A DNA stretch of 64,000 bases, from contig CBDCVR010000013.1 in assembly GCA_965223155.1 (NCBI GenBank), positions 1-64,000 of the forward strand, read 5' to 3'. Below are positions 1 through 64,000 of this stretch, piece after piece. The notes beneath the pieces are model-generated. The model ran no database searches and was not told the DNA's origin. It was given only the letters and a program-made list of their open reading frames with translations. The first letter of the stretch is position 1. Each line of letters begins with the position of its first letter. The position numbers and the translations under genes were made by a program. Source of the DNA: Candidatus Multivoradales bacterium (GTDB lineage: Bacteria; Acidobacteriota; Thermoanaerobaculia; Multivoradales; JAHEKO01).

Positions 1-328
1 TCGACGCCGCCGGATTCAGCCCAGACGATCGGCATCGGTTGTCTCCTTACGGGCGCGACGCGTGCTGTCGAGGTCGGTCGCGGCAGAGGCCACGGCTCGG
101 CGCCGGAGAGGGTTCCGTGCGGGATCTTTCTGACCGCTCTCCTTGAAGATCTCTAGCCGCTGGAACAACGCTGTGAAATCTTGGTTCGTGGTGCTGATGG
201 CGACTGGACCTGGCCTCTGCGGGGCTGCGAGGGAGGCTAGCACACGCTCCGGCTCGTCCAGTTTCGGAGTCGAGGGGACATCGGACGGTGGCGTCGAGCT
301 TCCGCTTGAGTCGTTCGTGCGCCTCGGA

Positions 329-2257
329 TCAGGAACCGGGTTCCAGCAGAGAAGCCAGGCGCTCGAAGGTCTCGAGCGAGTCGGCGAGTCCTCCAGGCCG
401 GTTCCGTTCGAGCCACAGAACGCGCCGCCTCGAGGCGAGCGCGCGGGCGCGCTCGGCGAGCTCGCTTCGGGGCCCTTCCGGCAGCGCCGGGATCGCTGCC
501 GTGGGCGCCTCCAGCCGCATTCGGCCCATCGTAGCCGCCAGCGCCACGGCGTCGGCGGTCCAGCCGATCTCCGCGCGGGTTTGGTTGATCTCGTTGGGGC
601 CCTGTTCGTCCTCCGAGCTCCCATCGCCCGGAGCCGCCGCGGCGGCGAGCTCGAGGGCGCGGACTGCGGCCCGTTCGAGACCGTCGCTCGTCATGCCGCG
701 GTAGCGAGGGTGGTCGAGGCCGTCGCCGGGCGAGCCGAGCAGGTGGAACAGGGCGGTTCCGTTCTTCTGGGTGGCGCCCGTCTCCCGGTAGAGGTCGCCC
801 AGCTCTAGGAGCAGGGATCCGAGTCCGGAACCGGCTTGGCCGAGTACGTAACGGTCCACCGCGGCTGCCCAGTCCGGTCGCTCGGCGCCGCCGGCGTGCG
901 CGCCGTTCCAGGCCTGGCCCGCCGCCGCGACCAGAGCCGGATACGAGCTCGACAACGTCTGGAGATGGCCGCGGTCGCCCCATTCGGTCAGGAGGTAGCC
1001 GGTGGCGCCGGCGGCGCTACCGGCCTGTGCCGCCTGTTCGAGATTGGCCAGGGCGTTGCCGGTCCGTCCGGCGAGGCTCAGCCAGGTGGACGTGCCCGGG
1101 CAGACGTAGAGCGGGTTGGGAAGCTCGGCCAGAGTTGCCGCTTCGTCTTCGAACGGATGCCCGTCCTCGTAGCCCCAGAGGCAGAGCGTCACGTCCGGGG
1201 CAAGGCTCTCCAGGATGTCGCGATGCTTGAGCGGCATGTCGGCCCAGATCTGGAGGCTCCGGCCGTGCCGCCGGGCGAGGCCGCGGATCTGGTTCAGGAA
1301 GTTGGTCCAGACCGTCCCCAGCCCCTCGCGCTGGCAGCGCTCCCGGGAGCGCCCCCGGCCGATCTCGAAGGTCTCATCGAAGCCGGCGTGGAGGCGCCGG
1401 CTCGAGAAGTTGGGCAGGAGCTCCTCGTAGAGAGCCGCCATGAACTCGACTGCGGCCGGGTCGGTGGGGCACAGGCTGAAAGGCTCGATGGCGTTGCTGA
1501 ACGGATGCTCGATGCCGTCCGGACATTCGGCCAGGTGCCGGTAGCGTTCGTGCCGGAGCCAGCGGTGCAGATGCCCGAAGCTGTTCTGGTTCGGCACGAG
1601 CTCGATGCCGTGGCTCCGGCAGAACGCATCCAGCCGCCGGATCTCGTCTCCGGTCAGGGGATCGGCGTCGCGCCACACGGTCTCGTGCTCGCGGTAGGCG
1701 AAGGTGTGCTCCATGTAGAGCTGGAGCTGGTTGTACTTGAGGTCGGCCAGGACCTCGACCAGGCGGAAGAGTGTCTCGAGGGTCGGGACCTTGTTGCGGC
1801 TGACGTCCAGGAGCAGGCCGCGCTCGGCGAAGTCCGGCCGGTCGCGGATCTCGACCCGGCCCACCGCCAGGGGCTCGGTGGCGGAGGTCGATTCGAGTGG
1901 CGCGCCGCCGGCGTCGGCGGGCGACCGGTGGAGGTCGATCCAATGGGCCAGGGTTACCGCGCCGTGCCGGAACCCGGCGGCGTCGGCGGCGCGCAGGCGG
2001 ACGTCCCCTTCGGTTACGGTGAGCTCATACCCCTGCTCGGGTTGCTCTGAGTCGAGGGTCAGCTCGAGCGTGGGAGCCGTTGCCGCGGCCTCGGCAGGCG
2101 CCCGGTAGCTCGCCAGCCGCCGCTCGGCTCCCTGGACTAGAGTCTCGGGCGCTCCGAGGACCGGGCGCAAGCCGGACAGGCGGAGCGTTCCTTGCCGGGG
2201 AACCGCTGTTCTGGGTCTAGGGACCAGCGCGCGGAGACGCTCGGTGGAGGCGGTCAA
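329..2257 (-). CDS. Glycoside hydrolase family 20 (beta-N-acetylhexosaminidase-like)
   Basis: RGLLLDVSR, YNQLQLYMEH, IELVPNQNSFGH and HAGFDE (catalytic DE pair) motifs. ORF track starts at 2488, but that overlaps the divergent gene; TTG at 2257 is a more plausible, uncertain start. Confidence 0.85.
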   Translation of the reverse strand: MTASTERLRALVPRPRTAVPRQGTLRLSGLRPVLGAPETLVQGAERRLASYRAPAEAAATAPTLELTLDSEQPEQGYELTVTEGDVRLRAADAAGFRHGAVTLAHWIDLHRSPADAGGAPLESTSATEPLAVGRVEIRDRPDFAERGLLLDVSRNKVPTLETLFRLVEVLADLKYNQLQLYMEHTFAYREHETVWRDADPLTGDEIRRLDAFCRSHGIELVPNQNSFGHLHRWLRHERYRHLAECPDGIEHPFSNAIEPFSLCPTDPAAVEFMAALYEELLPNFSSRRLHAGFDETFEIGRGRSRERCQREGLGTVWTNFLNQIRGLARRHGRSLQIWADMPLKHRDILESLAPDVTLCLWGYEDGHPFEDEAATLAELPNPLYVCPGTSTWLSLAGRTGNALANLEQAAQAGSAAGATGYLLTEWGDRGHLQTLSSSYPALVAAAGQAWNGAHAGGAERPDWAAAVDRYVLGQAGSGLGSLLLELGDLYRETGATQKNGTALFHLLGSPGDGLDHPRYRGMTSDGLERAAVRALELAAAAAPGDGSSEDEQGPNEINQTRAEIGWTADAVALAATMGRMRLEAPTAAIPALPEGPRSELAERARALASRRRVLWLERNRPGGLADSLETFERLASLLEPGS

Positions 2258-2366
2258 CGGCGAGGCACGGAGGAGGTGGCGCGGGCGCGGCCGGCCGCGA
2301 GCGGCGGGGCGTGGAACACGCTCGGAGCTTAGCAGTCGGGTCGTGGGAGTGCGGTAGTCTTGCCCC

Positions 2367-3719
2367 ATGTCCGAGCTTGTCCTGATCGTCGATGACGAAC
2401 CCGGCATCCTGACCTCGCTGGCCAACGTGCTGGGCGATGAAGGCTTCCGCACGGTATGCACGGCGAGTGGAGCCGAAGCGCTCGACATCTACCGGCGCGA
2501 GCGTCCGGACGTGGTCTTTCTGGACGTCTGGCTGCCGGACCGGGACGGGCTCGAGACCTTGCAGTCCCTGCGTCTGGAGGATCCCACCGCCGCGGTCATC
2601 ATGATGTCGGGCCACGGCACCGCCTCGACCGCGGTCAAGGCGATCAAGATGGGGGCGCTCGACTACGTCGAAAAGCCGCTCTCGTACAACCAGGCGGTGC
2701 GCTCGGTGCAGGGAGCGCTCGAGTACCGGAGCTCGCTGACCCGGGATCAATCGCTGCTGGCGGCCGAAAGCCGGCCCGACCAGCGGCTGGCCGGCGACCA
2801 TTCCTTCGATCCGCCCGACGTGCCCTTGCTCGAGACCACCGACGTGCCCCAGCGCACCATCGCCCAGAACACCGTGCTCTACGGCCTCGGGCTCCACTCG
2901 GGCTCCCGCACCGGGATGGTGATCCAACCCTTGCCCCCGGATTCGGGCATCCACTTCGTGACCCTGCCGACCGACGACCACATCCCCGCGTTCGTGGGCT
3001 CGGTGGCCGAGACCTCCTACGCCACGACCTTGAGCTCGAGCCAGGTCGAGATCAAGACGGTCGAGCACTTCCTGTCGGCGTGCCACGCCCTGGGAGTGAC
3101 CAACGTCTTGGTCAAGGTCCACGGCGAGCTGCCGGTGCTGGATGGTTCATCGATCGAGTTCTGCCGCACCCTGGCGGAAACCGGCCTGGTCGACCAGGGC
3201 GTCAACCGCCGGGAGGTGGTGATCGACCGGACCTACACGGTCGAAGGCGACGGCGGCAAGCTGCTGACACTCGAGCCCGCGGACGGCTTCTCGGTCTCCT
3301 ACCAGCTCGACTATCCGCCGCCGGTGGGGGAGCAGAGCTACGACTACGGACCGCTCGAAGCCGGGTCCTACGAGCGGGAGATCGCTCCCGCTCGCACCTT
3401 CGGCTTCGTCAAGGATCTGGAAATGATGCGCGAGCTGGGCTTGGGCACCGGCGGCCGCTTCGACAACTGCATCCTGGTAGGCGAAGACGACGTCATCAAC
3501 ACGGAACTGCGCTTCCCGGACGAGTTCGTGCGCCACAAGATTCTGGACGTCATCGGGGACCTGTTTCTGCTCGGCTACCCGGTGCGCGGCAAGGTGACGG
3601 CGCATCGCACCGGCCACCGCGACAACATCGAGATCCTGCGCCGGGTGCTGGCCGCCAACGGTGCCGTGCTCCAACCGGCCGGCGCCGCCGACGTCGAGAA
3701 CGCCCGCGAGGACGCCTGA
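2367..3719 (+). CDS. lpxC: Fusion of N-terminal response-regulator receiver domain and UDP-3-O-acyl-GlcNAc deacetylase LpxC
   Basis: Receiver motifs LIVDDE, FLDVWLPD, MMSGHG, EKP in aa ~1-120. LpxC motifs QRTI..GLGLHSG, TVEHFLSA, ELPVLDGSS, ARTFGF, RFPDEFVRHKILD and TGHRDN follow, with no stop between the domains. Confidence 0.92.
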   Translation: MSELVLIVDDEPGILTSLANVLGDEGFRTVCTASGAEALDIYRRERPDVVFLDVWLPDRDGLETLQSLRLEDPTAAVIMMSGHGTASTAVKAIKMGALDYVEKPLSYNQAVRSVQGALEYRSSLTRDQSLLAAESRPDQRLAGDHSFDPPDVPLLETTDVPQRTIAQNTVLYGLGLHSGSRTGMVIQPLPPDSGIHFVTLPTDDHIPAFVGSVAETSYATTLSSSQVEIKTVEHFLSACHALGVTNVLVKVHGELPVLDGSSIEFCRTLAETGLVDQGVNRREVVIDRTYTVEGDGGKLLTLEPADGFSVSYQLDYPPPVGEQSYDYGPLEAGSYEREIAPARTFGFVKDLEMMRELGLGTGGRFDNCILVGEDDVINTELRFPDEFVRHKILDVIGDLFLLGYPVRGKVTAHRTGHRDNIEILRRVLAANGAVLQPAGAADVENAREDA

Positions 3720-3722
3720 CCG

Positions 3723-6185
3723 ATGGAGGTGCGCAAGCAGGACCGGCCCGAGCCGGCCGCTCAGTTCACCGCCGAAAGCATCGTCGGCGACTACCGCCTG
3801 GCCGTGCGCAGCCGCGAGGCCAGCCTGCTCGGCCGGCGCGAGGTGTTCTCGGGCAAGGCCAAGTTCGGCATCTTTGGTGACGGCAAGGAAGTGGCCCAGG
3901 TGGCCCTGGCCCGCGCCTTTCGGCCGGGCGACGTCCGCAGCGGCTACTACCGGGACCAGACGCTGCTGATGGCCCTGGGCGTGCTCACCGTCGAGCAGCT
4001 CTTCGCCCAGCTGTACGCCGATCCCGACCCGAAGCGAGAGCCGGCCTCGGGCGGGCGTCAGATGACGGCCCATTTCGCCACCCACTTCCTGGACGAGACC
4101 GGCGCCTGGACCCGGCTGGTGGACGCGGTTCATTCCTCGGCGGACGTGTCGCCGACCGGATCCCAGATGCCGCGTCTGGTCGGACTGGCCCAGGCGTCGC
4201 GCCTCTACCGCGATCTCGAGGGGCTAGAGGACTTCGACGGCTTCTCGCGCAATGGCGACGAGATCGCCTTTGGCACCATCGGCAACGCCAGTTGCGCCGA
4301 GGGCTTGTTCTGGGAGTCGATCAACGCGGCCGGGGTCCTGCGGGCTCCGATGCTGCTGTCGATCTGGGACGACGGTTTCGGGATCTCGGTGCCCAACGAG
4401 CTTCAGGTCACCAAGGGCGATCTCTCGGAGTTGCTGCGTGGCTTCCGCCGCGGTCCGGGAGAGGCGTCCGGATTCGATCTCTATACCTGCAAGGGCTGGG
4501 ACTACGCGGCCCTGTGCGAGACCTATCTCAACGCCGCCGAGATCGTCCGGCGCGAGCATGTGCCGGCGATCGTTCACGTGCGCGAGGTCACCCAGCCGCA
4601 GGGACACTCGACCTCGGGCAGCCACGAGCGCTACAAGTCGCCCGAGCGGTTGGCCTGGGAAGACGAGTACGACTGCATCAAGCGCATGCGCGCCTGGATG
4701 ATCGAGCAGGGAATCGCCGGCGCCGACGCCCTTGACGAGGTCGAGGCCGAAGAGCGCAAGTCGGTCCGCGAGGCCCAGCGCCGGGCCTGGGACGCCTTCC
4801 GGTCCGAGGTCGAGACCGAGCGAGAGGAAGCGCTCTCGCTGGTGGTTCCGGTCCGGGAGGCGGCCGGCGACTCCGAGGCCCTGGCCTCGATCGAGACGGC
4901 ACTCCGGCGCCAGCCCAACCTGGCCCGCCGCGATCTCCTGAGCGCGGCCGCCGAGGTCCTGGTGTTGACCCAGGGCGACGCCGGCCCCGAGCGCGCCCGG
5001 CTGGCGGCGTGGCACCGGAGCCATCATCAGGCCGGGCTCGAGCGCTACGGCTCGGATCTCTACGCCGAGGGCGCGCGCTCCGCCCTGGCGGTGCCTCCGG
5101 TTGCCGCCGAGTATTCGGAACGGGGCGCCGAAGCGGGTGAAGCCGGTGGAGGCAGCGCCTCCGAGACCGCCCGTGAGGTCAACGGCTTCGAGATTCTGAA
5201 TGCCTGCTTCGACCAGGCCCTGGCCCGCTATCCCAACCTGGTGGCCTTCGGCGAGGACGTGGGCAAGCTGGGCGACGTCAACCAGGGCATGGCCGGCTTG
5301 CAGGAGAAGTACGGCGAGCTGCGCGTCGCGGACACCGGCATTCGCGAGGCCACGATCCTGGGCCAGGCCATCGGGCTGGCGATGCGGGGCTTTCGGCCCA
5401 TCGCCGAGATTCAGTACCTGGACTACCTGCTCTACGCGCTACAGATCCTGTCCGACGATCTGGCGACCCTGCGCTGGCGTACCCGGGCGCGGCAGTGCGC
5501 GCCGGTCATCGTGCGCACTCGCGGTCACCGGCTCGAGGGAATCTGGCACTCGGGCTCGGAGATGGGCGGCATCTTGAACCTCATCCGAGGCATGTACCTG
5601 TGCGTGCCGCGCAACATGACCCAAGCCGCGGGCATGTACAACACCCTGCTCCAGGCCGACGATCCGGCACTGGTGGTCGAGGTGCTGAACGGCTACCGGG
5701 CGAAGGAAGCCCTGCCGGCCAACGTGGGCGAGTTCACCGTGCCCCTGGGCGTGCCCGAGGTCCTGCGCGCCGGAAGCGATGTCACGCTGGTGACCTACGG
5801 TGCCTGCTGCAAGATCGCGCTGGCGGCGAGCTCTCTCTTGGAGCACGCGGGCATCGATGTCGAGGTGATCGACGTCCAGACCCTGCTGCCGTTCGATTGC
5901 GGCTCTGAGATCAAGACTTCGCTCGAGAAGACCGGGCACATCGTGTTCGTGGACGAGGACGTGCCGGGCGGCGCCACCGCCTACATGATGCAGCAGGCGC
6001 TGATCGAGCAGGGCGGATTCGACTGGCTGGACGCCGAGCCCGTACTGGTCTCCGGCAAGGCCCATCGTCCGCCCTACGGTTCGGACGGCGACTACTTCGC
6101 CAAGCCTAGCCGCGAGGCGATCTTCGAGGCCGTCTACGGCCTCATGCACCGGAGCGATCCGGCCCGGTTCCCCGAGTTTTCCTGA
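3723..6185 (+). CDS. 2-oxoacid (branched-chain type) dehydrogenase E1, fused alpha+beta subunits
   Basis: Alpha-like motifs GYYRDQ, GNASCAEG, GHSTSG; beta-like FGEDVG, DTGIRE, RPIAEIQY and transketolase C-terminal EVIDVQTL. Confidence 0.9.
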   Translation: MEVRKQDRPEPAAQFTAESIVGDYRLAVRSREASLLGRREVFSGKAKFGIFGDGKEVAQVALARAFRPGDVRSGYYRDQTLLMALGVLTVEQLFAQLYADPDPKREPASGGRQMTAHFATHFLDETGAWTRLVDAVHSSADVSPTGSQMPRLVGLAQASRLYRDLEGLEDFDGFSRNGDEIAFGTIGNASCAEGLFWESINAAGVLRAPMLLSIWDDGFGISVPNELQVTKGDLSELLRGFRRGPGEASGFDLYTCKGWDYAALCETYLNAAEIVRREHVPAIVHVREVTQPQGHSTSGSHERYKSPERLAWEDEYDCIKRMRAWMIEQGIAGADALDEVEAEERKSVREAQRRAWDAFRSEVETEREEALSLVVPVREAAGDSEALASIETALRRQPNLARRDLLSAAAEVLVLTQGDAGPERARLAAWHRSHHQAGLERYGSDLYAEGARSALAVPPVAAEYSERGAEAGEAGGGSASETAREVNGFEILNACFDQALARYPNLVAFGEDVGKLGDVNQGMAGLQEKYGELRVADTGIREATILGQAIGLAMRGFRPIAEIQYLDYLLYALQILSDDLATLRWRTRARQCAPVIVRTRGHRLEGIWHSGSEMGGILNLIRGMYLCVPRNMTQAAGMYNTLLQADDPALVVEVLNGYRAKEALPANVGEFTVPLGVPEVLRAGSDVTLVTYGACCKIALAASSLLEHAGIDVEVIDVQTLLPFDCGSEIKTSLEKTGHIVFVDEDVPGGATAYMMQQALIEQGGFDWLDAEPVLVSGKAHRPPYGSDGDYFAKPSREAIFEAVYGLMHRSDPARFPEFS

Positions 6186-6188
6186 AGG

Positions 6189-6731
6189 CTAGAGAAACCC
6201 GAGCTGGAGCTTGGCGGCTTCGGTCATCATGTTCTGGTTCCAGGGCGGATCCAGCACGATCTCGACGTTGGCCCGCTCTACGTCCGGAAGCTCTTCGATT
6301 CGGGTCACGACGTCGTGGGCCAGGACCGGACCCATGCCGCAGCCGGGCGCCGTCAAGGTCATCTTGACCGCGACCTTGGCCGCTTGCGCCGCGCTCTCGT
6401 CGATGGCGCAGTCGTAGACCAGGCCCAGGTCCACGATATTGACCGGAATCTCCGGGTCGTAGCAGCGCTTCATCTGCGCCCACACCCGATCTTCCAGCGG
6501 CCCCTCGGAGAGCTCTTCGGTCAGGTCCGGCGGCGGCTCCTTGCCGAGCGCGTCGGCGTTCTTCTGGTCGATGCGAAACATGGCGCCGCGATCGGTCATG
6601 ACCGTGTAGCTGCCGCCGAGCTGCTGGGTGATCCAGACCTCCTCGCCCTCGGGAATGACGATGTCGATGCCGTCCGGGATCTGGACGGCGTCGACCTCAC
6701 GATGGGTCCGGGTTCGTTCGTGCGAGTACAT
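6189..6731 (-). CDS. sufT: Putative Fe-S cluster assembly protein SufT (PaaD/DUF59 family)
   Basis: ITQQLGGSYTV N-terminal extension, CYDPEIPVNIVDLGLVY, MTLTAPGCGMG, DPPW. Confidence 0.9.
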   Translation of the reverse strand: MYSHERTRTHREVDAVQIPDGIDIVIPEGEEVWITQQLGGSYTVMTDRGAMFRIDQKNADALGKEPPPDLTEELSEGPLEDRVWAQMKRCYDPEIPVNIVDLGLVYDCAIDESAAQAAKVAVKMTLTAPGCGMGPVLAHDVVTRIEELPDVERANVEIVLDPPWNQNMMTEAAKLQLGFL

Positions 6732-6814
6732 GGCGTCTCCTGGAAGTTCGCCCGCCTGGACGGGGAGCGATTATAGCCAGCGCTTGGGGGACTCCGGCGC
6801 TTCCGGACCGGGTC

Positions 6815-8071
6815 CTACGGAGTGCTGGTGCGCCCCAGCGGCCGGGCCGGCTCTTCGTCGGCCTGGTAGCCCGATTCCCGAAGCGCGGACAAGATCTCTT
6901 CGACGTGCCGGCGATTCTTGGTGCCGAGGGTCAGCTCCGCCTCCACCTGCCAGACGGATTCGAGCGAGAAGGATCGCTCGTGGTGCACGCTCATGACGTT
7001 GGCCTCGAGCTCGCCGATCCGGGCGAGAAGGCCGGCGAGAGCGCCCGGGCGGTCGCCGATCGTGACTCGCAGCCGCACCAGGCGAGCCTCCCGGACCAGC
7101 GCCCGCTCCACGATGCGTTGGAGCACGTTGGGGTCGATGTTGCCGCCGCTGACGACCGCGACGACGCGGCTATCGGGCTCGAGCCCGGCGACGCGGCCGG
7201 CCAGCAAGGCGGCGAGGGTGGCCGCTCCGGCGCCTTCGGCCAGGAGCTTGGCCGAGGCCAGCAGGCTGTAGATTGCCTCTTCGATCTCGGCTTCGGTCAC
7301 CAGCACGACCTCGGAGACCAGCTCCTGGAGGATCGGGAAGGTCAAGCGTCCGGGATGCTTGATCGCGATGCCCTCGGCCAGAGTCGGCGCGCAAGTGACC
7401 GGCTGGATCGAGCCGGCCTCGAGACTGCTGTGCATCGAAGGCGCCGAAGCGGTCTGAACGCCCACGATCCGGGCCGTGGGGTTGGCGTGGGCGAGGGCGG
7501 TGGCGAGGCCGGCGATGAGGCCCCCACCGCCGATCGGCACCACCACGACGTCGGCGTTCGGGACCTGGTCGTGGATCTCCAGGCCGACCGTGCCCTGTCC
7601 GGCCATGACGTCGAGATCGTCAAAGGCCGAGACGAACTCGAGATCTCGCTCGGTGGCGAGCTCGAGGGCGCGCTGGTAGGCGTCGTGGAACGAAAGGCCC
7701 GCGCGGAGAACCTCTGCGCCCAGGTCGCGGGTGCGGGCGATCTTGACCCTGGGGGTGTCCTCGGGCATGACGATGGTTGCCGCCATGCCCACGTGGCGGG
7801 CGGCGTAGGCGATGCCCTGCGCGTGATTGCCCGCCGAGGCCGCGACCACGCCGGCCGACGGATTCTCGGCCTCGAGCCGGATCAGCCGGTTGAGCGCTCC
7901 GCGCGTCTTGAAGGATCCGGTCTCCTGCAGACTCTCGCACTTGAGGTAGAGCGAGCAGCCACAGCGCTGAGAAAGCTGCCGGGCCGGAAGGCACGGCGTG
8001 GCCTCAAGAACACCGGAGATCCGGTCCCGAGCGGCGGCGAGATCCGACCGTTCGAGTGACATGGAGGTCAC
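6815..8071 (-). CDS. ilvA: Threonine ammonia-lyase with C-terminal ACT domain
   Basis: TGSFKTRGA PLP-lysine motif, ASAGNHAQG, PIGGGGL, SGGNID, DRPGAL ACT motif; start 8071 (GTG) or 8062 (ATG). Confidence 0.9.
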   Translation of the reverse strand: MTSMSLERSDLAAARDRISGVLEATPCLPARQLSQRCGCSLYLKCESLQETGSFKTRGALNRLIRLEAENPSAGVVAASAGNHAQGIAYAARHVGMAATIVMPEDTPRVKIARTRDLGAEVLRAGLSFHDAYQRALELATERDLEFVSAFDDLDVMAGQGTVGLEIHDQVPNADVVVVPIGGGGLIAGLATALAHANPTARIVGVQTASAPSMHSSLEAGSIQPVTCAPTLAEGIAIKHPGRLTFPILQELVSEVVLVTEAEIEEAIYSLLASAKLLAEGAGAATLAALLAGRVAGLEPDSRVVAVVSGGNIDPNVLQRIVERALVREARLVRLRVTIGDRPGALAGLLARIGELEANVMSVHHERSFSLESVWQVEAELTLGTKNRRHVEEILSALRESGYQADEEPARPLGRTSTP

Positions 8072-8122
8072 ACCTCTCGAAAATTCTCGAAAGTTTTTGT
8101 CAGAAACCGGGTGCCGGCGGAA

Positions 8123-8128
8123 ATTATA
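8123..8128 (-). promoter_or_regulatory. Possible sigma70 -10 element for ilvA
   Basis: TATAAT on the minus strand in an AT-rich patch ~50 bp upstream of the ilvA start; no clear -35. Confidence 0.3.
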
Positions 8129-8152
8129 TAAGTGAAGAGCAGGAAAAATGGT

Positions 8153-8306
8153 GGTGCCGGGAGGTCCCGATCCCGGTTGGCTGAAACATCTGGTCTACCC
8201 CTGTAGAAGGGGAGCTTGGATAGATGTTTAAAGCGTGGTTGAGCTTCTCTCTCACGACGAGAGGGATGGGAAATGGTTGGTGGGCGAGACCTCCCGTTAA
8301 TGCACC
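8153..8306 (+). ncRNA. Candidate structured non-coding RNA (family not recognised)
   Basis: Intergenic. Closing stem GGTGC/CGGGAGGTC (8153-8166) pairs with GACCTCCCG/GCACC (8288-8306). Inner hairpins AAACATCT..CCCCT/AGGGG..AGATGTTT (8184-8229) and 8246-8266. G-U pairs favour the + strand. Confidence 0.45.
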
Positions 8307-8510
8307 TCAAAGAACCGCCGGAGTGATCGGTCGATCATCCCGTGGGCGAACTGTACCCTAAGTTCCAGCCAGGGCCAAGAAGAAATCGTTTGGTAACGCA
8401 CGGGCCCTCGGCGTGCGCCAGCCAGAGTCGGGATGAGACGCAGGAACCGCTTCGGCCTCGAGCCCGGTCGCGCCGCGCCGGCGAGACCTCGGGGTGTTCG
8501 CGGTACCTGC

Positions 8511-9254
8511 CTACGGCGCCCGGTGGACGTCTTTGTAGTAGAGGTAGGTCGCCGGCTCGGTGCCGGTGGCGGCGAACCACTGCGGGCAGTACGGGGCCAT
8601 CCAGATCGTGTCGCCCTCGGCCACCCGGTACCAGCTCTCGCTCAGCCGGTAGACACCCTCGCCCTCGAGAAAGGTCAGGCCGTGTTCCATGACATGGACC
8701 TCGACCAGGGGCAGGGTGGCGCCCGCTTGAAAGCTGAAGACGTTGACGGCCATGTCGAAGCGAGGCTCTTCCGGCAGGAGGGTCCGAAGCTGCGCCCGCG
8801 GATCTCCCTGGAACGGCTCCGGGGGGACCTCGGCAACCTGGCCCGCAAGGCGCTCGGGGGCGCTCTCGGGATCCGAGGGATCGGCCGCGTAGGGCCGCTC
8901 GAAAACGATCAGCGAGGCCGGCCCCTGGGCTTCGAGGGTGTCTCCCAGGTCCGGTGGCAGGTAGGCAAAGGCCCCCGGTCCCAGCTCGGTCGAGCCCTCG
9001 CCGGTGCGGACCAGCACCTCGCCGGAGCGGACGTAGGCGAAGCGTTCGACTCCCGGTCGGGCCGGGGCCGAAGCTCCACCCGCCTCCAGGTGGGCCAGGT
9101 ACTGCGAGAAGCCCGCTCCCATGGCCGGCGAGATAAGCACGATTCCTTGCGTGTCTCGCCAGCCGGGCAAGGGCGCTTCGACGTGGCTGTCGGGCCCGAT
9201 GAGAGCGTGGTCGTGCCGGATCCGGCTCCGGGTTTCTCCGGTCAAAGACGTCAT
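8511..9254 (-). CDS. allE: (S)-ureidoglycine aminohydrolase (bicupin, AllE/YlbA family)
   Basis: FSQYL, ERFAYV, EVHVMEHGL, GDTIWMAPYCPQW, YLYYKDV; start trimmed from the 10496 ORF to ATG 9254 (alternative 9263). Confidence 0.88.
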   Translation of the reverse strand: MTSLTGETRSRIRHDHALIGPDSHVEAPLPGWRDTQGIVLISPAMGAGFSQYLAHLEAGGASAPARPGVERFAYVRSGEVLVRTGEGSTELGPGAFAYLPPDLGDTLEAQGPASLIVFERPYAADPSDPESAPERLAGQVAEVPPEPFQGDPRAQLRTLLPEEPRFDMAVNVFSFQAGATLPLVEVHVMEHGLTFLEGEGVYRLSESWYRVAEGDTIWMAPYCPQWFAATGTEPATYLYYKDVHRAP

Positions 9255-9380
9255 GGCGAGCATTCTATTCGGACCCGGTCCCGGGGCGGCTCCAGGAGGG
9301 CCCCGATCGAGGCCGGCCGAGTGCGAGTCGAGTTGGGTATCAGGCCTTCCGGGCCGAGAACGGTGGTAGCCTGCCGGGCC

Positions 9381-10685
9381 ATGACTACGGCATGGCAACG
9401 TCGCTCGATCAAGAGTCGCTCTACTGGGCTTCAGGGGGGGCTTCAGGGGGGGCTTCGGGCCGTGGGGGGAGTTCTGGTCGCGAGCCTCTTCGGACTGGGA
9501 GCTTGCGCGCCCGGCGCGCCGGAGGAGGCGGCGGCGCCGGCTCCGGCCCCTGACGACGGGGCCGCGCCGTCGGCGGCCGAGCTGGCTCACGAGCTCGTCC
9601 TGATCGATACCCACATCGACGTGCCGTACCGCCTGGTCGAGGATCCGGGCGTGGACATCTCGCAACGAACCGAAGGCGGCGACTTCGATCATCCGCGCGC
9701 GGTGGCGGGCGGGCTCGACGTCGCCTTCATGTCCGTCTACATTCCGGCCAAGTACCAGGAGACGGGCGGAGCCAAGGAGCTCGCCGACGAGCTGGTGGAC
9801 ATGGTCGAGGGCTTTGCCACGTCCTGGCCCGAGAAGTTCCGGATCGTGCGCTCGGCCGAGGAGGCGGAGCTCCGCACGCCCGGCATCGTGGGGCTGGCCT
9901 TGGGCATGGAGAACGGCGAGCCCATCGAAGGCGATCTCGCCAACCTGCGGCACTACCACGACCGGGGCATCCGCTACGTCACGCTGACCCATTCCGAGAA
10001 CAACCACATCTCGGACTCGTCCTATTCGACCGAGCGCACCTGGGAGGGGTTGAGCCCGTTCGGTCGCGAGGTCGTGGCCGAGATGAACCGCTTGGGCATG
10101 ATGATCGACATTTCGCATCTTTCGGACGCCGCTGCCGAGCAGGTGCTGGAGCTCTCGGAGCAGCCGGTCATCGCCTCGCACTCCTCGCTGCGCGAGTTCA
10201 CCCCGGGTTTCGAGCGCAACTTGAGCGAAGATCTCCTGGTCAAGCTGGCCGCCAACGGCGGCGTCCTCCAGATCAATTTCGGTTCCGGCTTCTTGACCGA
10301 GGAATCCAACAAGGCGGGGCTCGCCACCTGGGCGGCGATGGACGCCTATGCCGAAGAGAACGATTTGGACTCCGACGCCCCCGAGCTCGAAGAGTTCGTC
10401 CGGCGCTACCGTCAGGAGAATCCGATGCCTCTGGCGGATCTGAATGACGTCCTCGATCACATCGATCGCGCGGTTGCCGTGGCCGGCATCGATCACGTCG
10501 GGCTGGGCTCGGATTTCGACGGCGTCGGTCCCTCTCTGCCGGACGGGTTGAAGGACGTCTCCCAGTATCCGAACCTGATCCAGGGCCTGCTGGATCGGGG
10601 CTACTCGAAGGACGAGATCGCCAAGGTCTGCGGCGGCAACCTCCTTCGGGTCTGGCGCGCGGTCGAGGCCGGCGCCGGTACCTGA
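9381..10685 (+). CDS. Membrane dipeptidase (peptidase M19), probable lipoprotein
   Basis: IDTHID, LGMENG, YVTLTHS, IDISHLS, IASHS, HVGLGSDFDG; hydrophobic stretch ending LGAC (lipobox-like); start trimmed from 8433. Confidence 0.88.
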   Translation: MTTAWQRRSIKSRSTGLQGGLQGGLRAVGGVLVASLFGLGACAPGAPEEAAAPAPAPDDGAAPSAAELAHELVLIDTHIDVPYRLVEDPGVDISQRTEGGDFDHPRAVAGGLDVAFMSVYIPAKYQETGGAKELADELVDMVEGFATSWPEKFRIVRSAEEAELRTPGIVGLALGMENGEPIEGDLANLRHYHDRGIRYVTLTHSENNHISDSSYSTERTWEGLSPFGREVVAEMNRLGMMIDISHLSDAAAEQVLELSEQPVIASHSSLREFTPGFERNLSEDLLVKLAANGGVLQINFGSGFLTEESNKAGLATWAAMDAYAEENDLDSDAPELEEFVRRYRQENPMPLADLNDVLDHIDRAVAVAGIDHVGLGSDFDGVGPSLPDGLKDVSQYPNLIQGLLDRGYSKDEIAKVCGGNLLRVWRAVEAGAGT

Positions 10686-10832
10686 GCGGCTGCCGACCGC
10701 CGGCCGTGGGGCGGTCTCCGGAGCGCCCCGGTCTTTCGACGACGCGCCGCTCGGCTACGGCCTGTGGCCGCAACCTGGGCGCGCGCGTCTCCCCGCGGAA
10801 CCGGGAAGAACGGGACCTTCCTTCCCGTCCGG

Positions 10833-11591
10833 CTAGCTAGGGTCTTCGGCGTAGTGCTCGCGCAGCGCCACGGGCTTGACCTTGGTCTTCCGCAGCCGCA
10901 GGTTGAGCATCTCCACGAAGATCGAAAAGCCCATGGCGAAGTAGATGTAGCCCTTGGGGATGTGGAAGTGGAGCCCGTCCGCCACCAGCGCGGTGCCGAT
11001 CAGGAGCAGGAAGGCCAGGGCCAGCATCTTGACCGTCGGGTGGCCCTCGACGAAGTCCGAGATGGACTTGGCGAAGATCATCATGAAGCCGATCGCGATC
11101 ACTACCGCCAGCACCATGACCGGGATGTCGTCGGCCATGCCCACGGCGGTGATCACCGAGTCGAGCGAAAAGACCAGATCCAAGAGAACGATCTGCACCA
11201 GGACGGCGCCGAAGGAGGCGATCGCTCCGGACGACTTCTCGCCGTGCACGCCTTCGAGCTTGTGATGGATCTCGTGGGTGGCCTTCGCCAGGAGGAAGAG
11301 TCCGCCCAGCAGCAGAATCAGATCGCGCCCCGAGATGCCGCGGCCCAGGACCGAGAAGATCGGTTCGGTCAACCGGACGATCCAGGCGATCGACAGGAGG
11401 AGCAGGATGCGCATGACCATCGCCAGCGTGAGCCCTACGAGCCGGCCCTTGGCCCGTTGCTCGGGACGGAGCTTGCCGGTGAGGATCGAGATGAAGACGA
11501 TGTTGTCGATACCCAGGACGATCTCGAGCGCGGTCAGAGTGACCAAAGCGATCCAGGCGTCCGGTTGATTGATCCAGTCGAGCATCGGCAT
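10833..11591 (-). CDS. TerC family integral membrane protein
   Basis: LEIVLGIDNIVFI, DLVFSLDSVITAVG, IPKGYIYFAMGFS. Confidence 0.92.
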   Translation of the reverse strand: MPMLDWINQPDAWIALVTLTALEIVLGIDNIVFISILTGKLRPEQRAKGRLVGLTLAMVMRILLLLSIAWIVRLTEPIFSVLGRGISGRDLILLLGGLFLLAKATHEIHHKLEGVHGEKSSGAIASFGAVLVQIVLLDLVFSLDSVITAVGMADDIPVMVLAVVIAIGFMMIFAKSISDFVEGHPTVKMLALAFLLLIGTALVADGLHFHIPKGYIYFAMGFSIFVEMLNLRLRKTKVKPVALREHYAEDPS

Positions 11592-11709
11592 GTACCTCCC
11601 GTCGGCGCGAGAGTATAGCTAGTTGGGGCGTCCCGGTTCGATGGGTGGGGTAACAGCCTACCCGCGGCTGCTTGTCATCCTGGGGGCGCGGCCGTAGTCT
11701 AGACCCATC

Positions 11710-12201
11710 GTGAAGACCGCACGCGCCCATGGAGTCCGCGGGGTGAGCCGTATGCTGGGAGCCGGCTTGGGTGCCGGCCTCGTTCTGCTGCACGCGGGTC
11801 TCCTCTGGCGGCGCCTGGCCGACGGCACGCTGCTCGATCCGCACGTCGCGGCTCAATGGGTAGCGACCACCTTGCTGGTGGCGGGTGCTTTGGTGCTCCG
11901 CCGTCGCGGCGGATCCTGGGTCCGGGGCCGGCGAGCCGCCGCCTTCTGGATCCTGCTCCTGCTGCTGCACGGCCTGGTCGCGCTTCCAGGCGGTCCGGGG
12001 TTTGCCGGATTGCTGCTGGCCGAGCCCTGGCTGGTGGCGGCGCCTCTGGGCACGACCCTGATCGTCGTGCTTCTGGTCTCGCTCCGGCTCTTCGGTCCGG
12101 CTCGCCGCCCGGCGGCTCAGGCCAGCCTCGTCCAGCCGGCCGGGGTCGTGCGGCTCTGGCGGCCGCTCGCGGCCGAGGCTCCTAGACCCCCGCCCGCCTA
12201 G
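11710..12201 (+). CDS. Hypothetical membrane protein
   Basis: Four hydrophobic segments; C-terminal PRPPP; fills the intergenic gap. Confidence 0.5.
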   Translation: MKTARAHGVRGVSRMLGAGLGAGLVLLHAGLLWRRLADGTLLDPHVAAQWVATTLLVAGALVLRRRGGSWVRGRRAAAFWILLLLLHGLVALPGGPGFAGLLLAEPWLVAAPLGTTLIVVLLVSLRLFGPARRPAAQASLVQPAGVVRLWRPLAAEAPRPPPA

Positions 12202-12329
12202 ACGCGCAATCCCGTCGCAAGGGAGCGCGGTCCGAGGGTCGGTTCGTCCGGCCGCCGGGCCCACAACCGACGCACCGGCCGTGAGCCGGCGGCGTTCCGG
12301 CACTCGGTGCCACGAGTCTAGGAGCCTTC

Positions 12330-13067
12330 ATGTTCGAAAACGAAATTCTGCGCGATCTCCATCAGATCGTGTTGCGCCTGCCGGCGCTTACCACGCTGTG
12401 CGCGGCCTGGTTCAGCTGGGAGCTGTTCTCCCGCTACCGGGCCAAGGGCGGCGGGCCGCATCTCCTCTGGTGGGGAATCGGAATGGTGACCTACGGCCTG
12501 GGCACGTTCACCGAAGCGTGGACGTCGTTTCTGGGCTGGCATCCCTTCGTCTTTCGATGCTGGTACGTGGTCGGGGCCTTCTTGGGCGGCTACCCGCTGG
12601 CCCAGGGATCGATCTATCTGTTGATGAACCGCAGGTTCGCGAACCTGTCGGCCTGGATCGTGTCGGGCGTCATCGCCCTCGCCTCGGTCTTCGTCTTCCT
12701 GACCCCGCTCGATACCACAGCCGCCGAGGCGCACCGGCTATCGGGAAGCGTCATCGAGTGGAGTTGGATCCGGGCCATCACGCCCTTCGTCAACATCTAC
12801 GCGCTGATCTTCCTGGTCGGCGGGGCGATCGTCTCCGCGGTCCGGTTTAGCAAGAGCGCGGCCCTGCGCCACCGCTACGTCGGCAACATCCTGATCGCCG
12901 TCGGCGCGCTCCTGCCGGGCATCGGAGGCACCTTGACCCGGGCCGGATACGTCGAGGCCCTGTACGTGACCGAGCTCATCGGTCTTCTCTTCATCTATTT
13001 CGGGTACCGCATGAACGTCGCGGGGAAGCCAGTTCCTTCGCGGCCGCGCGTTGCCCAAGAAATCTGA
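12330..13067 (+). CDS. Hypothetical ~7-TM membrane protein
   Basis: AGGAG RBS; about seven hydrophobic segments; typical high-GC codon use. Confidence 0.75.
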   Translation: MFENEILRDLHQIVLRLPALTTLCAAWFSWELFSRYRAKGGGPHLLWWGIGMVTYGLGTFTEAWTSFLGWHPFVFRCWYVVGAFLGGYPLAQGSIYLLMNRRFANLSAWIVSGVIALASVFVFLTPLDTTAAEAHRLSGSVIEWSWIRAITPFVNIYALIFLVGGAIVSAVRFSKSAALRHRYVGNILIAVGALLPGIGGTLTRAGYVEALYVTELIGLLFIYFGYRMNVAGKPVPSRPRVAQEI

Positions 13068-13091
13068 CCCTCTCCTCACGAGGAATTCATC

Positions 13092-15410
13092 ATGCTGCGA
13101 CAACTCACCAACCACTCCAAGCTGGACCTCGTCGTCCGGCACGTCCTGCTGCTCACGCTCGCTCTCCTGCTCGCTGTTGCCGGCGCCTCGGCGTCGTGGG
13201 CCGCGGGCGAGGAGGCCGAAACGGCTGGCCTATCTGATCCGGCCAATCCGACAGATCGTCCGGTCATCTTCGCCGAGACCACGGTGACCGCCACCGGTAC
13301 CGAGGTCGAGTCCTTCGAGATCGCAACCCCGGTCACGGTGCTCGACCAAACGGCGATCGAGCGGCTCATGCCGTCCAACGCGTCCGAGCTCTTGAAGTCC
13401 GAACCCGGCGTCGACATCAATGGCGTCGGCCCCAACCAGTCGCGTCCGGTCATCCGGGGCCAGCGCGGCCTTCGCGTTCTCTTTCTGGAGAACGGCCTGC
13501 GCATGAACAACGTTCGCCGGCAGACCGACTTTGGCGAGATTCCGGCCCTGGTCGATCTGGGCAGTGTCGAGGCCGTCGAAGTCGTGCGCGGTCCGGCATC
13601 GGTGCTCTACGGCAGCGACGCCATCGGCGGCGTTCTGAATCTCGTCACCAAGCGGCCGGTTCTGGCTTCCGGCTCCGGCATGACCGGCACCGTCGCCACC
13701 CGCTTCGGCACGGCCGGCGACACCCTCCGGTGGGAAGGCTCGCTGGCCCGCCAGGCGGCCAGGACGTCCTGGACGCTGGGCGGGTCCTGGCGGGATGCCG
13801 ATGCCTATGAGGCCCCGAGCGGCAGCTACGGCAACATCCGGCTCGAAGAGGATGTCGAGGTGACCGACACCGGCGTCGAAGACACGAGCCTGTTCGGAAC
13901 CGTGTCGCGCGCCTTGACGGACGGCCAGAGCCTCTTCCTGCGTTGGAACCACTACGAGGCGGAAGACACGGGCTTTGGCTTCGTCGAGCCTTCTCGCCTG
14001 ACGGGCGCCGAGAACTTCCGGATCCGGATCCTCTATCCCTTTCAGGACTTCGATCGCTGGACGCTGGGCTATGAAGGCTCGGCCTTCGACTCGGTCCTGG
14101 CCGATTCAGTCGAGCTCTACGCCTACGTCCAGAACAACGAGCGCCGTCTCGACAACGACATCGACATCAACATCGGTCCGATCTTCCCCGGAGCTCCCGA
14201 CTCGACGGTCGAGGCCGACACCCGCAACCTGACCGATCTTGAGACCTTCGGCTTGCGCTCCGAGAACGTCAAGGTCTTCGGCGACCGGCACCTCCTGACC
14301 TACGGTCTGGAGTACTTCCAAGACGATGTCGGCAACGAGGACTTCTCGACCACAACGACGACCATTCGGTTCCCGTTCCCGCCGTTTGCCGACGTCTCCG
14401 TGGCCACCGACGCCGTCGCCAACACACCCAACGCCGAACACGAGAGCCTGGGAGCGTTCGCTCAGGGCGAGCTGGCCCTGGGGGAGCGGATGACGGTGAC
14501 CGCCGGTGCCCGCTACCAGACGGTCAAGACCCGCGCGCGGCAAACGCCCGGCTGGGACGTCTCCGGCCTCGACTTCGACGAGAGCAGCGTCGTCGGCGCG
14601 CTCAACGCGCTCTACCGGCTGTCGCCCAACTGGCGCCTGTCGGCGGCTTATGGCACGGCCTTCCGGGCTCCGAATATCGTTGAACGGCTCTTCAATGGCC
14701 CGACTCCCGAGGGTGCTGGCTTCCAGCTTCTGAACCCGGCTCTCATGTCCGAGGAGAGCGAGAACGTGGATCTCGGCCTCAAGTATCGCAACGACCGGGT
14801 GCTGGTCGAGCTGGCGGCCTTCCGGAACGACATCGATGACGGTCTGATCCAGTACTTTCTGACGCCGCAGGAGGTGACGGCCTTGCCCGCTGAGCTCCAA
14901 GCGCGGATCCGCGAGAGCGGCGCCCGCTTCGTGGTCCAGCAGCGCAACGTGGATCGTCTGCGTTACGAGGGCATCGAGCTGCGGGTTGACGCCCGGGCCA
15001 GCGACGATTGGACGCTGGGCGGCAACTTCACCCATCTCGACGGCGAGCGCCTGGACAGCACCAACCCGCCGACCGGAGACACCGTCACCGACAAGTTCAA
15101 CCTCTTCGCCCGGTGGACTCCCGAGGCTCGTGACTACTGGCTCGAGTACCGGGTACGGCGCAACGGCGATGAGCGCGCCAATCTCGACCCCAACGAGCCG
15201 GTTCCGCCGATCGGTGAGATTCTGCCTGCGTTCACCGTGCACGCGCTGAGCGCCGGCTGGGTGTTCAAGACCTCGGGCGCGGGCAGCCACGAGTTGGGTC
15301 TTGTGGTGGATAACCTGACCGACGAGCTCTACGCCGAGTTCTCGAACGCGACCTTCTTCCGGCCGCAGCCGGGACGGAGCATCTGGGTGAGTTACCGCTT
15401 TCGCAGGTAG
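13092..15410 (+). CDS. TonB-dependent outer-membrane receptor
   Basis: Signal peptide, TVTAT TonB-box region, plug motif VEVVRGPASVLYGSDAIGGVLN, FRAP..NPAL, C-terminal PGRSIWVSYRF. Confidence 0.92.
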   Translation: MLRQLTNHSKLDLVVRHVLLLTLALLLAVAGASASWAAGEEAETAGLSDPANPTDRPVIFAETTVTATGTEVESFEIATPVTVLDQTAIERLMPSNASELLKSEPGVDINGVGPNQSRPVIRGQRGLRVLFLENGLRMNNVRRQTDFGEIPALVDLGSVEAVEVVRGPASVLYGSDAIGGVLNLVTKRPVLASGSGMTGTVATRFGTAGDTLRWEGSLARQAARTSWTLGGSWRDADAYEAPSGSYGNIRLEEDVEVTDTGVEDTSLFGTVSRALTDGQSLFLRWNHYEAEDTGFGFVEPSRLTGAENFRIRILYPFQDFDRWTLGYEGSAFDSVLADSVELYAYVQNNERRLDNDIDINIGPIFPGAPDSTVEADTRNLTDLETFGLRSENVKVFGDRHLLTYGLEYFQDDVGNEDFSTTTTTIRFPFPPFADVSVATDAVANTPNAEHESLGAFAQGELALGERMTVTAGARYQTVKTRARQTPGWDVSGLDFDESSVVGALNALYRLSPNWRLSAAYGTAFRAPNIVERLFNGPTPEGAGFQLLNPALMSEESENVDLGLKYRNDRVLVELAAFRNDIDDGLIQYFLTPQEVTALPAELQARIRESGARFVVQQRNVDRLRYEGIELRVDARASDDWTLGGNFTHLDGERLDSTNPPTGDTVTDKFNLFARWTPEARDYWLEYRVRRNGDERANLDPNEPVPPIGEILPAFTVHALSAGWVFKTSGAGSHELGLVVDNLTDELYAEFSNATFFRPQPGRSIWVSYRFRR

Positions 15411-15434
15411 GATCCGGCGCGGCGAGGGCTCGTC

Positions 15435-16163
15435 TTGACGCAGAGTGTTGTCACCCGCAGCTTGGGGAAACGGTTCGGTCCGAAGTGGGCCGTGGCCCAC
15501 GTCGATCTCGACCTGGACGCCGCCCAAGGGCTGCTCCTGGTCGGGGACAACGGCTCCGGCAAGACGACCCTGCTGCGCCTCCTGGCCGGGCTCTTCCGGC
15601 CGACTCTGGGTACGGTCGAGGTCTTCGGCCACCCGCCGCACAAGCCGGCGAGCCCGGCGCTCGGCCGGATGACCCTGGTCGCGCACCAGGGGTATCTCTA
15701 TGACGCGCTGACGCCCTTCGAGACTCTGCTGTTCTGGAGCCGGCTTCGAGGCGCCAAGCCCAGCGGGAAAGAGCTCGAGCGCTTGCTCGAAGAGGCCGGC
15801 CTGGCGGCCGATCGGGACACGCCGGTGCGGGGCTTCTCCGCGGGCATGCGCAAGCGCCTGAGTATCCTGCGCCTGCGGATCGAGCGGCCCGAGCTGGTGC
15901 TCCTGGACGAGCCCTTCGCCGCCCTGGACGCCGGCGGCCGCGCCTGGCTGTCGGGGGTGCTGGCCGACCTCAAGGGCGAAGGCTCGGCTCTGATCGTGGC
16001 CTCCCACGATCCCCGGCGAGCCGCGCCGCTTTGCGATCGGGCCGTGCGCATGAGTCGCGGCCAGCTGGTCTGGCAGGGGAGTCCGGCCGAGGCGGTGCCG
16101 GGGATGCCCGACCGAAACCACGGCCGCGACGATCCTCAGATCCCGACGGGCGGGCAGGCATGA
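15435..16163 (+). CDS. ccmA: Heme ABC exporter ATP-binding subunit
   Basis: Walker A GDNGSGKTT, FSAGMRKR, LLDEPF; first gene of the ccm run. Confidence 0.85.
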   Translation: MTQSVVTRSLGKRFGPKWAVAHVDLDLDAAQGLLLVGDNGSGKTTLLRLLAGLFRPTLGTVEVFGHPPHKPASPALGRMTLVAHQGYLYDALTPFETLLFWSRLRGAKPSGKELERLLEEAGLAADRDTPVRGFSAGMRKRLSILRLRIERPELVLLDEPFAALDAGGRAWLSGVLADLKGEGSALIVASHDPRRAAPLCDRAVRMSRGQLVWQGSPAEAVPGMPDRNHGRDDPQIPTGGQA

Positions 16164-16852
16164 GCGCGACCCGGTTCACCACCCAGGTGCTGTTGATCGC
16201 CCGCAAGGACTTGCTTCTGGGCTGGCGCGGCCGAACGCGGACCCTGGCCGTCGCCCTCTTCGGCATGGTGGCGCTGGTTCTGTTCTCGTTCGCCGTGGCC
16301 GCCGACGGCCAGGTGGGGGTCTCGGCCGCGGCCGGATTCCTGATCGTGGCCCTACTCTTGAGCTCGATCCTGGCGCTCGAGGAGAGCTTTCGGACCGAGG
16401 TTCAGGATCGCGCGCTTGAGGGACTCCAGCTCCTGCCGGCCGATCCGGTAGCGATCTACTACGGTAAGACGCTCGCCAATACCGTGCTGCTGTTGCTCTT
16501 GGGTCCGGTCCTGGTGCCGCTGACGGCGATCTTCTTCTCTCTCGAGCTGGACGGCGCCGGGACCCACCTCCAGATCGTGCTGCTCTGGGTTCTGGCCGCG
16601 GCCGGTATTGCCGCCCCGGGCACGCTCTACGCGGCCATGACCTCCCGGGTCACCGGCCGGGACGTGATCCTTCCGTTGCTTCTCTTTCCCCTCACGCTGC
16701 CTATCCTGATGACCGCGGTGCGCAGCTTTGACCTCATTTTGCGCGGCGACGCCATGGCCCAGTTGCCGTCCTGGCTGGCGCTCCTCGGGGCCTTCGATCT
16801 CATCTACTGGGTGCTCTGCGGGCTCCTCTTTTCACGTACACTGGAAGAATGA
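16160..16852 (+). CDS. ccmB: Heme exporter permease CcmB
   Basis: IARKDL, LPLLLFPL motifs; ATGA overlap with ccmA; start trimmed from 16031. Confidence 0.85.
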   Translation: MSATRFTTQVLLIARKDLLLGWRGRTRTLAVALFGMVALVLFSFAVAADGQVGVSAAAGFLIVALLLSSILALEESFRTEVQDRALEGLQLLPADPVAIYYGKTLANTVLLLLLGPVLVPLTAIFFSLELDGAGTHLQIVLLWVLAAAGIAAPGTLYAAMTSRVTGRDVILPLLLFPLTLPILMTAVRSFDLILRGDAMAQLPSWLALLGAFDLIYWVLCGLLFSRTLEE

Positions 16853-17535
16853 ACAAGAAGCTCATCGCGATCTTCGGGCTCCTGGGAGTAGCGCTTTTCC
16901 TGGTGGGCAGCTACATCGGGCTGGCGGTGGCGCCGCCCGAGCGCCACATGGGCGACGTCCAGCGGATCATGTACGTCCATCTGCCCAGCGCCTGGATGTC
17001 GCTTCTGACCCTGACCGCGGGCTTCGTCTTCGCGGTGCTCTATCTCTGGCGCGGTTCGATGCTCTGGGACGACTTGATGGTGGGTGCCCTCGAGGTCGGG
17101 GTCGTGCTTGGCGGGCTGCTCCTGGTTCAGGGCATGCTCTGGGGCCGGCCGACCTGGGGCATCTGGTGGACCTGGGACGTGCGCCTGACGACGTCTCTCA
17201 TCATGTTCTTGCTCTTTGCCGGCGTGCTGGCGCTTCGGGCCTTCGTCGAGGACCCCTTGCGCCGGGCCACCTGGTCGGCGGTCGCCACCGTGGTCGGCTA
17301 CGTGGACGTGCCGCTGGTCTATTTTTGCGTGCGCTGGTTCCGGAGCTTGCACCAGGTGCAGTCCTCGCCCGAGACCGTGGCCTCGGCGATGATCGTGCCG
17401 CTGCGGCTCAACTCGTTTGGCGTCCTGGCCATGGCGATCGCACTGGTGCTCTGGCGGGCGTCGATCGAGCGGCGCCGGCGAGGCCGGGGCGAAGCGCCCC
17501 CGGCGCGGTTGGAAATGGAGGCCGGGCATGCCTGA
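16849..17535 (+). CDS. ccmC: Heme exporter CcmC
   Basis: YVHLPSAW, WGRPTWGIWWTWD (WWD domain), SLHQ. Confidence 0.92.
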   Translation: MNKKLIAIFGLLGVALFLVGSYIGLAVAPPERHMGDVQRIMYVHLPSAWMSLLTLTAGFVFAVLYLWRGSMLWDDLMVGALEVGVVLGGLLLVQGMLWGRPTWGIWWTWDVRLTTSLIMFLLFAGVLALRAFVEDPLRRATWSAVATVVGYVDVPLVYFCVRWFRSLHQVQSSPETVASAMIVPLRLNSFGVLAMAIALVLWRASIERRRRGRGEAPPARLEMEAGHA

Positions 17536-17668
17536 AGGCGTCATCGTCGGAGGTTGGAACTTCGTCCTCGCGGCGTATTCGGTGACGTTTGTCGTGCTGA
17601 TCGGACACTTCGTCAGCATGTGGCGCCGCGAGCGGCAGCTCGAGCGGGAGGGGCGGCAAGATGACTAG
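17528..17668 (+). CDS. ccmD: Heme exporter CcmD-like small membrane protein
   Basis: 46 aa; WNFVLAAY plus one TM and a charged tail; sits between ccmC and ccmE. Confidence 0.7.
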   Translation: MPEGVIVGGWNFVLAAYSVTFVVLIGHFVSMWRRERQLEREGRQDD

Positions 17669-18122
17669 CTCGAGACGCCGTCTAGGCCTGGCCCTGGGGA
17701 TTGCCTTGGTCGCCGCGCTCCTGATCTTTCTCGCCGTCGGCGGCCTGGGCGAGAACCTCGTCTACTACTGGAGCCCGAGCGAGCTCGACAAGGCGGGCGC
17801 GGAGGCTCGGGACGCCACGGTTCGGCTCGGCGGCCTGGTCGCCCCCGGCTCGATAGAGCGGGGCGCGGACGGTCTCGAGCTCCGCTTCGCGGTCACCGAC
17901 GGCGAAGCGACGGTGCCGGTGCACGCGCGCACGGTGCCTCCGGCGATGTTTCGGGAGGGCATCGGCGTCCTGGTCGAGGGCCGCATGGGCGCCGACGGCG
18001 TCTTCGAGACCGAGCGGCTGATGGTCAAGCACGACAACCAGTACCAGGCTCCGGAGCAGGGTGACGAGCGCTCGATGGAGGAGCTCATCGAGAGCATGCA
18101 GTTCGAGGACGGAACCACTTGA
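17661..18122 (+). CDS. ccmE: Heme chaperone CcmE
   Basis: LVYY, VRLGGLV, PAMFREG, KHDNQY (HxxxY). Confidence 0.92.
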   Translation: MTSSRRRLGLALGIALVAALLIFLAVGGLGENLVYYWSPSELDKAGAEARDATVRLGGLVAPGSIERGADGLELRFAVTDGEATVPVHARTVPPAMFREGIGVLVEGRMGADGVFETERLMVKHDNQYQAPEQGDERSMEELIESMQFEDGTT

Positions 18123-20089
18123 CCTACGCCGTCAGCTATCTGGGCCAGGGGCTGGTCCTGGCCGCGCTCCTGGTGTGCGTGATCGGGGTGCCGGTGGGCT
18201 ACCTGGCCGGTGCACGGCGCTCGCTCGAAGGGCTGGCGCTTGCCCGCAGGCTGGCTTGGCTCTACTTCGGCGCGATGACCGCCGCCACCCTGGTCATGGA
18301 GTACGCCCTGCTCCGCCACGATTTCTCGGTTTCCTACGTGGCCAACGTCGGTTCCCGGGCGACGCCGCCCTGGATATCGATCGTCTCGCTCTGGTCGTCG
18401 CTCGAGGGCTCGATCCTGTTCTGGGGTTTCGTCCTGGCGGCGTTTACCCTGGCGGTGGCCGTGCTCCAGCGTCGCGGTCACGAGGACTACCTGGCCTATA
18501 CGCTGGCGACGCTGTTCGTGATCGGCGTTTTCTTCACCTTCCTGATCTCGGGTCCAGCCAACCCGTTCGCGCCGACGCCGGCGCCGATCCCGGCCGACGG
18601 CCCGGGACCGAATGCCCTGCTCCAAAATCACGCGCTCATGATCATCCATCCGCCGATGCTCTATTTGGGCTACGTCGGCATGTCGGTGCCGTTCGCGATG
18701 GCGGTGGCGGCGCTGTTGCGCGGCCAGCTCGGCGCGACCTGGCTCCTGCCGCTCCGCAACTGGCTCCTGGTTCCGACCGCCTTCCTGTCGCTCGGCATCA
18801 TGCTCGGCGGCTGGTGGTCGTACGAGGTCCTGGGGTGGGGCGGCTACTGGGCCTGGGATCCGGTCGAGAACGCCTCGTTCCTGCCCTGGCTGACCGCGAT
18901 CGCCGCCGTCCACTCGGCTCTGGTGCTGCAACGCCGCGGCTCGCTCAAGGCCTGGACCACGATCCTGGTGCTGGTGACCTTCCTGCTGACGATCCTGGGA
19001 ACCTTCTTGACGCGTTCCGGCGTGGTCAACTCGGTGCACTCGTTCACCCAGAGCCCGATCGGTCCGATGTTTCTGGGTTTTCTGGGCGCCTGTCTGGTGG
19101 CGGTCGTGGTTCTCCTGGCCTTGCGTATCGATAAGCTCGCCGCCGAGCCCAAGGAAGACTCCCTGCGCACGCGCGAGGGGGCCTTCCTGCTCAACAACCT
19201 GCTGTTGGTGAGCCTCACCTTCACGGTGCTGGTGGGGACCCTGTTTCCGATCGTGGCCGAGGCGGTGCGGGGCGTGAAGCTGAGCGTGGGCGAGCCCTAC
19301 TACAACCGACTCTCGGTGCCGGTGTTTCTGGGACTTCTGTTGCTTCTGGGACTCGGGCCCGCGCTGCCCTGGGGACGCACCGAGCCGGGCGTGGTGCGCC
19401 GCTCGTTGCTGCGGCCGCTGCCGGCGGCGCTCGCGGCCCTGGTTCTGGCGTTGGTACTGGGCGCGCGCGATCCCTATCTTCTGGCCACCTCGGCCTTTGC
19501 CGGCTACGCCCTGTGGGTGACCTTCGAGCGGGGCGGCGAGCCGCTCCGGCGCCGGCGGCGTTCGAGCCGGAAGGGCGGAAGCCCCTGGAGTTGGCTGCGC
19601 TCGTCGCGCATTCTGGGAGCCTTCATCGCCCACCTCGGCGTCATCGTCACCTTCGTGGCGATCGCCATCTCGGCCTCCTACCAGCAGCAAACGGAAGCCA
19701 CGGTTCGGCCCGGCGAGATCGTGCGCCTGGGCGCCTACGAGCTCACCTTCCAAGGGGTGCGAGCCGACCGCGAGCCGCATCGCGTCGCCCAGAAGGCTTC
19801 GGTGCTGGTGAGCCGCGGCGAGCGCCCGGTGACGACTCTCGAGCCGGCGCTCAACCACTACGCCACCATGCGCGAGCCGATCGGGACGCCGGACGTGCGC
19901 ACCGCCCTCGGGCACGATCTTTACCTGACTCTCATGAGCGTCGAGGGCGACGGCTCGGTCGGCCTCAAGGCCATCGTCACGCCGGCGGTCTTGTGGATCT
20001 GGATCGGGGTCTTCATCATCGTGGCCGGGACGCTGTTTTGCCTCGTGACGCGGCGGATCGAGCTGCCGGCGCAGGCGGGGGCTTCCTAG
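18119..20089 (+). CDS. ccmF: Cytochrome c heme lyase CcmF
   Basis: DFSVSYV, IHPPMLYLGY, WGGYWAWDPVENAS, TRSG..SVHSF. Confidence 0.95.
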   Translation: MTYAVSYLGQGLVLAALLVCVIGVPVGYLAGARRSLEGLALARRLAWLYFGAMTAATLVMEYALLRHDFSVSYVANVGSRATPPWISIVSLWSSLEGSILFWGFVLAAFTLAVAVLQRRGHEDYLAYTLATLFVIGVFFTFLISGPANPFAPTPAPIPADGPGPNALLQNHALMIIHPPMLYLGYVGMSVPFAMAVAALLRGQLGATWLLPLRNWLLVPTAFLSLGIMLGGWWSYEVLGWGGYWAWDPVENASFLPWLTAIAAVHSALVLQRRGSLKAWTTILVLVTFLLTILGTFLTRSGVVNSVHSFTQSPIGPMFLGFLGACLVAVVVLLALRIDKLAAEPKEDSLRTREGAFLLNNLLLVSLTFTVLVGTLFPIVAEAVRGVKLSVGEPYYNRLSVPVFLGLLLLLGLGPALPWGRTEPGVVRRSLLRPLPAALAALVLALVLGARDPYLLATSAFAGYALWVTFERGGEPLRRRRRSSRKGGSPWSWLRSSRILGAFIAHLGVIVTFVAIAISASYQQQTEATVRPGEIVRLGAYELTFQGVRADREPHRVAQKASVLVSRGERPVTTLEPALNHYATMREPIGTPDVRTALGHDLYLTLMSVEGDGSVGLKAIVTPAVLWIWIGVFIIVAGTLFCLVTRRIELPAQAGAS

Positions 20090-20135
20090 AGGACAAGGCG
20101 AGGCCCGGCCGCCGGGCGAGACACCGGAAAGAGAC

Positions 20136-20648
20136 ATGAATCGAACCGTCCTGATCGTGGGTGCCGCCATCGTCGCGCCGCTCCTGGTGCTGCTGGCGGT
20201 TTCCTTTCGTTTCAACCCACGCGAGATCCCGTCGCCGCTGGTCGGCACCCAGGCGCCGCCCTTCGTCCTCGAAGACCTGAACGGCGCGATGGTCGATCTC
20301 AACGCACTGCGCGGCAAACCCGTGGTCCTCAACTTCTGGGCCACCTGGTGCCAGCCGTGCGTGGTCGAGCACCCGGTGTTGCGCGAGGCCGCGTTCCGCT
20401 ATCGGGATCGGGCCGCGTTTCTCGGCATCATCTATCAGGACGAGCCCGAGGCCATCGCCCGGTTCCTGATCGAGCGGGGCGAATGGGGGCCGGCGTTGGT
20501 GGACCCGGGCAGCCGCACGGCGATCTCCTATGGCGTCTACGGGGCGCCCGAGACCTTCATCCTCGACCGCGATGGCGTGATCGTCGAGAAAGTCACCGGC
20601 ATTCTTTCGCCGCAATCGATCGATCGGCTGTTGGGGCCCCTGCTGTGA
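20136..20648 (+). CDS. ccmG: Thiol:disulfide oxidoreductase CcmG/DsbE
   Basis: LNFWATWCQPC, YGAPETF. Confidence 0.9.
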   Translation: MNRTVLIVGAAIVAPLLVLLAVSFRFNPREIPSPLVGTQAPPFVLEDLNGAMVDLNALRGKPVVLNFWATWCQPCVVEHPVLREAAFRYRDRAAFLGIIYQDEPEAIARFLIERGEWGPALVDPGSRTAISYGVYGAPETFILDRDGVIVEKVTGILSPQSIDRLLGPLL

Positions 20649-21340
20649 GACGGGGCGTGAGCGGGACTGTCAGCCGGCCGAGACGACGAGTGAAGCGGCT
20701 CCGAGGGCTGGCGCTTGCGGCCTTCTTGCTGACGCCTCTCGTCACCGCCGCCGTCGTGACGGCCCAGGACCTGACTCCGGAAACGACTCCGGCCCCGGAC
20801 AACCTGACGGCCCCCGAGTCCGCTCGGCTCCTGATCGGCGACGCAGAAGGCCGGCCCCTGGTGGGCGCCGAGCTGGAGGCCGTAACCGAAGACGTGGCGT
20901 CGCGCATGCGTTGTCCGGTCTGCCAGGGGTTGTCGGTGGCCGACTCGCCGACGCCGACCGCCCTGGCGATGCGCGAGGAGGTTCGGGATCTCTTGGCCGC
21001 CGGCTACGACCGGGACCAGGTGATGGCCTTCTTCGAACGGTCCTACGGCGAATTCATCCGGCTCGAGCCGAAGCCCGAGGGCTTCAACCTACTGGCCTGG
21101 ATCCTGCCCGTGCTGGCGCTGGTGGCCGGTGCTTTGGCGCTCTTCGGCCGGCGCGGGCGCGGCGCGGCGGGAGTCCCCGCCGAGCGGGAGGACGACGGTT
21201 CGAGCCAGGACGGTTCGATCCGAGACGGGTCGACCCGAGACGGCGCGGACGCCCCCGAATCCGAAGGCCTCCCCGGAGCCGGGATCGACCCGGACCTCGA
21301 GCCCTACCTCGAGCGGGTTCGCCGGGAGGTCGGAGCGTGA
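20645..21340 (+). CDS. ccmH: Cytochrome c biogenesis protein CcmH
   Basis: MRCPVCQGLSVADS, YGEFI; start uncertain (GTG 20645 overlapping the ccmG stop, or 20690). Confidence 0.85.
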   Translation: MRRGVSGTVSRPRRRVKRLRGLALAAFLLTPLVTAAVVTAQDLTPETTPAPDNLTAPESARLLIGDAEGRPLVGAELEAVTEDVASRMRCPVCQGLSVADSPTPTALAMREEVRDLLAAGYDRDQVMAFFERSYGEFIRLEPKPEGFNLLAWILPVLALVAGALALFGRRGRGAAGVPAEREDDGSSQDGSIRDGSTRDGADAPESEGLPGAGIDPDLEPYLERVRREVGA

Positions 21341-22815
21341 CGGGCGGACTCTGGCTTCCCAGCCTGGTCATCCTGGCCGCCGGCGCGCTGGTGGGCTGGT
21401 ACCTGAGCCGGCGCCTGGCTGGGGCAGCCGGCGGGCACGGCGGGTCGCGGCGCAAGACCGCCGAATCGGACACGGCGCCGGCGGACGCCCTGGCGACCGC
21501 CGATTTCCTGCATCTGCGCGATGAGCTCTACGGACGGCTGCGCGCGCCCGACCTCGACGCCGCCGAGCGGCGGCGCCTGGAGATCCGGGCGGCGAAGGTT
21601 CTCAAGGCTCTCGACGAGGCGGGCGCCCTGGATCGGCCGGTGGAGCAGGGCGGGCGAGGCGCGGACAAGGCGGACTCCGCGAGTCGGAAGCCCACCGGTC
21701 CGCCCGCTGCCCCGGACTCGCGGCGAGAGCCCGCGCCTGTCCACTCCGGCGCCCGGCACGCCCTGGGCGGCTTCGTCCTGGGCGGTGGCCTCGTGGCCTT
21801 GATCGCGGTTCTTATCTTCTGGGCGGGCCGGGATGCGCAGCCGCGACCGGCCGACCCGGGTATTGCGCCGATGGCGACGGGCTCCGGCGAGGGCCCGGCG
21901 CACCCGGAGGCGAGCCTGCCGCCCGAGGTTCAAGCCGAGGCCGAGAGCCTGCTCGCGGCGATCGAGGCCAACCCCGAAGACCTCGGGCCACGCAAGCGCC
22001 TGGCCTTGCTCTACCTCGCCAGCGACCAGTACGTGCCGGCCTTTCAGGAAGCGCGGGCGATCCAAGAGATCGCTCCGGACGACATCGATGCCATCTACGT
22101 CGAGGGCGTCGTGCGCATGACCATGGGGCAAGACCAGGAAGCGGCCGCCAGGCTCGATCGCGTGCTCGAGCTCTTTCCAGGCCACGTTCGCGCCATGACC
22201 GTCAAAGGCATCGTCCTGGCGCGCTCTGGAGATCTCGCCGGCGCTCGCTCGCTGTGGGAGACCGCCCTCGAGATCGGCGGCCCGCGGCCGGAGGTCCAGA
22301 ACCTGATCGCGATGCTGGACGCTCAGGAGGCCGGCGAGCTGCCGGCCGATCATCCCCAGGTCGCGGGCCAGGCGCCGCCCGCCGCCAATACCGGTGGCGG
22401 CAGAGATGGCGCCGGCGCCGGGCCTGGAGAGCCGATGCTTCGGGCAGGCTCGGCCGGAGACGTCGGCGAGACCGACGCCGTGGGACCGCGCGGCGCGGCC
22501 GGCTATCCCCTAGAGCTGCGCTGGAGCGGCGACGTGCCCGACGGCAGCGTGGTCTTCCTGGCCCTTCGAGGTGCCGCCGGCGGGCCGTCGATCGCGGTGC
22601 GCAGGATCGTGGATCCGCGCTTTCCGCTCCGGGCGATTCTGAGCTCGGCCGACAGCATGATGGGCGCCGAGCTGCCCGAGCAAGGCTTGCTCTCGGCCCG
22701 GCTGGACACCGACGGCAGTGCTTCGACCCGCGACCCCGGCGATCTGGCCGCCACGGCCGAGGTCGAGCTCGGCCGGCGGAGCGTTCTCGAGCTCGCGCCC
22801 GAAGCCAACCCGTAG
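21337..22815 (+). CDS. ccmI: CcmI/CycH-like TPR protein
   Basis: Two N-terminal TMs, TPR-like helices, C-terminal AVRR..FPL..LSSADSMMG..SARLD domain; GTGA overlap with ccmH. Confidence 0.75.
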   Translation: MTGGLWLPSLVILAAGALVGWYLSRRLAGAAGGHGGSRRKTAESDTAPADALATADFLHLRDELYGRLRAPDLDAAERRRLEIRAAKVLKALDEAGALDRPVEQGGRGADKADSASRKPTGPPAAPDSRREPAPVHSGARHALGGFVLGGGLVALIAVLIFWAGRDAQPRPADPGIAPMATGSGEGPAHPEASLPPEVQAEAESLLAAIEANPEDLGPRKRLALLYLASDQYVPAFQEARAIQEIAPDDIDAIYVEGVVRMTMGQDQEAAARLDRVLELFPGHVRAMTVKGIVLARSGDLAGARSLWETALEIGGPRPEVQNLIAMLDAQEAGELPADHPQVAGQAPPAANTGGGRDGAGAGPGEPMLRAGSAGDVGETDAVGPRGAAGYPLELRWSGDVPDGSVVFLALRGAAGGPSIAVRRIVDPRFPLRAILSSADSMMGAELPEQGLLSARLDTDGSASTRDPGDLAATAEVELGRRSVLELAPEANP

Positions 22816-23032
22816 CGCTTCAGCCCGGAACCTCGCTGGGAGTTAGTGGCTCGGCGCCCGAATCTGGTCCGACCCTGACTTGAACCTGGTCCCTGGCTCA
22901 GATGATGGCCCAGAGCTTGCCTCCCGGGCTGTCACCTGCCGAGCGAGACGATACGCGCCGGGACCTTCGACCGGCGAGAGCGGTCGTGGAACGGCACTGT
23001 GAGAGGATCGCCGCGTTCCCTGGAGACGTGTC

Positions 23033-23929
23033 GTGATGGTTATTGAAGCAGTCGCCCGAGTCCAACACTGTCGACTCCGTTTTCTGCCCGCGCCGGCTCG
23101 AAGCCGAGTTCTCGTTGCCGCGATGGCCGGGTTGCTTCTGACGGCGCCGAGCCTCCACGCCGACGAGGCCGCGCTCAATCAACATTGGGGTGGCGCCTGG
23201 GCGCTGACCAAGGCTGAGACTTCATCGGACTGCGCGGACCGGTACACCGACAACGAGGTTCGGGACGGGCGCATCACCTCGAAGGGCGCCCATCGCTTCG
23301 CTCCCGGCGAGCTGGTCCGGGTGGCTCGGATCGATGTCCACCGCAAGCAGATCGAGGTCTTCCTGGACGTGGCGGAGGCCCTGTTGGTCTCCCATCGGGA
23401 CGGACCGTTCACCCTCTTCGATGAGCGCCGGTGCAAGATCGAGCTCGAGATCCGGCTGCCGTCGAGCGGCCGGACGGATGCCGTTATCAACGCGGCGATC
23501 GAAGCCGTCCTGGATCGGTTCGGTGCCTCCGGGGAGGCGCTTGCCTCGGATTCCTGGAATGGCCGTGAGCGGGAGCCCTATCCCGAGGACTACGAGGCGA
23601 CGCTGGCCGAGTACGAGGTTTGGAAACTCGAACAGGTCAACTCCGCCGTAGCCGAGCGCATCGAAGACTCGATCGACGAAGCCCGCAGGATCCTGGACCG
23701 CCTGGACGACGACGCCGTATTCCTAGCCGGCTTCGCCGAAGGCATCGAAGACGCCCGCCGCCGCACCTGGCGGCGTGACTGCGAGGACCTCATCGATCTC
23801 CGGGAATCCAGCTTCTCGGAACGTCCGCCCTCGGGTCACAGCGACGACTGGGACGAAGGCTTCGACGAAGGCCAGGAACTCGTCTTCCACGTGGAGCTCG
23901 CCGACCGGCTCCACGACTGCTTCCGCTAG
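23033..23929 (+). CDS. Hypothetical secreted protein
   Basis: Signal-like LLLTAPSLHA; host-like codon use; true start may be ~23123. Confidence 0.65.
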   Translation: MMVIEAVARVQHCRLRFLPAPARSRVLVAAMAGLLLTAPSLHADEAALNQHWGGAWALTKAETSSDCADRYTDNEVRDGRITSKGAHRFAPGELVRVARIDVHRKQIEVFLDVAEALLVSHRDGPFTLFDERRCKIELEIRLPSSGRTDAVINAAIEAVLDRFGASGEALASDSWNGREREPYPEDYEATLAEYEVWKLEQVNSAVAERIEDSIDEARRILDRLDDDAVFLAGFAEGIEDARRRTWRRDCEDLIDLRESSFSERPPSGHSDDWDEGFDEGQELVFHVELADRLHDCFR

Positions 23930-23956
23930 GTTGCTCTCCGGCGGCTCAAGAACGCA

Positions 23957-24304
23957 ATGGCCGCAAACGTCGTCCTTGCGCTTGCCTTCGCCGGTAGCGC
24001 GGCGCTGGTCGCGGTTTTGGCGGTGCCGTCGATCGGCGGTCAAGTACCCAGGAATCGCTTGTATGGCGTTCGCTTCAAGAAAGCGTTCGAATCCGACGAG
24101 CACTGGTACGCGATCAACCGGTTCGGTGGCTGGCAGCTCCTGGGCTACGCGCTGTGCCTCGGAGTCCTGGCGGCTCTGCTAGCCGTCCTCCCCGGAGCGA
24201 AGCTTCAGCCCGGCACCTGGTACTTCTGGCCCGTCCTCCTCGCACCCGCTTGGCTCATCCTGCCCTGGACCTGGCGCATCGCGCGATTCTGCCGGCGTCT
24301 CTAG
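23957..24304 (+). CDS. SdpI/YhfL-family membrane protein
   Basis: PRNRLYGVRF..AFESDEHWYAINRFGG motif, three TMs. Confidence 0.75.
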   Translation: MAANVVLALAFAGSAALVAVLAVPSIGGQVPRNRLYGVRFKKAFESDEHWYAINRFGGWQLLGYALCLGVLAALLAVLPGAKLQPGTWYFWPVLLAPAWLILPWTWRIARFCRRL

Positions 24305-24316
24305 TGGCGCCCCAAT

Positions 24317-24371
24317 GCCGCCAAGAGCAGCCGCCAAGAGCCCCGCCGCCAAGAGCCCCGCCGACAAGAGC
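24317..24371. repeat. Short tandem repeat, 4x GCCG(C/A)CAAGAGC
   Basis: Copies at 24317, 24330, 24345 and 24360. Confidence 0.85.
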
Positions 24372-24586
24372 CTGGTACCTCTCGGCGCTGCAACCGGGGA
24401 GAGACCTGGTCTCGGCCCAAACTCCTGGCGAAACCGCAAGTCGAAGGTTTGCTGGTACTCGCAACCACGCCGAATGGGACCGGCCGATGCCGGGGGGCTC
24501 AGCACCTGCTCTACCGGCGCCGAACCGGGCCAGATATGGGATCGACGACGCTCTTCTACCGGTGCAGGCCGGCCAGATTGAAGTAA
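24372..24586 (+). pseudogene. 3' remnant of an Asp-box propeller gene
   Basis: Reads ..GETWSRPKLLAKPQVEGLLVLATTPNGTGRCRGAQHLLYRRRTGPDMGSTTLFYRCRPARLK*, homologous to the C-termini of the downstream copies; 5' part missing. Confidence 0.85.
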
Positions 24587-24610
24587 GGCCATTCAACAGG
24601 GGAGAACACG

Positions 24611-24937
24611 ATGGGAAATGGTGGACTCGACATAGCTTCTCGGAAGGCCGGGCCAAGGCGTTTGCATCCGCTCTTCGCGGGGCTCGTGATTCTTGCCGCC
24701 TCGGCTCTTGGACTGGTGTCCCCGGCGGCGGCGGCCAACGTCGCCCGGCCGGTGTACGACGCTCCGGACGATCTGCCGGACGACATGATGTGTGGCGATT
24801 CGGTGTCCGGGTACGTGCGGATGAAGAACAAGGGACAGCCCTGGAAGCGCCTGGCCGACGGTGGCGCCGGGCAGCGGCTGACGACGGCGGACTCTTGCCC
24901 GGTGCTAGCCTGCCTGGGACAAAGGAGGTCCGTATGA
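24611..24937 (+). CDS. Leader ORF copy L1: truncated N-terminus of the giant protein (signal peptide + partial Ig-like domain)
   Basis: First 94 aa nearly identical to 34394-34675; GGGGAG RBS; ATGA overlap with the next gene. Confidence 0.7.
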   Translation: MGNGGLDIASRKAGPRRLHPLFAGLVILAASALGLVSPAAAANVARPVYDAPDDLPDDMMCGDSVSGYVRMKNKGQPWKRLADGGAGQRLTTADSCPVLACLGQRRSV

Positions 24938-26172
24938 CCGATTGCCGAGCCCGCTGGTTGAGCGTTGGGGGTTTGTTGATGGTTTGTGTTCTGGCCTGGG
25001 GAACGTATCCCGCCGAGGCGGCCTGGACGAAGCCGCGACGCATCGGGCCGAGTGGTGGAAACCTAGTGCAGCCCGAGATCGCTGCGTCCGGTGCCTCCAT
25101 CCATGTGGTCTACCGGCCTGGGGGCGGAGGAGCAGTGCACGTGAGCAGCAGCGATTGTGGTGACACCTGGTCCGAAGTCAAGAACATACCGAGAACCATG
25201 CGCGGCAGCGGACATCAGGTCGCAGTTGTAGGTACGGTCGTGCATCTCGTCTGGACTCAATTCGAAGCGATTCGAGGCGTCGGGGGGACGCTCCAGGTCC
25301 TTTACAGACGAAGCGAGGATTCGGGAAGAACGTGGATGGCTAGGCAAAGGTTGTCGAGCACCGCGTGGCACAACGGTCTACCCTCACTCGCGGTACACGG
25401 TAACGATCTGTGGGTGGCATGGCCGCGTGGTGAAATTGTCCAGAATCGGTTTCGGGCCACGGGGGTGGTCGTCGCTCGAAGTCACAACCGAGGTCGGCGC
25501 TGGCGGCGACGTGCAGTGGTTGGGCACGCTCCCGGCGCCCGCCATCCTCGTATCGCGGTCGACCCCGATCTCCCGTCCGCGACGTCCCGACTGCATCTGG
25601 TCTGGGAACAAGAAGTTCCGGAGGAGGATCCGGAGTTCTTCAAGGAGCTCTTGCATCGCGAGAGCAGGGATGGCGGCCGTTCGTGGTCCGCTCCGGAACG
25701 CGTCAACGATCGACTTGGTCTCGAGGCGAGTGCTTTGATCGCTGTTGGAGGAGCCGCTCATGTGGCTCGACAGATCCTCCCGGGGTTTCCTAGGTCGCGA
25801 GCCGATGTCTTCTACTACCGAAAGCCTGGAGACGGAGCTTGGAGTCGGCAATGGCGTCTCAGCACACAGGATTTCGCCTCGGGTGCCAGGCTGGCAGGGG
25901 CTTCGGGCAGGCTATGGGCGGTATGGACGAATTTCTTGGGCCCCGCAGGGGGCGGCATCTCGGTACGCAGAAGTCGTAGCAACGGCGCGCGCTGGGCTCG
26001 GCCCCATGTCTTGCAGCCAGTCGAGGGTTCCTTCCCCGCGATCGCCATGCCTGTAGCCCCAGTCGGTTCATGTGCTGGGACCGCCCACCTGATCTATCAA
26101 GGCTTCGCGGAGGTGGATGGCGAGCAGGTCTTTGGGCTCGTCTACCAACGGAATCCGAGAAAGTTGCCTTAG
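24934..26172 (+). CDS. Secreted Asp-box (BNR)/sialidase-fold beta-propeller, divergent paralogue A (412 aa)
   Basis: AAGGAGG RBS; signal peptide ending AEA; Asp-boxes SSDCGDTW, SEDSGRTW, SRDGGRSW, SRSNGARW. Confidence 0.85.
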   Translation: MTDCRARWLSVGGLLMVCVLAWGTYPAEAAWTKPRRIGPSGGNLVQPEIAASGASIHVVYRPGGGGAVHVSSSDCGDTWSEVKNIPRTMRGSGHQVAVVGTVVHLVWTQFEAIRGVGGTLQVLYRRSEDSGRTWMARQRLSSTAWHNGLPSLAVHGNDLWVAWPRGEIVQNRFRATGVVVARSHNRGRRWRRRAVVGHAPGARHPRIAVDPDLPSATSRLHLVWEQEVPEEDPEFFKELLHRESRDGGRSWSAPERVNDRLGLEASALIAVGGAAHVARQILPGFPRSRADVFYYRKPGDGAWSRQWRLSTQDFASGARLAGASGRLWAVWTNFLGPAGGGISVRRSRSNGARWARPHVLQPVEGSFPAIAMPVAPVGSCAGTAHLIYQGFAEVDGEQVFGLVYQRNPRKLP

Positions 26173-26196
26173 TCGGGAACACAAGAGGAGCTTTGG

Positions 26197-26364
26197 ATGG
26201 GACCAAGCAAACGCATCGCGAACGCGGTCTTCATAGTCGGGATCACGGCGCTCATAGGCGCAGCGACTCCCACACTAGCCGCCAACAAGTCAGATGCTGT
26301 CGGCAACTCCCTCCCCTCCGAGATGATGTGTGGCGACCGTCAGGCCCTACGAAGAGCCACTTGA
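26197..26364 (+). pseudogene. Diverged leader relic (55 aa) of a second giant-protein paralogue
   Basis: GAGGAG RBS; MGPSKRIANAVFIVGITALIGAATPTLAANKSDAVGNSLPSEMMCGD.. matches the signal peptide + LPDDMMCGD pattern of the leaders. Confidence 0.6.
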
Positions 26365-26646
26365 CCTTGCGGCGTCATTTGCAATGTTTCGCCGCAAGAT
26401 CTAGGATCAATCTGCTGGTCCTCCCCTAGAGTCGGGACGCCGGGCTTGAGGCCCGGTCGAATCATGTGTAGGGAGGCTCATGTGTGGTGAGCGGAGGGAG
26501 ATGGGAACCTCATCCGATCGCGTACTGAGACAACTCGATCTGCGGCGCTCGGGCCGAACCACGGCCAGATGCGGCGGCACTGGACGGGGCTCTTCGACTC
26601 TTGGGACCTCGCCGGTCCTACCCTGCCTGGGACAAAGGAGGTCCGT

Positions 26647-27915
26647 ATGACCGATTGCCGATGGCACCGACGGTTGAGCGTTGGGGGGTTGTTGATGGTT
26701 TGTGTTCTGGCCTGGGGAACGTATCCCGCCGAGGCGGCCTGGAGTCGGCCGCAAGTCTTGCACAAGACAGTGTTTCTTGAAGATGGCGTGGCTCTTGCGG
26801 CGTCGGGAAATACGCTGCATGCCGTCTACTACGGAGAAGATCCGTCGCTCGAACAGAAGTCGATCATCTACTACCGCCGGAGCCGGGACTGCGGCACCAC
26901 GTGGAGTAGAGAGCAGCACGTAGCCGTCAACGAGTTCCACGGCGAGCTAGGGTTTGCCGCCGTCGGCGACGTGCTGCACCTGGCCTGGGCGGACCGAACA
27001 GTACGAGATCGCCGGAAGCGCTCGAAGCCGCGGGTCTTCTACGCCTCGAGCCGGGACGCCGGTCGCACCTGGAGCGAGCCGCGGTTGCTGTCTCCTCCGT
27101 CCTTCTACGCCGAGGCGCCGTCGTTGGCGGCATCGGGCGAGGAGGTCTACGTGGCCTATCGGCTCGGGGGAAAGGGGCCGAAACAGCGGTTCGAAAACCC
27201 ACGAATCGACCTTGCGGTGAGCACCGACGGGGGCGAGTCCTGGACTCGCCGGAGGGCAACACCGCGGGTGATAGCGAATGGCCCGCGGATCGCCTTGGCC
27301 GGACCACGGCCTGGCCTCGCTCCGCGTTTGCATCTGGTGTGGAGCGCCCACGACCCGCAAGGTCATGGTCCTCGCCATCAAGTCTCAGGAGACCGAGGCG
27401 CGACCTGGTCGAAGCAGCTGTTCTTGGATCAGAGCGGCCCAGAGACCGCCTCTTCGCATATCGAAGGCTTGGCGACTTCCGACGGGGACGTCCACACGGT
27501 TTGGCGAAGGCGTCCGGAAGGACCGTTTTCGGTTGAGGTCGTCTACGACAACAACGTCGGCGGTGGGTTTCATCCGGAAGGCCGGAAACTCAGTATCGAC
27601 CTGGACGCAGACATTCCGACCGCCCGTGCGGCGGCACTGGCAGTAGCGGGCCTGGCGGTCCACGTGGCCTGGTCGGAGGTCGGGCCGGCCGATGCTGCCC
27701 TGCTGTCTGTGCAAAGTGGCGATCGGGGGAGGACCTGGTCCCGGCCCAAGCTCTTGGCCAAGTCAAGAGTCGTTGGGGATACCGCCTTGGCAACGACACC
27801 CGATGGAGCCGGAGCGTGCCGGAGTGCCCAGCATTTGCTCTACCGGCGCCAACTCGGGTCCGGCCCAGGCTCGACGACGCTCTTCTACCGGCGCAGGCCG
27901 GCTAGATTGAAGTAG
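26647..27915 (+). CDS. Secreted Asp-box beta-propeller copy B1 (422 aa)
   Basis: RBS, signal peptide, Asp-boxes SRDCGTTW, SRDAGRTW, STDGGESW, SGDRGATW, SGDRGRTW. Confidence 0.88.
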   Translation: MTDCRWHRRLSVGGLLMVCVLAWGTYPAEAAWSRPQVLHKTVFLEDGVALAASGNTLHAVYYGEDPSLEQKSIIYYRRSRDCGTTWSREQHVAVNEFHGELGFAAVGDVLHLAWADRTVRDRRKRSKPRVFYASSRDAGRTWSEPRLLSPPSFYAEAPSLAASGEEVYVAYRLGGKGPKQRFENPRIDLAVSTDGGESWTRRRATPRVIANGPRIALAGPRPGLAPRLHLVWSAHDPQGHGPRHQVSGDRGATWSKQLFLDQSGPETASSHIEGLATSDGDVHTVWRRRPEGPFSVEVVYDNNVGGGFHPEGRKLSIDLDADIPTARAAALAVAGLAVHVAWSEVGPADAALLSVQSGDRGRTWSRPKLLAKSRVVGDTALATTPDGAGACRSAQHLLYRRQLGSGPGSTTLFYRRRPARLK

Positions 27916-27938
27916 GCCATTCAACAGGGGAGAACACG

Positions 27939-28265
27939 ATGGGAAATGGTGGACTCGACATAGCTTCTCGGAAGGCCGCGCCAAGACGATGGGGTACGTT
28001 CCTCGCTGGCTTCGTGATTCTTGCCGCCTCGGCTCTTGGACTGGTGTCCCCGGCGGCGGCGGCCAACGTCGCCCGGCCGGTGTACGACGCTCCGGACGAC
28101 CTGCCGGACGACATGATGTGTGGCGATTCGGTGTCCGGGTACGTGCGGATGAAGAACAAGGGGCAGCCCTGGAAGCGCCTGGCCGATGGTGGCGCCGGGC
28201 AGCGGCTGACGACGGCGGACTCTTGCCCGGTGCTAGCCTGCCTGGGACAAAGGAGGTCCGTATGA
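27939..28265 (+). CDS. Leader ORF copy L2
   Basis: As L1; carries the KAAPRRWGTF allele, same as the intact giant gene. Confidence 0.7.
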   Translation: MGNGGLDIASRKAAPRRWGTFLAGFVILAASALGLVSPAAAANVARPVYDAPDDLPDDMMCGDSVSGYVRMKNKGQPWKRLADGGAGQRLTTADSCPVLACLGQRRSV

Positions 28266-29527
28266 CCGATTGCCGAGCCCGCTGGTTGAGCGTTGGGGGT
28301 TTGTTGATGGTTTGTGTTCTGGCCTGGGGAACGTATCCCGCCGAGGCGGCCTGGAGTCGGCCGCAGAGGTTTCACACGACGAATCACGTATCGCAGGGAG
28401 CGGCCCTGGGCGCATCTGGGGACACTGTGCATGCCGTGTACTACGGGGAGGCTTCGCTCGAGCCTCTCGTGACGGCCATCTACTACCGACGCAGTCTGGA
28501 TTGCGGGTTGACGTGGGGCGGCGAGCGAGCGGTGGCATTCGATGCGCTCTACGGGTCCGTCAGCCTTGCCGCCGTCGGTGACGTGCTGCACCTGGCCTGG
28601 GCGGACCGAACGATACGGGATCGCCGGAAGCGCACGAAGCCGCGGGTCTTCTACGCTTCGAGCCGGGACGCCGGTCGCACCTGGAGCGATCCGAGGTTGC
28701 TGTCTCCTCCGTCCTTCTACGCCGAGGCGCCGTCGTTGGCGGCATCGGGCGACGAGGTCTACGTGGCCTACCGGCTCGGGGGAAAGGGGCCGAAACAGCG
28801 GTTCGAAAACCCACGAATCGACCTTGCGGTGAGCACCGACGGGGGCGAGTCCTGGACTCGCCGGAGGGCAACACCGCGGGTGATAGCGAATGGTCCGCGG
28901 ATCGCCTTGGCCGGACCACGGCCTGGCCTCGCTCCGCGTTTGCATCTGGTGTGGAGCGCCCACGACCCGCAAGGTCATGGTCCTCGCCATCAAGTCTCAG
29001 GAGACCGAGGCGCGACCTGGTCGAAGCAGCTGTTCTTGGATCCGAGCGGCCCAGAGACCTTCTCTTCGCATATCGAGGGCCTAGCGACATCCGGAAGCGA
29101 TGTCCATACGGTTTGGCGGAGATTCCCAGAGGAACCGGTTTCGATTGAGGTCGTTTACGACAACAACGTCGGCGGTGGGTTTCACTCAGAAGGCCGGAAA
29201 CTCAGTATCGACCTGGACGCAGACATTCCAACCGCCCGTGCGGCGGCACTGGCAGTAGCGGGCCTGGCGGTCCACGTGGCCTGGTCGGAGGTCGGGCCGG
29301 CCGATGCCGCCCTGCTGTCTGTGCGAAGTGGCGATCGAGGAGAGACTTGGTCCCGGCCCAAACTCTTGGCGAAATCAGCGGTGTTCGGGGATATCTCTTT
29401 GGCTACGACATCCGACGGAGTCGGGGCGTGTCGTGGCGCGCAGCACTTGATGTACCGGCGCAGAGGTGGCCCTCGTCCGGGCTCAACCAACCTTCTTTAC
29501 CGGCGCAGGCCGGCCAAATTGAAGTAG
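28262..29527 (+). CDS. Secreted Asp-box beta-propeller copy B2 (421 aa)
   Basis: As B1, with different allele blocks. Confidence 0.88.
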   Translation: MTDCRARWLSVGGLLMVCVLAWGTYPAEAAWSRPQRFHTTNHVSQGAALGASGDTVHAVYYGEASLEPLVTAIYYRRSLDCGLTWGGERAVAFDALYGSVSLAAVGDVLHLAWADRTIRDRRKRTKPRVFYASSRDAGRTWSDPRLLSPPSFYAEAPSLAASGDEVYVAYRLGGKGPKQRFENPRIDLAVSTDGGESWTRRRATPRVIANGPRIALAGPRPGLAPRLHLVWSAHDPQGHGPRHQVSGDRGATWSKQLFLDPSGPETFSSHIEGLATSGSDVHTVWRRFPEEPVSIEVVYDNNVGGGFHSEGRKLSIDLDADIPTARAAALAVAGLAVHVAWSEVGPADAALLSVRSGDRGETWSRPKLLAKSAVFGDISLATTSDGVGACRGAQHLMYRRRGGPRPGSTNLLYRRRPAKLK

Positions 29528-29553
29528 GGCAATCCAAGACAGGGGAGAACACG

Positions 29554-29880
29554 ATGGGAAATGGTGGACTCGACATAGCTTCTCGGAAGGCCGGGCCAAG
29601 GCGTTTGCATCCGCTCTTCGCGGGGCTCGTGATTCTTGCCGCCTCGGCTCTTGGACTGGTGTCCCCGGCGGCGGCGGCCAACGTCGCCCGGCCGGTGTAC
29701 GACGCTCCGGACGATCTGCCGGACGACATGATGTGTGGCGATTCGGTGTCCGGGTACGTGCGGATGAAGAACAAGGGGCAGCCCTGGAAGCGCCTGGCCG
29801 ATGGTGGCGCCGGGCAGCGGCTGACGACGGCGGACTCTTGCCCGGTGCTAGCCTGCCTGGGACAAAGGAGGTGCGTATGA
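29554..29880 (+). CDS. Leader ORF copy L3
   Basis: As L1. Confidence 0.7.
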   Translation: MGNGGLDIASRKAGPRRLHPLFAGLVILAASALGLVSPAAAANVARPVYDAPDDLPDDMMCGDSVSGYVRMKNKGQPWKRLADGGAGQRLTTADSCPVLACLGQRRCV

Positions 29881-31142
29881 CCGATTGCCGAGCCCGATGG
29901 TTGAGCGTTGGGGGTTTGTTGATGGTTTGTGTTCTGGCCTGGGGAACGTATCCCGCCGAGGCGGCCTGGAGTCGGCCGCAAGTCTTGCACAAGACAGTGT
30001 TTCTTGAAGATGGCGTGGCTCTTGCGGCGTCGGGAAATACGCTGCATGCCGTCTACTACGGAGAAGATCCGTCGCTCGAACAGAAGTCGATCATCTACTA
30101 CCGCCGGAGCCGGGACTGCGGCACCACGTGGAGTAGAGAGCAGCACGTAGCCGTCAACGAGTTCCACGGCGAGCTAGGGTTTGCCGCCGTCGGCGACGTG
30201 CTGCACCTGGCCTGGGCGGACCGAACAGTACGAGATCGACGGAAGCGCTCGAAGCCGCGGGTCTTCTACGCTTCGAGCCGGGACGCCGGTCGCACCTGGA
30301 GCGAGCCGCGGTTGCTGTCTCCTCCGTCCTTCTACGCAGAGGCGCCGTCGCTGGCGGCATCGGGCGAGGAGGTCTACGTGGCCTATCGGCTCGGGGGAAA
30401 GGGGCCGAAACAGCGGTTCGAAAACCCACGAATCGACCTTGCGGTGAGCACCGACGGGGGCGAGTCCTGGACTCGCCGGAGGGCAACACCGCGGGTGATA
30501 GCGAATGGCCCGCGGATCGCCTTGGCCGGACCACGGCCTGGCCTCGCTCCGCGTTTGCATCTGGTGTGGAGCGCCCACGACCCGCAAGGTCATGGTCCTC
30601 GCCATCAAGTCTCAGGAGACCGAGGCGCGACCTGGTCGAAGCAGCTGTTCTTGGATCAGAGCGGCCCAGAGACCTTCTCTTCGCATATCGAGGGCCTAGC
30701 GACTTCCGGCGGCGATGTCCATACGGTTTGGCGGAGATTCCCAGAGGAGCCGGTTGCGATCGAAGTCGTTTACGACAACAACGTCGGCGGTGGGTTTCAT
30801 CCAGAAGGGCGGAAACTCAGTATCGACCTGGACGCAGACATTCCAATCGCCCGTGCGGCGGCACTGGCAGTAGCGGGCCTGGCGGTCCACGTGGCCTGGT
30901 CGGAAGACGGGCCTCTGTCCACAGTCTTGTTGTCGGTGCGGAGCGGCGATCGGGGGAGGACCTGGTCCCGGCCCAAGCTCTTGGCCAAGTCAAGAGTCGT
31001 TGGGGATACCGCCTTGGCAACGACACCCGATGGAGCCGGAGCGTGCCGGAGTGCCCAGCACTTGCTCTACCGGCGCCAACTCGGGTCCGGCCCAGGTTCG
31101 ACGACGCTCTTCTACCGGCGCAGGCCGGCCAGATTGAAGTAA
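29877..31142 (+). CDS. Secreted Asp-box beta-propeller copy B3 (421 aa)
   Basis: As B1. Confidence 0.88.
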   Translation: MTDCRARWLSVGGLLMVCVLAWGTYPAEAAWSRPQVLHKTVFLEDGVALAASGNTLHAVYYGEDPSLEQKSIIYYRRSRDCGTTWSREQHVAVNEFHGELGFAAVGDVLHLAWADRTVRDRRKRSKPRVFYASSRDAGRTWSEPRLLSPPSFYAEAPSLAASGEEVYVAYRLGGKGPKQRFENPRIDLAVSTDGGESWTRRRATPRVIANGPRIALAGPRPGLAPRLHLVWSAHDPQGHGPRHQVSGDRGATWSKQLFLDQSGPETFSSHIEGLATSGGDVHTVWRRFPEEPVAIEVVYDNNVGGGFHPEGRKLSIDLDADIPIARAAALAVAGLAVHVAWSEDGPLSTVLLSVRSGDRGRTWSRPKLLAKSRVVGDTALATTPDGAGACRSAQHLLYRRQLGSGPGSTTLFYRRRPARLK

Positions 31143-31166
31143 GACCAGTTAACAGGGGAGAACACG

Positions 31167-31490
31167 ATGGGAAATGGTGGACTCGACATAGCTTCTCGGA
31201 AGGCCGGGCCAAGGCGTTTGCATCCGCTCTTCGCGGGGCTCGTGATTCTTGCCGCCTCGGCTCTTGGACTGGTGTCCCCGGCGGCGGCCAACGTCGCCCG
31301 GCCGGTGTACGACGCTCCGGACGACCTGCCGGACGACATGATGTGTGGCGATTCGGTGTCCGGGTACGTGCGGATGAAGAACAAGGGACAGCCCTGGAAG
31401 CGCCTGGCCGACGGCGGCGCCGGCCAGCGGCTGACGACTGCGGACTCTTGCCCGATGCTAGCCTGCCTGGGACAAAGGAGGTCCGTATGA
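31167..31490 (+). CDS. Leader ORF copy L4
   Basis: As L1, one Ala codon shorter. Confidence 0.7.
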   Translation: MGNGGLDIASRKAGPRRLHPLFAGLVILAASALGLVSPAAANVARPVYDAPDDLPDDMMCGDSVSGYVRMKNKGQPWKRLADGGAGQRLTTADSCPMLACLGQRRSV

Positions 31491-32752
31491 CCGATTGCCG
31501 AGCCCGATGGTTGAGCGTTGGGGGGTTGTTGATGGTTTGTGTTCTGGCCTGGGGAACGTATCCCGCCGAGGCGGCCTGGAGTCGGCCGCAGAGGTTTCAC
31601 ACGACCAATCACGTATCGCACGGAGCGGCCCTGGGCGCATCCGGGGACACTGTCCATGCCGTGTACTACGGGGAGGCTTCGCTCGAGCCTCTCGTGACGG
31701 CCATCTACTATCGACGCAGTCTGGATTGCGGGCTGACGTGGGGTCGCGAGCGAGCGGTGGCATTCGACGCGCTCTACGGGTCCGTCAGCCTTGCCGTGGT
31801 CGGCGACGTGCTGCACCTGGCTTGGGCGGACCGAACAGTACGAGATCGCCGGAAGCATCGGAAGCCGCGGGTCTTCTACGCCTCGAGCCGGGACGCCGGT
31901 CGCACCTGGAGCGAGCCGCGGTTGCTGTCTCCGCCGTCCTTCTACGCCGAGGCGCCGTCGTTAGCGGCATCGGGCGAGGAGGTCTACGTGGCCTATCGGC
32001 TCGGGGGAAAGGGGCCGAAACAGCGGTTCGAAAACCCACGAATCGACCTTGCGGTGAGCACCGACGGGGGCGAGTCCTGGACTCGCCGAAAGGCAACATC
32101 GCGAGTTACGGCGAATGGCCCGCGGATCGCCTTGGCCGAATCGCCGCCTGGTCTCGCTCCGCGTTTGCATCTGGTGTGGAGCGCCCACGACCCGCAAGGT
32201 CATGGTCCTCGCCATCAAGTCTCAGGGGACCGAGGCGCGACCTGGTCGAAGCAGCTGTTCTTGGATCAGAGCGGCCCAGAGACCGCCTCTTCGCATATCG
32301 AAGGCTTGGCGACTTCCGACGGGGACGTCCACACGGTTTGGCGAAGGCGTCCGGAAGGACCGTTTTCGGTTGAGGTCGTCTACGACAACAACGTCGGCGG
32401 TGGGTTTCATCCAGAAGGCCGGAAACTCAGTATCGACCTGGACGCAGACATTCCGACCGCCCGTGCGGCGGCACTGGCAGTAGCGGGCCTGGCGGTCCAC
32501 GTGGCCTGGTCGGAGGTCGGGCCGGCCGATGCCGCCCTGCTGTCGGTGCGAAGTGGCGATCGAGGAGAGACTTGGTCCCGGCCCAAACTCTTGGCGAAAT
32601 CAGCGGTGTTCGGGGATATCTCTTTGGCTACGACATCCGACGGAGTCGGGGCGTGTCGTGGCGCGCAGCACTTGATGTACCGGCGCAGAGGTGGCCCTCG
32701 TCCGGGCTCAACCAACCTTCTTTACCGGCGCAGGCCGGCCAAATTGAAGTAG
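31487..32752 (+). CDS. Secreted Asp-box beta-propeller copy B4 (421 aa)
   Basis: As B1. Confidence 0.88.
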   Translation: MTDCRARWLSVGGLLMVCVLAWGTYPAEAAWSRPQRFHTTNHVSHGAALGASGDTVHAVYYGEASLEPLVTAIYYRRSLDCGLTWGRERAVAFDALYGSVSLAVVGDVLHLAWADRTVRDRRKHRKPRVFYASSRDAGRTWSEPRLLSPPSFYAEAPSLAASGEEVYVAYRLGGKGPKQRFENPRIDLAVSTDGGESWTRRKATSRVTANGPRIALAESPPGLAPRLHLVWSAHDPQGHGPRHQVSGDRGATWSKQLFLDQSGPETASSHIEGLATSDGDVHTVWRRRPEGPFSVEVVYDNNVGGGFHPEGRKLSIDLDADIPTARAAALAVAGLAVHVAWSEVGPADAALLSVRSGDRGETWSRPKLLAKSAVFGDISLATTSDGVGACRGAQHLMYRRRGGPRPGSTNLLYRRRPAKLK

Positions 32753-32778
32753 GGCAATCCAAGACAGGGGAGAACACG

Positions 32779-33105
32779 ATGGGAAATGGTGGACTCGACA
32801 TAGCTTCTCGGAAGGCCGGGCCAAGGCGGTTGCATCCGCTCTTCGCGGGGTTCGTGATTCTTGCCGCCTCGGCCCTTGGACTGGCCTCCCCGGCGGCAGC
32901 AGCCAACGTCGCCCGGCCGGTGTACGACGCTCCGGACGACCTGCCGGACGACATGATGTGTGGCGATTCGGTGTCCGGGTACGTGCGGATGAAGAACAAG
33001 GGACAGCCCTGGAAGCGCCTGGCCGACGGCGGCGCCGGGCAGCGGCTGACGACTGCGGACACTTGCCCGGTGCTACGCTGCCGGGAACGAAGGAGGTCCG
33101 TATGA
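32779..33105 (+). CDS. Leader ORF copy L5
   Basis: As L1, with several private substitutions (tail TCPVLRCRERRRSV). Confidence 0.7.
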   Translation: MGNGGLDIASRKAGPRRLHPLFAGFVILAASALGLASPAAAANVARPVYDAPDDLPDDMMCGDSVSGYVRMKNKGQPWKRLADGGAGQRLTTADTCPVLRCRERRRSV

Positions 33106-34367
33106 CCGATTGCCGAGCCCGATGGTTGAGCGTTGGGGGACTGTTGATGGTCTGTGTTCTGGCCTGGGGGGCATATCCCGCCGAGGCGGCCTGGAGTCGG
33201 CCGCAGAGGTTTCACACGACCAATCACGCATCGCGCGGAGCGGCCCTGGGCGCATCCGGGGACACTGTCCATGCCGTGTACTACGGGGAGGCTTCGCTCG
33301 AGCCTCTCGTGACGGCCATCTACTATCGACGCAGTCTGGATTGCGGGCTGACGTGGGGTCGCGAGCGAGCGGTGGCATTCGACGCGCTCTACGGGTCCGT
33401 CAGCCTTGCCGTGGTCGGCGACGTGCTGCACCTGGCTTGGGCGGACCGAACAGTACGAGATCGCCGGAAGCATCGGAAGCCGCGGGTCTTCTACGCCTCG
33501 AGCCGGGACGCCGGTCGCACCTGGAGCGAGCCGCGGTTGCTGTCTCCGCCGTCCTTCTACGCCGAGGCGCCGTCGTTGGCGGCATCGGGCGAGGAGGTCT
33601 ACGTGGCCTATCGGCTCGGGGGAAAGGGGCCGAAACAGCGGTTCGAAAACCCACGAATCGACCTTGCGGTGAGCACCGACGGGGGCGAGTCCTGGACTCG
33701 CCGGAGGGCAACACCGCGGGTGATAGCGAATGGTCCGCGGATCGCCTTGGCCGGACCACGGCCTGGCCTCGCTCCGCGTTTGCATCTGGTGTGGAGCGCC
33801 CACGACCCGCAAGGTCATGGTCCTCGCCATCAAGTCTCAGGAGACCGAGGCGCGACCTGGTCGAAGCAGCTGTTCTTGGATCAGAGCGGCCCAGAGACCT
33901 TCTCTTCGCATATCGAGGGCCTAGCGACATCCGGAAGCGATGTCCATACGGTTTGGCGGAGATTCCCAGAGGAACCGGTTTCGATTGAGGTCGTTTACGA
34001 CAACAACGTCGGCGGTGGGTTTCACTCAGAAGGCCGGAAACTCAGTATCGACCTGGACGCAGACATTCCAACCGCCCGTGCGGCGGCACTGGCAGTAGCG
34101 GGCCTGGCGGTCCACGTGGCCTGGTCGGAGGTCGGGCCGGCCGATGCCGCCCTGCTGTCTGTGCGAAGTGGCGATCGAGGAGAGACTTGGTCCCGGCCCA
34201 AACTCTTGGCGAAATCAGCGGTGTTCGGGGATATCTCTTTGGCTACGACATCCGACGGAGTCGGGGCGTGTCGTGGCGCGCAGCACTTGATGTACCGGCG
34301 CAGAGGTGGCCCTCGTCCGGGCTCAACCAACCTTCTTTACCGGCGCAGGCCGGCCAAATTGAAGTAG
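33102..34367 (+). CDS. Secreted Asp-box beta-propeller copy B5 (421 aa)
   Basis: As B1. Confidence 0.88.
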   Translation: MTDCRARWLSVGGLLMVCVLAWGAYPAEAAWSRPQRFHTTNHASRGAALGASGDTVHAVYYGEASLEPLVTAIYYRRSLDCGLTWGRERAVAFDALYGSVSLAVVGDVLHLAWADRTVRDRRKHRKPRVFYASSRDAGRTWSEPRLLSPPSFYAEAPSLAASGEEVYVAYRLGGKGPKQRFENPRIDLAVSTDGGESWTRRRATPRVIANGPRIALAGPRPGLAPRLHLVWSAHDPQGHGPRHQVSGDRGATWSKQLFLDQSGPETFSSHIEGLATSGSDVHTVWRRFPEEPVSIEVVYDNNVGGGFHSEGRKLSIDLDADIPTARAAALAVAGLAVHVAWSEVGPADAALLSVRSGDRGETWSRPKLLAKSAVFGDISLATTSDGVGACRGAQHLMYRRRGGPRPGSTNLLYRRRPAKLK

Positions 34368-34393
34368 GGCAATCCAAGACAGGGGAGAACACG

Positions 34394-37300
34394 ATGGGAA
34401 ATGGTGGACTCGACATAGCTTCTCGGAAGGCCGCGCCAAGACGATGGGGTACGTTCCTCGCTGGCTTCGTGATTCTTGCCGCCTCGGCTCTTGGACTGGT
34501 GTCCCCGGCGGCGGCGGCCAACGTCGCCCGGCCGGTGTACGACGCTCCGGACGATCTGCCGGACGACATGATGTGTGGCGATTCGGTGTCCGGGTACGTG
34601 CGGATGAAGAACAAGGGGCAGCCTTGGAAGCGCCTGGCGGACGGCGGCGCCGGCCAGCGGCTGACGACGGCGGACAACCCCCTGGTCAAGGCCGGAACCC
34701 GTGTGTACAAGCTCAAGGCGGGGACCACGGTTCGGAGAGGCAAGGTCTACGATTTTCCGGTCACTCTCACGGCACCTGAACATTCAAACTACACGACCTT
34801 TGTCGAGTACACCGCAGTCTGGGAGATGGGCCTCCCAGACGGATCGACCTTTCCGCATCCCTACGAACACACGGTGCGGGTGTGGTGTCCGAGGCGCACC
34901 CAGAACAACGCGATTGTCGTCGGGCATAACCTCCCCGGCTCAGTGCCTTGTGGCGAGACGGTCGGAGAGTCCGGCGATCTTTGGGTGGAGATGAAGAACG
35001 TCGGAGGCCGCACTTGGAGGCCAAGACGGAAGAAGGGGGATGGCCAGCACCTGTACACGCCTGACAATCCGTTCCATCCCGAAGTCTCGATTCCGCTACC
35101 GGTGAATACGACCGTCCAACCCCTGGAGACCCATCGATTCCCGGTGCGGCTGACGGCTCCGGAAGCCTATGGCGTCCACGACGTCACGTTCCGAATGCGA
35201 CCGCACAAGGGAAAACCCTTCGGCGAAGAGCTGCCGTGGACCCTCACTTCGCAGTGCGCCAATAACGATGCCCAGTTCGTGGAGACCAAGACGACGGTCC
35301 CCGCGACCATGAGCTGCGGTGCGGAGGGCGACTACCACGTCGCATTCCTCAATACCGGCGACACTCGCTGGAAGAAGGGCAAGTACTCTCTTCGTCTGTT
35401 CGACGGCCCCTTCGGGACCAAGAATCTCAAGGTTCGAGGGCAAGACGTTCGTCCAACCCGGGATCGGCGATTCCCGGTACGCCTTGTGGCTCCGAGCGAG
35501 AACGGGACGCATACGACGACCTGGCGGATGCACACAGGCGCGGGAGTGCCGTTCGGGGAGGCCACGACGTTGTCGATCGACGTCACGGATTGCCAGGAGC
35601 CGGAGCCGCTGGACGCGGCGCCCGTTCCAAGCGGTATCGACTTCCCATCCACGATGCAGTGCGGCTCGACCTACCCCGCTACCTTGACGATGAGAAATAC
35701 CGGCACCAAGAACTGGAAAGAGAGAAAGCCGCACCACCGTCTGCGCCCCGTGGCGGGGAAGAACGACCGGTTCTGGCGAAGGATCCGTATGGTTAAGCTT
35801 CCCGACGGTGTCGTCGTCGGTGAGAACGGCACCCATCCGTTCGAAATGACCCTCTCGGCTCCGATCTTGGACCCGTCGGAGCCCGAGGTTATGAATCTCT
35901 CTACCAGTTGGACCATGGTCGAGGTTCGAGAGGACGAGACCGAGGCTTTTGGGACGCCCTACGGACAGGACATCGAAGTTGTTTGTCTGGACTACGATTC
36001 CGAGGAGGTGAAGAAGAACGCCTCGGTTCAGGTGGCGCCGGGAGGGTCCATCCGCTTTGTCATCGAGGTCAAGAACAGCGGACGGCGCAACTGGGTGACT
36101 CCCGAGCTGCGAGACATTAGCGGTACGTTCGTGAAGAGGTCGTACGGTGGGACGGTGGCTTCGCAGGGAAGCCATGTCTTTGGCTTCACGCGAACTGCCC
36201 CGTCGGCGATAGGTACCTACGCGACCCAGTGGCAGATCTGGGAACCAACTGCGGGCCTCTTCGGCGCGGTCATCTCGATTCAAGTCACGGTCTCGGAGGG
36301 CTCGTCTGAAGTGGGCTCGTGCACCGGCGGAGGCTCCGCGGCCAAGCTGCCGCGCCTGGGCATTCTGGGGTTCAATCCGCGCTATCTGACACAGGACGGA
36401 AACGCCGCCTATGTCCTGACCGGAGCCCATAGCTGGAGCGTGGTGCAGAAGCACGAGCGAATGAACAAGCTCGAAGGCTACATGAGCAAGCTACGCGGCA
36501 AAGGCCACAATTTCACCCGGGGATGGTACTGGGAGGACTGTTTCTACGACCCCATTCCGTATAGCGCAAGCCAGTACAAGTGCATGGATCCCGGCAAGAG
36601 CTTTTTGCCGACGGCGGATGAGCCTGGGAATGGTTACAACCAGGCGTACGCAGATCTCCTCAAGGCCCGTCTCAACGAGGCCGCCGACAACGACCTCTAC
36701 ATGAGCACGATGCTCTTCCAGGGGTGGAGTCTGCCCATTAGCTTACGGAAGGAAGAGGGTGGAGTCGATGGTTGGGCCCGGAATCCGTATCGTAAGGAAT
36801 TCGCGGACGGCAGGGCACTCCACTCCGACGGGATTCTTGACGAGCAGATCTACTACGCCAACTACATCCTGAACCAGACCAAGGGCTGCACCAACACCTT
36901 CTTTGAAGTTTCGAACGAGAGCGTCGTGACCGGCCAGGTGGCTGGGGAGAAGTGGCAGAGGCTAGTTGTCACCGAGATCAAGAAAAAGATCTGCGGTCAG
37001 AAACCCTGCCTGGCCTGGGCCTCCTGCTGGTTCGGGGCGTCCAACACCGCTCTGATCGGCACGGGCGCGGATCTGGTCTCCTTTTGCGGGAACGATCCGG
37101 ATTCGCCTGACTGGGCCGGCGGCGATGCGGTCCTCATCTTTGACACGGACCATGTTGACGCCGAGAATCCGAATCCGAAGCGGGCGTGGAAAGCGTTCCT
37201 ACGAGGGCAGCACCCGATCCTGATGGATCTCGAGACCGAGGACCTGGTCTGGTACAAGCCGGGCCAGAACTTTCCCAACCAAACTCAGAAGAACGGTTCC

Positions 37301-40300
37301 CGGGACTATGGACTTGCGCTCGGAGAGATCCAAGCGATCATCGACAAGATCAATGACAATGGCGACTACGTCCAAGGCAGTGAGGGGATCGCCAGGTCCA
37401 AGAGCCGGCTCAAGCACCTGGCGCCGGTTGCTCCCGCCCAAGAAGGCATCGTCGGCTCGAGCTCGCCGAACTTTGCGCTGTTCTCCAGCGGGACTCCGTG
37501 TCCCGGGTTCTCGGCGAACCAGAAGTGCGGACTTGCTGCTCCAAACGGCAAGGAGTTCGTTGTGTACGCTGAACAGGGTGTCCAAGTCTGTTCGCTGACC
37601 GTGGGCTCGTCGTACCTGGCCTCTTGGAAGAATCCGTTTGCGAACGGGTACTTTCTCGAAGACATCAAGCGGGACGGCGTTTCCAACTGTGAGACCTTCG
37701 GCTACCCGCAGGCGGCGGGAGACTTCGCGGTCCTGCATTTGACCCGCCTCGAGAATCCGCCTTCAGCTTCGATCGCAGCGTTCCGGGCCGGGCAAGAGCT
37801 TCCGGCTCCGGTCAAGATCTCCACCCGCCAGCAACTGGATCTCTACGGTAGCGATTCGACGACCGATCCGTTGACCTATGCTTGGGAGTTTGGCGACGGA
37901 CACGCGGGCCCGGCCGAAGAGCAAGTGGATCACATCTACGAAGAGCCAGGTGTGTACGTGGTCGAGCTCGAGGTAACCGATGACGATGGCCAGACCGCTT
38001 TCGCCGAGCTAGAGATCACCGCGGTCGATGGTCCGGTCGCGACCTTCGTCACGAGTCCGCGGGCGGAAGGGGGGGTGGTTACGGTGCTCGACGGCGATGA
38101 GGTGGGCTTTGACGCGACGTACTCGACGAGCGATCCGCTGCACCCGATCGTCTCCTACGAGTGGGATTTTGGTGACGGAACGGCAGCTGACGGTGCGGCG
38201 CTGGCGGAGACGACACATACTTTCGTCGTCGGACCGGGTGTGAGCGAGACGAGCTATACGGTGGGATTGAGGGTCCGAGACGACTTGGATGCGGCCTCCG
38301 ATCTGGAGACGGTCGTCGTGCGAGTCCAGCTGGCCCCGGCAATCGTTGTCCAGCCGCAGGACGCTACGGCCACCGAGGGCGAAACAGTGAGCCTCTCGTG
38401 TGTTGCGACTGGCGCGCCGCCGCTCGTCTATCGGTGGCTGAAGAATGATGAAGAACTCTTGGATGGTGTCGGGGTCTCGGGCGCGGGTACCGCGACGTTG
38501 ACGCTAAGCGCGCTCGAAGAGCCAGACTCCGGACGATACCGGTGCCGCGTCGAGAACCCCGTTGGCGAAGCCGAGTCCGAGGAAGCTGAGATGTCCGTCG
38601 GTGCTGCGCCTACGATCGTCACTTCGCCGGTCACGATCGAGACGAACCGGGGTGGAGAGGCCGATCTCCGCTGCTGGGTCGAGGCGGCCGAACCGCTGAC
38701 CTGGCAGTGGTACAAGGACTCTGCAGCCGCTGCCGACGGAGGTCCGATCGCGGGAGTTGACAGTCAGACCCTTCGGATTACGAACGCCGATGGGCTGGAG
38801 GCCGGCGAGTACTACTGCTCCGTCTCGAACCCACTAGGATCCATGACGTCCGGGATCTTTACCGTTCGCCACATTCCCTGGAAGGCCTACCCGATCGCGA
38901 CGATCTCTTCCGAAGGCTTCACCAACACGGCCGAGACCGAGCCGATTCACGAGGCGCTGAACGACCAGGAGAATCTGGCGACATCGACCGCCGATGACGG
39001 CGTGTTGGATTCGCTCCGGGTGGGGATGGCCGCGGTGGACGATCCGAACACCGACTACGGTCACGAGGTCTATGTCTGGGGCAACGCGCTCGATGCGGCG
39101 ACGTGTGCCATCGAGGTGAGGCTCTCTCAAGGCTCGATCGAGCTGGCCTCGGGGAGTCTGGTGCTGGAGGACGAGGCCACGAGCGAGGACGGTTGGGTGC
39201 GGTTGGAGGTCCCGGCCGAGGCCGCGGCCAACATCAGCGACTACGGCGACGTCCAGATCGAGGTCGAGAAGATCCACGATCCGGCCAATGTCTGCCGGGC
39301 CGAGCTCGAGCGCATCGTCTTCCGGGTGCCGCCGTCGCCGACGCCGGTGGAGATCGCCGTGCCGGTGGCTACGGAGTCGAACGAAGGCTTCAGCGCAGAG
39401 CCGATTCATGAACAACTGGACGACGCGGACAACGTCGCGACGTCCACGGTCGCGGACGGTACGTTGGATGCCTTCGTGGTGCGGATGGGCGCGGTGAGCG
39501 ATCCGGGGGTGGATGAGGGGCATGTGGTCAGGGTGTGGGGCGCGGCTCTCGATGCGGAGCCTGTGGAGGTTCGGCTGAGCCTCTATCAGGGGCCGGCGCT
39601 TCTGGCGACTCTGGATGTCTCGTTCCCCTCGTGGACGAAGGTGGTACGGATCGAGTTACCGACGGCGCTCGCGGCGCTGATTACCGACTACACGGATCTA
39701 AGGCTGGGTGTCGAGAAGACCCACGCCGGCGTCAACGGCTCGGACCGGCGCGTCGAGATCCGGAAGATCGAGTTCGAGGTGCCGATTCCGCCGGCGATCA
39801 CGCAGCACCCTTCGGGTCAGACGATCGGGGTGGGGCAGACGGCCAACTTCACTTGTGCCGCCTCCGGTTCGGAGTCGCTGGTCTACCAGTGGCAGAAGGA
39901 CGGCGTGGATCTGGTGGACGGCGGCTCGATCTCGGGTGCCGAGACCGAGAGTCTCACCATCACGAACGCCCAGCTTGCCGATGCCGGCGCCTACCGGTGC
40001 GTGGCGATGGAAAGCGATGCTTCGGCGTACTCGGACGAGGCTGTCCTGGACGTGGGCGTGCCGCCGGCGATTACGGCCGATCCGGAGCCCGCGACGGCGC
40101 CGCTGGGAGGTCAGGCCAGTTTCTCGTGCTCGGCGACGGGCAGCGGTACGTTGGCGTACTTGTGGTTCCAGGATGGGGTCGGTCTGGTGGATTCGGCCCG
40201 GATCTCGGGAGCCTCGACGCCGACGGTGACGATGACCGATCTCGAGGCCGGGGATGTGGGTGAGTACTCGTGCCAGGTGGCGAGCCCGTACGGCTCGGCC

Positions 40301-42484
40301 GTTTCGGCGACTGCGAGTCTCTCGGCCGGGGCCGCCCCGACGATCACTCAGCAGCCGGCCGCGACGTCGGTCATCGCCGGCGGGGACGTCGGGTTCGCGT
40401 GCGCGGCAACCGAGGACGCCGGCGGGACGATCGCGTACCAGTGGCAGAAGGATGGCGTGGATCTGGTGGACGGCGGGTTGATCTCGGGGGCGACGACGGC
40501 GTCGCTTGCGATCGTCAACTCGGATGCCTCGGTCGAAGGCGACTACGCCTGCGTGGCGACGGGGACGTTTGGTTCGACGGCTTCGGATGCCGCGGCGCTG
40601 ACCTTCGAATGGTGGCGGGCGTATCCGATCGCGAAGATCTCATCGTCGAACTTCCACCCGTCGCCCCAGGACGAGCAGTTGGATGACCTGACGAACATCG
40701 TCTGGACCCGGGACTATGTCGGACAGACGAGTAGCTGGGGCGAGGGTTTTACGGTTCGGATGGCTCCGTTGCCCGATCCGGACACGGACCTGGGCCACGA
40801 GGTCTGGATGTTGGCGCGCTGGCTGAAGTCGGCAACCAGTGTTCAGGTGAAGCTAGTGCAGAACGGTTCGTCGATCGGCTGGAAGTACGTCAATCTGGGG
40901 AGCTCGTTTACCTGGGTCAAGTGGTCGGTGCCGGCCCAGACGGCAGCCAACATCACGGACTACTCGGATCTTCAGCTTCAGGTCAACAAGTACCACTGCT
41001 GTGGGCCCAACTCCTATGCCGACAGCCGTGTCGAGATCAAGGCCCTGGAACTGCGGATCCCACAGCAAACGGATCCCGTGCAGCGAGTCCTGCCGATCGC
41101 GACAACGGCCAACGACGGGTTCTCTCCGACGCCGCTCCACGAGAACCTACAAGACGAGGGCGCGGGAGTCACGAGCACGACGAGTAACGGCACCCGCGAC
41201 TATTTCAATGTCCGGATGGCCCCGATGGTGGATCCGATGACGGATTCTGGTCACGTGCTCCGGATTACGGCGAAAGCCGTCCACAAGGAGCCCGTGACCG
41301 TGCGCGTCAAGCTCATCGCCGGAGGCGTGACCACGGGACTTGGTAACTATCCGTTCAATTTCGCTCCGTCGGTCTTGCGTATCGCGGTGCCGGCTTCGGC
41401 CGCCGCGACGATCACCGACTACTCGGACGTGGTCGTCCAGGTGTACAAGTTTCATGAGATCTATGGCAACAACTGGGACCGGGCGCCGGAGATTCAGAAG
41501 ATCGAGTTCGAGGTGCCGTATCCGGACCTGACGATCACGCAGCATCCCACCGGGCAGACGGTGGGTTTGGGTGAGACGATCTCGATGAGCTGCTCGGCGG
41601 CGAGCGCCTGGCCGGTGAGCTACGCGTGGAAGAAGGACGCAGCGCTCCTGGGCGGCGGCGGCCGGATCGCCGGGGTCGCGACCCAGACGCTGACGATTAC
41701 GGACAGCCAGGTCGGCGATACCGGCTCCTACACCTGTGTCGCGACCGATCAGTCCGGCTCGGTCGAGTCGAATCCGGCGCTGGTGTGGTCGGGCACGGCG
41801 CCTCCGGGATCGTGCGGCGCGACCACGGGCATCGTCTCGTGGCTGGTCGGGGACCGCGGCATCACGAGCTCGGCCGGCGACGTCTCGCTTTGGGGCGATC
41901 AGTCGAGCCTGGGCAACGACGCGAGCCAGCCGGCTTCCGGGGTCCAGCCTTCGGTAGGTGCGGCCCTCAACGGACGCGGTACGGTGTTCTTCGATGGGAC
42001 GGATGAGTATCTGGATCTCCCGGCAATGGCCAGTCACTTCACCAACGGTGGCGAGCTGTTCGTTGTCATGAAACATGCGAGCGCGGCGCCTTCGCAGCCA
42101 AAGTCCCTGTTTCCTGTCGACCTCAACTCAGGAAATTTCATCCCGCACTTTGTCTGGTCGAACGGATACGCGTACGACGGCTTCCTGTCGACCGTTCGAA
42201 AGGTCCCGGGGAATCCTACTCACGACATCAGCCAATGGCGGGTCGTCAACATTCGCTCTCAAGACGGCGAGTATGCCTTTGAGATTGACGGGAGTGTTCT
42301 GCATGCGACAGCAACGAACACCTTTGCGGTCCCGAGGACGGCGGCACGAATCGGTCGCGGTGGGTACCATTCGAACTACTACTTCAACGGCAACCTGGCC
42401 GAGATCTGCCTCTTCAACCGGGTCCTGACCGCCGGGGAGCGGGCCGCGACGCTCGGGTATCTCCAGAGTGAGTGGGGGCTCTAG
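34394..42484 (+). CDS. Giant secreted multidomain protein (2696 aa): 5x NBR1-Ig-like, glycoside-hydrolase-like (DUF6298-like) barrel, 2x PKD, 6x Ig I-set, 4x unassigned repeat, C-terminal LamG/ConA-like
   Basis: Signal peptide; repeated M(K/R)NxGxxxW..L.AP..FG; NPRYL..GAHSW..FEVSNE..DTDH..WKAFLRG; WEFGDG/WDFGDG; C..W.K.G..D.G.Y.C Ig motifs; FNGNLAEICLFNRVLT. Start trimmed from 34187 to the RBS-supported ATG. Confidence 0.9.
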   Translation: MGNGGLDIASRKAAPRRWGTFLAGFVILAASALGLVSPAAAANVARPVYDAPDDLPDDMMCGDSVSGYVRMKNKGQPWKRLADGGAGQRLTTADNPLVKAGTRVYKLKAGTTVRRGKVYDFPVTLTAPEHSNYTTFVEYTAVWEMGLPDGSTFPHPYEHTVRVWCPRRTQNNAIVVGHNLPGSVPCGETVGESGDLWVEMKNVGGRTWRPRRKKGDGQHLYTPDNPFHPEVSIPLPVNTTVQPLETHRFPVRLTAPEAYGVHDVTFRMRPHKGKPFGEELPWTLTSQCANNDAQFVETKTTVPATMSCGAEGDYHVAFLNTGDTRWKKGKYSLRLFDGPFGTKNLKVRGQDVRPTRDRRFPVRLVAPSENGTHTTTWRMHTGAGVPFGEATTLSIDVTDCQEPEPLDAAPVPSGIDFPSTMQCGSTYPATLTMRNTGTKNWKERKPHHRLRPVAGKNDRFWRRIRMVKLPDGVVVGENGTHPFEMTLSAPILDPSEPEVMNLSTSWTMVEVREDETEAFGTPYGQDIEVVCLDYDSEEVKKNASVQVAPGGSIRFVIEVKNSGRRNWVTPELRDISGTFVKRSYGGTVASQGSHVFGFTRTAPSAIGTYATQWQIWEPTAGLFGAVISIQVTVSEGSSEVGSCTGGGSAAKLPRLGILGFNPRYLTQDGNAAYVLTGAHSWSVVQKHERMNKLEGYMSKLRGKGHNFTRGWYWEDCFYDPIPYSASQYKCMDPGKSFLPTADEPGNGYNQAYADLLKARLNEAADNDLYMSTMLFQGWSLPISLRKEEGGVDGWARNPYRKEFADGRALHSDGILDEQIYYANYILNQTKGCTNTFFEVSNESVVTGQVAGEKWQRLVVTEIKKKICGQKPCLAWASCWFGASNTALIGTGADLVSFCGNDPDSPDWAGGDAVLIFDTDHVDAENPNPKRAWKAFLRGQHPILMDLETEDLVWYKPGQNFPNQTQKNGSRDYGLALGEIQAIIDKINDNGDYVQGSEGIARSKSRLKHLAPVAPAQEGIVGSSSPNFALFSSGTPCPGFSANQKCGLAAPNGKEFVVYAEQGVQVCSLTVGSSYLASWKNPFANGYFLEDIKRDGVSNCETFGYPQAAGDFAVLHLTRLENPPSASIAAFRAGQELPAPVKISTRQQLDLYGSDSTTDPLTYAWEFGDGHAGPAEEQVDHIYEEPGVYVVELEVTDDDGQTAFAELEITAVDGPVATFVTSPRAEGGVVTVLDGDEVGFDATYSTSDPLHPIVSYEWDFGDGTAADGAALAETTHTFVVGPGVSETSYTVGLRVRDDLDAASDLETVVVRVQLAPAIVVQPQDATATEGETVSLSCVATGAPPLVYRWLKNDEELLDGVGVSGAGTATLTLSALEEPDSGRYRCRVENPVGEAESEEAEMSVGAAPTIVTSPVTIETNRGGEADLRCWVEAAEPLTWQWYKDSAAAADGGPIAGVDSQTLRITNADGLEAGEYYCSVSNPLGSMTSGIFTVRHIPWKAYPIATISSEGFTNTAETEPIHEALNDQENLATSTADDGVLDSLRVGMAAVDDPNTDYGHEVYVWGNALDAATCAIEVRLSQGSIELASGSLVLEDEATSEDGWVRLEVPAEAAANISDYGDVQIEVEKIHDPANVCRAELERIVFRVPPSPTPVEIAVPVATESNEGFSAEPIHEQLDDADNVATSTVADGTLDAFVVRMGAVSDPGVDEGHVVRVWGAALDAEPVEVRLSLYQGPALLATLDVSFPSWTKVVRIELPTALAALITDYTDLRLGVEKTHAGVNGSDRRVEIRKIEFEVPIPPAITQHPSGQTIGVGQTANFTCAASGSESLVYQWQKDGVDLVDGGSISGAETESLTITNAQLADAGAYRCVAMESDASAYSDEAVLDVGVPPAITADPEPATAPLGGQASFSCSATGSGTLAYLWFQDGVGLVDSARISGASTPTVTMTDLEAGDVGEYSCQVASPYGSAVSATASLSAGAAPTITQQPAATSVIAGGDVGFACAATEDAGGTIAYQWQKDGVDLVDGGLISGATTASLAIVNSDASVEGDYACVATGTFGSTASDAAALTFEWWRAYPIAKISSSNFHPSPQDEQLDDLTNIVWTRDYVGQTSSWGEGFTVRMAPLPDPDTDLGHEVWMLARWLKSATSVQVKLVQNGSSIGWKYVNLGSSFTWVKWSVPAQTAANITDYSDLQLQVNKYHCCGPNSYADSRVEIKALELRIPQQTDPVQRVLPIATTANDGFSPTPLHENLQDEGAGVTSTTSNGTRDYFNVRMAPMVDPMTDSGHVLRITAKAVHKEPVTVRVKLIAGGVTTGLGNYPFNFAPSVLRIAVPASAAATITDYSDVVVQVYKFHEIYGNNWDRAPEIQKIEFEVPYPDLTITQHPTGQTVGLGETISMSCSAASAWPVSYAWKKDAALLGGGGRIAGVATQTLTITDSQVGDTGSYTCVATDQSGSVESNPALVWSGTAPPGSCGATTGIVSWLVGDRGITSSAGDVSLWGDQSSLGNDASQPASGVQPSVGAALNGRGTVFFDGTDEYLDLPAMASHFTNGGELFVVMKHASAAPSQPKSLFPVDLNSGNFIPHFVWSNGYAYDGFLSTVRKVPGNPTHDISQWRVVNIRSQDGEYAFEIDGSVLHATATNTFAVPRTAARIGRGGYHSNYYFNGNLAEICLFNRVLTAGERAATLGYLQSEWGL

Positions 42485-42643
42485 CCCGGACGTCTCACGT
42501 CGTCAGGCTCAGGAAGCCGTGGGGCACCGCATCTGCTGCGGTATCCAGGCGCTGCGCTCCTCAACGTAGCTTTCGCCGGCCTGCGATGCTCACGCCTGGA
42601 TGCCCTGCATCTTCAGCCTGATGGGGTGAGACGTGCAGGCTAG
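42481..42643. repeat. Palindromic REP/MITE-like element
   Basis: Nested inverted repeats: CTAGCC/GGCTAG, ACGTCTCAC/GTGAGACGT, TCAGGCT/AGCCTGA, GGTATCCAGGCG/CGCCTGGATGCC; lies between convergent genes. Confidence 0.65.
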
Positions 42644-42705
42644 CGGACGTTCTCGGCAGGGTTTGGGTCGCAGGCGATGGCGTCGGACCGGTCCCGTGCC
42701 GCCCG

Positions 42706-44256
42706 CTATCTGAGCGCCCGCTTCAGGATCTTGCCGGTCGGCCCTTTGGGGAGCTCGTCTAGGATCTCGACCAGGCGCGGGTATTTGTAGGCGGCGAGGC
42801 GCTCCTTGCAGTAGGCGACGAGGTCGTCGGCGCTCGGCCGCTCGCCGTCCCTGAAGGCGACGACCGCTTTGACCTCCTCGCCCAGCCGGTCGTCGGGCGC
42901 GCCGATGACGGCGGCTTCGAGGATGGCGGGGTGGGCGTAAAGGATCTCTTCGATCTCGCGCGGGTAGACGTTGAAGCCGCCCCGGATAATCATGTCTTTC
43001 TTGCGATCCACGATGAAGTAGTAGCCGTCCTCGTCCCGGGTGGCGATGTCGCCGGTGTGGAACCAGCCGTCCACGATGGACTCGGCGTTGGCCTCGGGCC
43101 GGTTGAAGTAGCCCTTCATGACGTTGTGGCCCTTGATCAGGATCTCGCCGGGCGTGTCGATTTCCTCGACGATCGAGCCGTCGTCGGCCTCCAGCCGGAA
43201 CTCGACGCCGTGGATCGGGATGCCGACCGAGCCGGCCTTCTTGGGGCGGTCCAGAACGTTGAACGAGGCCACCGGCGAGGTCTCGGACAGGCCATAGCCT
43301 TCGAGGATGTTGACGCCGTATTTCTCGTCAAACGCGGTCATCACCTCGACCGGCATAGCCGCGCCTCCCGAGATACAGAACTGGAGGCTCGAGAGATCGT
43401 AGCTGTCGGCCTCCGGATGATGGAGGAGAGCGAAGTACATGGTCGGCACGCCGCCGAAGAAAGTCACCCGGTGCTCTTGCATCAGCTCCAGCGCCGCGGT
43501 GGGATCGAAGCGCGGCAGCAGAATGACCGTGCCGCCGACCGCGAGGGTGGCGGTCAGGATGACGCTCTGGCCGAAGCTGTGAAAGAGGGGCAGGGCCGCC
43601 AGGGCGACGGTGTCCTCGGGCAAGGGCAAGAGCTTGGTCGAGGTGTAGTAGGCGTTGAAGAAGGAGTTGAAGTGGGTGAGCTCGGCACCCTTGGGACGCC
43701 CCGTGGTGCCCGACGTATAGAGGATGACGGCGGTGTCGTCGGGCATGGTGGGTTCGATCTCGGTGAGCGGGTCGGCCTCGGCCAGGAGGGTCGAGAAGTC
43801 CTCGGTGGTCTCCGGGGGCTGAGACCCGGCACCGGCATCCGCGCCCGCGGGCTCGCCCTGGGGGCGGACGGCGACCAAGAGCCGGCAACCGTCCGCGTCC
43901 GCGACCGCCTCCGATGCCGGCTCGAGGCAGTCGAGCCAGGCGACCAGCGCCACGGCCTGGGAGTCTTCCAGGTGGTAGTGGATCTCCTCGGCCTTGAGGA
44001 GGACGTTGAGGGGCACCACGACCGCGCCGGCGTAGAGAATCCCGTAGTAGGCGATCGCGAATTGGGGCACGTTCGGCACCAGGAGAGCTACGTGGTCGCC
44101 GGGCGCGACCCCCCGCTGCCGTAGCGCTCCCGCGAAGGCTTGGGCCGAGCCGTGGAGCTCGCGGTAGGACAGCCGCGCGTCACCGAGAACGATGGCGGTC
44201 TTGTCCGGAACCCGATGGGCCGAGTCGCGGAGCAGTTGGGCCAGGTTGAGACTCAT
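42706..44256 (-). CDS. Long-chain fatty-acid--CoA ligase (FadD-like)
   Basis: YTSGTTGRPKG, EGYGLSET, FHTGD, DRKKDMI, PKGPTGKILK. Confidence 0.93.
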   Translation of the reverse strand: MSLNLAQLLRDSAHRVPDKTAIVLGDARLSYRELHGSAQAFAGALRQRGVAPGDHVALLVPNVPQFAIAYYGILYAGAVVVPLNVLLKAEEIHYHLEDSQAVALVAWLDCLEPASEAVADADGCRLLVAVRPQGEPAGADAGAGSQPPETTEDFSTLLAEADPLTEIEPTMPDDTAVILYTSGTTGRPKGAELTHFNSFFNAYYTSTKLLPLPEDTVALAALPLFHSFGQSVILTATLAVGGTVILLPRFDPTAALELMQEHRVTFFGGVPTMYFALLHHPEADSYDLSSLQFCISGGAAMPVEVMTAFDEKYGVNILEGYGLSETSPVASFNVLDRPKKAGSVGIPIHGVEFRLEADDGSIVEEIDTPGEILIKGHNVMKGYFNRPEANAESIVDGWFHTGDIATRDEDGYYFIVDRKKDMIIRGGFNVYPREIEEILYAHPAILEAAVIGAPDDRLGEEVKAVVAFRDGERPSADDLVAYCKERLAAYKYPRLVEILDELPKGPTGKILKRALR

Positions 44257-44322
44257 GACATGCCTCCCGGCGGGTCCGGTCTCGGAGAACGGGACGCGCG
44301 GCGCCCCGTCGCTGTTGTTTCC

Positions 44323-44952
44323 CTAAGCTCCAGCCCCGCTTTGAGCGCGGTTTCGATACAAGTCGGGATCGACTACGGTCGCCATTTTGTCAACATCCAG
44401 GTCCAGCGCCAAGAAGTCACGAATCCTGCGCGCCTGGGCCAGGGGATCGGCCAGGACGTCCGAATAGCGCACCTCGATCCACTCGAAATGGGGCTGGCGC
44501 CGAAGCTGGTACTGGGCCCGCCACAGATCGCTCTCGAAGAGCTCCTTCATGCGCTCGTCCTCAGTGGTGGAATCCTCGCCGCGCCGGTCCAGCATCTTGG
44601 CCTGAGAGGCGAGCACTTCATCCAGCTCGCGGCGCATGAAGACCACCCGATAGTTGTTGTCGGCGGGAAGCGAGCGCAGCAGATTCGAGATGACCTTGAT
44701 GCCCTGGCCCCTGCTGGCTCGCACCCAGGCCTTGTCCTCCATGTTGTGGAGGTCCTTGACGCGCTCGTCCTCGTAGTAGCCCTTGGGATTGTCCTCGTCG
44801 GCCGAGCGCAGGCCGTCGGTGATGAGCGGCAGGCCGCCGGCCTCGAGCATCTTCATGGTCATCGAGGTGCCGGATCGGGGCAGGCCCGAGACCACGACGA
44901 CCGGTTTCCCGTACCGGATCGCCCGGTAGATCTTCTGGAAAAAATTAGGCAT
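44323..44952 (-). CDS. Sulfotransferase family protein
   Basis: VVSGLPRSGTSM (PAPS-binding P-loop), NPKGYYE, FMRR..EVLASQ; start trimmed from 44991. Confidence 0.82.
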   Translation of the reverse strand: MPNFFQKIYRAIRYGKPVVVVSGLPRSGTSMTMKMLEAGGLPLITDGLRSADEDNPKGYYEDERVKDLHNMEDKAWVRASRGQGIKVISNLLRSLPADNNYRVVFMRRELDEVLASQAKMLDRRGEDSTTEDERMKELFESDLWRAQYQLRRQPHFEWIEVRYSDVLADPLAQARRIRDFLALDLDVDKMATVVDPDLYRNRAQSGAGA

Positions 44953-45135
44953 TTTCAGTTTTCCCGAGTCGGTATAAGATTTTGGTTGCACGCGGGGCGA
45001 TCGATCGAGTCGCTGCTACCGAGTCCCGGGTGCGAACCCCCGAACATCTCGATCCGCACATCCCGGCTCGCATCATCTAAGGCCGATCGCGAGCTCCGCC
45101 CCGAATTGCGAAGACTATCCCGAGTCCCTGTGAGA

Positions 45136-47391
45136 ATGAAGACACCGAACCATCCCGAAGCCGAGAAATCCCCGATTCCGGCGGCCGGCCCTGACCGCGG
45201 CCGCCGAGCCCGAGTCTCCGCGCGGAACCTGGCGTCCGCGGCGGCCGTTCTGGGCACGCTGAGCACGCTGAGCGCGGCCGGCCCGGCGGCGGCTTACGTC
45301 GGCCCGGGGGCCGGCTTCGCGCTGGCGTCGTCCTTCTTCGCGGTCTTCCTGACCGTGGTCATCGTGATCGCGGTTCTTCTGGTCTGGCCGTTTCGCAAGC
45401 TCTTCCACCTCGCGAAGTACGGCCGCAAGCCCAAGGGACGCATCAAGCGGCTGGTGGTCGTGGGCCTCGACGGGCAGGACCCGCGCCTGACCGACAAGTT
45501 CCTGGTCGAGGGCAAGCTGCCCAACTTCCAGAAGCTGGCCGACGAGGGCTGCTACCACCGCATCGGCACCACCTATCCGGCGGTCTCGCCGGTGGCCTGG
45601 TCTTCGTTCTCGACCGGCACCCATCCGGCCAAGCACAACATCTTCGACTTTTTGAGCCGGGACAAGAAGACCTACCTGCCGCTTCTGTCCTCGGCCGACA
45701 TCGGCGGCGTCGAGAAGTTCCTGGAGCTGGGCAAGTTCCGGCTGCCGATGCACAAGCCCGAGATCCGGCTGCTGCGCAAGTCCAAGCCCTTCTGGACGCT
45801 CCTGGGCGAGAAGCGCATCTGGAGCACCGTGCTGCGCGTGCCGATCACCTTCCCGCCGGACCGGTTCTACGGCGCCGAGCTCTCGGCCATGTCGGTGCCG
45901 GATCTCCTGGGCACTCAGGGGACGTTTCTGCTCTTTACCACCCGGCCCGCGGACGAAGCCTTCAAGGAAGGCGGCCTCCGGGTGGAATTGGCAAGGAATG
46001 GCTCGGGACTGGGCGCGACGGTCGAGGGCCCAGAGAACATCTTTCTGCGAGACGGCCGGCCGATGGAGCTGCCGGTCAAGGTCACGCCGGCGTCCGACGG
46101 CGCTTCGGCCGAGGTGTCGCTCAACGGTGAGACGGTCGAGGTCCGGCGCGGCGAGCTCTCGGACTGGGTGCCGCTGTCGTTCCCGGCGGCTTTCGGCGTC
46201 AAGGCGTCGGGCATCTGCCGGCTGCTCTTGCTCGAGGCCGGCGAGCACACCACGCTCTACATGACCCCGATCAGCCTCGATCCCGAAAAGCCCGCGATGC
46301 CGGTGTCCCACCCGAGCTACTACTCGACCTATCTGGCCAAGCAGATCGGCCCGTTCTCGACCATGGGCCTCGCCGAAGACACCTGGGCGCTCAACGAGGA
46401 CATCGTGGACGACGGGGCCTTTCTGAAGATGTCCTACGACATCGACCAGGAGCGCCAGGAGATGTTCTTCTCCAGCCTCGACCGGGTGCGGGAAGGCTCG
46501 GTGGTCTGCGTCTTCGACGGCACCGACCGGATCCAGCACATGTTCTGGCGCTATATGGAGGACGGGCACCCGGCCGCCGAGGGCCGCGATCCCGGCGAGC
46601 ACAAGGACGCCATCGAAGCCCTCTACGAGCACAACGACAAGTTGATCGGCCGGGTGATGGAAAAGCTCCGGGACGGGGATCTGCTGATGGTGCTCTCGGA
46701 CCACGGTTTTACCTCCTTCCGGCGCGGCATCAACTTGAACGCCTGGCTGCTGGAGAACGGCTACCTCGCGCTCAAGGATGGAGCCGACGGCAGCTCCGAC
46801 TGGCTGCGCGACGTGGACTGGTCGAAGACCCGGGCCTACGCTCTGGGCCTGACCGGCATGTACTTGAACCTCAAGGGGCGCGAGGCCGAGGGCATCGTCG
46901 AGCCCGGCGAGGAAGCGGCCGCGCTCAAGGCCGAGCTCATCGAGCGCATGGGCGGGCTGGTGGATCCCGAGACCGGGGAGACCGCGATCAACGCGCTCTT
47001 CGATACCGCCGAGCTCTACCAGGGTCCCTATCTGACCAACGCCCAAGATCTGGTCGTGGGCTACAACCACGGCTACCGGATCTCCTGGGAGGGCGCCACC
47101 GGAGTGATCTCGGGGCCGATCTGGGAAGACAACGTCAAGGCCTGGAGCGGCGACCACGGAGTCGATCCGCGGATTGTGCCGGGAGTGTTCTTCTGCAACC
47201 ACGAGCTCGACCGCGAGGATCCACATCTGGTGGACATCGCGCCCACGGTGCTCGAGCTTTTCGGCCTCGAGCCGCCCGCCCACATGGACGGCAAGCCGCT
47301 CTTTGCGGCCGGGCGCGGTTTCGAGGCGGGGTCGCCGCAGGCGGCGTCGGAAGAACCGGGGGAAAACTCGCAGGAGGCGTCTGCGGCATGA
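45136..47391 (+). CDS. Alkaline phosphatase superfamily (nucleotide pyrophosphatase/phosphodiesterase-like) membrane protein
   Basis: GLDG, SPVAWSSF, DRIQHMFW, SDHGF, SGDH; N-terminal AYVGPGAG + TM; start trimmed from 44140 (uncertain). Confidence 0.88.
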   Translation: MKTPNHPEAEKSPIPAAGPDRGRRARVSARNLASAAAVLGTLSTLSAAGPAAAYVGPGAGFALASSFFAVFLTVVIVIAVLLVWPFRKLFHLAKYGRKPKGRIKRLVVVGLDGQDPRLTDKFLVEGKLPNFQKLADEGCYHRIGTTYPAVSPVAWSSFSTGTHPAKHNIFDFLSRDKKTYLPLLSSADIGGVEKFLELGKFRLPMHKPEIRLLRKSKPFWTLLGEKRIWSTVLRVPITFPPDRFYGAELSAMSVPDLLGTQGTFLLFTTRPADEAFKEGGLRVELARNGSGLGATVEGPENIFLRDGRPMELPVKVTPASDGASAEVSLNGETVEVRRGELSDWVPLSFPAAFGVKASGICRLLLLEAGEHTTLYMTPISLDPEKPAMPVSHPSYYSTYLAKQIGPFSTMGLAEDTWALNEDIVDDGAFLKMSYDIDQERQEMFFSSLDRVREGSVVCVFDGTDRIQHMFWRYMEDGHPAAEGRDPGEHKDAIEALYEHNDKLIGRVMEKLRDGDLLMVLSDHGFTSFRRGINLNAWLLENGYLALKDGADGSSDWLRDVDWSKTRAYALGLTGMYLNLKGREAEGIVEPGEEAAALKAELIERMGGLVDPETGETAINALFDTAELYQGPYLTNAQDLVVGYNHGYRISWEGATGVISGPIWEDNVKAWSGDHGVDPRIVPGVFFCNHELDREDPHLVDIAPTVLELFGLEPPAHMDGKPLFAAGRGFEAGSPQAASEEPGENSQEASAA

Positions 47392-49304
47392 GCAAACGCT
47401 TCGGAATCGTCCTGGTGGCCATGGCCGTCGCCGGCTTGTCGGTCTTCGCCTCGTGCGCGGGCCGCTGGCAGGGGCAGCCGGTGATCGTCCTGGGCTTCGA
47501 CGGCATGGACTATTCGCTTACCCGGCGTTACATGGACGAGGGACGGATGCCCAACTTCTCGCGCCTCGAGAAGGAAGGCCGGTTCTCGTCGCTGGGCACC
47601 GCGATTCCGCCCCAGAGCCCGGTGGCCTGGTCGAACTTCATCAGCGGCTCCGACTCGGCGGTTCACGGGCTCTATGACTTTCTGCACCGCGAGCCCGAGA
47701 CCGCCATGCCGTACCTGTCAATGAGCAAGGACGAAGAGCCCAAGAAGCTCAAGCTCGGCAAGTTCGAGATTCCGCTCTGGGGCGGCGGCCTCAAGCTGCT
47801 GCGTCACGGTCCCGAGTTCTGGGAAACCCTCGAGTCGCGCGGCGTCCAGACCCACATCTACCGGATGCCGGCCAACTACCCGCCCTCGGGCACCGCCACC
47901 CGGGAGCTCTCGGGCATGGGGACGCCCGACATCCTGGGCTCGCCCGGGACCTTCTCCTTCTACACCTCGGACATTTTCGTCAACGAGCGCAACGTGGACG
48001 GCGGCCAGATCAAGGCGCTCGATCTCTGGAACGGCGAGGCCGAGGGCAAGCTGGCCGGTCCGGAAGGGCTGGAGGCCAGCTTCAAGGCGTATCTGGATCC
48101 CGACGAGCCCTGGGTGCGCCTGGTCGTGGGCGAGGTCGAGGCCATCGTCGGCGTCGGCGAATGGAGCGACTGGCTGCCGATCGACTTCGAGATGGGGCCG
48201 ATGTCGGCGTTGCGCGGCATGGCCCGCTTCCAGGTGCGCCAGACCACCCCGGAGCTCGAGATCTATGTGACTCCCATCAACATCGACCCGGCCAAGCCGG
48301 CCAAGCCGATCTCGACCCCGGAGAACTACGCCGCTCGCCTGGCGAAAGAGACCGGCCGCTTCTATACCCAGGGCATGCCCGAGGACACCAAGGCCCTGTC
48401 GGCCGAGATCTTTGACTACGCGGCCTTCCTGGATCAGGCCGAGGTCACCGGCCGGGAGATTCGCGAGCAGTACCGCTGGGTGCTCGACCGCTTCGACGGG
48501 GATTTCCTCTTCTACTACTTCGGCAACCTGGATCAGATCTCGCACATGATGATGCGGACGATCGATCCCGAGCATCCCGCCTACAACCCCGAGGTGGACG
48601 GCCCCTACGCCGGCACCATCCCGGGGATCTACGCCGAGTTCGACGAGATCGTCGGCGAGACCCTGGCCGGAATGCCGGAGAACACCAAGCTGGTGGTCAT
48701 GTCCGACCACGGATTCGCCAGCTGGCGCCGCCAGTTCCACCTCAACCGGTGGCTGGTGGAGAAAGGCTATCTGGTCCTGAAGACCACCGGCAAGGCCAAG
48801 CCGAATCTGATCGAGGACACCGACTGGAGCCGCACCCGCGCCTACGGACTGGGACTGAACGGTCTCTACGTCAACCTCGCCGGCCGCGAGGCCAACGGCA
48901 TCGTCCAGCCTGGCGAGTACGACGCTCTGCTGGACGAGATCTCGCGCGAGCTCCTGGCGACGATCGATCCGGCGACCGGCGCCCAGGCCGTGACCAAGGC
49001 CTACAAGCGCGATCAGACCTACGGCGAAGGCGACTACCTGTACCTGGGTCCGGACCTTCAGGTGGGCTACGCCAAGGGCGTGCGCTGCTCGGGCGACTCT
49101 GCCCTGGGCGACGTCAACGAGACGGTGCTCGAGGACAACACCGGCGCCTGGAGCGGCGACCACTGCATGGACCATGACTCCGTTCCGGGGATTCTCCTGA
49201 CCAACTTCGAACCGGCCGTCCAGGCCGCGAACCTGAGCCAACTGACCGACGCGATTCTGGCCGAATTCGGTGCTGGCTCGGATGCCTCTGCTGGCTCCCA
49301 ATAA
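47388..49304 (+). CDS. Second alkaline phosphatase superfamily (NPP-like) protein
   Basis: GFDG, SPVAWSNF, DQISH, SDHGF, SGDH; N-terminal signal with possible lipobox FASC; ATGA overlap. Confidence 0.88.
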   Translation: MSKRFGIVLVAMAVAGLSVFASCAGRWQGQPVIVLGFDGMDYSLTRRYMDEGRMPNFSRLEKEGRFSSLGTAIPPQSPVAWSNFISGSDSAVHGLYDFLHREPETAMPYLSMSKDEEPKKLKLGKFEIPLWGGGLKLLRHGPEFWETLESRGVQTHIYRMPANYPPSGTATRELSGMGTPDILGSPGTFSFYTSDIFVNERNVDGGQIKALDLWNGEAEGKLAGPEGLEASFKAYLDPDEPWVRLVVGEVEAIVGVGEWSDWLPIDFEMGPMSALRGMARFQVRQTTPELEIYVTPINIDPAKPAKPISTPENYAARLAKETGRFYTQGMPEDTKALSAEIFDYAAFLDQAEVTGREIREQYRWVLDRFDGDFLFYYFGNLDQISHMMMRTIDPEHPAYNPEVDGPYAGTIPGIYAEFDEIVGETLAGMPENTKLVVMSDHGFASWRRQFHLNRWLVEKGYLVLKTTGKAKPNLIEDTDWSRTRAYGLGLNGLYVNLAGREANGIVQPGEYDALLDEISRELLATIDPATGAQAVTKAYKRDQTYGEGDYLYLGPDLQVGYAKGVRCSGDSALGDVNETVLEDNTGAWSGDHCMDHDSVPGILLTNFEPAVQAANLSQLTDAILAEFGAGSDASAGSQ

Positions 49305-49342
49305 CCAGGCCCGCCTCGGCAGGCTTCCAAGAGGAATCAACC

Positions 49343-49537
49343 ATGGGTGGAACCACCAAAGTCAAACTAGAAAAAGAGCTGGTCGCCAAGATCAAGCGCT
49401 ACGCCGACATCGCGGGCTACTCGTCACCCGAGGAGTTCATCACCCACGCGCTCGAAAAGGAGCTCTCGAAGCTCGCCGACGCCGGCTCCGAGGAAGAGAT
49501 CCGCAAGCGCCTCCAAGGGCTGGGCTACATCTCCTAG
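49343..49537 (+). CDS. Small protein (64 aa), ribbon-helix-helix-like N-terminus with RLxxLGY C-terminal motif
   Basis: GAGG RBS; host-like codons; KVKLEKELVAKIK..GYSSPEEFI..EEEIRKRLQGLGYIS. Confidence 0.8.
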   Translation: MGGTTKVKLEKELVAKIKRYADIAGYSSPEEFITHALEKELSKLADAGSEEEIRKRLQGLGYIS

Positions 49538-49603
49538 AGCCGAGACCGGGATTCCGGGCGAGACCGCCCGGCACGGCCTGGAACCGAACCTGAAGACGAT
49601 CTG

Positions 49604-50452
49604 ATGACCGCTCTCAACCGTGCCCTGCGCTGGGCCTTCGATCTGCTGCACCGCCCCTTCGAGGGCATGTCCGCCTGGGTGGGGCTGACCGTGGTGTCGC
49701 TCCTTTCGGCGGTCGTCGCGCTCCTGGTCTTCAAGCGGGTCTCGAACCAGGACGGCATCGACCGCATCAAGCGCAAGATGCAGGCCTCGCTCTTCGAGAT
49801 CCGGCTCTTCAACAACGACCTGCGGGCGATCTTCAAGGCCCAGTGGGCGTTTCTCATCGCCAACTTCAAGTACCTGGGGCTGATGCTGGTGCCGCTTCTG
49901 TGGCTCCTGATTCCGTTCGTCCTGGCCTACGTGCATCTCGACGGTCGGTATCGGTATGAGGGCCCGGAGGTGGGCCAGGACTTCGTCTTGAACGTGCGCC
50001 TGGCCGGCGAGGACGAAACCGGCGCCGGCGACAAGCCGGCTATTGATCTCGAGACCCCGAGCGGGGTCGAGGCGACCTCGCCCTCGGTCTGGAGCGCTCT
50101 CGACCGAACCATGTCCTGGCGCCTCCGCGCCGACGAGCCCGGCCTCCACCGGCTGACCGTGCGCCACGCCGGCCACGAGCTGGTCAAGGAAGTGGCCCCC
50201 GGCCCCAAGGCGCTGGCTCGATCGCCAGACCGTCCCGCTGCGGGCTTCTTGGCCCAGATCGACCGGCCGCTCGAACCGCCCCTGCCGGCCGACTCCGGCG
50301 TCGAAGAGATCACCGTCCGCTACGAGGAGCGCTCCTGGGGCGAGCTCTCCCTGGCCGCCCTCCAGATCCCGCTTGCCTGGTGGTTCTGGTGGCTCGTCCT
50401 CATGGTCGTCCTGGGCTACGCCTTGAGCCGGCCGCTCGGCGTCAAGATTTAG
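49604..50452 (+). CDS. Membrane protein resembling DUF106/EMC3/TMCO1 topology
   Basis: TM, basic helical hairpin, TM, soluble insert, C-terminal TM ending in GVKI; family assignment is tentative. Confidence 0.6.
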   Translation: MTALNRALRWAFDLLHRPFEGMSAWVGLTVVSLLSAVVALLVFKRVSNQDGIDRIKRKMQASLFEIRLFNNDLRAIFKAQWAFLIANFKYLGLMLVPLLWLLIPFVLAYVHLDGRYRYEGPEVGQDFVLNVRLAGEDETGAGDKPAIDLETPSGVEATSPSVWSALDRTMSWRLRADEPGLHRLTVRHAGHELVKEVAPGPKALARSPDRPAAGFLAQIDRPLEPPLPADSGVEEITVRYEERSWGELSLAALQIPLAWWFWWLVLMVVLGYALSRPLGVKI

Positions 50453-50504
50453 GATCGGGGCGCAGGCCGGCCGATCGGCAGGCTTCGGGCCTCGAAGAAC
50501 CTGC

Positions 50505-50966
50505 CTACAGATCCAGCCGAAAGCAGCGGATCAGGCCCACGTCTTCAAAGCCCAGGGCGCGGTGGGCGGCGGCGCTGAGGGTGTTGTCTGCTGCGGTGTC
50601 GGAGGCGAATTCGGTGAGGCCCTGGCCGCGCGCCCAGTCGAGGGCGGCGTCGACGAGGGCCCGGCCGACGCCTTGACGGCGGGCGTCGGGAAGGACGTAC
50701 CAGCCTTCGAGGTAGCCGACGCGCTCGCTGGAGCAGCCTTCGGCGTAGGGATGGATGGAGAGCTCGCAGAAGCCGATCGGTGTGCTGGCCGGATCGACTG
50801 CGACCAGGACGGTTAGCGATTCTCGGGCCTTGCCCGCGAAATAGGCGTCGAGCTCGGCGCGGTGTTCGGCTTCGGGTCCGTCCGGCCATAGGTCGCGCCG
50901 GAAGGCGACCAGGGCCTCGCGGTCGCCGGTGTGAGCAGGCCGCACGGTCGCCCGAATTCGGTTCAT
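50505..50966 (-). CDS. GNAT acetyltransferase, AAC(6')-I-like
   Basis: LWP, YAEGC..VGYLEGWYV, RRQGVG, EFASD, HRALGF. Confidence 0.82.
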   Translation of the reverse strand: MNRIRATVRPAHTGDREALVAFRRDLWPDGPEAEHRAELDAYFAGKARESLTVLVAVDPASTPIGFCELSIHPYAEGCSSERVGYLEGWYVLPDARRQGVGRALVDAALDWARGQGLTEFASDTAADNTLSAAAHRALGFEDVGLIRCFRLDL

Positions 50967-51105
50967 CGTGGTCCATTGTCGGGGAGGTCGTGCCGTCGTT
51001 CAAGTCGAGGGATGAGTAGACTCGGGCGGAACCGTGTGAACTCGGGTTCCCGGGCTCGTCGGAGAACCTGGGAAGCCTCGAGAGGCAACGAGAAAGGACG
51101 ACTTC

Positions 51106-51663
51106 ATGAGACAAGACTTCGCTCGAAACAAGGTGATCGCGCTGCCGGCGCTACTGGCTCTGCCGGCTGTGCTCGCTCTCATTGCTTCGCCGGCTCCGGC
51201 AACCGCGCAGGAGCCGGAGGCGGCGGCCCTGGGGCCGACCCAGCTGGCCGAGAGGTTCTTCGAGCAGGTCGCGGCCGGGGAACACGCGCGGGCGATTGAT
51301 GAGCTCTATTCGTCAAACCAGTGGGTATCTTCGATCTCCGATCAGGTCGGAAAGCTGCGGGCGCAGTTCGTCGGATTGAACGACTTGGTTGGTGGCTACC
51401 TGGGGAGTGAGGCCGTAGGCGACAGCGCCATCTCGTCGCGCTTTGTGTATCTCTGGTACATCGGCTACTTTGAGCGTCAGCCTCTTCAGTTTCATTTCAG
51501 CTTCTATCGGGCCAAGGATCAGTGGCGCGTCTATTCGTTTTCGTACGACGAGGGCATGGATGCCGTTGTGAAGGAGCTCGCCAAGATGGAGTTGGCCTAC
51601 GGGGTGTCGATGTCGCCGCCGGGGGCGGCTCGCGAGGCCGCGCTCGGCGTCCAGTCTCCCTAG
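51106..51663 (+). CDS. Hypothetical secreted protein
   Basis: AAGGA RBS; signal peptide ending PATA. Confidence 0.7.
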   Translation: MRQDFARNKVIALPALLALPAVLALIASPAPATAQEPEAAALGPTQLAERFFEQVAAGEHARAIDELYSSNQWVSSISDQVGKLRAQFVGLNDLVGGYLGSEAVGDSAISSRFVYLWYIGYFERQPLQFHFSFYRAKDQWRVYSFSYDEGMDAVVKELAKMELAYGVSMSPPGAAREAALGVQSP

Positions 51664-51799
51664 GCTCGAGGCCCGGCGTCGAGCCGGGTCGTCGCGCGTC
51701 GCCGCCCCGCCCTCCTATGTAGCGAGGGCTCCCGTTGGCCCGTGCTACGCTGCCGTGGTTCGAGCCGATTGTTTTGGGCTGCTGGCCCGGGAGGTGCCG

Positions 51800-52579
51800 A
51801 TGTTTTCTTCGATCCTGACGCGTCTGCGCGTTCCACTGGCTCTGTTGCTGGCAGTTGCCACGCTCGGAACGGCGGTGCCGGCCACGGCATCTGAGCCGGC
51901 CGGCGAGCCGCCCGGAGCGGCTACGCCCGAGGCCCTGATTGACCGCATGATGGCCGCCGCCGAAGCCGGCGACATGGCTGAGATGGCCGCCTGCATGGTT
52001 CCCGAGGAGCGGGCCGAGATGACCGCGATGATGGTGGCGATGGCGGGCATGATGGTCGCCTTCATGGACATGGGCGGCGCGATGGCGGCCGAGCTGGGTG
52101 AGGGACTGGCCGAGGCTTTCGGGGAGGGTGACATGACGGCGGAGGAGCAAGCGGAGCAGGATGCCGAGCGCGAGGCGGCTGAGGCCGAGGCCGCCAAGGA
52201 GGTCGCCGCGGTGACTCAGCAGTATCAGGAGATCCTGAGCCGGCATGGCTTGGAGGACCTGATGGCGGCCGAGGAGGCCGGTGACGACGTGGATCTGGAC
52301 GCTCTTCTGGGAGACGTCGATCAGGTGGCCCTGTTGCGCGATCTGATGGGCTTTCTCGAGGAGATCGGCGATGAAGAAGAGGGCGCCACGGCAGGCGGAG
52401 CGGAGATGCCGGATGAGATCACGGATCTCCAGGTGGACGGCTCGCAGGCCACGGCCAAGGCCGGCGACGAGACGCTCGAGCTCGTGGAAATCGACGGCCG
52501 CTGGTACTTCAAGTCCCCGCAGCCGGAGCCGTCCGAAGAGGACGAGATCGAGGACGAAGTCGAGGACGAGATCGAGTAG
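51800..52579 (+). CDS. Hypothetical secreted acidic protein
   Basis: GGAGG RBS; signal peptide; C-terminal LVEIDGRWYF. Confidence 0.75.
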   Translation: MFSSILTRLRVPLALLLAVATLGTAVPATASEPAGEPPGAATPEALIDRMMAAAEAGDMAEMAACMVPEERAEMTAMMVAMAGMMVAFMDMGGAMAAELGEGLAEAFGEGDMTAEEQAEQDAEREAAEAEAAKEVAAVTQQYQEILSRHGLEDLMAAEEAGDDVDLDALLGDVDQVALLRDLMGFLEEIGDEEEGATAGGAEMPDEITDLQVDGSQATAKAGDETLELVEIDGRWYFKSPQPEPSEEDEIEDEVEDEIE

Positions 52580-52621
52580 CTTGGCCGGATCGCCGGCCCG
52601 GGCTGCGCCGGTCGTCGCTCG

Positions 52622-53092
52622 TCAGCGCTTGCGCCGGACGTAGACGACTTTTTCGACGCGGGCGACGGTGTTGCCGTCGCCGTCGAGGACCTCGGCGTGA
52701 AAGATCGGCTCGGTCTTGCCGCTTGCGTCCGCGGCCGCTCGGATCTCTTGGGCGCGATCGCGCGAGATCTCGAAGCGGGCGCGCACCGTGCCCCGGCCCG
52801 GAGCCACGAATTCGATGCGGGCCGCCTTGTCCCAGACGATGTAGTCGCGCCCCAGCATCTGGGTCAGGATCAAGGTGAAGAAGGGGTCGCACATCGAGTA
52901 GAGCGACCCGCCGAAGTGGGTGCCGAAGAAGTTGTTGTTGTAGAAGCCGTGGCGCATCTCGACCTCGAAAAGGCCGTTGGCTGGATCGGCCCGGGGTACC
53001 CGAATGCCGGCGCCGAGAAAGGGCGGGTAAAAGCTCAGGTGGTGAAGCCACCAGCGCTGGAACCTGCGGTTCAGTTTCTTGAAGAGGCTCAT
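52622..53092 (-). CDS. Hotdog-fold thioesterase (DUF4442-like)
   Basis: YPPFLGAGIRV, GTHFGGSLYSMCDPF, VWDKAARIEF. Confidence 0.85.
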   Translation of the reverse strand: MSLFKKLNRRFQRWWLHHLSFYPPFLGAGIRVPRADPANGLFEVEMRHGFYNNNFFGTHFGGSLYSMCDPFFTLILTQMLGRDYIVWDKAARIEFVAPGRGTVRARFEISRDRAQEIRAAADASGKTEPIFHAEVLDGDGNTVARVEKVVYVRRKR

Positions 53093-53173
53093 GCCTGAGG
53101 ATACGGGTGCGACTCGAGTCCGGCCGGGGCTCGGTTCGTCCCGGAGTGCAAACGCGAGCTCCGGCCTTGGCTG

Positions 53174-54112
53174 CTACCGGGTCCGGCGGAACCAGACCGA
53201 GCCGAAGTGGGTGTCGTAGTCCTTCGGGATGGTAGCGCGGTAGCCGGGCAGGGTCCGGGCCAGGAAGTCCGGGTCGAAGTGTCTGAGCATCGGTGCCGAG
53301 TAGGTGATCTTGAAGCGGTCGTTGTAGGCGAGAAACGCCTGGAGGATCATCGACTCGGTCCAGACTTGAGGCCACTTGGTGCCGAAGACGTACTGCTCGG
53401 CCGGATGCGGCACGTTGTACGGGAAGTGGATGTCGTGGGCGTGAATGGTGACGCCCGGGTTCAAACGCGGCACGATCTCGAGATAGAGGTAGGCGACGTC
53501 GCCGCCGACCTTGAGGACGTGGGTCGTGTCGATGAAGAAAACGTCTCCGTCCTGGAGCTCGTCGAAGTACGAAAGTGGCACGTCTTGGACGAAGCTCACG
53601 GTCAGATCGATGCCGTCCAGGGTCTTGAGTTTGTCGCGCGGGTACGGATCGACGACCTTGAAGGACGATTCGCGCCCCTCCTCGCGATTCTTGTTGATCG
53701 CCATCCAGGCGTAGTAGGTCGAGAAGCCCGAGCCGATCTCGATGTAGCGCTTCGGCTTGAGGTGCCGGAGCATCATGTAGAGCGTCTGGGCGTCGATCTC
53801 GGTGAAGCCCGGTCCCATGCCCAGCTTCTTGTTCTCCTGGTAGGGCGTCAGGGCCTGGTACTCGTCGCCGAAGGCCTCCACCATCTCTCCCGCCAGCGCC
53901 TTCATCGAGTCGAGGTCGTAGTCGACGCCGACCATCTCGGAAGGCACGTCCCACTGTTCTCGGGTTCGTTCGAGCTCAGAGAGGACCGGGATCGGGGAGT
54001 AGAAATCGCGCGATGGGTAGACCTCCCAGCCTAGGGCCGAGACGGTCTTGCGCATCCAGTAGTGGAGCTTTCGATAGATCGCGCGGAGGGTGGAGTAGAC
54101 GGGGTTCGCCAT
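53174..54112 (-). CDS. Class I SAM-dependent methyltransferase (Methyltransf_24-like)
   Basis: FYSPIP, IEIGSGFST, FFIDTTH, HAHDIHFP. Confidence 0.85.
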   Translation of the reverse strand: MANPVYSTLRAIYRKLHYWMRKTVSALGWEVYPSRDFYSPIPVLSELERTREQWDVPSEMVGVDYDLDSMKALAGEMVEAFGDEYQALTPYQENKKLGMGPGFTEIDAQTLYMMLRHLKPKRYIEIGSGFSTYYAWMAINKNREEGRESSFKVVDPYPRDKLKTLDGIDLTVSFVQDVPLSYFDELQDGDVFFIDTTHVLKVGGDVAYLYLEIVPRLNPGVTIHAHDIHFPYNVPHPAEQYVFGTKWPQVWTESMILQAFLAYNDRFKITYSAPMLRHFDPDFLARTLPGYRATIPKDYDTHFGSVWFRRTR

Positions 54113-54418
54113 CAGATTAGATCGCTTTCGGGACGAGTTTCGGGGCTGGGGCCGGGGGGACCGAGCGCTCTGCTAGGCTTCGAACGGCCGCTCGAGCCTT
54201 CCGGAATCGTCGTTCATGTTGTCGGATTCGAGATTTGTTGCGTCCCGCCGGCCCGGCTTCGAGGTCGGGATCCGTAGCCCCGGACGGTGGCGCCGGGCGC
54301 CGGCCGCGGACGTTCGCGCGAGTCTAGCAGGCCGTGGTCGAAGTCGAGGCGGTGGGACGGCAGGTGGGCCATCGTTGGAATGCCGGCCAAAGCGCCCTCG
54401 GGAAGTTGGAGGCGAGTG

Positions 54419-55417
54419 GTGACGGCGGCTGGTTCGTCCGTGGGTAGCCCGGGCCGGGTGCTCTTGACCGGTGCCCGCGGCTTTCTGGGCCGGGCGGTCC
54501 TGGAGCGGCTGGTCGCGGGTGGTTGGCAGGTCGATGCCGTGACCTCAACTCCCGACGGTACCGACATCGGCGAGTCCGAGACCCCGTGCGGAGACGGGAC
54601 CCGGGTCTGCTGGCACCGGACGGATCTCCTCGAGCCGGGCGCCGGCCGGCGACTGATGGAGCAGAGCGGCGCCGAGGCGCTCATCCATCTGGCTTGGGCG
54701 CCCAACCGGGGCGTCTACGAGTCTCCGGCGAACCTAACGTGGATGCGGGCATCGATGGAACTGGTCGAAGCCTTTGCCGAGTCCGGAGGACGCCGGGCCG
54801 TCCTGGCCGGAAGCTCGGCGGAGTATGACTGGCGTCACGGGGTCTGCAGCGAGGGTCGGACGCCGCTCGCCGGAGGCGGCGTGTACGGTGCGACCAAGCG
54901 AGCGTTGGGCGAGTGGTTCGCCGCCGCCAGCCGCGTCCACGAGCTGTCCGGCGCCTGGGCGCGGACCTTCTTTCTCTTCGGCCCGCACGAGCCGGGCGGG
55001 AGGCTGGTGGCGTCGGTGGCTCGGTCGCTTCTGGCCGGGGACACCGCTCGCTGCTCCTCCGGCGTCCAGGTGCGCGACTACCTGTACGTCGGTGATGCCG
55101 CCGACGCTCTGGTGCGCCTCTTGGAATCGGAGCTCACCGGCCCGGTCAACGTCGGGTCGGGACGGCCGCGCAGGGTGCGCGACCTGGTTACCGCCCTGGC
55201 CGAGCGTTGCCAGGCCGCCGGTGGAACCGGCAGGGTAGAGTTGGGAGCGCTCGAAGCGGTCGCCGGCGAGGCGCCTCTCGTCCTGGCCGACGTCGGCAGA
55301 CTCCGAGACGAGCTCGGCTGGTCGCCGCCGGTGGGATTCTCCGCCGGCCTGGATCGAACCGTCACATGGTGGCAGAACCAACTCGCTACGAGCCGTACTA
55401 CGAAGTCGTCCGCTTGA
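54419..55417 (+). CDS. NAD-dependent epimerase/dehydratase
   Basis: LTGARGFLG, HLAW, YGATK (YxxxK), RDYLYVGD; start uncertain. Confidence 0.85.
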   Translation: MTAAGSSVGSPGRVLLTGARGFLGRAVLERLVAGGWQVDAVTSTPDGTDIGESETPCGDGTRVCWHRTDLLEPGAGRRLMEQSGAEALIHLAWAPNRGVYESPANLTWMRASMELVEAFAESGGRRAVLAGSSAEYDWRHGVCSEGRTPLAGGGVYGATKRALGEWFAAASRVHELSGAWARTFFLFGPHEPGGRLVASVARSLLAGDTARCSSGVQVRDYLYVGDAADALVRLLESELTGPVNVGSGRPRRVRDLVTALAERCQAAGGTGRVELGALEAVAGEAPLVLADVGRLRDELGWSPPVGFSAGLDRTVTWWQNQLATSRTTKSSA

Positions 55418-55737
55418 TCCCGGAGGGCAGGGTCGCCACCTATGGGCAGGTGGCGTTTCTGGCCGGGCGGCCCGGACGAGCACGTCACGTGGGTCGAGCT
55501 CTGCGCAGCCTGCCGGAGGAGCACGACGTGCCCTGGCATCGGGTGCTGAACGCCCAGGGCCGGATCAGTCAGCGAGGCCTTGGCGACAGCGAGCACCTGC
55601 AACGGATCCTGCTCGAGGGGGAAGGCGTGCGTTTCAGCGATGCCGGCATCGTCAGCCTGAAGCGCTTCCGATGGGAGCCGCGGAGACAGCGATCCGCGGG
55701 CCGTTCGGCGGCCAGAAACGGGAGGGGCGAGCCTTGA
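55366..55737 (+). CDS. Alkyltransferase-like (ATL) DNA base-flipping protein, MGMT family
   Basis: IPEGRVATYGQVA, PWHRV (Trp replaces the catalytic Cys), LLEGEG. Confidence 0.85.
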   Translation: MVAEPTRYEPYYEVVRLIPEGRVATYGQVAFLAGRPGRARHVGRALRSLPEEHDVPWHRVLNAQGRISQRGLGDSEHLQRILLEGEGVRFSDAGIVSLKRFRWEPRRQRSAGRSAARNGRGEP

Positions 55738-56738
55738 GGTCGCGCTGGGGTTTCGTTGCTGTTTCGGTCGCGGCGGCCCTGGCCGTCGCGGCGCCAGCCC
55801 GCTCCTTCGAAACCGATCAATTTCTCGCGCTCACGGCCGAGATTGAGGATTCGGCGCCGGTCCTGAACGAGTTCCTGAACGCGGAGCTGGCCGCGCTCCT
55901 GGCTCAGGAGAAGACGGCGGATCTGCCGTGTACCGGGGTCACGAGCCGCTACTTCCGGCGGCTTTTTCAGGGCCTCCACGCTTCGCGCTTTCAGCGGTTC
56001 TTGAAGAGCGAGCCGGCGGTGGATCTCTTCCCCGACGACCTCGGTTACTGGGAGCACCTTCGCCGTAGCATCTATCGGGATCCCGCGTTTCCATTCGTCT
56101 TGCCGCTGTCGCCCACGATTCGGGTCGGTGAGGTGCGCTTCGGCCTTGACAAGTTCGGGCATCTATTCGGCTTTGGGCGCCGGTACTACCAGCGGTATCT
56201 GGAGCTCCGCCGGCGCGGTCTGACGGAGGAGGAGGCCTTGCGCAAAGTGGTGGTGCGCGGCATCCGCCAGGAGCGTTTCTTCCTCGGCGGGATCGCCGAC
56301 GGCGTCTTCTCCTACGCCGACCTCGAGGCCAACTACCAAGGGCTGGTCATGGCTCGCTCGTTTTGCGAGGCGGATCCCGAGGTCGAGACCGAACCGCTCC
56401 TCACGCGGGTCGATGGCGGTTGGAGGGCGGCGCGAGACCTGGATCTTCGCCGTTTCGTCACCCCCAGCTTCGACGAGTCGTTCAATACGAACCACTACAC
56501 CTGGATGCGGCGAAGCAACGTGCGCCGGATTCTTACGGTCGAGCACTGCGGTCCCTGGGCGTCGGAGGTCGTGCAAGAGCGATTCACGCGGTATCGACGG
56601 CTCGACCGCCCCAGCTTGGCCCGGGACGTGGTGGCCGAGTACTTCGCGCGCCGGAACTCGGCGATGCAGCAGGAGCAGGCGATGGAGACGATCTGCGGCG
56701 GAGGCGGCGAGAAGACGACTGTGCCGTCCGCCAGGTAG
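55734..56738 (+). CDS. Hypothetical secreted protein
   Basis: Signal peptide followed by FETDQF; GLDKFGHLF and FSYADLEANYQG segments; TTG start overlapping the upstream stop. Confidence 0.7.
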   Translation: MRSRWGFVAVSVAAALAVAAPARSFETDQFLALTAEIEDSAPVLNEFLNAELAALLAQEKTADLPCTGVTSRYFRRLFQGLHASRFQRFLKSEPAVDLFPDDLGYWEHLRRSIYRDPAFPFVLPLSPTIRVGEVRFGLDKFGHLFGFGRRYYQRYLELRRRGLTEEEALRKVVVRGIRQERFFLGGIADGVFSYADLEANYQGLVMARSFCEADPEVETEPLLTRVDGGWRAARDLDLRRFVTPSFDESFNTNHYTWMRRSNVRRILTVEHCGPWASEVVQERFTRYRRLDRPSLARDVVAEYFARRNSAMQQEQAMETICGGGGEKTTVPSAR

Positions 56739-56834
56739 GCACCGCGGTCAAGATCGAGTGCCCGCCGCCTGCAAGGCGAGAATCGGGCGACCTGGTGGGG
56801 CGTGTCGAAGTCCAGGCCGCTGTAGACTTCGCTG

Positions 56835-57821
56835 ATGAACTTCGGCTCGCCGTCTCGCTCCACTTGTCTCGCTGTCTTCCTTGTACTCGTCCTTGGGGTC
56901 GCCTGCGCTCCGGGCCCGCCCGAGGCATCCACCGATGGATCGACCGATGGGTCCAATGGCGCCGCGGCCGAGGCTCGGCCTTCCGAAGTCGACGCCGAGC
57001 ATGTCGCCGCGGTCGAGGCGTGGCGAGCCAAGCGAGACGCCAGCCTGCGGAAGGAAGATGGCTGGTTGAGTCTGGTGGGGCTCTTCTGGCTGGACGAGGG
57101 CGCCAACTCCTTCGGCTCCGGTCCGGACAACGATTTGGTGTTTCCCGCCGGGACGATCGCGGAGGCCGCGGGCGTGTTGCGCCGCACCGGACAGACCGTG
57201 GAGCTCGAGCCGGCCGAGGGCGTCGAATTGACGGTGGACGGCGAGGCGGTCGAGGGTTCGCGCGAGCTGGTCTCCGACGTCGCGGGTGCGGACTACTCCC
57301 GAGTCGAGCACGGTTCGCTCCTCTTCTATGTCATCGAGCGGGGTGAGCTCGTGGGCATTCGATTGAAGGACAGCCAGAGCCGGGCGCTTGCCGAGTTCAC
57401 GGGCATGGAGAGTTTCCCGATCGACCCGAGCTGGAGAATCGAAGCCGACTACGAGCCTTATGACGAGCCCAGGAGCCTGCGAATCCCGAACATCCTGGGG
57501 ACCTCATCCGAGGCCGAGATCCTGGGCGCGGTTTCGTTCGAGCGAGACGGCCAGCGCTACGTGCTCCAGGGCACGGGCAGCCCGGAGACGTGGTTCTTCC
57601 TGGTTTTCGGTGACGAGACCAACGGGGTCGAGACCTATGGAGCCGGCCGGTTCGTCTATACCGAGCCGGTGCGCGAGGACGGCAAAGTCATGGTGGATTT
57701 CAACGTTGCCTACAACCCGCCGTGTGTCTTCACGCCGTTCGCGACCTGTCCGCTGCCGCCGCCCGAGAACAAGCTGCCGATCCGGATCGAGGCGGGCGAG
57801 ACGTCGTATCAGGGCCACTGA
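56835..57821 (+). CDS. DUF1684 domain protein, probable lipoprotein
   Basis: GWLSLVGLFWL, DETNGVETYGAGRF, DFNVAYNPPCVFTPFATCP; lipobox-like GVAC. Confidence 0.88.
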   Translation: MNFGSPSRSTCLAVFLVLVLGVACAPGPPEASTDGSTDGSNGAAAEARPSEVDAEHVAAVEAWRAKRDASLRKEDGWLSLVGLFWLDEGANSFGSGPDNDLVFPAGTIAEAAGVLRRTGQTVELEPAEGVELTVDGEAVEGSRELVSDVAGADYSRVEHGSLLFYVIERGELVGIRLKDSQSRALAEFTGMESFPIDPSWRIEADYEPYDEPRSLRIPNILGTSSEAEILGAVSFERDGQRYVLQGTGSPETWFFLVFGDETNGVETYGAGRFVYTEPVREDGKVMVDFNVAYNPPCVFTPFATCPLPPPENKLPIRIEAGETSYQGH

Positions 57822-58011
57822 CCAGGCCGCTGGCCAAGAGTTGGCCTCCAAGGCATGACGCTGGGTTCGCCGGCCCCGAGGGCCCGTTTTCGGACCGTCC
57901 TGGACGGTGCCGAAGCTCGGGAGCCGGCGGCCAATTCTTGATAGCCTTCGGCCGGCCGCCACGCGGCGGCTCGAGCATCACCACCTCGAACTTCGCAATC
58001 CACCCCCTGTT

Positions 58012-59340
58012 ATGCCGGAGAGACAAGACGTCGTCCTAGGTGGAGGCTTGGCCGGTCTCTCGGCCGCCTACACGCTCCAGACTTCCGGTCAGGAGGGTTG
58101 GCAGATCTACGAGCGCGAGGAGCGGGTCGGTGGGCTGGCGCGTACCCAGGTGGTGGACGGCTACCGGTTCGACTACGGGCCGCACATCCTGTTCACCATC
58201 GACGAGGAGATGCGCGAGCTGATTCAGGATCTTCTGGGCGAGAACTTCCACGCTCAGGAGCGCGAGGCGTACATCTATCACCGGGCCCACGATCTCTACA
58301 CGCGGTTTCCGTTTCAGGCCCACCTCTACGGCTTGCCGGTTCCGATCGTGCGCGAGTGCCTGGTGGGCCTGGTGGACGCGGTTCAGGCGCAGGCCCGTGG
58401 CGAGTTCGAGCCGGCCAATTACGAGGAGTGGATGTCCGGGTTCTTCGGCGAGGGCATCGCCAAGCACCTGATGATGCCCTACGCCAGAAAGATCTGGACG
58501 GTCGAGCCGTCGAGCATGGATTTCAGCTGGATCGGGCGCCGGGTGCCGACGCCCAATGTCGAGCGGATCCTCCAGGGCGCGCTTACCGACGAGGTCGATC
58601 AGGTCGGCGCGACCTCCAAGTTCTGGTACACGAAGCGCGGCGGCATCGAGCCTCTACCTAAGGCATTGGGCGAGCGGGTCTCGAACATCCATCTCGAACG
58701 CGCCGCGGTCAAGATCGAGCTGCCGGAAAAGCAGGTGGTCTTCGCCGACGGCGAGGTCGTCCGTTTCGATCGGATGATCTACACGCTGCCGCTTCCCTTC
58801 CTGCCGCGCTTCGTGGACAACCTGCCACCTGAGGTCGAACGGGCGTGCGACGGACTTCGCTACCAGGGAATCTACTGCGTCAACCTGGGCATCGATCGCG
58901 AGAAGATCTCGGACAAGCACTGGATCTACTACTACGAAGACGAGTTTCCGTTTCACCGGCTGTCCTTGCCGGCGAACTTCAGCCCCGACACCGTGCCCGC
59001 CGGCAAGAGCTCGATCTCCACCGAGGTCGCGTTCTCGGACGTTCGTCCCCTGGACCGCGACACCGCGGTCGAGCAGACCATCGCCGGGCTCAAGGCCGCC
59101 CGGCTCATCGATGACGGTGACACAATCGAATTGGTCCATACGGAGGAGATCTATCCGGCGTATGTGATCTACGATCTGGATCACAGCCGGAACGTGGAGA
59201 CGATTCGAACGTGGCTGCGCCAGCACGACATCTGGAACGTCGGACGCTTCGGAGAATGGCAGTACTTCAACATGGATCACTCGATGCGGAGCGGGCGGCG
59301 CGCGGCCGAAGAGATCCTTGGAGTGGGGGCCTCGGGCTGA
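58012..59340 (+). CDS. FAD-dependent oxidoreductase, UDP-galactopyranose mutase/protoporphyrinogen oxidase-like
   Basis: GGGLAGL, VGGLART, DYGPHILF, PYARKIW, GRFGEWQYFNMDHS; start trimmed from 57907. Confidence 0.8.
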   Translation: MPERQDVVLGGGLAGLSAAYTLQTSGQEGWQIYEREERVGGLARTQVVDGYRFDYGPHILFTIDEEMRELIQDLLGENFHAQEREAYIYHRAHDLYTRFPFQAHLYGLPVPIVRECLVGLVDAVQAQARGEFEPANYEEWMSGFFGEGIAKHLMMPYARKIWTVEPSSMDFSWIGRRVPTPNVERILQGALTDEVDQVGATSKFWYTKRGGIEPLPKALGERVSNIHLERAAVKIELPEKQVVFADGEVVRFDRMIYTLPLPFLPRFVDNLPPEVERACDGLRYQGIYCVNLGIDREKISDKHWIYYYEDEFPFHRLSLPANFSPDTVPAGKSSISTEVAFSDVRPLDRDTAVEQTIAGLKAARLIDDGDTIELVHTEEIYPAYVIYDLDHSRNVETIRTWLRQHDIWNVGRFGEWQYFNMDHSMRSGRRAAEEILGVGASG

Positions 59341-59344
59341 GGCC

Positions 59345-60352
59345 ATGGCGGGCGCGCGCCCGGGGCGCCGAACGGTGACCGGCGGGCGCCACCCGGAGGG
59401 CGAGAGGTCGGGACCGAGCACGAGAGGCCAGGTCCCTGCCGCGGTTGCGGTCATCCTCGTCAACTGGAACAACTCCGAGGACAGCTTGCACGTTCTCGCT
59501 CAGCTCGACGGCGTCGGGCTGGCGCCGGGCCGGGAGCTGCGCCACGTGGTGGTCGACAACGCCTCGACCGACGGTTCGGCCGAACGAATTCGTGCCGAGC
59601 GTCCCGACGTTCGCCTGATCGAGGCCGGAGCCAACGACGGCTTCGCCGCCGGTAACGTGATCGGCATCCGGGAGGCCGTTCGCGAGCCCGGCGTCGGCTG
59701 GGTTCTCATCATCAACAGCGACGTGACCGTGTCGCCTGATTTCTTGGAGCCCTTGATCGAAGCCTGTAGCGAGCCAGAAGTAGCCGCGGCGTCGCCCAGG
59801 ATCTACTACGAGGAACCGAAAGATCGGCTCTGGGCCGCCGGAGGCCTGCTGCGCCTGCGGGAAACCGTGACTCGCGAGCTGGGTCGGGATCGACCGGACG
59901 GGCCGCCTTTCGACCGGCCGCGAGACGTGACGTATCTCACCACTTGTTGCCTCTTGGTCTCGGTCGAAGCTCTCGAAACCGTGGGTCTCTTTGATCCGCT
60001 GTACTTCATCTGCGTGGAAGACGCCGACTGGTGCCGGCGCGCGGCTTTGGCCGGATACCGGCTCCGATACGTTCCCGAGAGCCGGATCTGGCACCGGGTG
60101 TCGGCGTCGACCGGAGGCGGCTATACCCCGCTGCGCACGTACCACACGGCCCGTTCGAACGCCCTCTTCGTGCGTCGCCACCACGGCGCGGCGGGCCTGG
60201 CGTACTTTGTGGCCGTGTGTCTGGCGGCACTGCCGGTAGCTTTCGTGCGCGAGCTCTTTCACGGCAACACCCGCGCGGTCTGGGCCAAGGCACGCGGCCT
60301 TTGGCGGGGGCTGCGCGATCCTCTGACGCAGCCGCCGCCGCTGTCGGAGTAG
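59345..60352 (+). CDS. Glycosyltransferase family 2
   Basis: VILVNWN, VVDNASTDGS, NDGFAAGN, INSD, EDADWC. Confidence 0.9.
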   Translation: MAGARPGRRTVTGGRHPEGERSGPSTRGQVPAAVAVILVNWNNSEDSLHVLAQLDGVGLAPGRELRHVVVDNASTDGSAERIRAERPDVRLIEAGANDGFAAGNVIGIREAVREPGVGWVLIINSDVTVSPDFLEPLIEACSEPEVAAASPRIYYEEPKDRLWAAGGLLRLRETVTRELGRDRPDGPPFDRPRDVTYLTTCCLLVSVEALETVGLFDPLYFICVEDADWCRRAALAGYRLRYVPESRIWHRVSASTGGGYTPLRTYHTARSNALFVRRHHGAAGLAYFVAVCLAALPVAFVRELFHGNTRAVWAKARGLWRGLRDPLTQPPPLSE

Positions 60353-60401
60353 CAGCGTTTCAACAGATTTCGCGAGTCTCCGCGGTGTCCAGCGATCAGG
60401 A

Positions 60402-60980
60402 TCAGTCCGGGCTCTCGATGGGAGGCGAATCGGGCTCTGCCGGGGAAGACTCGGCAGCCGAGGACTCCAGCGGCCGGCTGGTTGCCGGAGCGCCGACCGC
60501 TAGGGAGTTCGCCGGAACATCCGAGGTGACCACCGCGTTGGCGGCGATGAAGGAATCGTCACCGATCCGGATGCCGCCGAGGAGCTTGGCGCCTGCACCG
60601 ACGGTGACGCGGTTGCCCAGGGTCGGACAGGAGGTTTCGCTAAAGCGGGCTTCGCCCAGGGTGACGCCTTGCAACAGCGTGCAGTCGCTTCCCAGGATGG
60701 ACTCGCCGCCAATGACGATGCCGACGCCGTGTGGGATGTAGAGGCCAGGTCCGATCTGGGCTTGGGGCAGGATGTCGATGCCGCTCAGGCCGATCGCGCA
60801 GCGTCGGCACACCGCCGGCAACAGAGGAATTCCCCAGCGCTTCAGCGTCGCGGCCAGGCGGTGGGCCAGGATTGCCTGGAAGCCGGCGTCCAAGAGGCCG
60901 GCATCGAAGAACGTCCGCCAGAAGCCCCAGCCCTTGATCTCGCGGAGTCTGCGAAAGTCCCGGCTGAGGTTAGGCCACAT
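60402..60980 (-). CDS. Serine O-acetyltransferase-like hexapeptide acetyltransferase
   Basis: IGPGLYIPHGVGIVIG, QGVTLG, GAGAKLLG, AANAVV. Confidence 0.85.
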   Translation of the reverse strand: MWPNLSRDFRRLREIKGWGFWRTFFDAGLLDAGFQAILAHRLAATLKRWGIPLLPAVCRRCAIGLSGIDILPQAQIGPGLYIPHGVGIVIGGESILGSDCTLLQGVTLGEARFSETSCPTLGNRVTVGAGAKLLGGIRIGDDSFIAANAVVTSDVPANSLAVGAPATSRPLESSAAESSPAEPDSPPIESPD

Positions 60981-61776
60981 GAGGTTTCGATCGAAGCGAC
61001 CGCAGTGATTGCAGAAGGCCCAGGCGCGGCAGACGCCGCCACAGGTGGTACCAGCCCGTGGCCTGAAGCCTGAATTCTACCCGGCTGGCTCCGGCCACCA
61101 CGACCGCTCGGGGCAGCGCGTAGGGTCGGCCGCGACCTACTCCCGGCTGGCCGTAGACGCTGACCGCGCCCCGGTAGCCGGCCTCGTCGCAGGCGGCTCG
61201 GGCCTCGGGCCCGAAGTGCCCGTAGGGATAGCAGAAGGTCTCGACGGGATCGCCGACCGCGCTCTCGAGTGCCTGCTTGGCATCGCGGATCTCGCGGTCG
61301 AGGGCGTCCGGAGCCGCCTGGCCGAGGTCGAGGTGGCTCGCCGAGTGGCAGCCGATCTCGAAGCCCTCCGCTGCCAGGGTGCGAAGCTCGGAAGCATCGA
61401 GGAGTTCTTCGGGCCGCTCGCCGCATTCCTGGTCCCAGCGGTTGGAACCGCCCAGCTCGTCAGTAACGGCGAAGAGTGTCGCGGTCATGCCCCGACGCTC
61501 GAGCTCTGGCAGGGCATGTTCGAGAAAGCACTTGCAGCCGTCGTCGAAGGTGAGGACGACTTGGCGCCCGGATGCTGCGGGATCCGATCCCGAGCGCCAG
61601 GCCCTGAGAGCCCGCGCGAGGGTGACGGTCTCGATGCGGTGGGCTTGGAGCCAGTCGAGCTGGCCGGCGAACTCGGACCGGCCGAGATAGCCGCCGGTGT
61701 GAACCGGCGCCGGGTCGAGCGGGCGCGGCTCGACGTGGTGGTACATGAGGATGGGGACGCGCAGGGGGCCGCTCAT
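60970..61776 (-). CDS. Polysaccharide deacetylase (NodB/IcaB-like)
   Basis: PILMYHHV, LTFDDG, GCHSASH, FCYPYG; start trimmed to ATG 61776. Confidence 0.88.
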   Translation of the reverse strand: MSGPLRVPILMYHHVEPRPLDPAPVHTGGYLGRSEFAGQLDWLQAHRIETVTLARALRAWRSGSDPAASGRQVVLTFDDGCKCFLEHALPELERRGMTATLFAVTDELGGSNRWDQECGERPEELLDASELRTLAAEGFEIGCHSASHLDLGQAAPDALDREIRDAKQALESAVGDPVETFCYPYGHFGPEARAACDEAGYRGAVSVYGQPGVGRGRPYALPRAVVVAGASRVEFRLQATGWYHLWRRLPRLGLLQSLRSLRSKPHVA

Positions 61777-62930
61777 GACGCCGCCACCATCGATCGAAAG
61801 AGCCGCGCGTAGGCGTCGGCGGTGCGTTCGAAGGAGAAGCCCTCGGCCCGCCGCCTCGGAACGTCGTGCCATTGGCGTCGAAGAGCCTGCTCGAGACTCT
61901 CGGCGTAGGCATCGAGGTCTCCCGGCGGGAAGTAGGTCCCGGCCTCGCCGATCACCTCGCGGCGCACCGCGTCGTCGGGAGCCACGCAGGGCGTGTTGGC
62001 GGCGAGGGCTTCCAGATACACTAGGCCGAAGGCTTCGGTCTTGGAGGCCAACGTACAGCAGTCGGCGTGGGCATACCAGGCCGGCAGCTGGGCGCGAGGG
62101 ACCTGGAGACGGAGGTACCGGTCGGGTCCGAGAAGCTCGGCCGCAAGCTCATCCATGGCCCCTTGCAGCGGACCGTCGCCCAGAGCGACGAGGGTGCCGC
62201 GGCCGAGTCGAGCCATGGCTCCGATGGTGTGGTCCAGTTGCTTGTGTCCGTCGATGTGCCCCACGTAGAGGACGATCGGCCGCTCGAGTCCGGCGAGGCG
62301 GACCGGGGGAGAGGTCTCGGGCGTAAAGAGGTCTAGATCGACGCCGTGGGGGATCACCTCGATCGGCGCCCCGGGCGCGAGCTCGGCCAGCGTGCCCGCG
62401 AAAGTCTGTGTGAAGACGACAGTACGGTCGGGCTGGTTGCGGGCGAAGGCGCCCTCCCACTTGGCGCTGAGACCATGGGCGATGTCGACGAACGGCGTGC
62501 CGTGGCGCCGGCGCAGGGAGCGCGCGATCCAGCCACCGACGAGGCCGCCTTCCATCACGACGAGATCGTAGCGCCCACGAGCGAGCTTGGGCCACGCGTT
62601 GAGAGCGGCCGTCGCCCACTCGGTGTTGATCGGGTCCAGGAACAGGGTGTCGAGCGCCTTGCGCTTGAAGCTGAGGTTTCGATACGGCCACCAGATGAGC
62701 GGCGCGTCTCGGGGCAAGGCATGGATGCGCTGGTGGGGGATGTCGACCGCGCCGCGGCAGAGGAGCGTCGGGTCGATGCCGCGCCCCGGCAATGCACGGC
62801 AGAGCTCGAGGACGAAAGCCTCGGCTCCGCGGTGAACGACTCCGGCTCCGGGCATGACGAATGCCACGCGCAGGCGCTCTTCTTGCGGCTCGGTGGGACG
62901 CATCGGGTTCGGTGGGGCTGGCGGCGTCAT
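61773..62930 (-). CDS. Glycosyltransferase family 4
   Basis: GAEAF, IPHGVDL, EAFGLVYLEALA. Confidence 0.88.
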   Translation of the reverse strand: MTPPAPPNPMRPTEPQEERLRVAFVMPGAGVVHRGAEAFVLELCRALPGRGIDPTLLCRGAVDIPHQRIHALPRDAPLIWWPYRNLSFKRKALDTLFLDPINTEWATAALNAWPKLARGRYDLVVMEGGLVGGWIARSLRRRHGTPFVDIAHGLSAKWEGAFARNQPDRTVVFTQTFAGTLAELAPGAPIEVIPHGVDLDLFTPETSPPVRLAGLERPIVLYVGHIDGHKQLDHTIGAMARLGRGTLVALGDGPLQGAMDELAAELLGPDRYLRLQVPRAQLPAWYAHADCCTLASKTEAFGLVYLEALAANTPCVAPDDAVRREVIGEAGTYFPPGDLDAYAESLEQALRRQWHDVPRRRAEGFSFERTADAYARLFRSMVAAS

Positions 62931-64000
62931 GGTACCGGCGGCGCCCCGTCGGTCAGACCGTCTCCTCCCAGATCGCTCCGGAAGAACGTGCGGAACGGGC
63001 CGGCGAAGCGTTTGAGATAGATCGCGCCGGCGAGGGCCACGACCGCCAGCGAAGCGAAGAATCGCGGCCAGGTCTCAGCCGGGAAGACGACCGTCAGCGC
63101 CCAGAAGAAGGGCAGCGGCAGGAGGTAGATGAAGAGGAGATCCCGCGTCAGCCGGAAGAACTCGGGTCCGCAGATCTTCCAAACCCGCCAAGCCATCAAG
63201 AGGTTGCCCAGGAGCAGGTAGTGCGCCCAGGCCATGCCGCGGGTGCCGAGGCCGTTGCTGAGCAAGAGGCCGAAACCGAGCAGGCAGGCGAAGTTCGCGA
63301 TCACTACGGCCAGCCAAATCCGGTCCTTCCGAAGCACTTTGAGGAGCTCGCCGCCCAGCCGGCTGAACGGATCGACCAAGGGCAGGAAGCAGAGGATCTT
63401 GACCAAGCCGACGGCCGGGAGCCAGTTGCGGCCCAAGACGATCTCCAGGATGACGATCTCGGTGTTGAAGTAGAGGAAGTAGGCCACCAGTACCTCGACC
63501 GCCAGGATGGCCACGGTGCCTAGCCGGTAGGCGGACACCAGCCGGGGGCGATCGTTGACGTAGGCCACGAGCGCCGGATAGAGGGCTCGCACCAAGGCGG
63601 GGACGATCAGAATCTGCGCCCGGAGCGACCAAAGCAAGGCCTTCTCGTACTGTCCGACCATCTCGGTGGACTCGCGAAACTTGACGACGTAGCGTCCGAT
63701 GAAGGGCATGGTGTTGCCCAGAAGAGCGATCAGAAAGAGAAGAGAGCTGCGGCGCAGGAGATCCGGAACCAGGCTCCAGTTGAAGACCAGTGGAATCTCG
63801 GCGCGCGCCCGCAGCCACAGGAAACCGGCGTAGCAGAACATGGCCACGAGCTCTCCGGCGATCAGGCTCCAGACCCCGAAGCCGGCGAGCGCCAGCCCGA
63901 TCGATACCGAGGCCATGACGAAGCTGCGGGCGATCTCGGGGACAACGAGCTGGGTAACCCGAAGGTTGCGCTCGAAGAACACCCGAGGTACCACCGAGAG
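62927..64000 (-). CDS. Oligosaccharide flippase (Wzx/PST family), 5'-truncated by the window edge
   Basis: Multiple TMs, GFGVWSLIAG, VGQY, ALYPAL; located within a polysaccharide gene cluster. Confidence 0.78.
   Translation of the reverse strand, partial: LSVVPRVFFERNLRVTQLVVPEIARSFVMASVSIGLALAGFGVWSLIAGELVAMFCYAGFLWLRARAEIPLVFNWSLVPDLLRRSSLLFLIALLGNTMPFIGRYVVKFRESTEMVGQYEKALLWSLRAQILIVPALVRALYPALVAYVNDRPRLVSAYRLGTVAILAVEVLVAYFLYFNTEIVILEIVLGRNWLPAVGLVKILCFLPLVDPFSRLGGELLKVLRKDRIWLAVVIANFACLLGFGLLLSNGLGTRGMAWAHYLLLGNLLMAWRVWKICGPEFFRLTRDLLFIYLLPLPFFWALTVVFPAETWPRFFASLAVVALAGAIYLKRFAGPFRTFFRSDLGGDGLTDGAPPVP

Follow-up and report, generated by a model that had tools for sequence, protein, structure and literature searches.

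Exchange of sequence between related genes of one genome has been described in several systems that are close to the locus studied here. In Mycobacterium tuberculosis, repeat-associated conversion and the evolution of a PE_PGRS gene pair are treated, in the parts of the reports cited, as concerted evolution and ectopic gene conversion (PMC1762029, PMC12046097). Among the yeast FLO paralogs, ectopic recombination is described as giving rise to chimeric alleles of cell-surface adhesins (PMC3512402). The vls system of Borrelia, as outlined in the passages cited, combines one expression site with silent cassettes, and conversion is unidirectional (PMC11499132, PMC2632889).

The locus lies in a stretch of 64,000 nucleotides from a Candidatus Multivoradales bacterium (the window), and contains five secreted propeller genes. 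Like the PE_PGRS genes in the cited descriptions, these are paralogs of one genome that exchange tracts by homologous recombination, with stretches of identity, mosaics and conflicting phylogenetic signal as the result. Unlike them, the propeller genes are arranged head to tail in units each of which includes a duplicated 5' piece of the gene that follows, and the contrast in dS between homogenised DNA (0-0.15) and islands (0.8-2.7) is extreme. The FLO system, by the cited account, shares with the array the formation of chimeric alleles from paralogs for surface or secreted proteins, but it is eukaryotic, and its copies are subtelomeric and dispersed. With vls, as portrayed in the cited passages, the array has in common that contiguous related cassettes swap segments by gene conversion and form mosaics. 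It differs in consisting of five complete genes and one truncated remnant, in a dN/dS far below 1, and in that no cis motif was found.

Organization of the array

The five intact propeller genes, B1 to B5, occupy positions 26647-34367 of the window as a head-to-tail tandem array with a unit period of 1610-1615 bp. Each has a single, terminal stop codon and encodes 421-422 amino acids, and a signal peptide, an ATG and a Shine-Dalgarno sequence are present in all five copies. The proteins are 84-96% identical to each other. The features of the locus are:

24392-24586, + strand: truncated C-terminal remnant of a further propeller gene, 64 codons and stop, 72% amino acid identity to B1 residues 359-422
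24611-24937, + strand: leader ORF L0, 108 aa, 94-99% nucleotide identity to the other leader copies
24934-26172, + strand: B0, diverged paralog, 36% amino acid identity to B1, Pfam BNR_2 match with E = 1e-12 (query from 24901)
26173-26646, + strand: unique spacer 5' of B1, of which only the last 35 nt (Shine-Dalgarno region) match other units
26647-27915, + strand: B1, X-P-M, type I; N block 26754-26953, mid block 27448-27543, C block 27726-27905
27939-28265, + strand: leader ORF L2, patch type 'a' (APRRWGTF) at 27982-28014
28262-29527, + strand: B2, Y-Q-N, type II
29554-29880, + strand: leader ORF L3, patch type 'g' (GPRRLHPL)
29877-31142, + strand: B3, X-Q'-M; mid block 30675-30770, patch SEDGPLSTV 30905-30944
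31167-31490, + strand: leader ORF L4, 107 aa, patch type 'g', 3-nt in-frame deletion
31487-32752, + strand: B4, Y-P-N; mid block 32285-32380, patch KATSRVT..ESPP 32089-32152
32779-33105, + strand: leader ORF L5, patch type 'g' and private changes
33102-34367, + strand: B5, Y-Q-N, hybrid; B4-like in alignment columns 138-479, B2-like in columns 786-1335
34394-42484, + strand: giant secreted protein gene, 2696 aa from this ATG

The domains matched by the giant gene directly downstream of the array are N_BRCA1_IG, PKD, Ig/I-set (six matches) and, weakly, Laminin_G_3. The start of this gene recurs upstream of the propellers: leader ORF L0 consists of a duplicate of its first 285 nt and a 42-nt junction tail, and the junction at giant-gene nt 285/286 is common to all six leader copies. 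The leader ORFs (107-108 aa) are separate from the propeller ORFs, and all five are intact. The leader stop overlaps the propeller ATG, as the TGA of L0 overlaps the ATG of B0. The units may be transcribed as a single operon. B1 lacks a leader ORF. The signal peptide of B0 and the leader upstream of it belong to the homogenised array sequence.

The earlier note had assigned GPRRLHPL and APRRWGTF to two kinds of propeller leader. Both types are present as described, but they are located in a separate ORF that duplicates the start of the giant gene and whose stop overlaps the propeller ATG, and therefore they are not part of a propeller leader. Patch type 'a' is found in L2 and in the giant gene, the first 285 nt of which share in the mosaic pattern. 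Among the leader copies, there are 11 synonymous changes versus 1 non-synonymous change.

Block mosaic of the propeller genes

In the protein alignment, the haplotypes of the N block (X or Y), mid block (P or Q) and C block (M or N) are exactly those proposed earlier, namely X-P-M for B1, Y-Q-N for B2, X-Q-M for B3, Y-P-N for B4 and Y-Q-N for B5. Of the 1269 columns of the DNA alignment, 245 are variable. The split {B1,B3} versus {B2,B4,B5} is found in 130 columns, which make up the N block (columns 108-307) and the C block (columns 1080-1259). The split {B1,B4} versus {B2,B3,B5} accounts for 21 clustered columns, namely the mid block (columns 802-897) and column 972. The mid block of B4 is identical to that of B1, and the Q' mid block of B3 is Q-like, with 7 differences from B2. 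Between B1 and B2, 89 of 205 nt differ in the N block, 23 of 105 in the mid block and 50 of 194 in the C block. The X block has a GC content of 0.57, the Y block of 0.64.

Near-invariant DNA, as suggested for the regions between the blocks, is present in columns 676-795, where every pair differs at 0-2 positions (B1 and B2 at 1 in 120 nt), but not in columns 310-600, with 1-18 differences per pair. Private columns number 26 in B3 and 14 in B4. The SEDGPLSTV patch of B3 and the KATSRVT..ESPP patch of B4 are as the note had described them, except that they are not strictly private, since both occur together in P0002, a protein encoded on a different contig.

Linkage between the N and C blocks is complete in all five copies, so that two of the four N-C combinations are seen, and four of the eight possible three-block haplotypes. 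With five copies, or six if P0002 is included, simple counting puts such linkage at 1 in 10 to 1 in 20, a figure to be read with the shared ancestry of the copies in mind. The alleles are discrete, dimorphic or trimorphic, with sharp edges where the signal peptide is cleaved and where the C block starts, and B0 and the truncated remnant share these edges. The homology of the remnant, the only truncated propeller copy at the locus, starts where the C block starts. It carries a third C-block allele, absent from B1-B5, which agrees with M at 168-171 of 238-239 nt and with N at 155 of 239.

Evidence for recombination between copies

Recombination between the copies is required, because multi-site blocks violate the four-gamete condition and the PHI and tract tests are significant. 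In the PHI test, one of the checks that had been proposed for the mosaic, none of 2000 permutations reached the observed value with windows of 10 and 20 informative sites; with a window of 50 informative sites the result was not significant (1727/2000). For the genes alone, the Hudson-Kaplan Rm is at least 4; inclusion of the downstream leader raises this lower bound to 9. The groupings defined by 130 and 21 sites are incompatible, as are 9 sites that join {B4,B5} with 6 sites that join {B2,B5}, and the C block partition conflicts with a 10-site leader patch. Together with PHI and Rm, the conflict between the 130-site and the 21-site grouping rules out a single tree for all sites.

The longest shared tracts exceeded those in the permutations (0/1000 in nine of the ten pairs, 1/1000 in the tenth). 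Identical tracts extend over 323 nt in B1-B3, 342 nt in B4-B5, 550 nt in B2-B5 and 185 nt in B1-B4 (each 0/1000), and pairs with identical tracts of 185-550 nt differ at 56-197 sites overall. As in concerted evolution, incompatible sites are clustered in tracts and the mosaic is significant. The exchanged pieces are mostly internal patches of ~40-250 nt, and therefore point to gene conversion rather than to single unequal crossovers. B5 alone has the look of a simple hybrid.

A G4 motif or long inverted repeats were not found at the locus. The 4.0-Mb genome contains seven propeller matches, all inside the array, and neither a better match to the B3 or B4 patch elsewhere in the genome nor a second copy of either patch was detected. 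A diversity-generating retroelement does not match the patches: their substitutions are not adenine-specific but involve all four bases, and there is no second patch copy elsewhere in the genome.

Age of the variable blocks and selection

Synonymous divergence reaches 2.0-2.7 for the N block, 0.8-1.05 for the mid block (P versus Q), ~1.0 for the C block and 1.3-2.3 for the B3 patch, versus 0-0.15 in the DNA between the blocks (0.07-0.17 in columns 310-600; in columns 676-795, the differences are too few for a dS computation). Adjoining segments of a single gene pair, such as B1 and B2 with a dS of 2.0 in the N block and of 0.08 in columns 310-600, thus differ as strongly as concerted evolution would have it. 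The N, mid and C blocks and the B3 patch have dN/dS values of 0.12-0.24, whereas those of the B4 patch are 0.41-0.50. The saturated-like dS and low dN/dS of the blocks, together with the low dS between them, point to old alleles in recently homogenised DNA. Judged from these sequence comparisons, the variable blocks are old, purified alleles and not fast-evolving hypervariable regions. Homogenisation is as prominent in the array as shuffling.

Variation of the cassette type, of the kind of vls, pilE/pilS, tprK and msp2, does not match the locus. In place of one expressed gene with silent cassettes there are five full-length genes, and the dN/dS values, including those of the B4 patch, do not indicate diversifying selection in the variable regions.

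Predicted fold and location of the variable residues

B1 matches Pfam BNR_2 (PF13088) with 68.9 bits and B0 with 48.5 bits, against a cut-off of 31.4, and a profile built from 30 relatives finds sialidase and GH74 chains in partial-length matches with E = 1e-29 to 1e-10. Asp-box beta-propellers are characterized, in the source as cited, by repeated S-x-D-x-G-x-T-W boxes that are fewer than the blades (PMC2716378). B1 conforms to this, with five boxes (residues 79-86, 135-142, 192-199, 247-254 and 357-364) for seven predicted blades. The S, D, G and W columns of the boxes are invariant or at least 90% conserved across the 30 relatives.

In the AF2 model (pLDDT 86.5, pTM 0.87), the strands form seven blades, with an extra N-terminal strand at residues 36-41. 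In VIA-align 2, the Z score is 36 for the CylK propeller, 29-31 for GH145 chains, 29.7 for PL42 and 27-28 for PLL/PHL lectins, all listed matches cover approximately residues 30-420, and we take these neighbours with Z 27-36 to be seven-bladed propellers. Among the chains listed, GH33 sialidases reach TM-scores of ~0.43-0.57 under either normalisation. GH33 exo-sialidases have six blades and carry an arginine triad, a Tyr/Glu nucleophile pair and an acid/base Asp. In view of the seven-bladed model, we would not file the propellers as sialidases. Sequence identity to every solved chain is 7-17%. The structural neighbours are CylK, GH145, PL42, PLL/PHL, GH74 and GH33, and they indicate a fold class, not a specific enzyme family. 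B1-B5 are thus predicted to be secreted Asp-box (BNR_2) beta-propellers with seven blades. Strand 36-41 would contact blade 7 and thereby close the ring, in line with the rule of closure by an N-terminal strand stated for Asp-box propellers in the cited part of PMC2716378.

The proposal of blade-level shuffling holds only in rough terms: in the model, the N block corresponds to the closing strand and blade 1, and the C block to blade 7 and the last strand of blade 6. The mid block and the two patches are smaller than a blade. Of the 80 variable residues, 46 are in blades 1 and 7 of the predicted structure. Variable residues occur in strands and on both faces. In the loops of the face that we assigned as the active-site face, 31 of 95 residues vary. 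The opposite face has 17 of 86 (Fisher p = 0.064), and the strands have 32 of 201 (p = 0.0014), so that the enrichment is modest and depends on our assignment. That shuffling diversifies a binding surface, as the note had supposed, is not borne out by this distribution, nor by the low dN/dS and near-saturated dS.

Occurrence in other genomes, assemblies and public runs

In three of four other genomes of the genus, a single, non-syntenic homolog was identified with 33-36% identity, far below the 84-96% among B1-B5, which is again the pattern of concerted evolution. The other 36 genomes searched gave no propeller match, and scans of metagenome and genome collections returned only relatives of 26-43% identity. 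Closely related copies were found on a different, 25-kb contig of a second assembly. Protein P0002 on this contig has the X and M blocks, the patches of both B3 and B4, and a third mid allele. In P0033, LDPSG stands with the P mid block, a pairing absent from the window. P0032 and P0033 look frameshifted, and the quality of the second assembly is uncertain.

Four public runs contain 0.53-0.61 of the sampled words of the array, in contig pieces of 103-442 nt over the array, which because of this length cannot link blocks. The B4 patch is present without differences in contigs of all four runs, and the B3 patch is joined to an M block in contigs of three of them, X1, X3 and X4. The 3-nt deletion of L4 was not seen in contigs of any of the four runs, the Q' variants of B3 were found only in X3, and the contigs with the B3 patch show B1-like letters further along the M block. 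Either the population or the assembly thus deviates from the window in such details.

Origin of the mosaic

The array, its mosaic, the dS contrast and the fold class are most readily accounted for by homologous gene conversion and unequal crossover within a lineage-specific tandem family of Asp-box propellers predicted to be seven-bladed, which we consider the probable explanation. The mosaic is then the product of a known process, not of a new mechanism. The direction and order of the events may be envisaged as follows. A single illegitimate duplication would have fused the giant gene, at its nt 285, to a site ~40 nt upstream of a propeller start and created a repeat unit of ~1615 bp, which unequal homologous recombination could then have amplified. 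Since then, the general homologous-recombination machinery would have moved tracts of ~40-550 nt between copies. Conversion would homogenise most of the unit, that is leader, signal peptide and propeller core, and would sometimes carry an island of old, diverged sequence into another copy, with a block mosaic as the outcome. The islands would be what remains of three or more functional allele lineages of long standing. Of these, types I and II occur in the window and type III only in the other assembly, and the types may differ in function. The linkage of N and C blocks may reflect structural co-adaptation of the adjoining blades 7 and 1 through the closing strand, or shared history.

The same mosaic could, in some or all of its copies, be an artefact of assembly or polishing of the 8-kb tandem array, with reads of different strains or of different repeat units merged into one sequence. 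The incomplete representation and short contig pieces of the array in the public runs would fit this, as would the L4 deletion missing from all four runs, the Q' variants confined to one, and the B1-like continuation of the B3-patch contigs, which means that variants coexist or graph paths were mixed. A second assembly of a close relative, with other combinations and frameshifted products, also fits. A chimera is nevertheless unlikely: copies share identical tracts of 185-550 nt with sharp edges and without site-by-site mixing, all five genes and five leader ORFs are intact, and both patches recur in run contigs and in P0002, which is itself a mosaic. The genome also comprises three contigs of 1.24-1.33 Mb (1,242,760 bases for that of the window), which would be consistent with reads long enough to span 8 kb. 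Alternatively, the array could have acquired its divergent blocks and patches by homologous recombination with foreign DNA, from strains or species with diverged alleles. Such an import would explain why donors of the B3 and B4 patches are missing from this genome, why both patches stand in P0002 beside further alleles unseen in the window, and why X and Y differ in GC content. Yet residents suffice for the main exchanges (the mid block of B4 is that of B1, and the halves of B5 are those of B4 and B2), no close relatives were found in the collections searched, an outside pool was seen in one other contig only, and a donor copy may have been lost from the array. We therefore regard import as highly improbable.

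Finally, diversification could be programmed, with a cassette array selected for new ligand-binding blade combinations in a secreted repertoire of putative lectins or glycosidases, and the remnant as a silent donor. Such a system would resemble antigenic-variation loci, although in a non-pathogen. Discrete alleles with boundaries shared by B0 and the remnant, different block combinations in the second assembly, the concentration of 46 of 80 variable residues in one two-blade sector, their excess in loops of the assigned active-site face over strands, and the persistence of very old alleles between homogenised flanks are all compatible with such a program. It is, however, quite doubtful, given five full-frame copies without an expression-site and silent-cassette layout, dN/dS values of 0.12-0.5 in every block, no G4 motif, long inverted repeat or donor elsewhere in the genome, a remnant allele used in none of the five copies, and a pattern for which a handful of events suffices. 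A related reading, also unlikely, is that a free-living, non-pathogenic bacterium keeps a blade-cassette array as a standing combinatorial generator of secreted propellers that would bind carbohydrates. Taken jointly with this reading, and at the same low probability, selection would preserve old lineages of the two-blade sector (7 and 1, linked by the closing strand), smaller patches in blades 4-6 would be exchanged freely, and the copies would be translationally coupled to decoy copies of the start region of the giant gene, which would be under purifying selection.

Significance

The locus points to no new molecular mechanism. It is an unusually clean natural case of a tandem family in which recombination both erases and reshuffles old variation, so that within one gene, segments with saturated dS adjoin segments that are identical between copies. 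Should long reads bear out the arrangement, the array would be a compact system, in an environmental bacterium, for the study of conversion-tract lengths and of the divergence barrier to recombination. It would also allow a test of whether propeller closure makes the first and last blades co-inherited. Moreover, it would offer a way to ask what role a set of slightly different secreted propellers plays beside a giant surface protein.

Array layout and genome setting

The window covers the first 64 kb of a contig of 1.24 Mb, in a source genome of 4.0 Mb that consists of 15 contigs (three of 1.24-1.33 Mb) and is 98.7% complete. All seven propeller matches in this genome lie within one head-to-tail array, which spans 24.4-34.4 kb and has unit starts 1610-1615 bp apart. 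The array is missing from the Tandem Repeats Finder output because the longest period there was 500. Each unit consists of a leader ORF of 107-108 aa and a propeller gene of 421-422 aa. The leader ORF is composed of the first 285 nt of the giant Ig/PKD gene downstream and a 42-nt tail, and its stop codon, TGA, shares bases with the ATG that starts the following gene (ATGA). The propeller genes have AAGGAGG as a strong Shine-Dalgarno sequence and encode a signal peptide, for which a cleavage site between AEA and AW is predicted by eye. The features of the array are as follows.

24317-24372, 15-nt tandem repeat GCCGCCAAGAGCCCC, 3.9 copies, preceding the truncated remnant
24392-24586, truncated propeller C-terminal remnant, third C-block allele
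24611-24937, leader copy L0, giant-gene start decoy
24934-26172, B0, diverged paralog, mature part with 36% protein identity
26647-27915, B1, near-identical propeller gene
27939-28265, giant-gene start decoy
28262-29527, B2, near-identical propeller gene
29554-29880, giant-gene start decoy
29877-31142, B3, near-identical propeller gene
31167-31490, giant-gene start decoy
31487-32752, B4, near-identical propeller gene
32779-33105, giant-gene start decoy
33102-34367, B5, near-identical propeller gene
34394-42484, giant gene, intact, at the array's end, 2696 aa

Upstream of B1, the array persists in an older form, represented by the remnant, a leader copy and B0. B1 alone has no leader and is preceded by a unique 474-nt spacer. 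Homology in the remnant begins at the very boundary of the C block. In B0, the leader and signal-peptide segment (24596-25030) is 95-99% identical to the array, and identity falls to 36% (protein) precisely where the signal peptide is predicted to be cleaved. The two N-block alleles of B1-B5 begin to diverge about 10 nt or less from this site.

The five decoys carry the Shine-Dalgarno sequence, the signal peptide and the first 95 codons of the giant gene. The earlier note had taken GPRRLHPL and APRRWGTF for leaders of the propellers; they actually belong to the signal-peptide region of this duplicated giant-gene fragment. Outside this patch, the six copies (the five decoys and the giant gene) differ by 11 synonymous and 1 non-synonymous codon changes (binomial 3e-6). 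The synonymous excess may mean either that the peptides are under selection or that they have been repeatedly overwritten from the functional gene. Pfam has no match for the leader ORF. Between 23000 and 42900, there are 2 promoter-like sites (1.8 expected) and 10 terminator-like sites (11.4 expected), counts that speak neither for nor against separate transcription units.

The giant gene product has N_BRCA1_IG, PKD, six Ig/I-set and weak Laminin_G_3 matches in Pfam. Repeats of about 190 aa and of no known family are found between its Ig domains (e.g. around WKAYPIATISS), and its central stretch is without a Pfam match. Further downstream, two adjacent large ORFs (44140-47391 and 47388-49304, of 1083 and 638 aa) each match PF01663, the type I phosphodiesterase/nucleotide pyrophosphatase family, and a divergently oriented AMP-binding enzyme gene is located near them at 42706-44256.

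Mosaic structure of the propeller genes

The five-gene DNA alignment has 245 variable columns out of 1269. The propeller copies had been described as mosaics of N-block (X or Y), mid-block (P or Q) and C-block (M or N) alleles, and the proposed haplotypes (B1 X-P-M, B2 Y-Q-N, B3 X-Q-M, B4 Y-P-N and B5 Y-Q-N) match the protein alignment exactly; the B3 mid block is a Q-like variant, Q'. B1 and B3 are set against B2, B4 and B5 in 130 columns, which make up the N block (columns 108-307) and the C block (columns 1080-1259). B1 and B4 are set against B2, B3 and B5 in 21 columns, namely the mid block (columns 802-897) and column 972. B4 groups with B5 in 9 columns (171-450) and B2 with B5 in 6 (636-928). 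In the alignment of B1-B5, 26 columns are specific to B3 (mostly 1032-1071) and 14 to B4 (mostly 606-669).

These partitions are mutually incompatible. In the PHI permutation test, windows of 10 or 20 informative sites gave 0/2000, whereas a window of 50 gave no significance (1727/2000). Rm is at least 4 for the genes alone and at least 9 once each gene is extended by its following leader. In this extended alignment, all four combinations of the C block with a 10-site leader patch are present. The longest tracts shared by a pair exceed every one of 1000 permutations in nine of the ten pairs (in the tenth, all but 1 of 1000), and are 185-550 nt long in the four informative pairs. A single tree therefore fails to explain the sites, and the mosaic is confirmed with strong statistical support. 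The N and C blocks are completely linked, so that the combinations seen are four of the eight possible three-block haplotypes. Near-invariant DNA, said to separate the blocks, is found in columns 676-795 (0-2 differences per pair) and 901-1026 (0-4), but not in columns 310-600, which have 1-18.

The main risk to this reading is that the mosaic copies are chimeras of the assembly, which we consider improbable. Four public runs (one study, two samples) were compared over 30576-32176, less than one period of the array. A fraction of 0.53-0.61 of the array's sampled words was found in them, and their contigs over this interval are 103-442 nt long and thus too short to phase the blocks. Run depth is a sum over all copies and was not used for copy number. 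The B4 patch is exact in contigs of all four runs, and three of them (X1, X3 and X4) have a contig in which the B3 patch is joined to an M block, with B1-like letters further along. The variants that distinguish the B3 mid block occur in X3 alone, and the 3-nt deletion of the leader ORF L4 is absent from the contigs of all four runs. In the remaining run, X2, a contig leaves the leader at 31422 for a sequence that has no counterpart in the window or the rest of the genome; this could be a junction variant of the population or another organism.

A 25,234-base contig of another assembly encodes several propeller relatives, seen as proteins. One of them, P0002, is 89% identical to B1 and is composed of the X block, the B4 patch, a third mid allele, another novel stretch, the B3 patch and the M block. 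Contrary to the earlier description, neither patch is hence private. P0031 is a C-terminal piece with the B3 patch and M block, P0032 has a Y block like that of B5, after which it runs out of frame, and P0033, partly out of frame, pairs LDPSG with the P mid block, a pairing that the window lacks. The contig also encodes a diverged paralog, P0008. It follows that the patches are real and are shared alleles, and that the blocks also occur in other combinations. P0032 and P0033 switch part-way to alternative frames of the propeller gene, and the contig looks error-prone or decayed, as might result from assembly indel errors or from a strain with decayed copies.

Age of the blocks and selection

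Synonymous divergence differs more than 10-fold between neighbouring segments of the same gene pair, and recombination is the only process that gives such a contrast. The divergent segments show the marks of prolonged purifying selection. The blocks are old allele lineages, left as islands in recently homogenised DNA, and not newly generated diversity.

Divergence of the blocks (Nei-Gojobori estimates per block; differences in columns 676-795 and 901-1026 are too few for dS) and their position in the protein (rule-based mapping)
N block; dS 2.0-2.7; dN/dS 0.16-0.24; aa 36-103; closing strand, blade 1 and first strand of blade 2
Columns 310-600; dS 0.07-0.17; dN/dS 0.15-0.28
B4 patch; dS 0.28-0.34; dN/dS 0.41-0.50; aa 202-223; part of blades 3/4
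Mid block; dS 0.8-1.05; dN/dS 0.12-0.17; aa 268-299; part of blade 5
B3 patch; dS 1.3-2.3; dN/dS 0.12-0.19; aa 344-357; part of blade 6
C block; dS about 1.0; dN/dS 0.15-0.16; aa 360-420; last strand of blade 6 and blade 7

Protein family and location of the variable residues

The propeller matches Pfam BNR_2 with 68.9 bits against a cut-off of 31.4, and B1 contains five Asp-boxes. With a profile of 30 relatives, sialidase and GH74 chains are matched along parts of the protein. NCBIfam has nothing above cut-off for B1, B2, B0 or the leader, and a single-sequence search of solved structures gave Asp-box-sized matches only (E at least 0.006). In the AlphaFold2 model (pLDDT 86.5, pTM 0.87), the strands form seven blades and an N-terminal strand (residues 36-41). 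Structural matches span approximately residues 30-420, with the CylK propeller as the best (Z 36), followed by GH145 chains (Z 29-31), the PL42 rhamnose-glucuronate lyase (Z 29.7) and PLL/PHL lectins (Z 27-28). GH33 sialidases, matched by Foldseek, have lower TM-scores (about 0.43-0.57 in either normalisation). The proteins are classed not as sialidases but as secreted Asp-box propellers, which probably either bind carbohydrates or act on them.

The mapping, based on a rule in PMC2716378, places the N and C blocks in one adjacent sector of the ring, and of the 80 variable residues, 46 are in blades 1 and 7. The complete linkage of the N and C blocks is suggestive of co-adaptation across the propeller closure, as seen in five copies (six with P0002) of shared ancestry. 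PMC2716378 describes Asp-boxes as lying between the third and fourth strands, on the face away from the active site. With faces assigned by a topology rule and not from coordinates, variable positions are modestly enriched in the loops of the active-site face, with 31/95 versus 17/86 on the other face (p = 0.064), and versus 32/201 in strands (p = 0.0014).

Probable history of the copies

The junction at nt 285/286 of the giant gene is common to all six leader copies, and a single illegitimate join at this position may have created the repeat unit, which would then have been amplified by unequal homologous recombination. B1 and B3, whose N blocks are identical, are of type I, and B2, B4 and B5 of type II. 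The B4 mid block is that of B1, identical over columns 745-929, so a copy of a P tract has probably entered a type II gene. The mid block of B3 is Q-like, differs from that of B2 at 7 positions and is followed by the B3 patch; this patch and the B4 patch both look like tracts of a third allele type. B5 is B4-like in columns 138-479 and B2-like in columns 786-1335, and may have arisen either as a single crossover hybrid or by conversion over a long tract. The leader patch (12 sites, nt 44-76) is of the APRRWGTF type before B2 and in the giant gene, and of the GPRRLHPL type elsewhere. Since the giant gene shares a patch type with a leader, the functional giant gene takes part in the exchange.

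The expansion is lineage-specific. A single homolog of 33-36% identity is present in three of the four other genomes of the genus, and there is no propeller match among the other 36 genomes searched. In the stretches fetched from the three same-genus genomes, no giant-gene, leader or flanking-gene homolog lies beside the propeller. Collection scans by signal-peptide patterns gave 154 and 82 stretches, none of them confirmed, and scans by the conserved core gave 10 and 11 loci, all of only 26-43% identity.

Relation to known diversification systems

Judging from substitutions, donors, G4 motifs and inverted repeats, nothing indicates a specialised diversification device. A diversity-generating retroelement was rejected, as the substitutions are not adenine-specific and the genome has no template copy; donor or template copies of the blocks outside the array are likewise absent from the 4.0 Mb. 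Neither strand of 23000-36000 contains a G4 motif like that near pilE. None of the 17 inverted-repeat pairs in the same interval is longer than 31 nt, their complementarity is 74-88%, and they offer nothing that an inversion or shufflon system could use. Those defining features of cassette-type variation such as vls (PMC11499132) that were tested are absent from this locus.

The earlier note had proposed that blade-level shuffling diversifies a binding surface. This stands in part: recombination among the copies is real and mostly patch-like, but the blocks are old and have been purified, and a role of the array as an adaptive diversifier of a binding surface does not appear to be supported here. 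Homogenisation is as prominent in the array as shuffling, and the closest kind of system, going by excerpts of PMC1762029 and PMC12046097, is the concerted evolution of bacterial multigene families with ectopic gene conversion.
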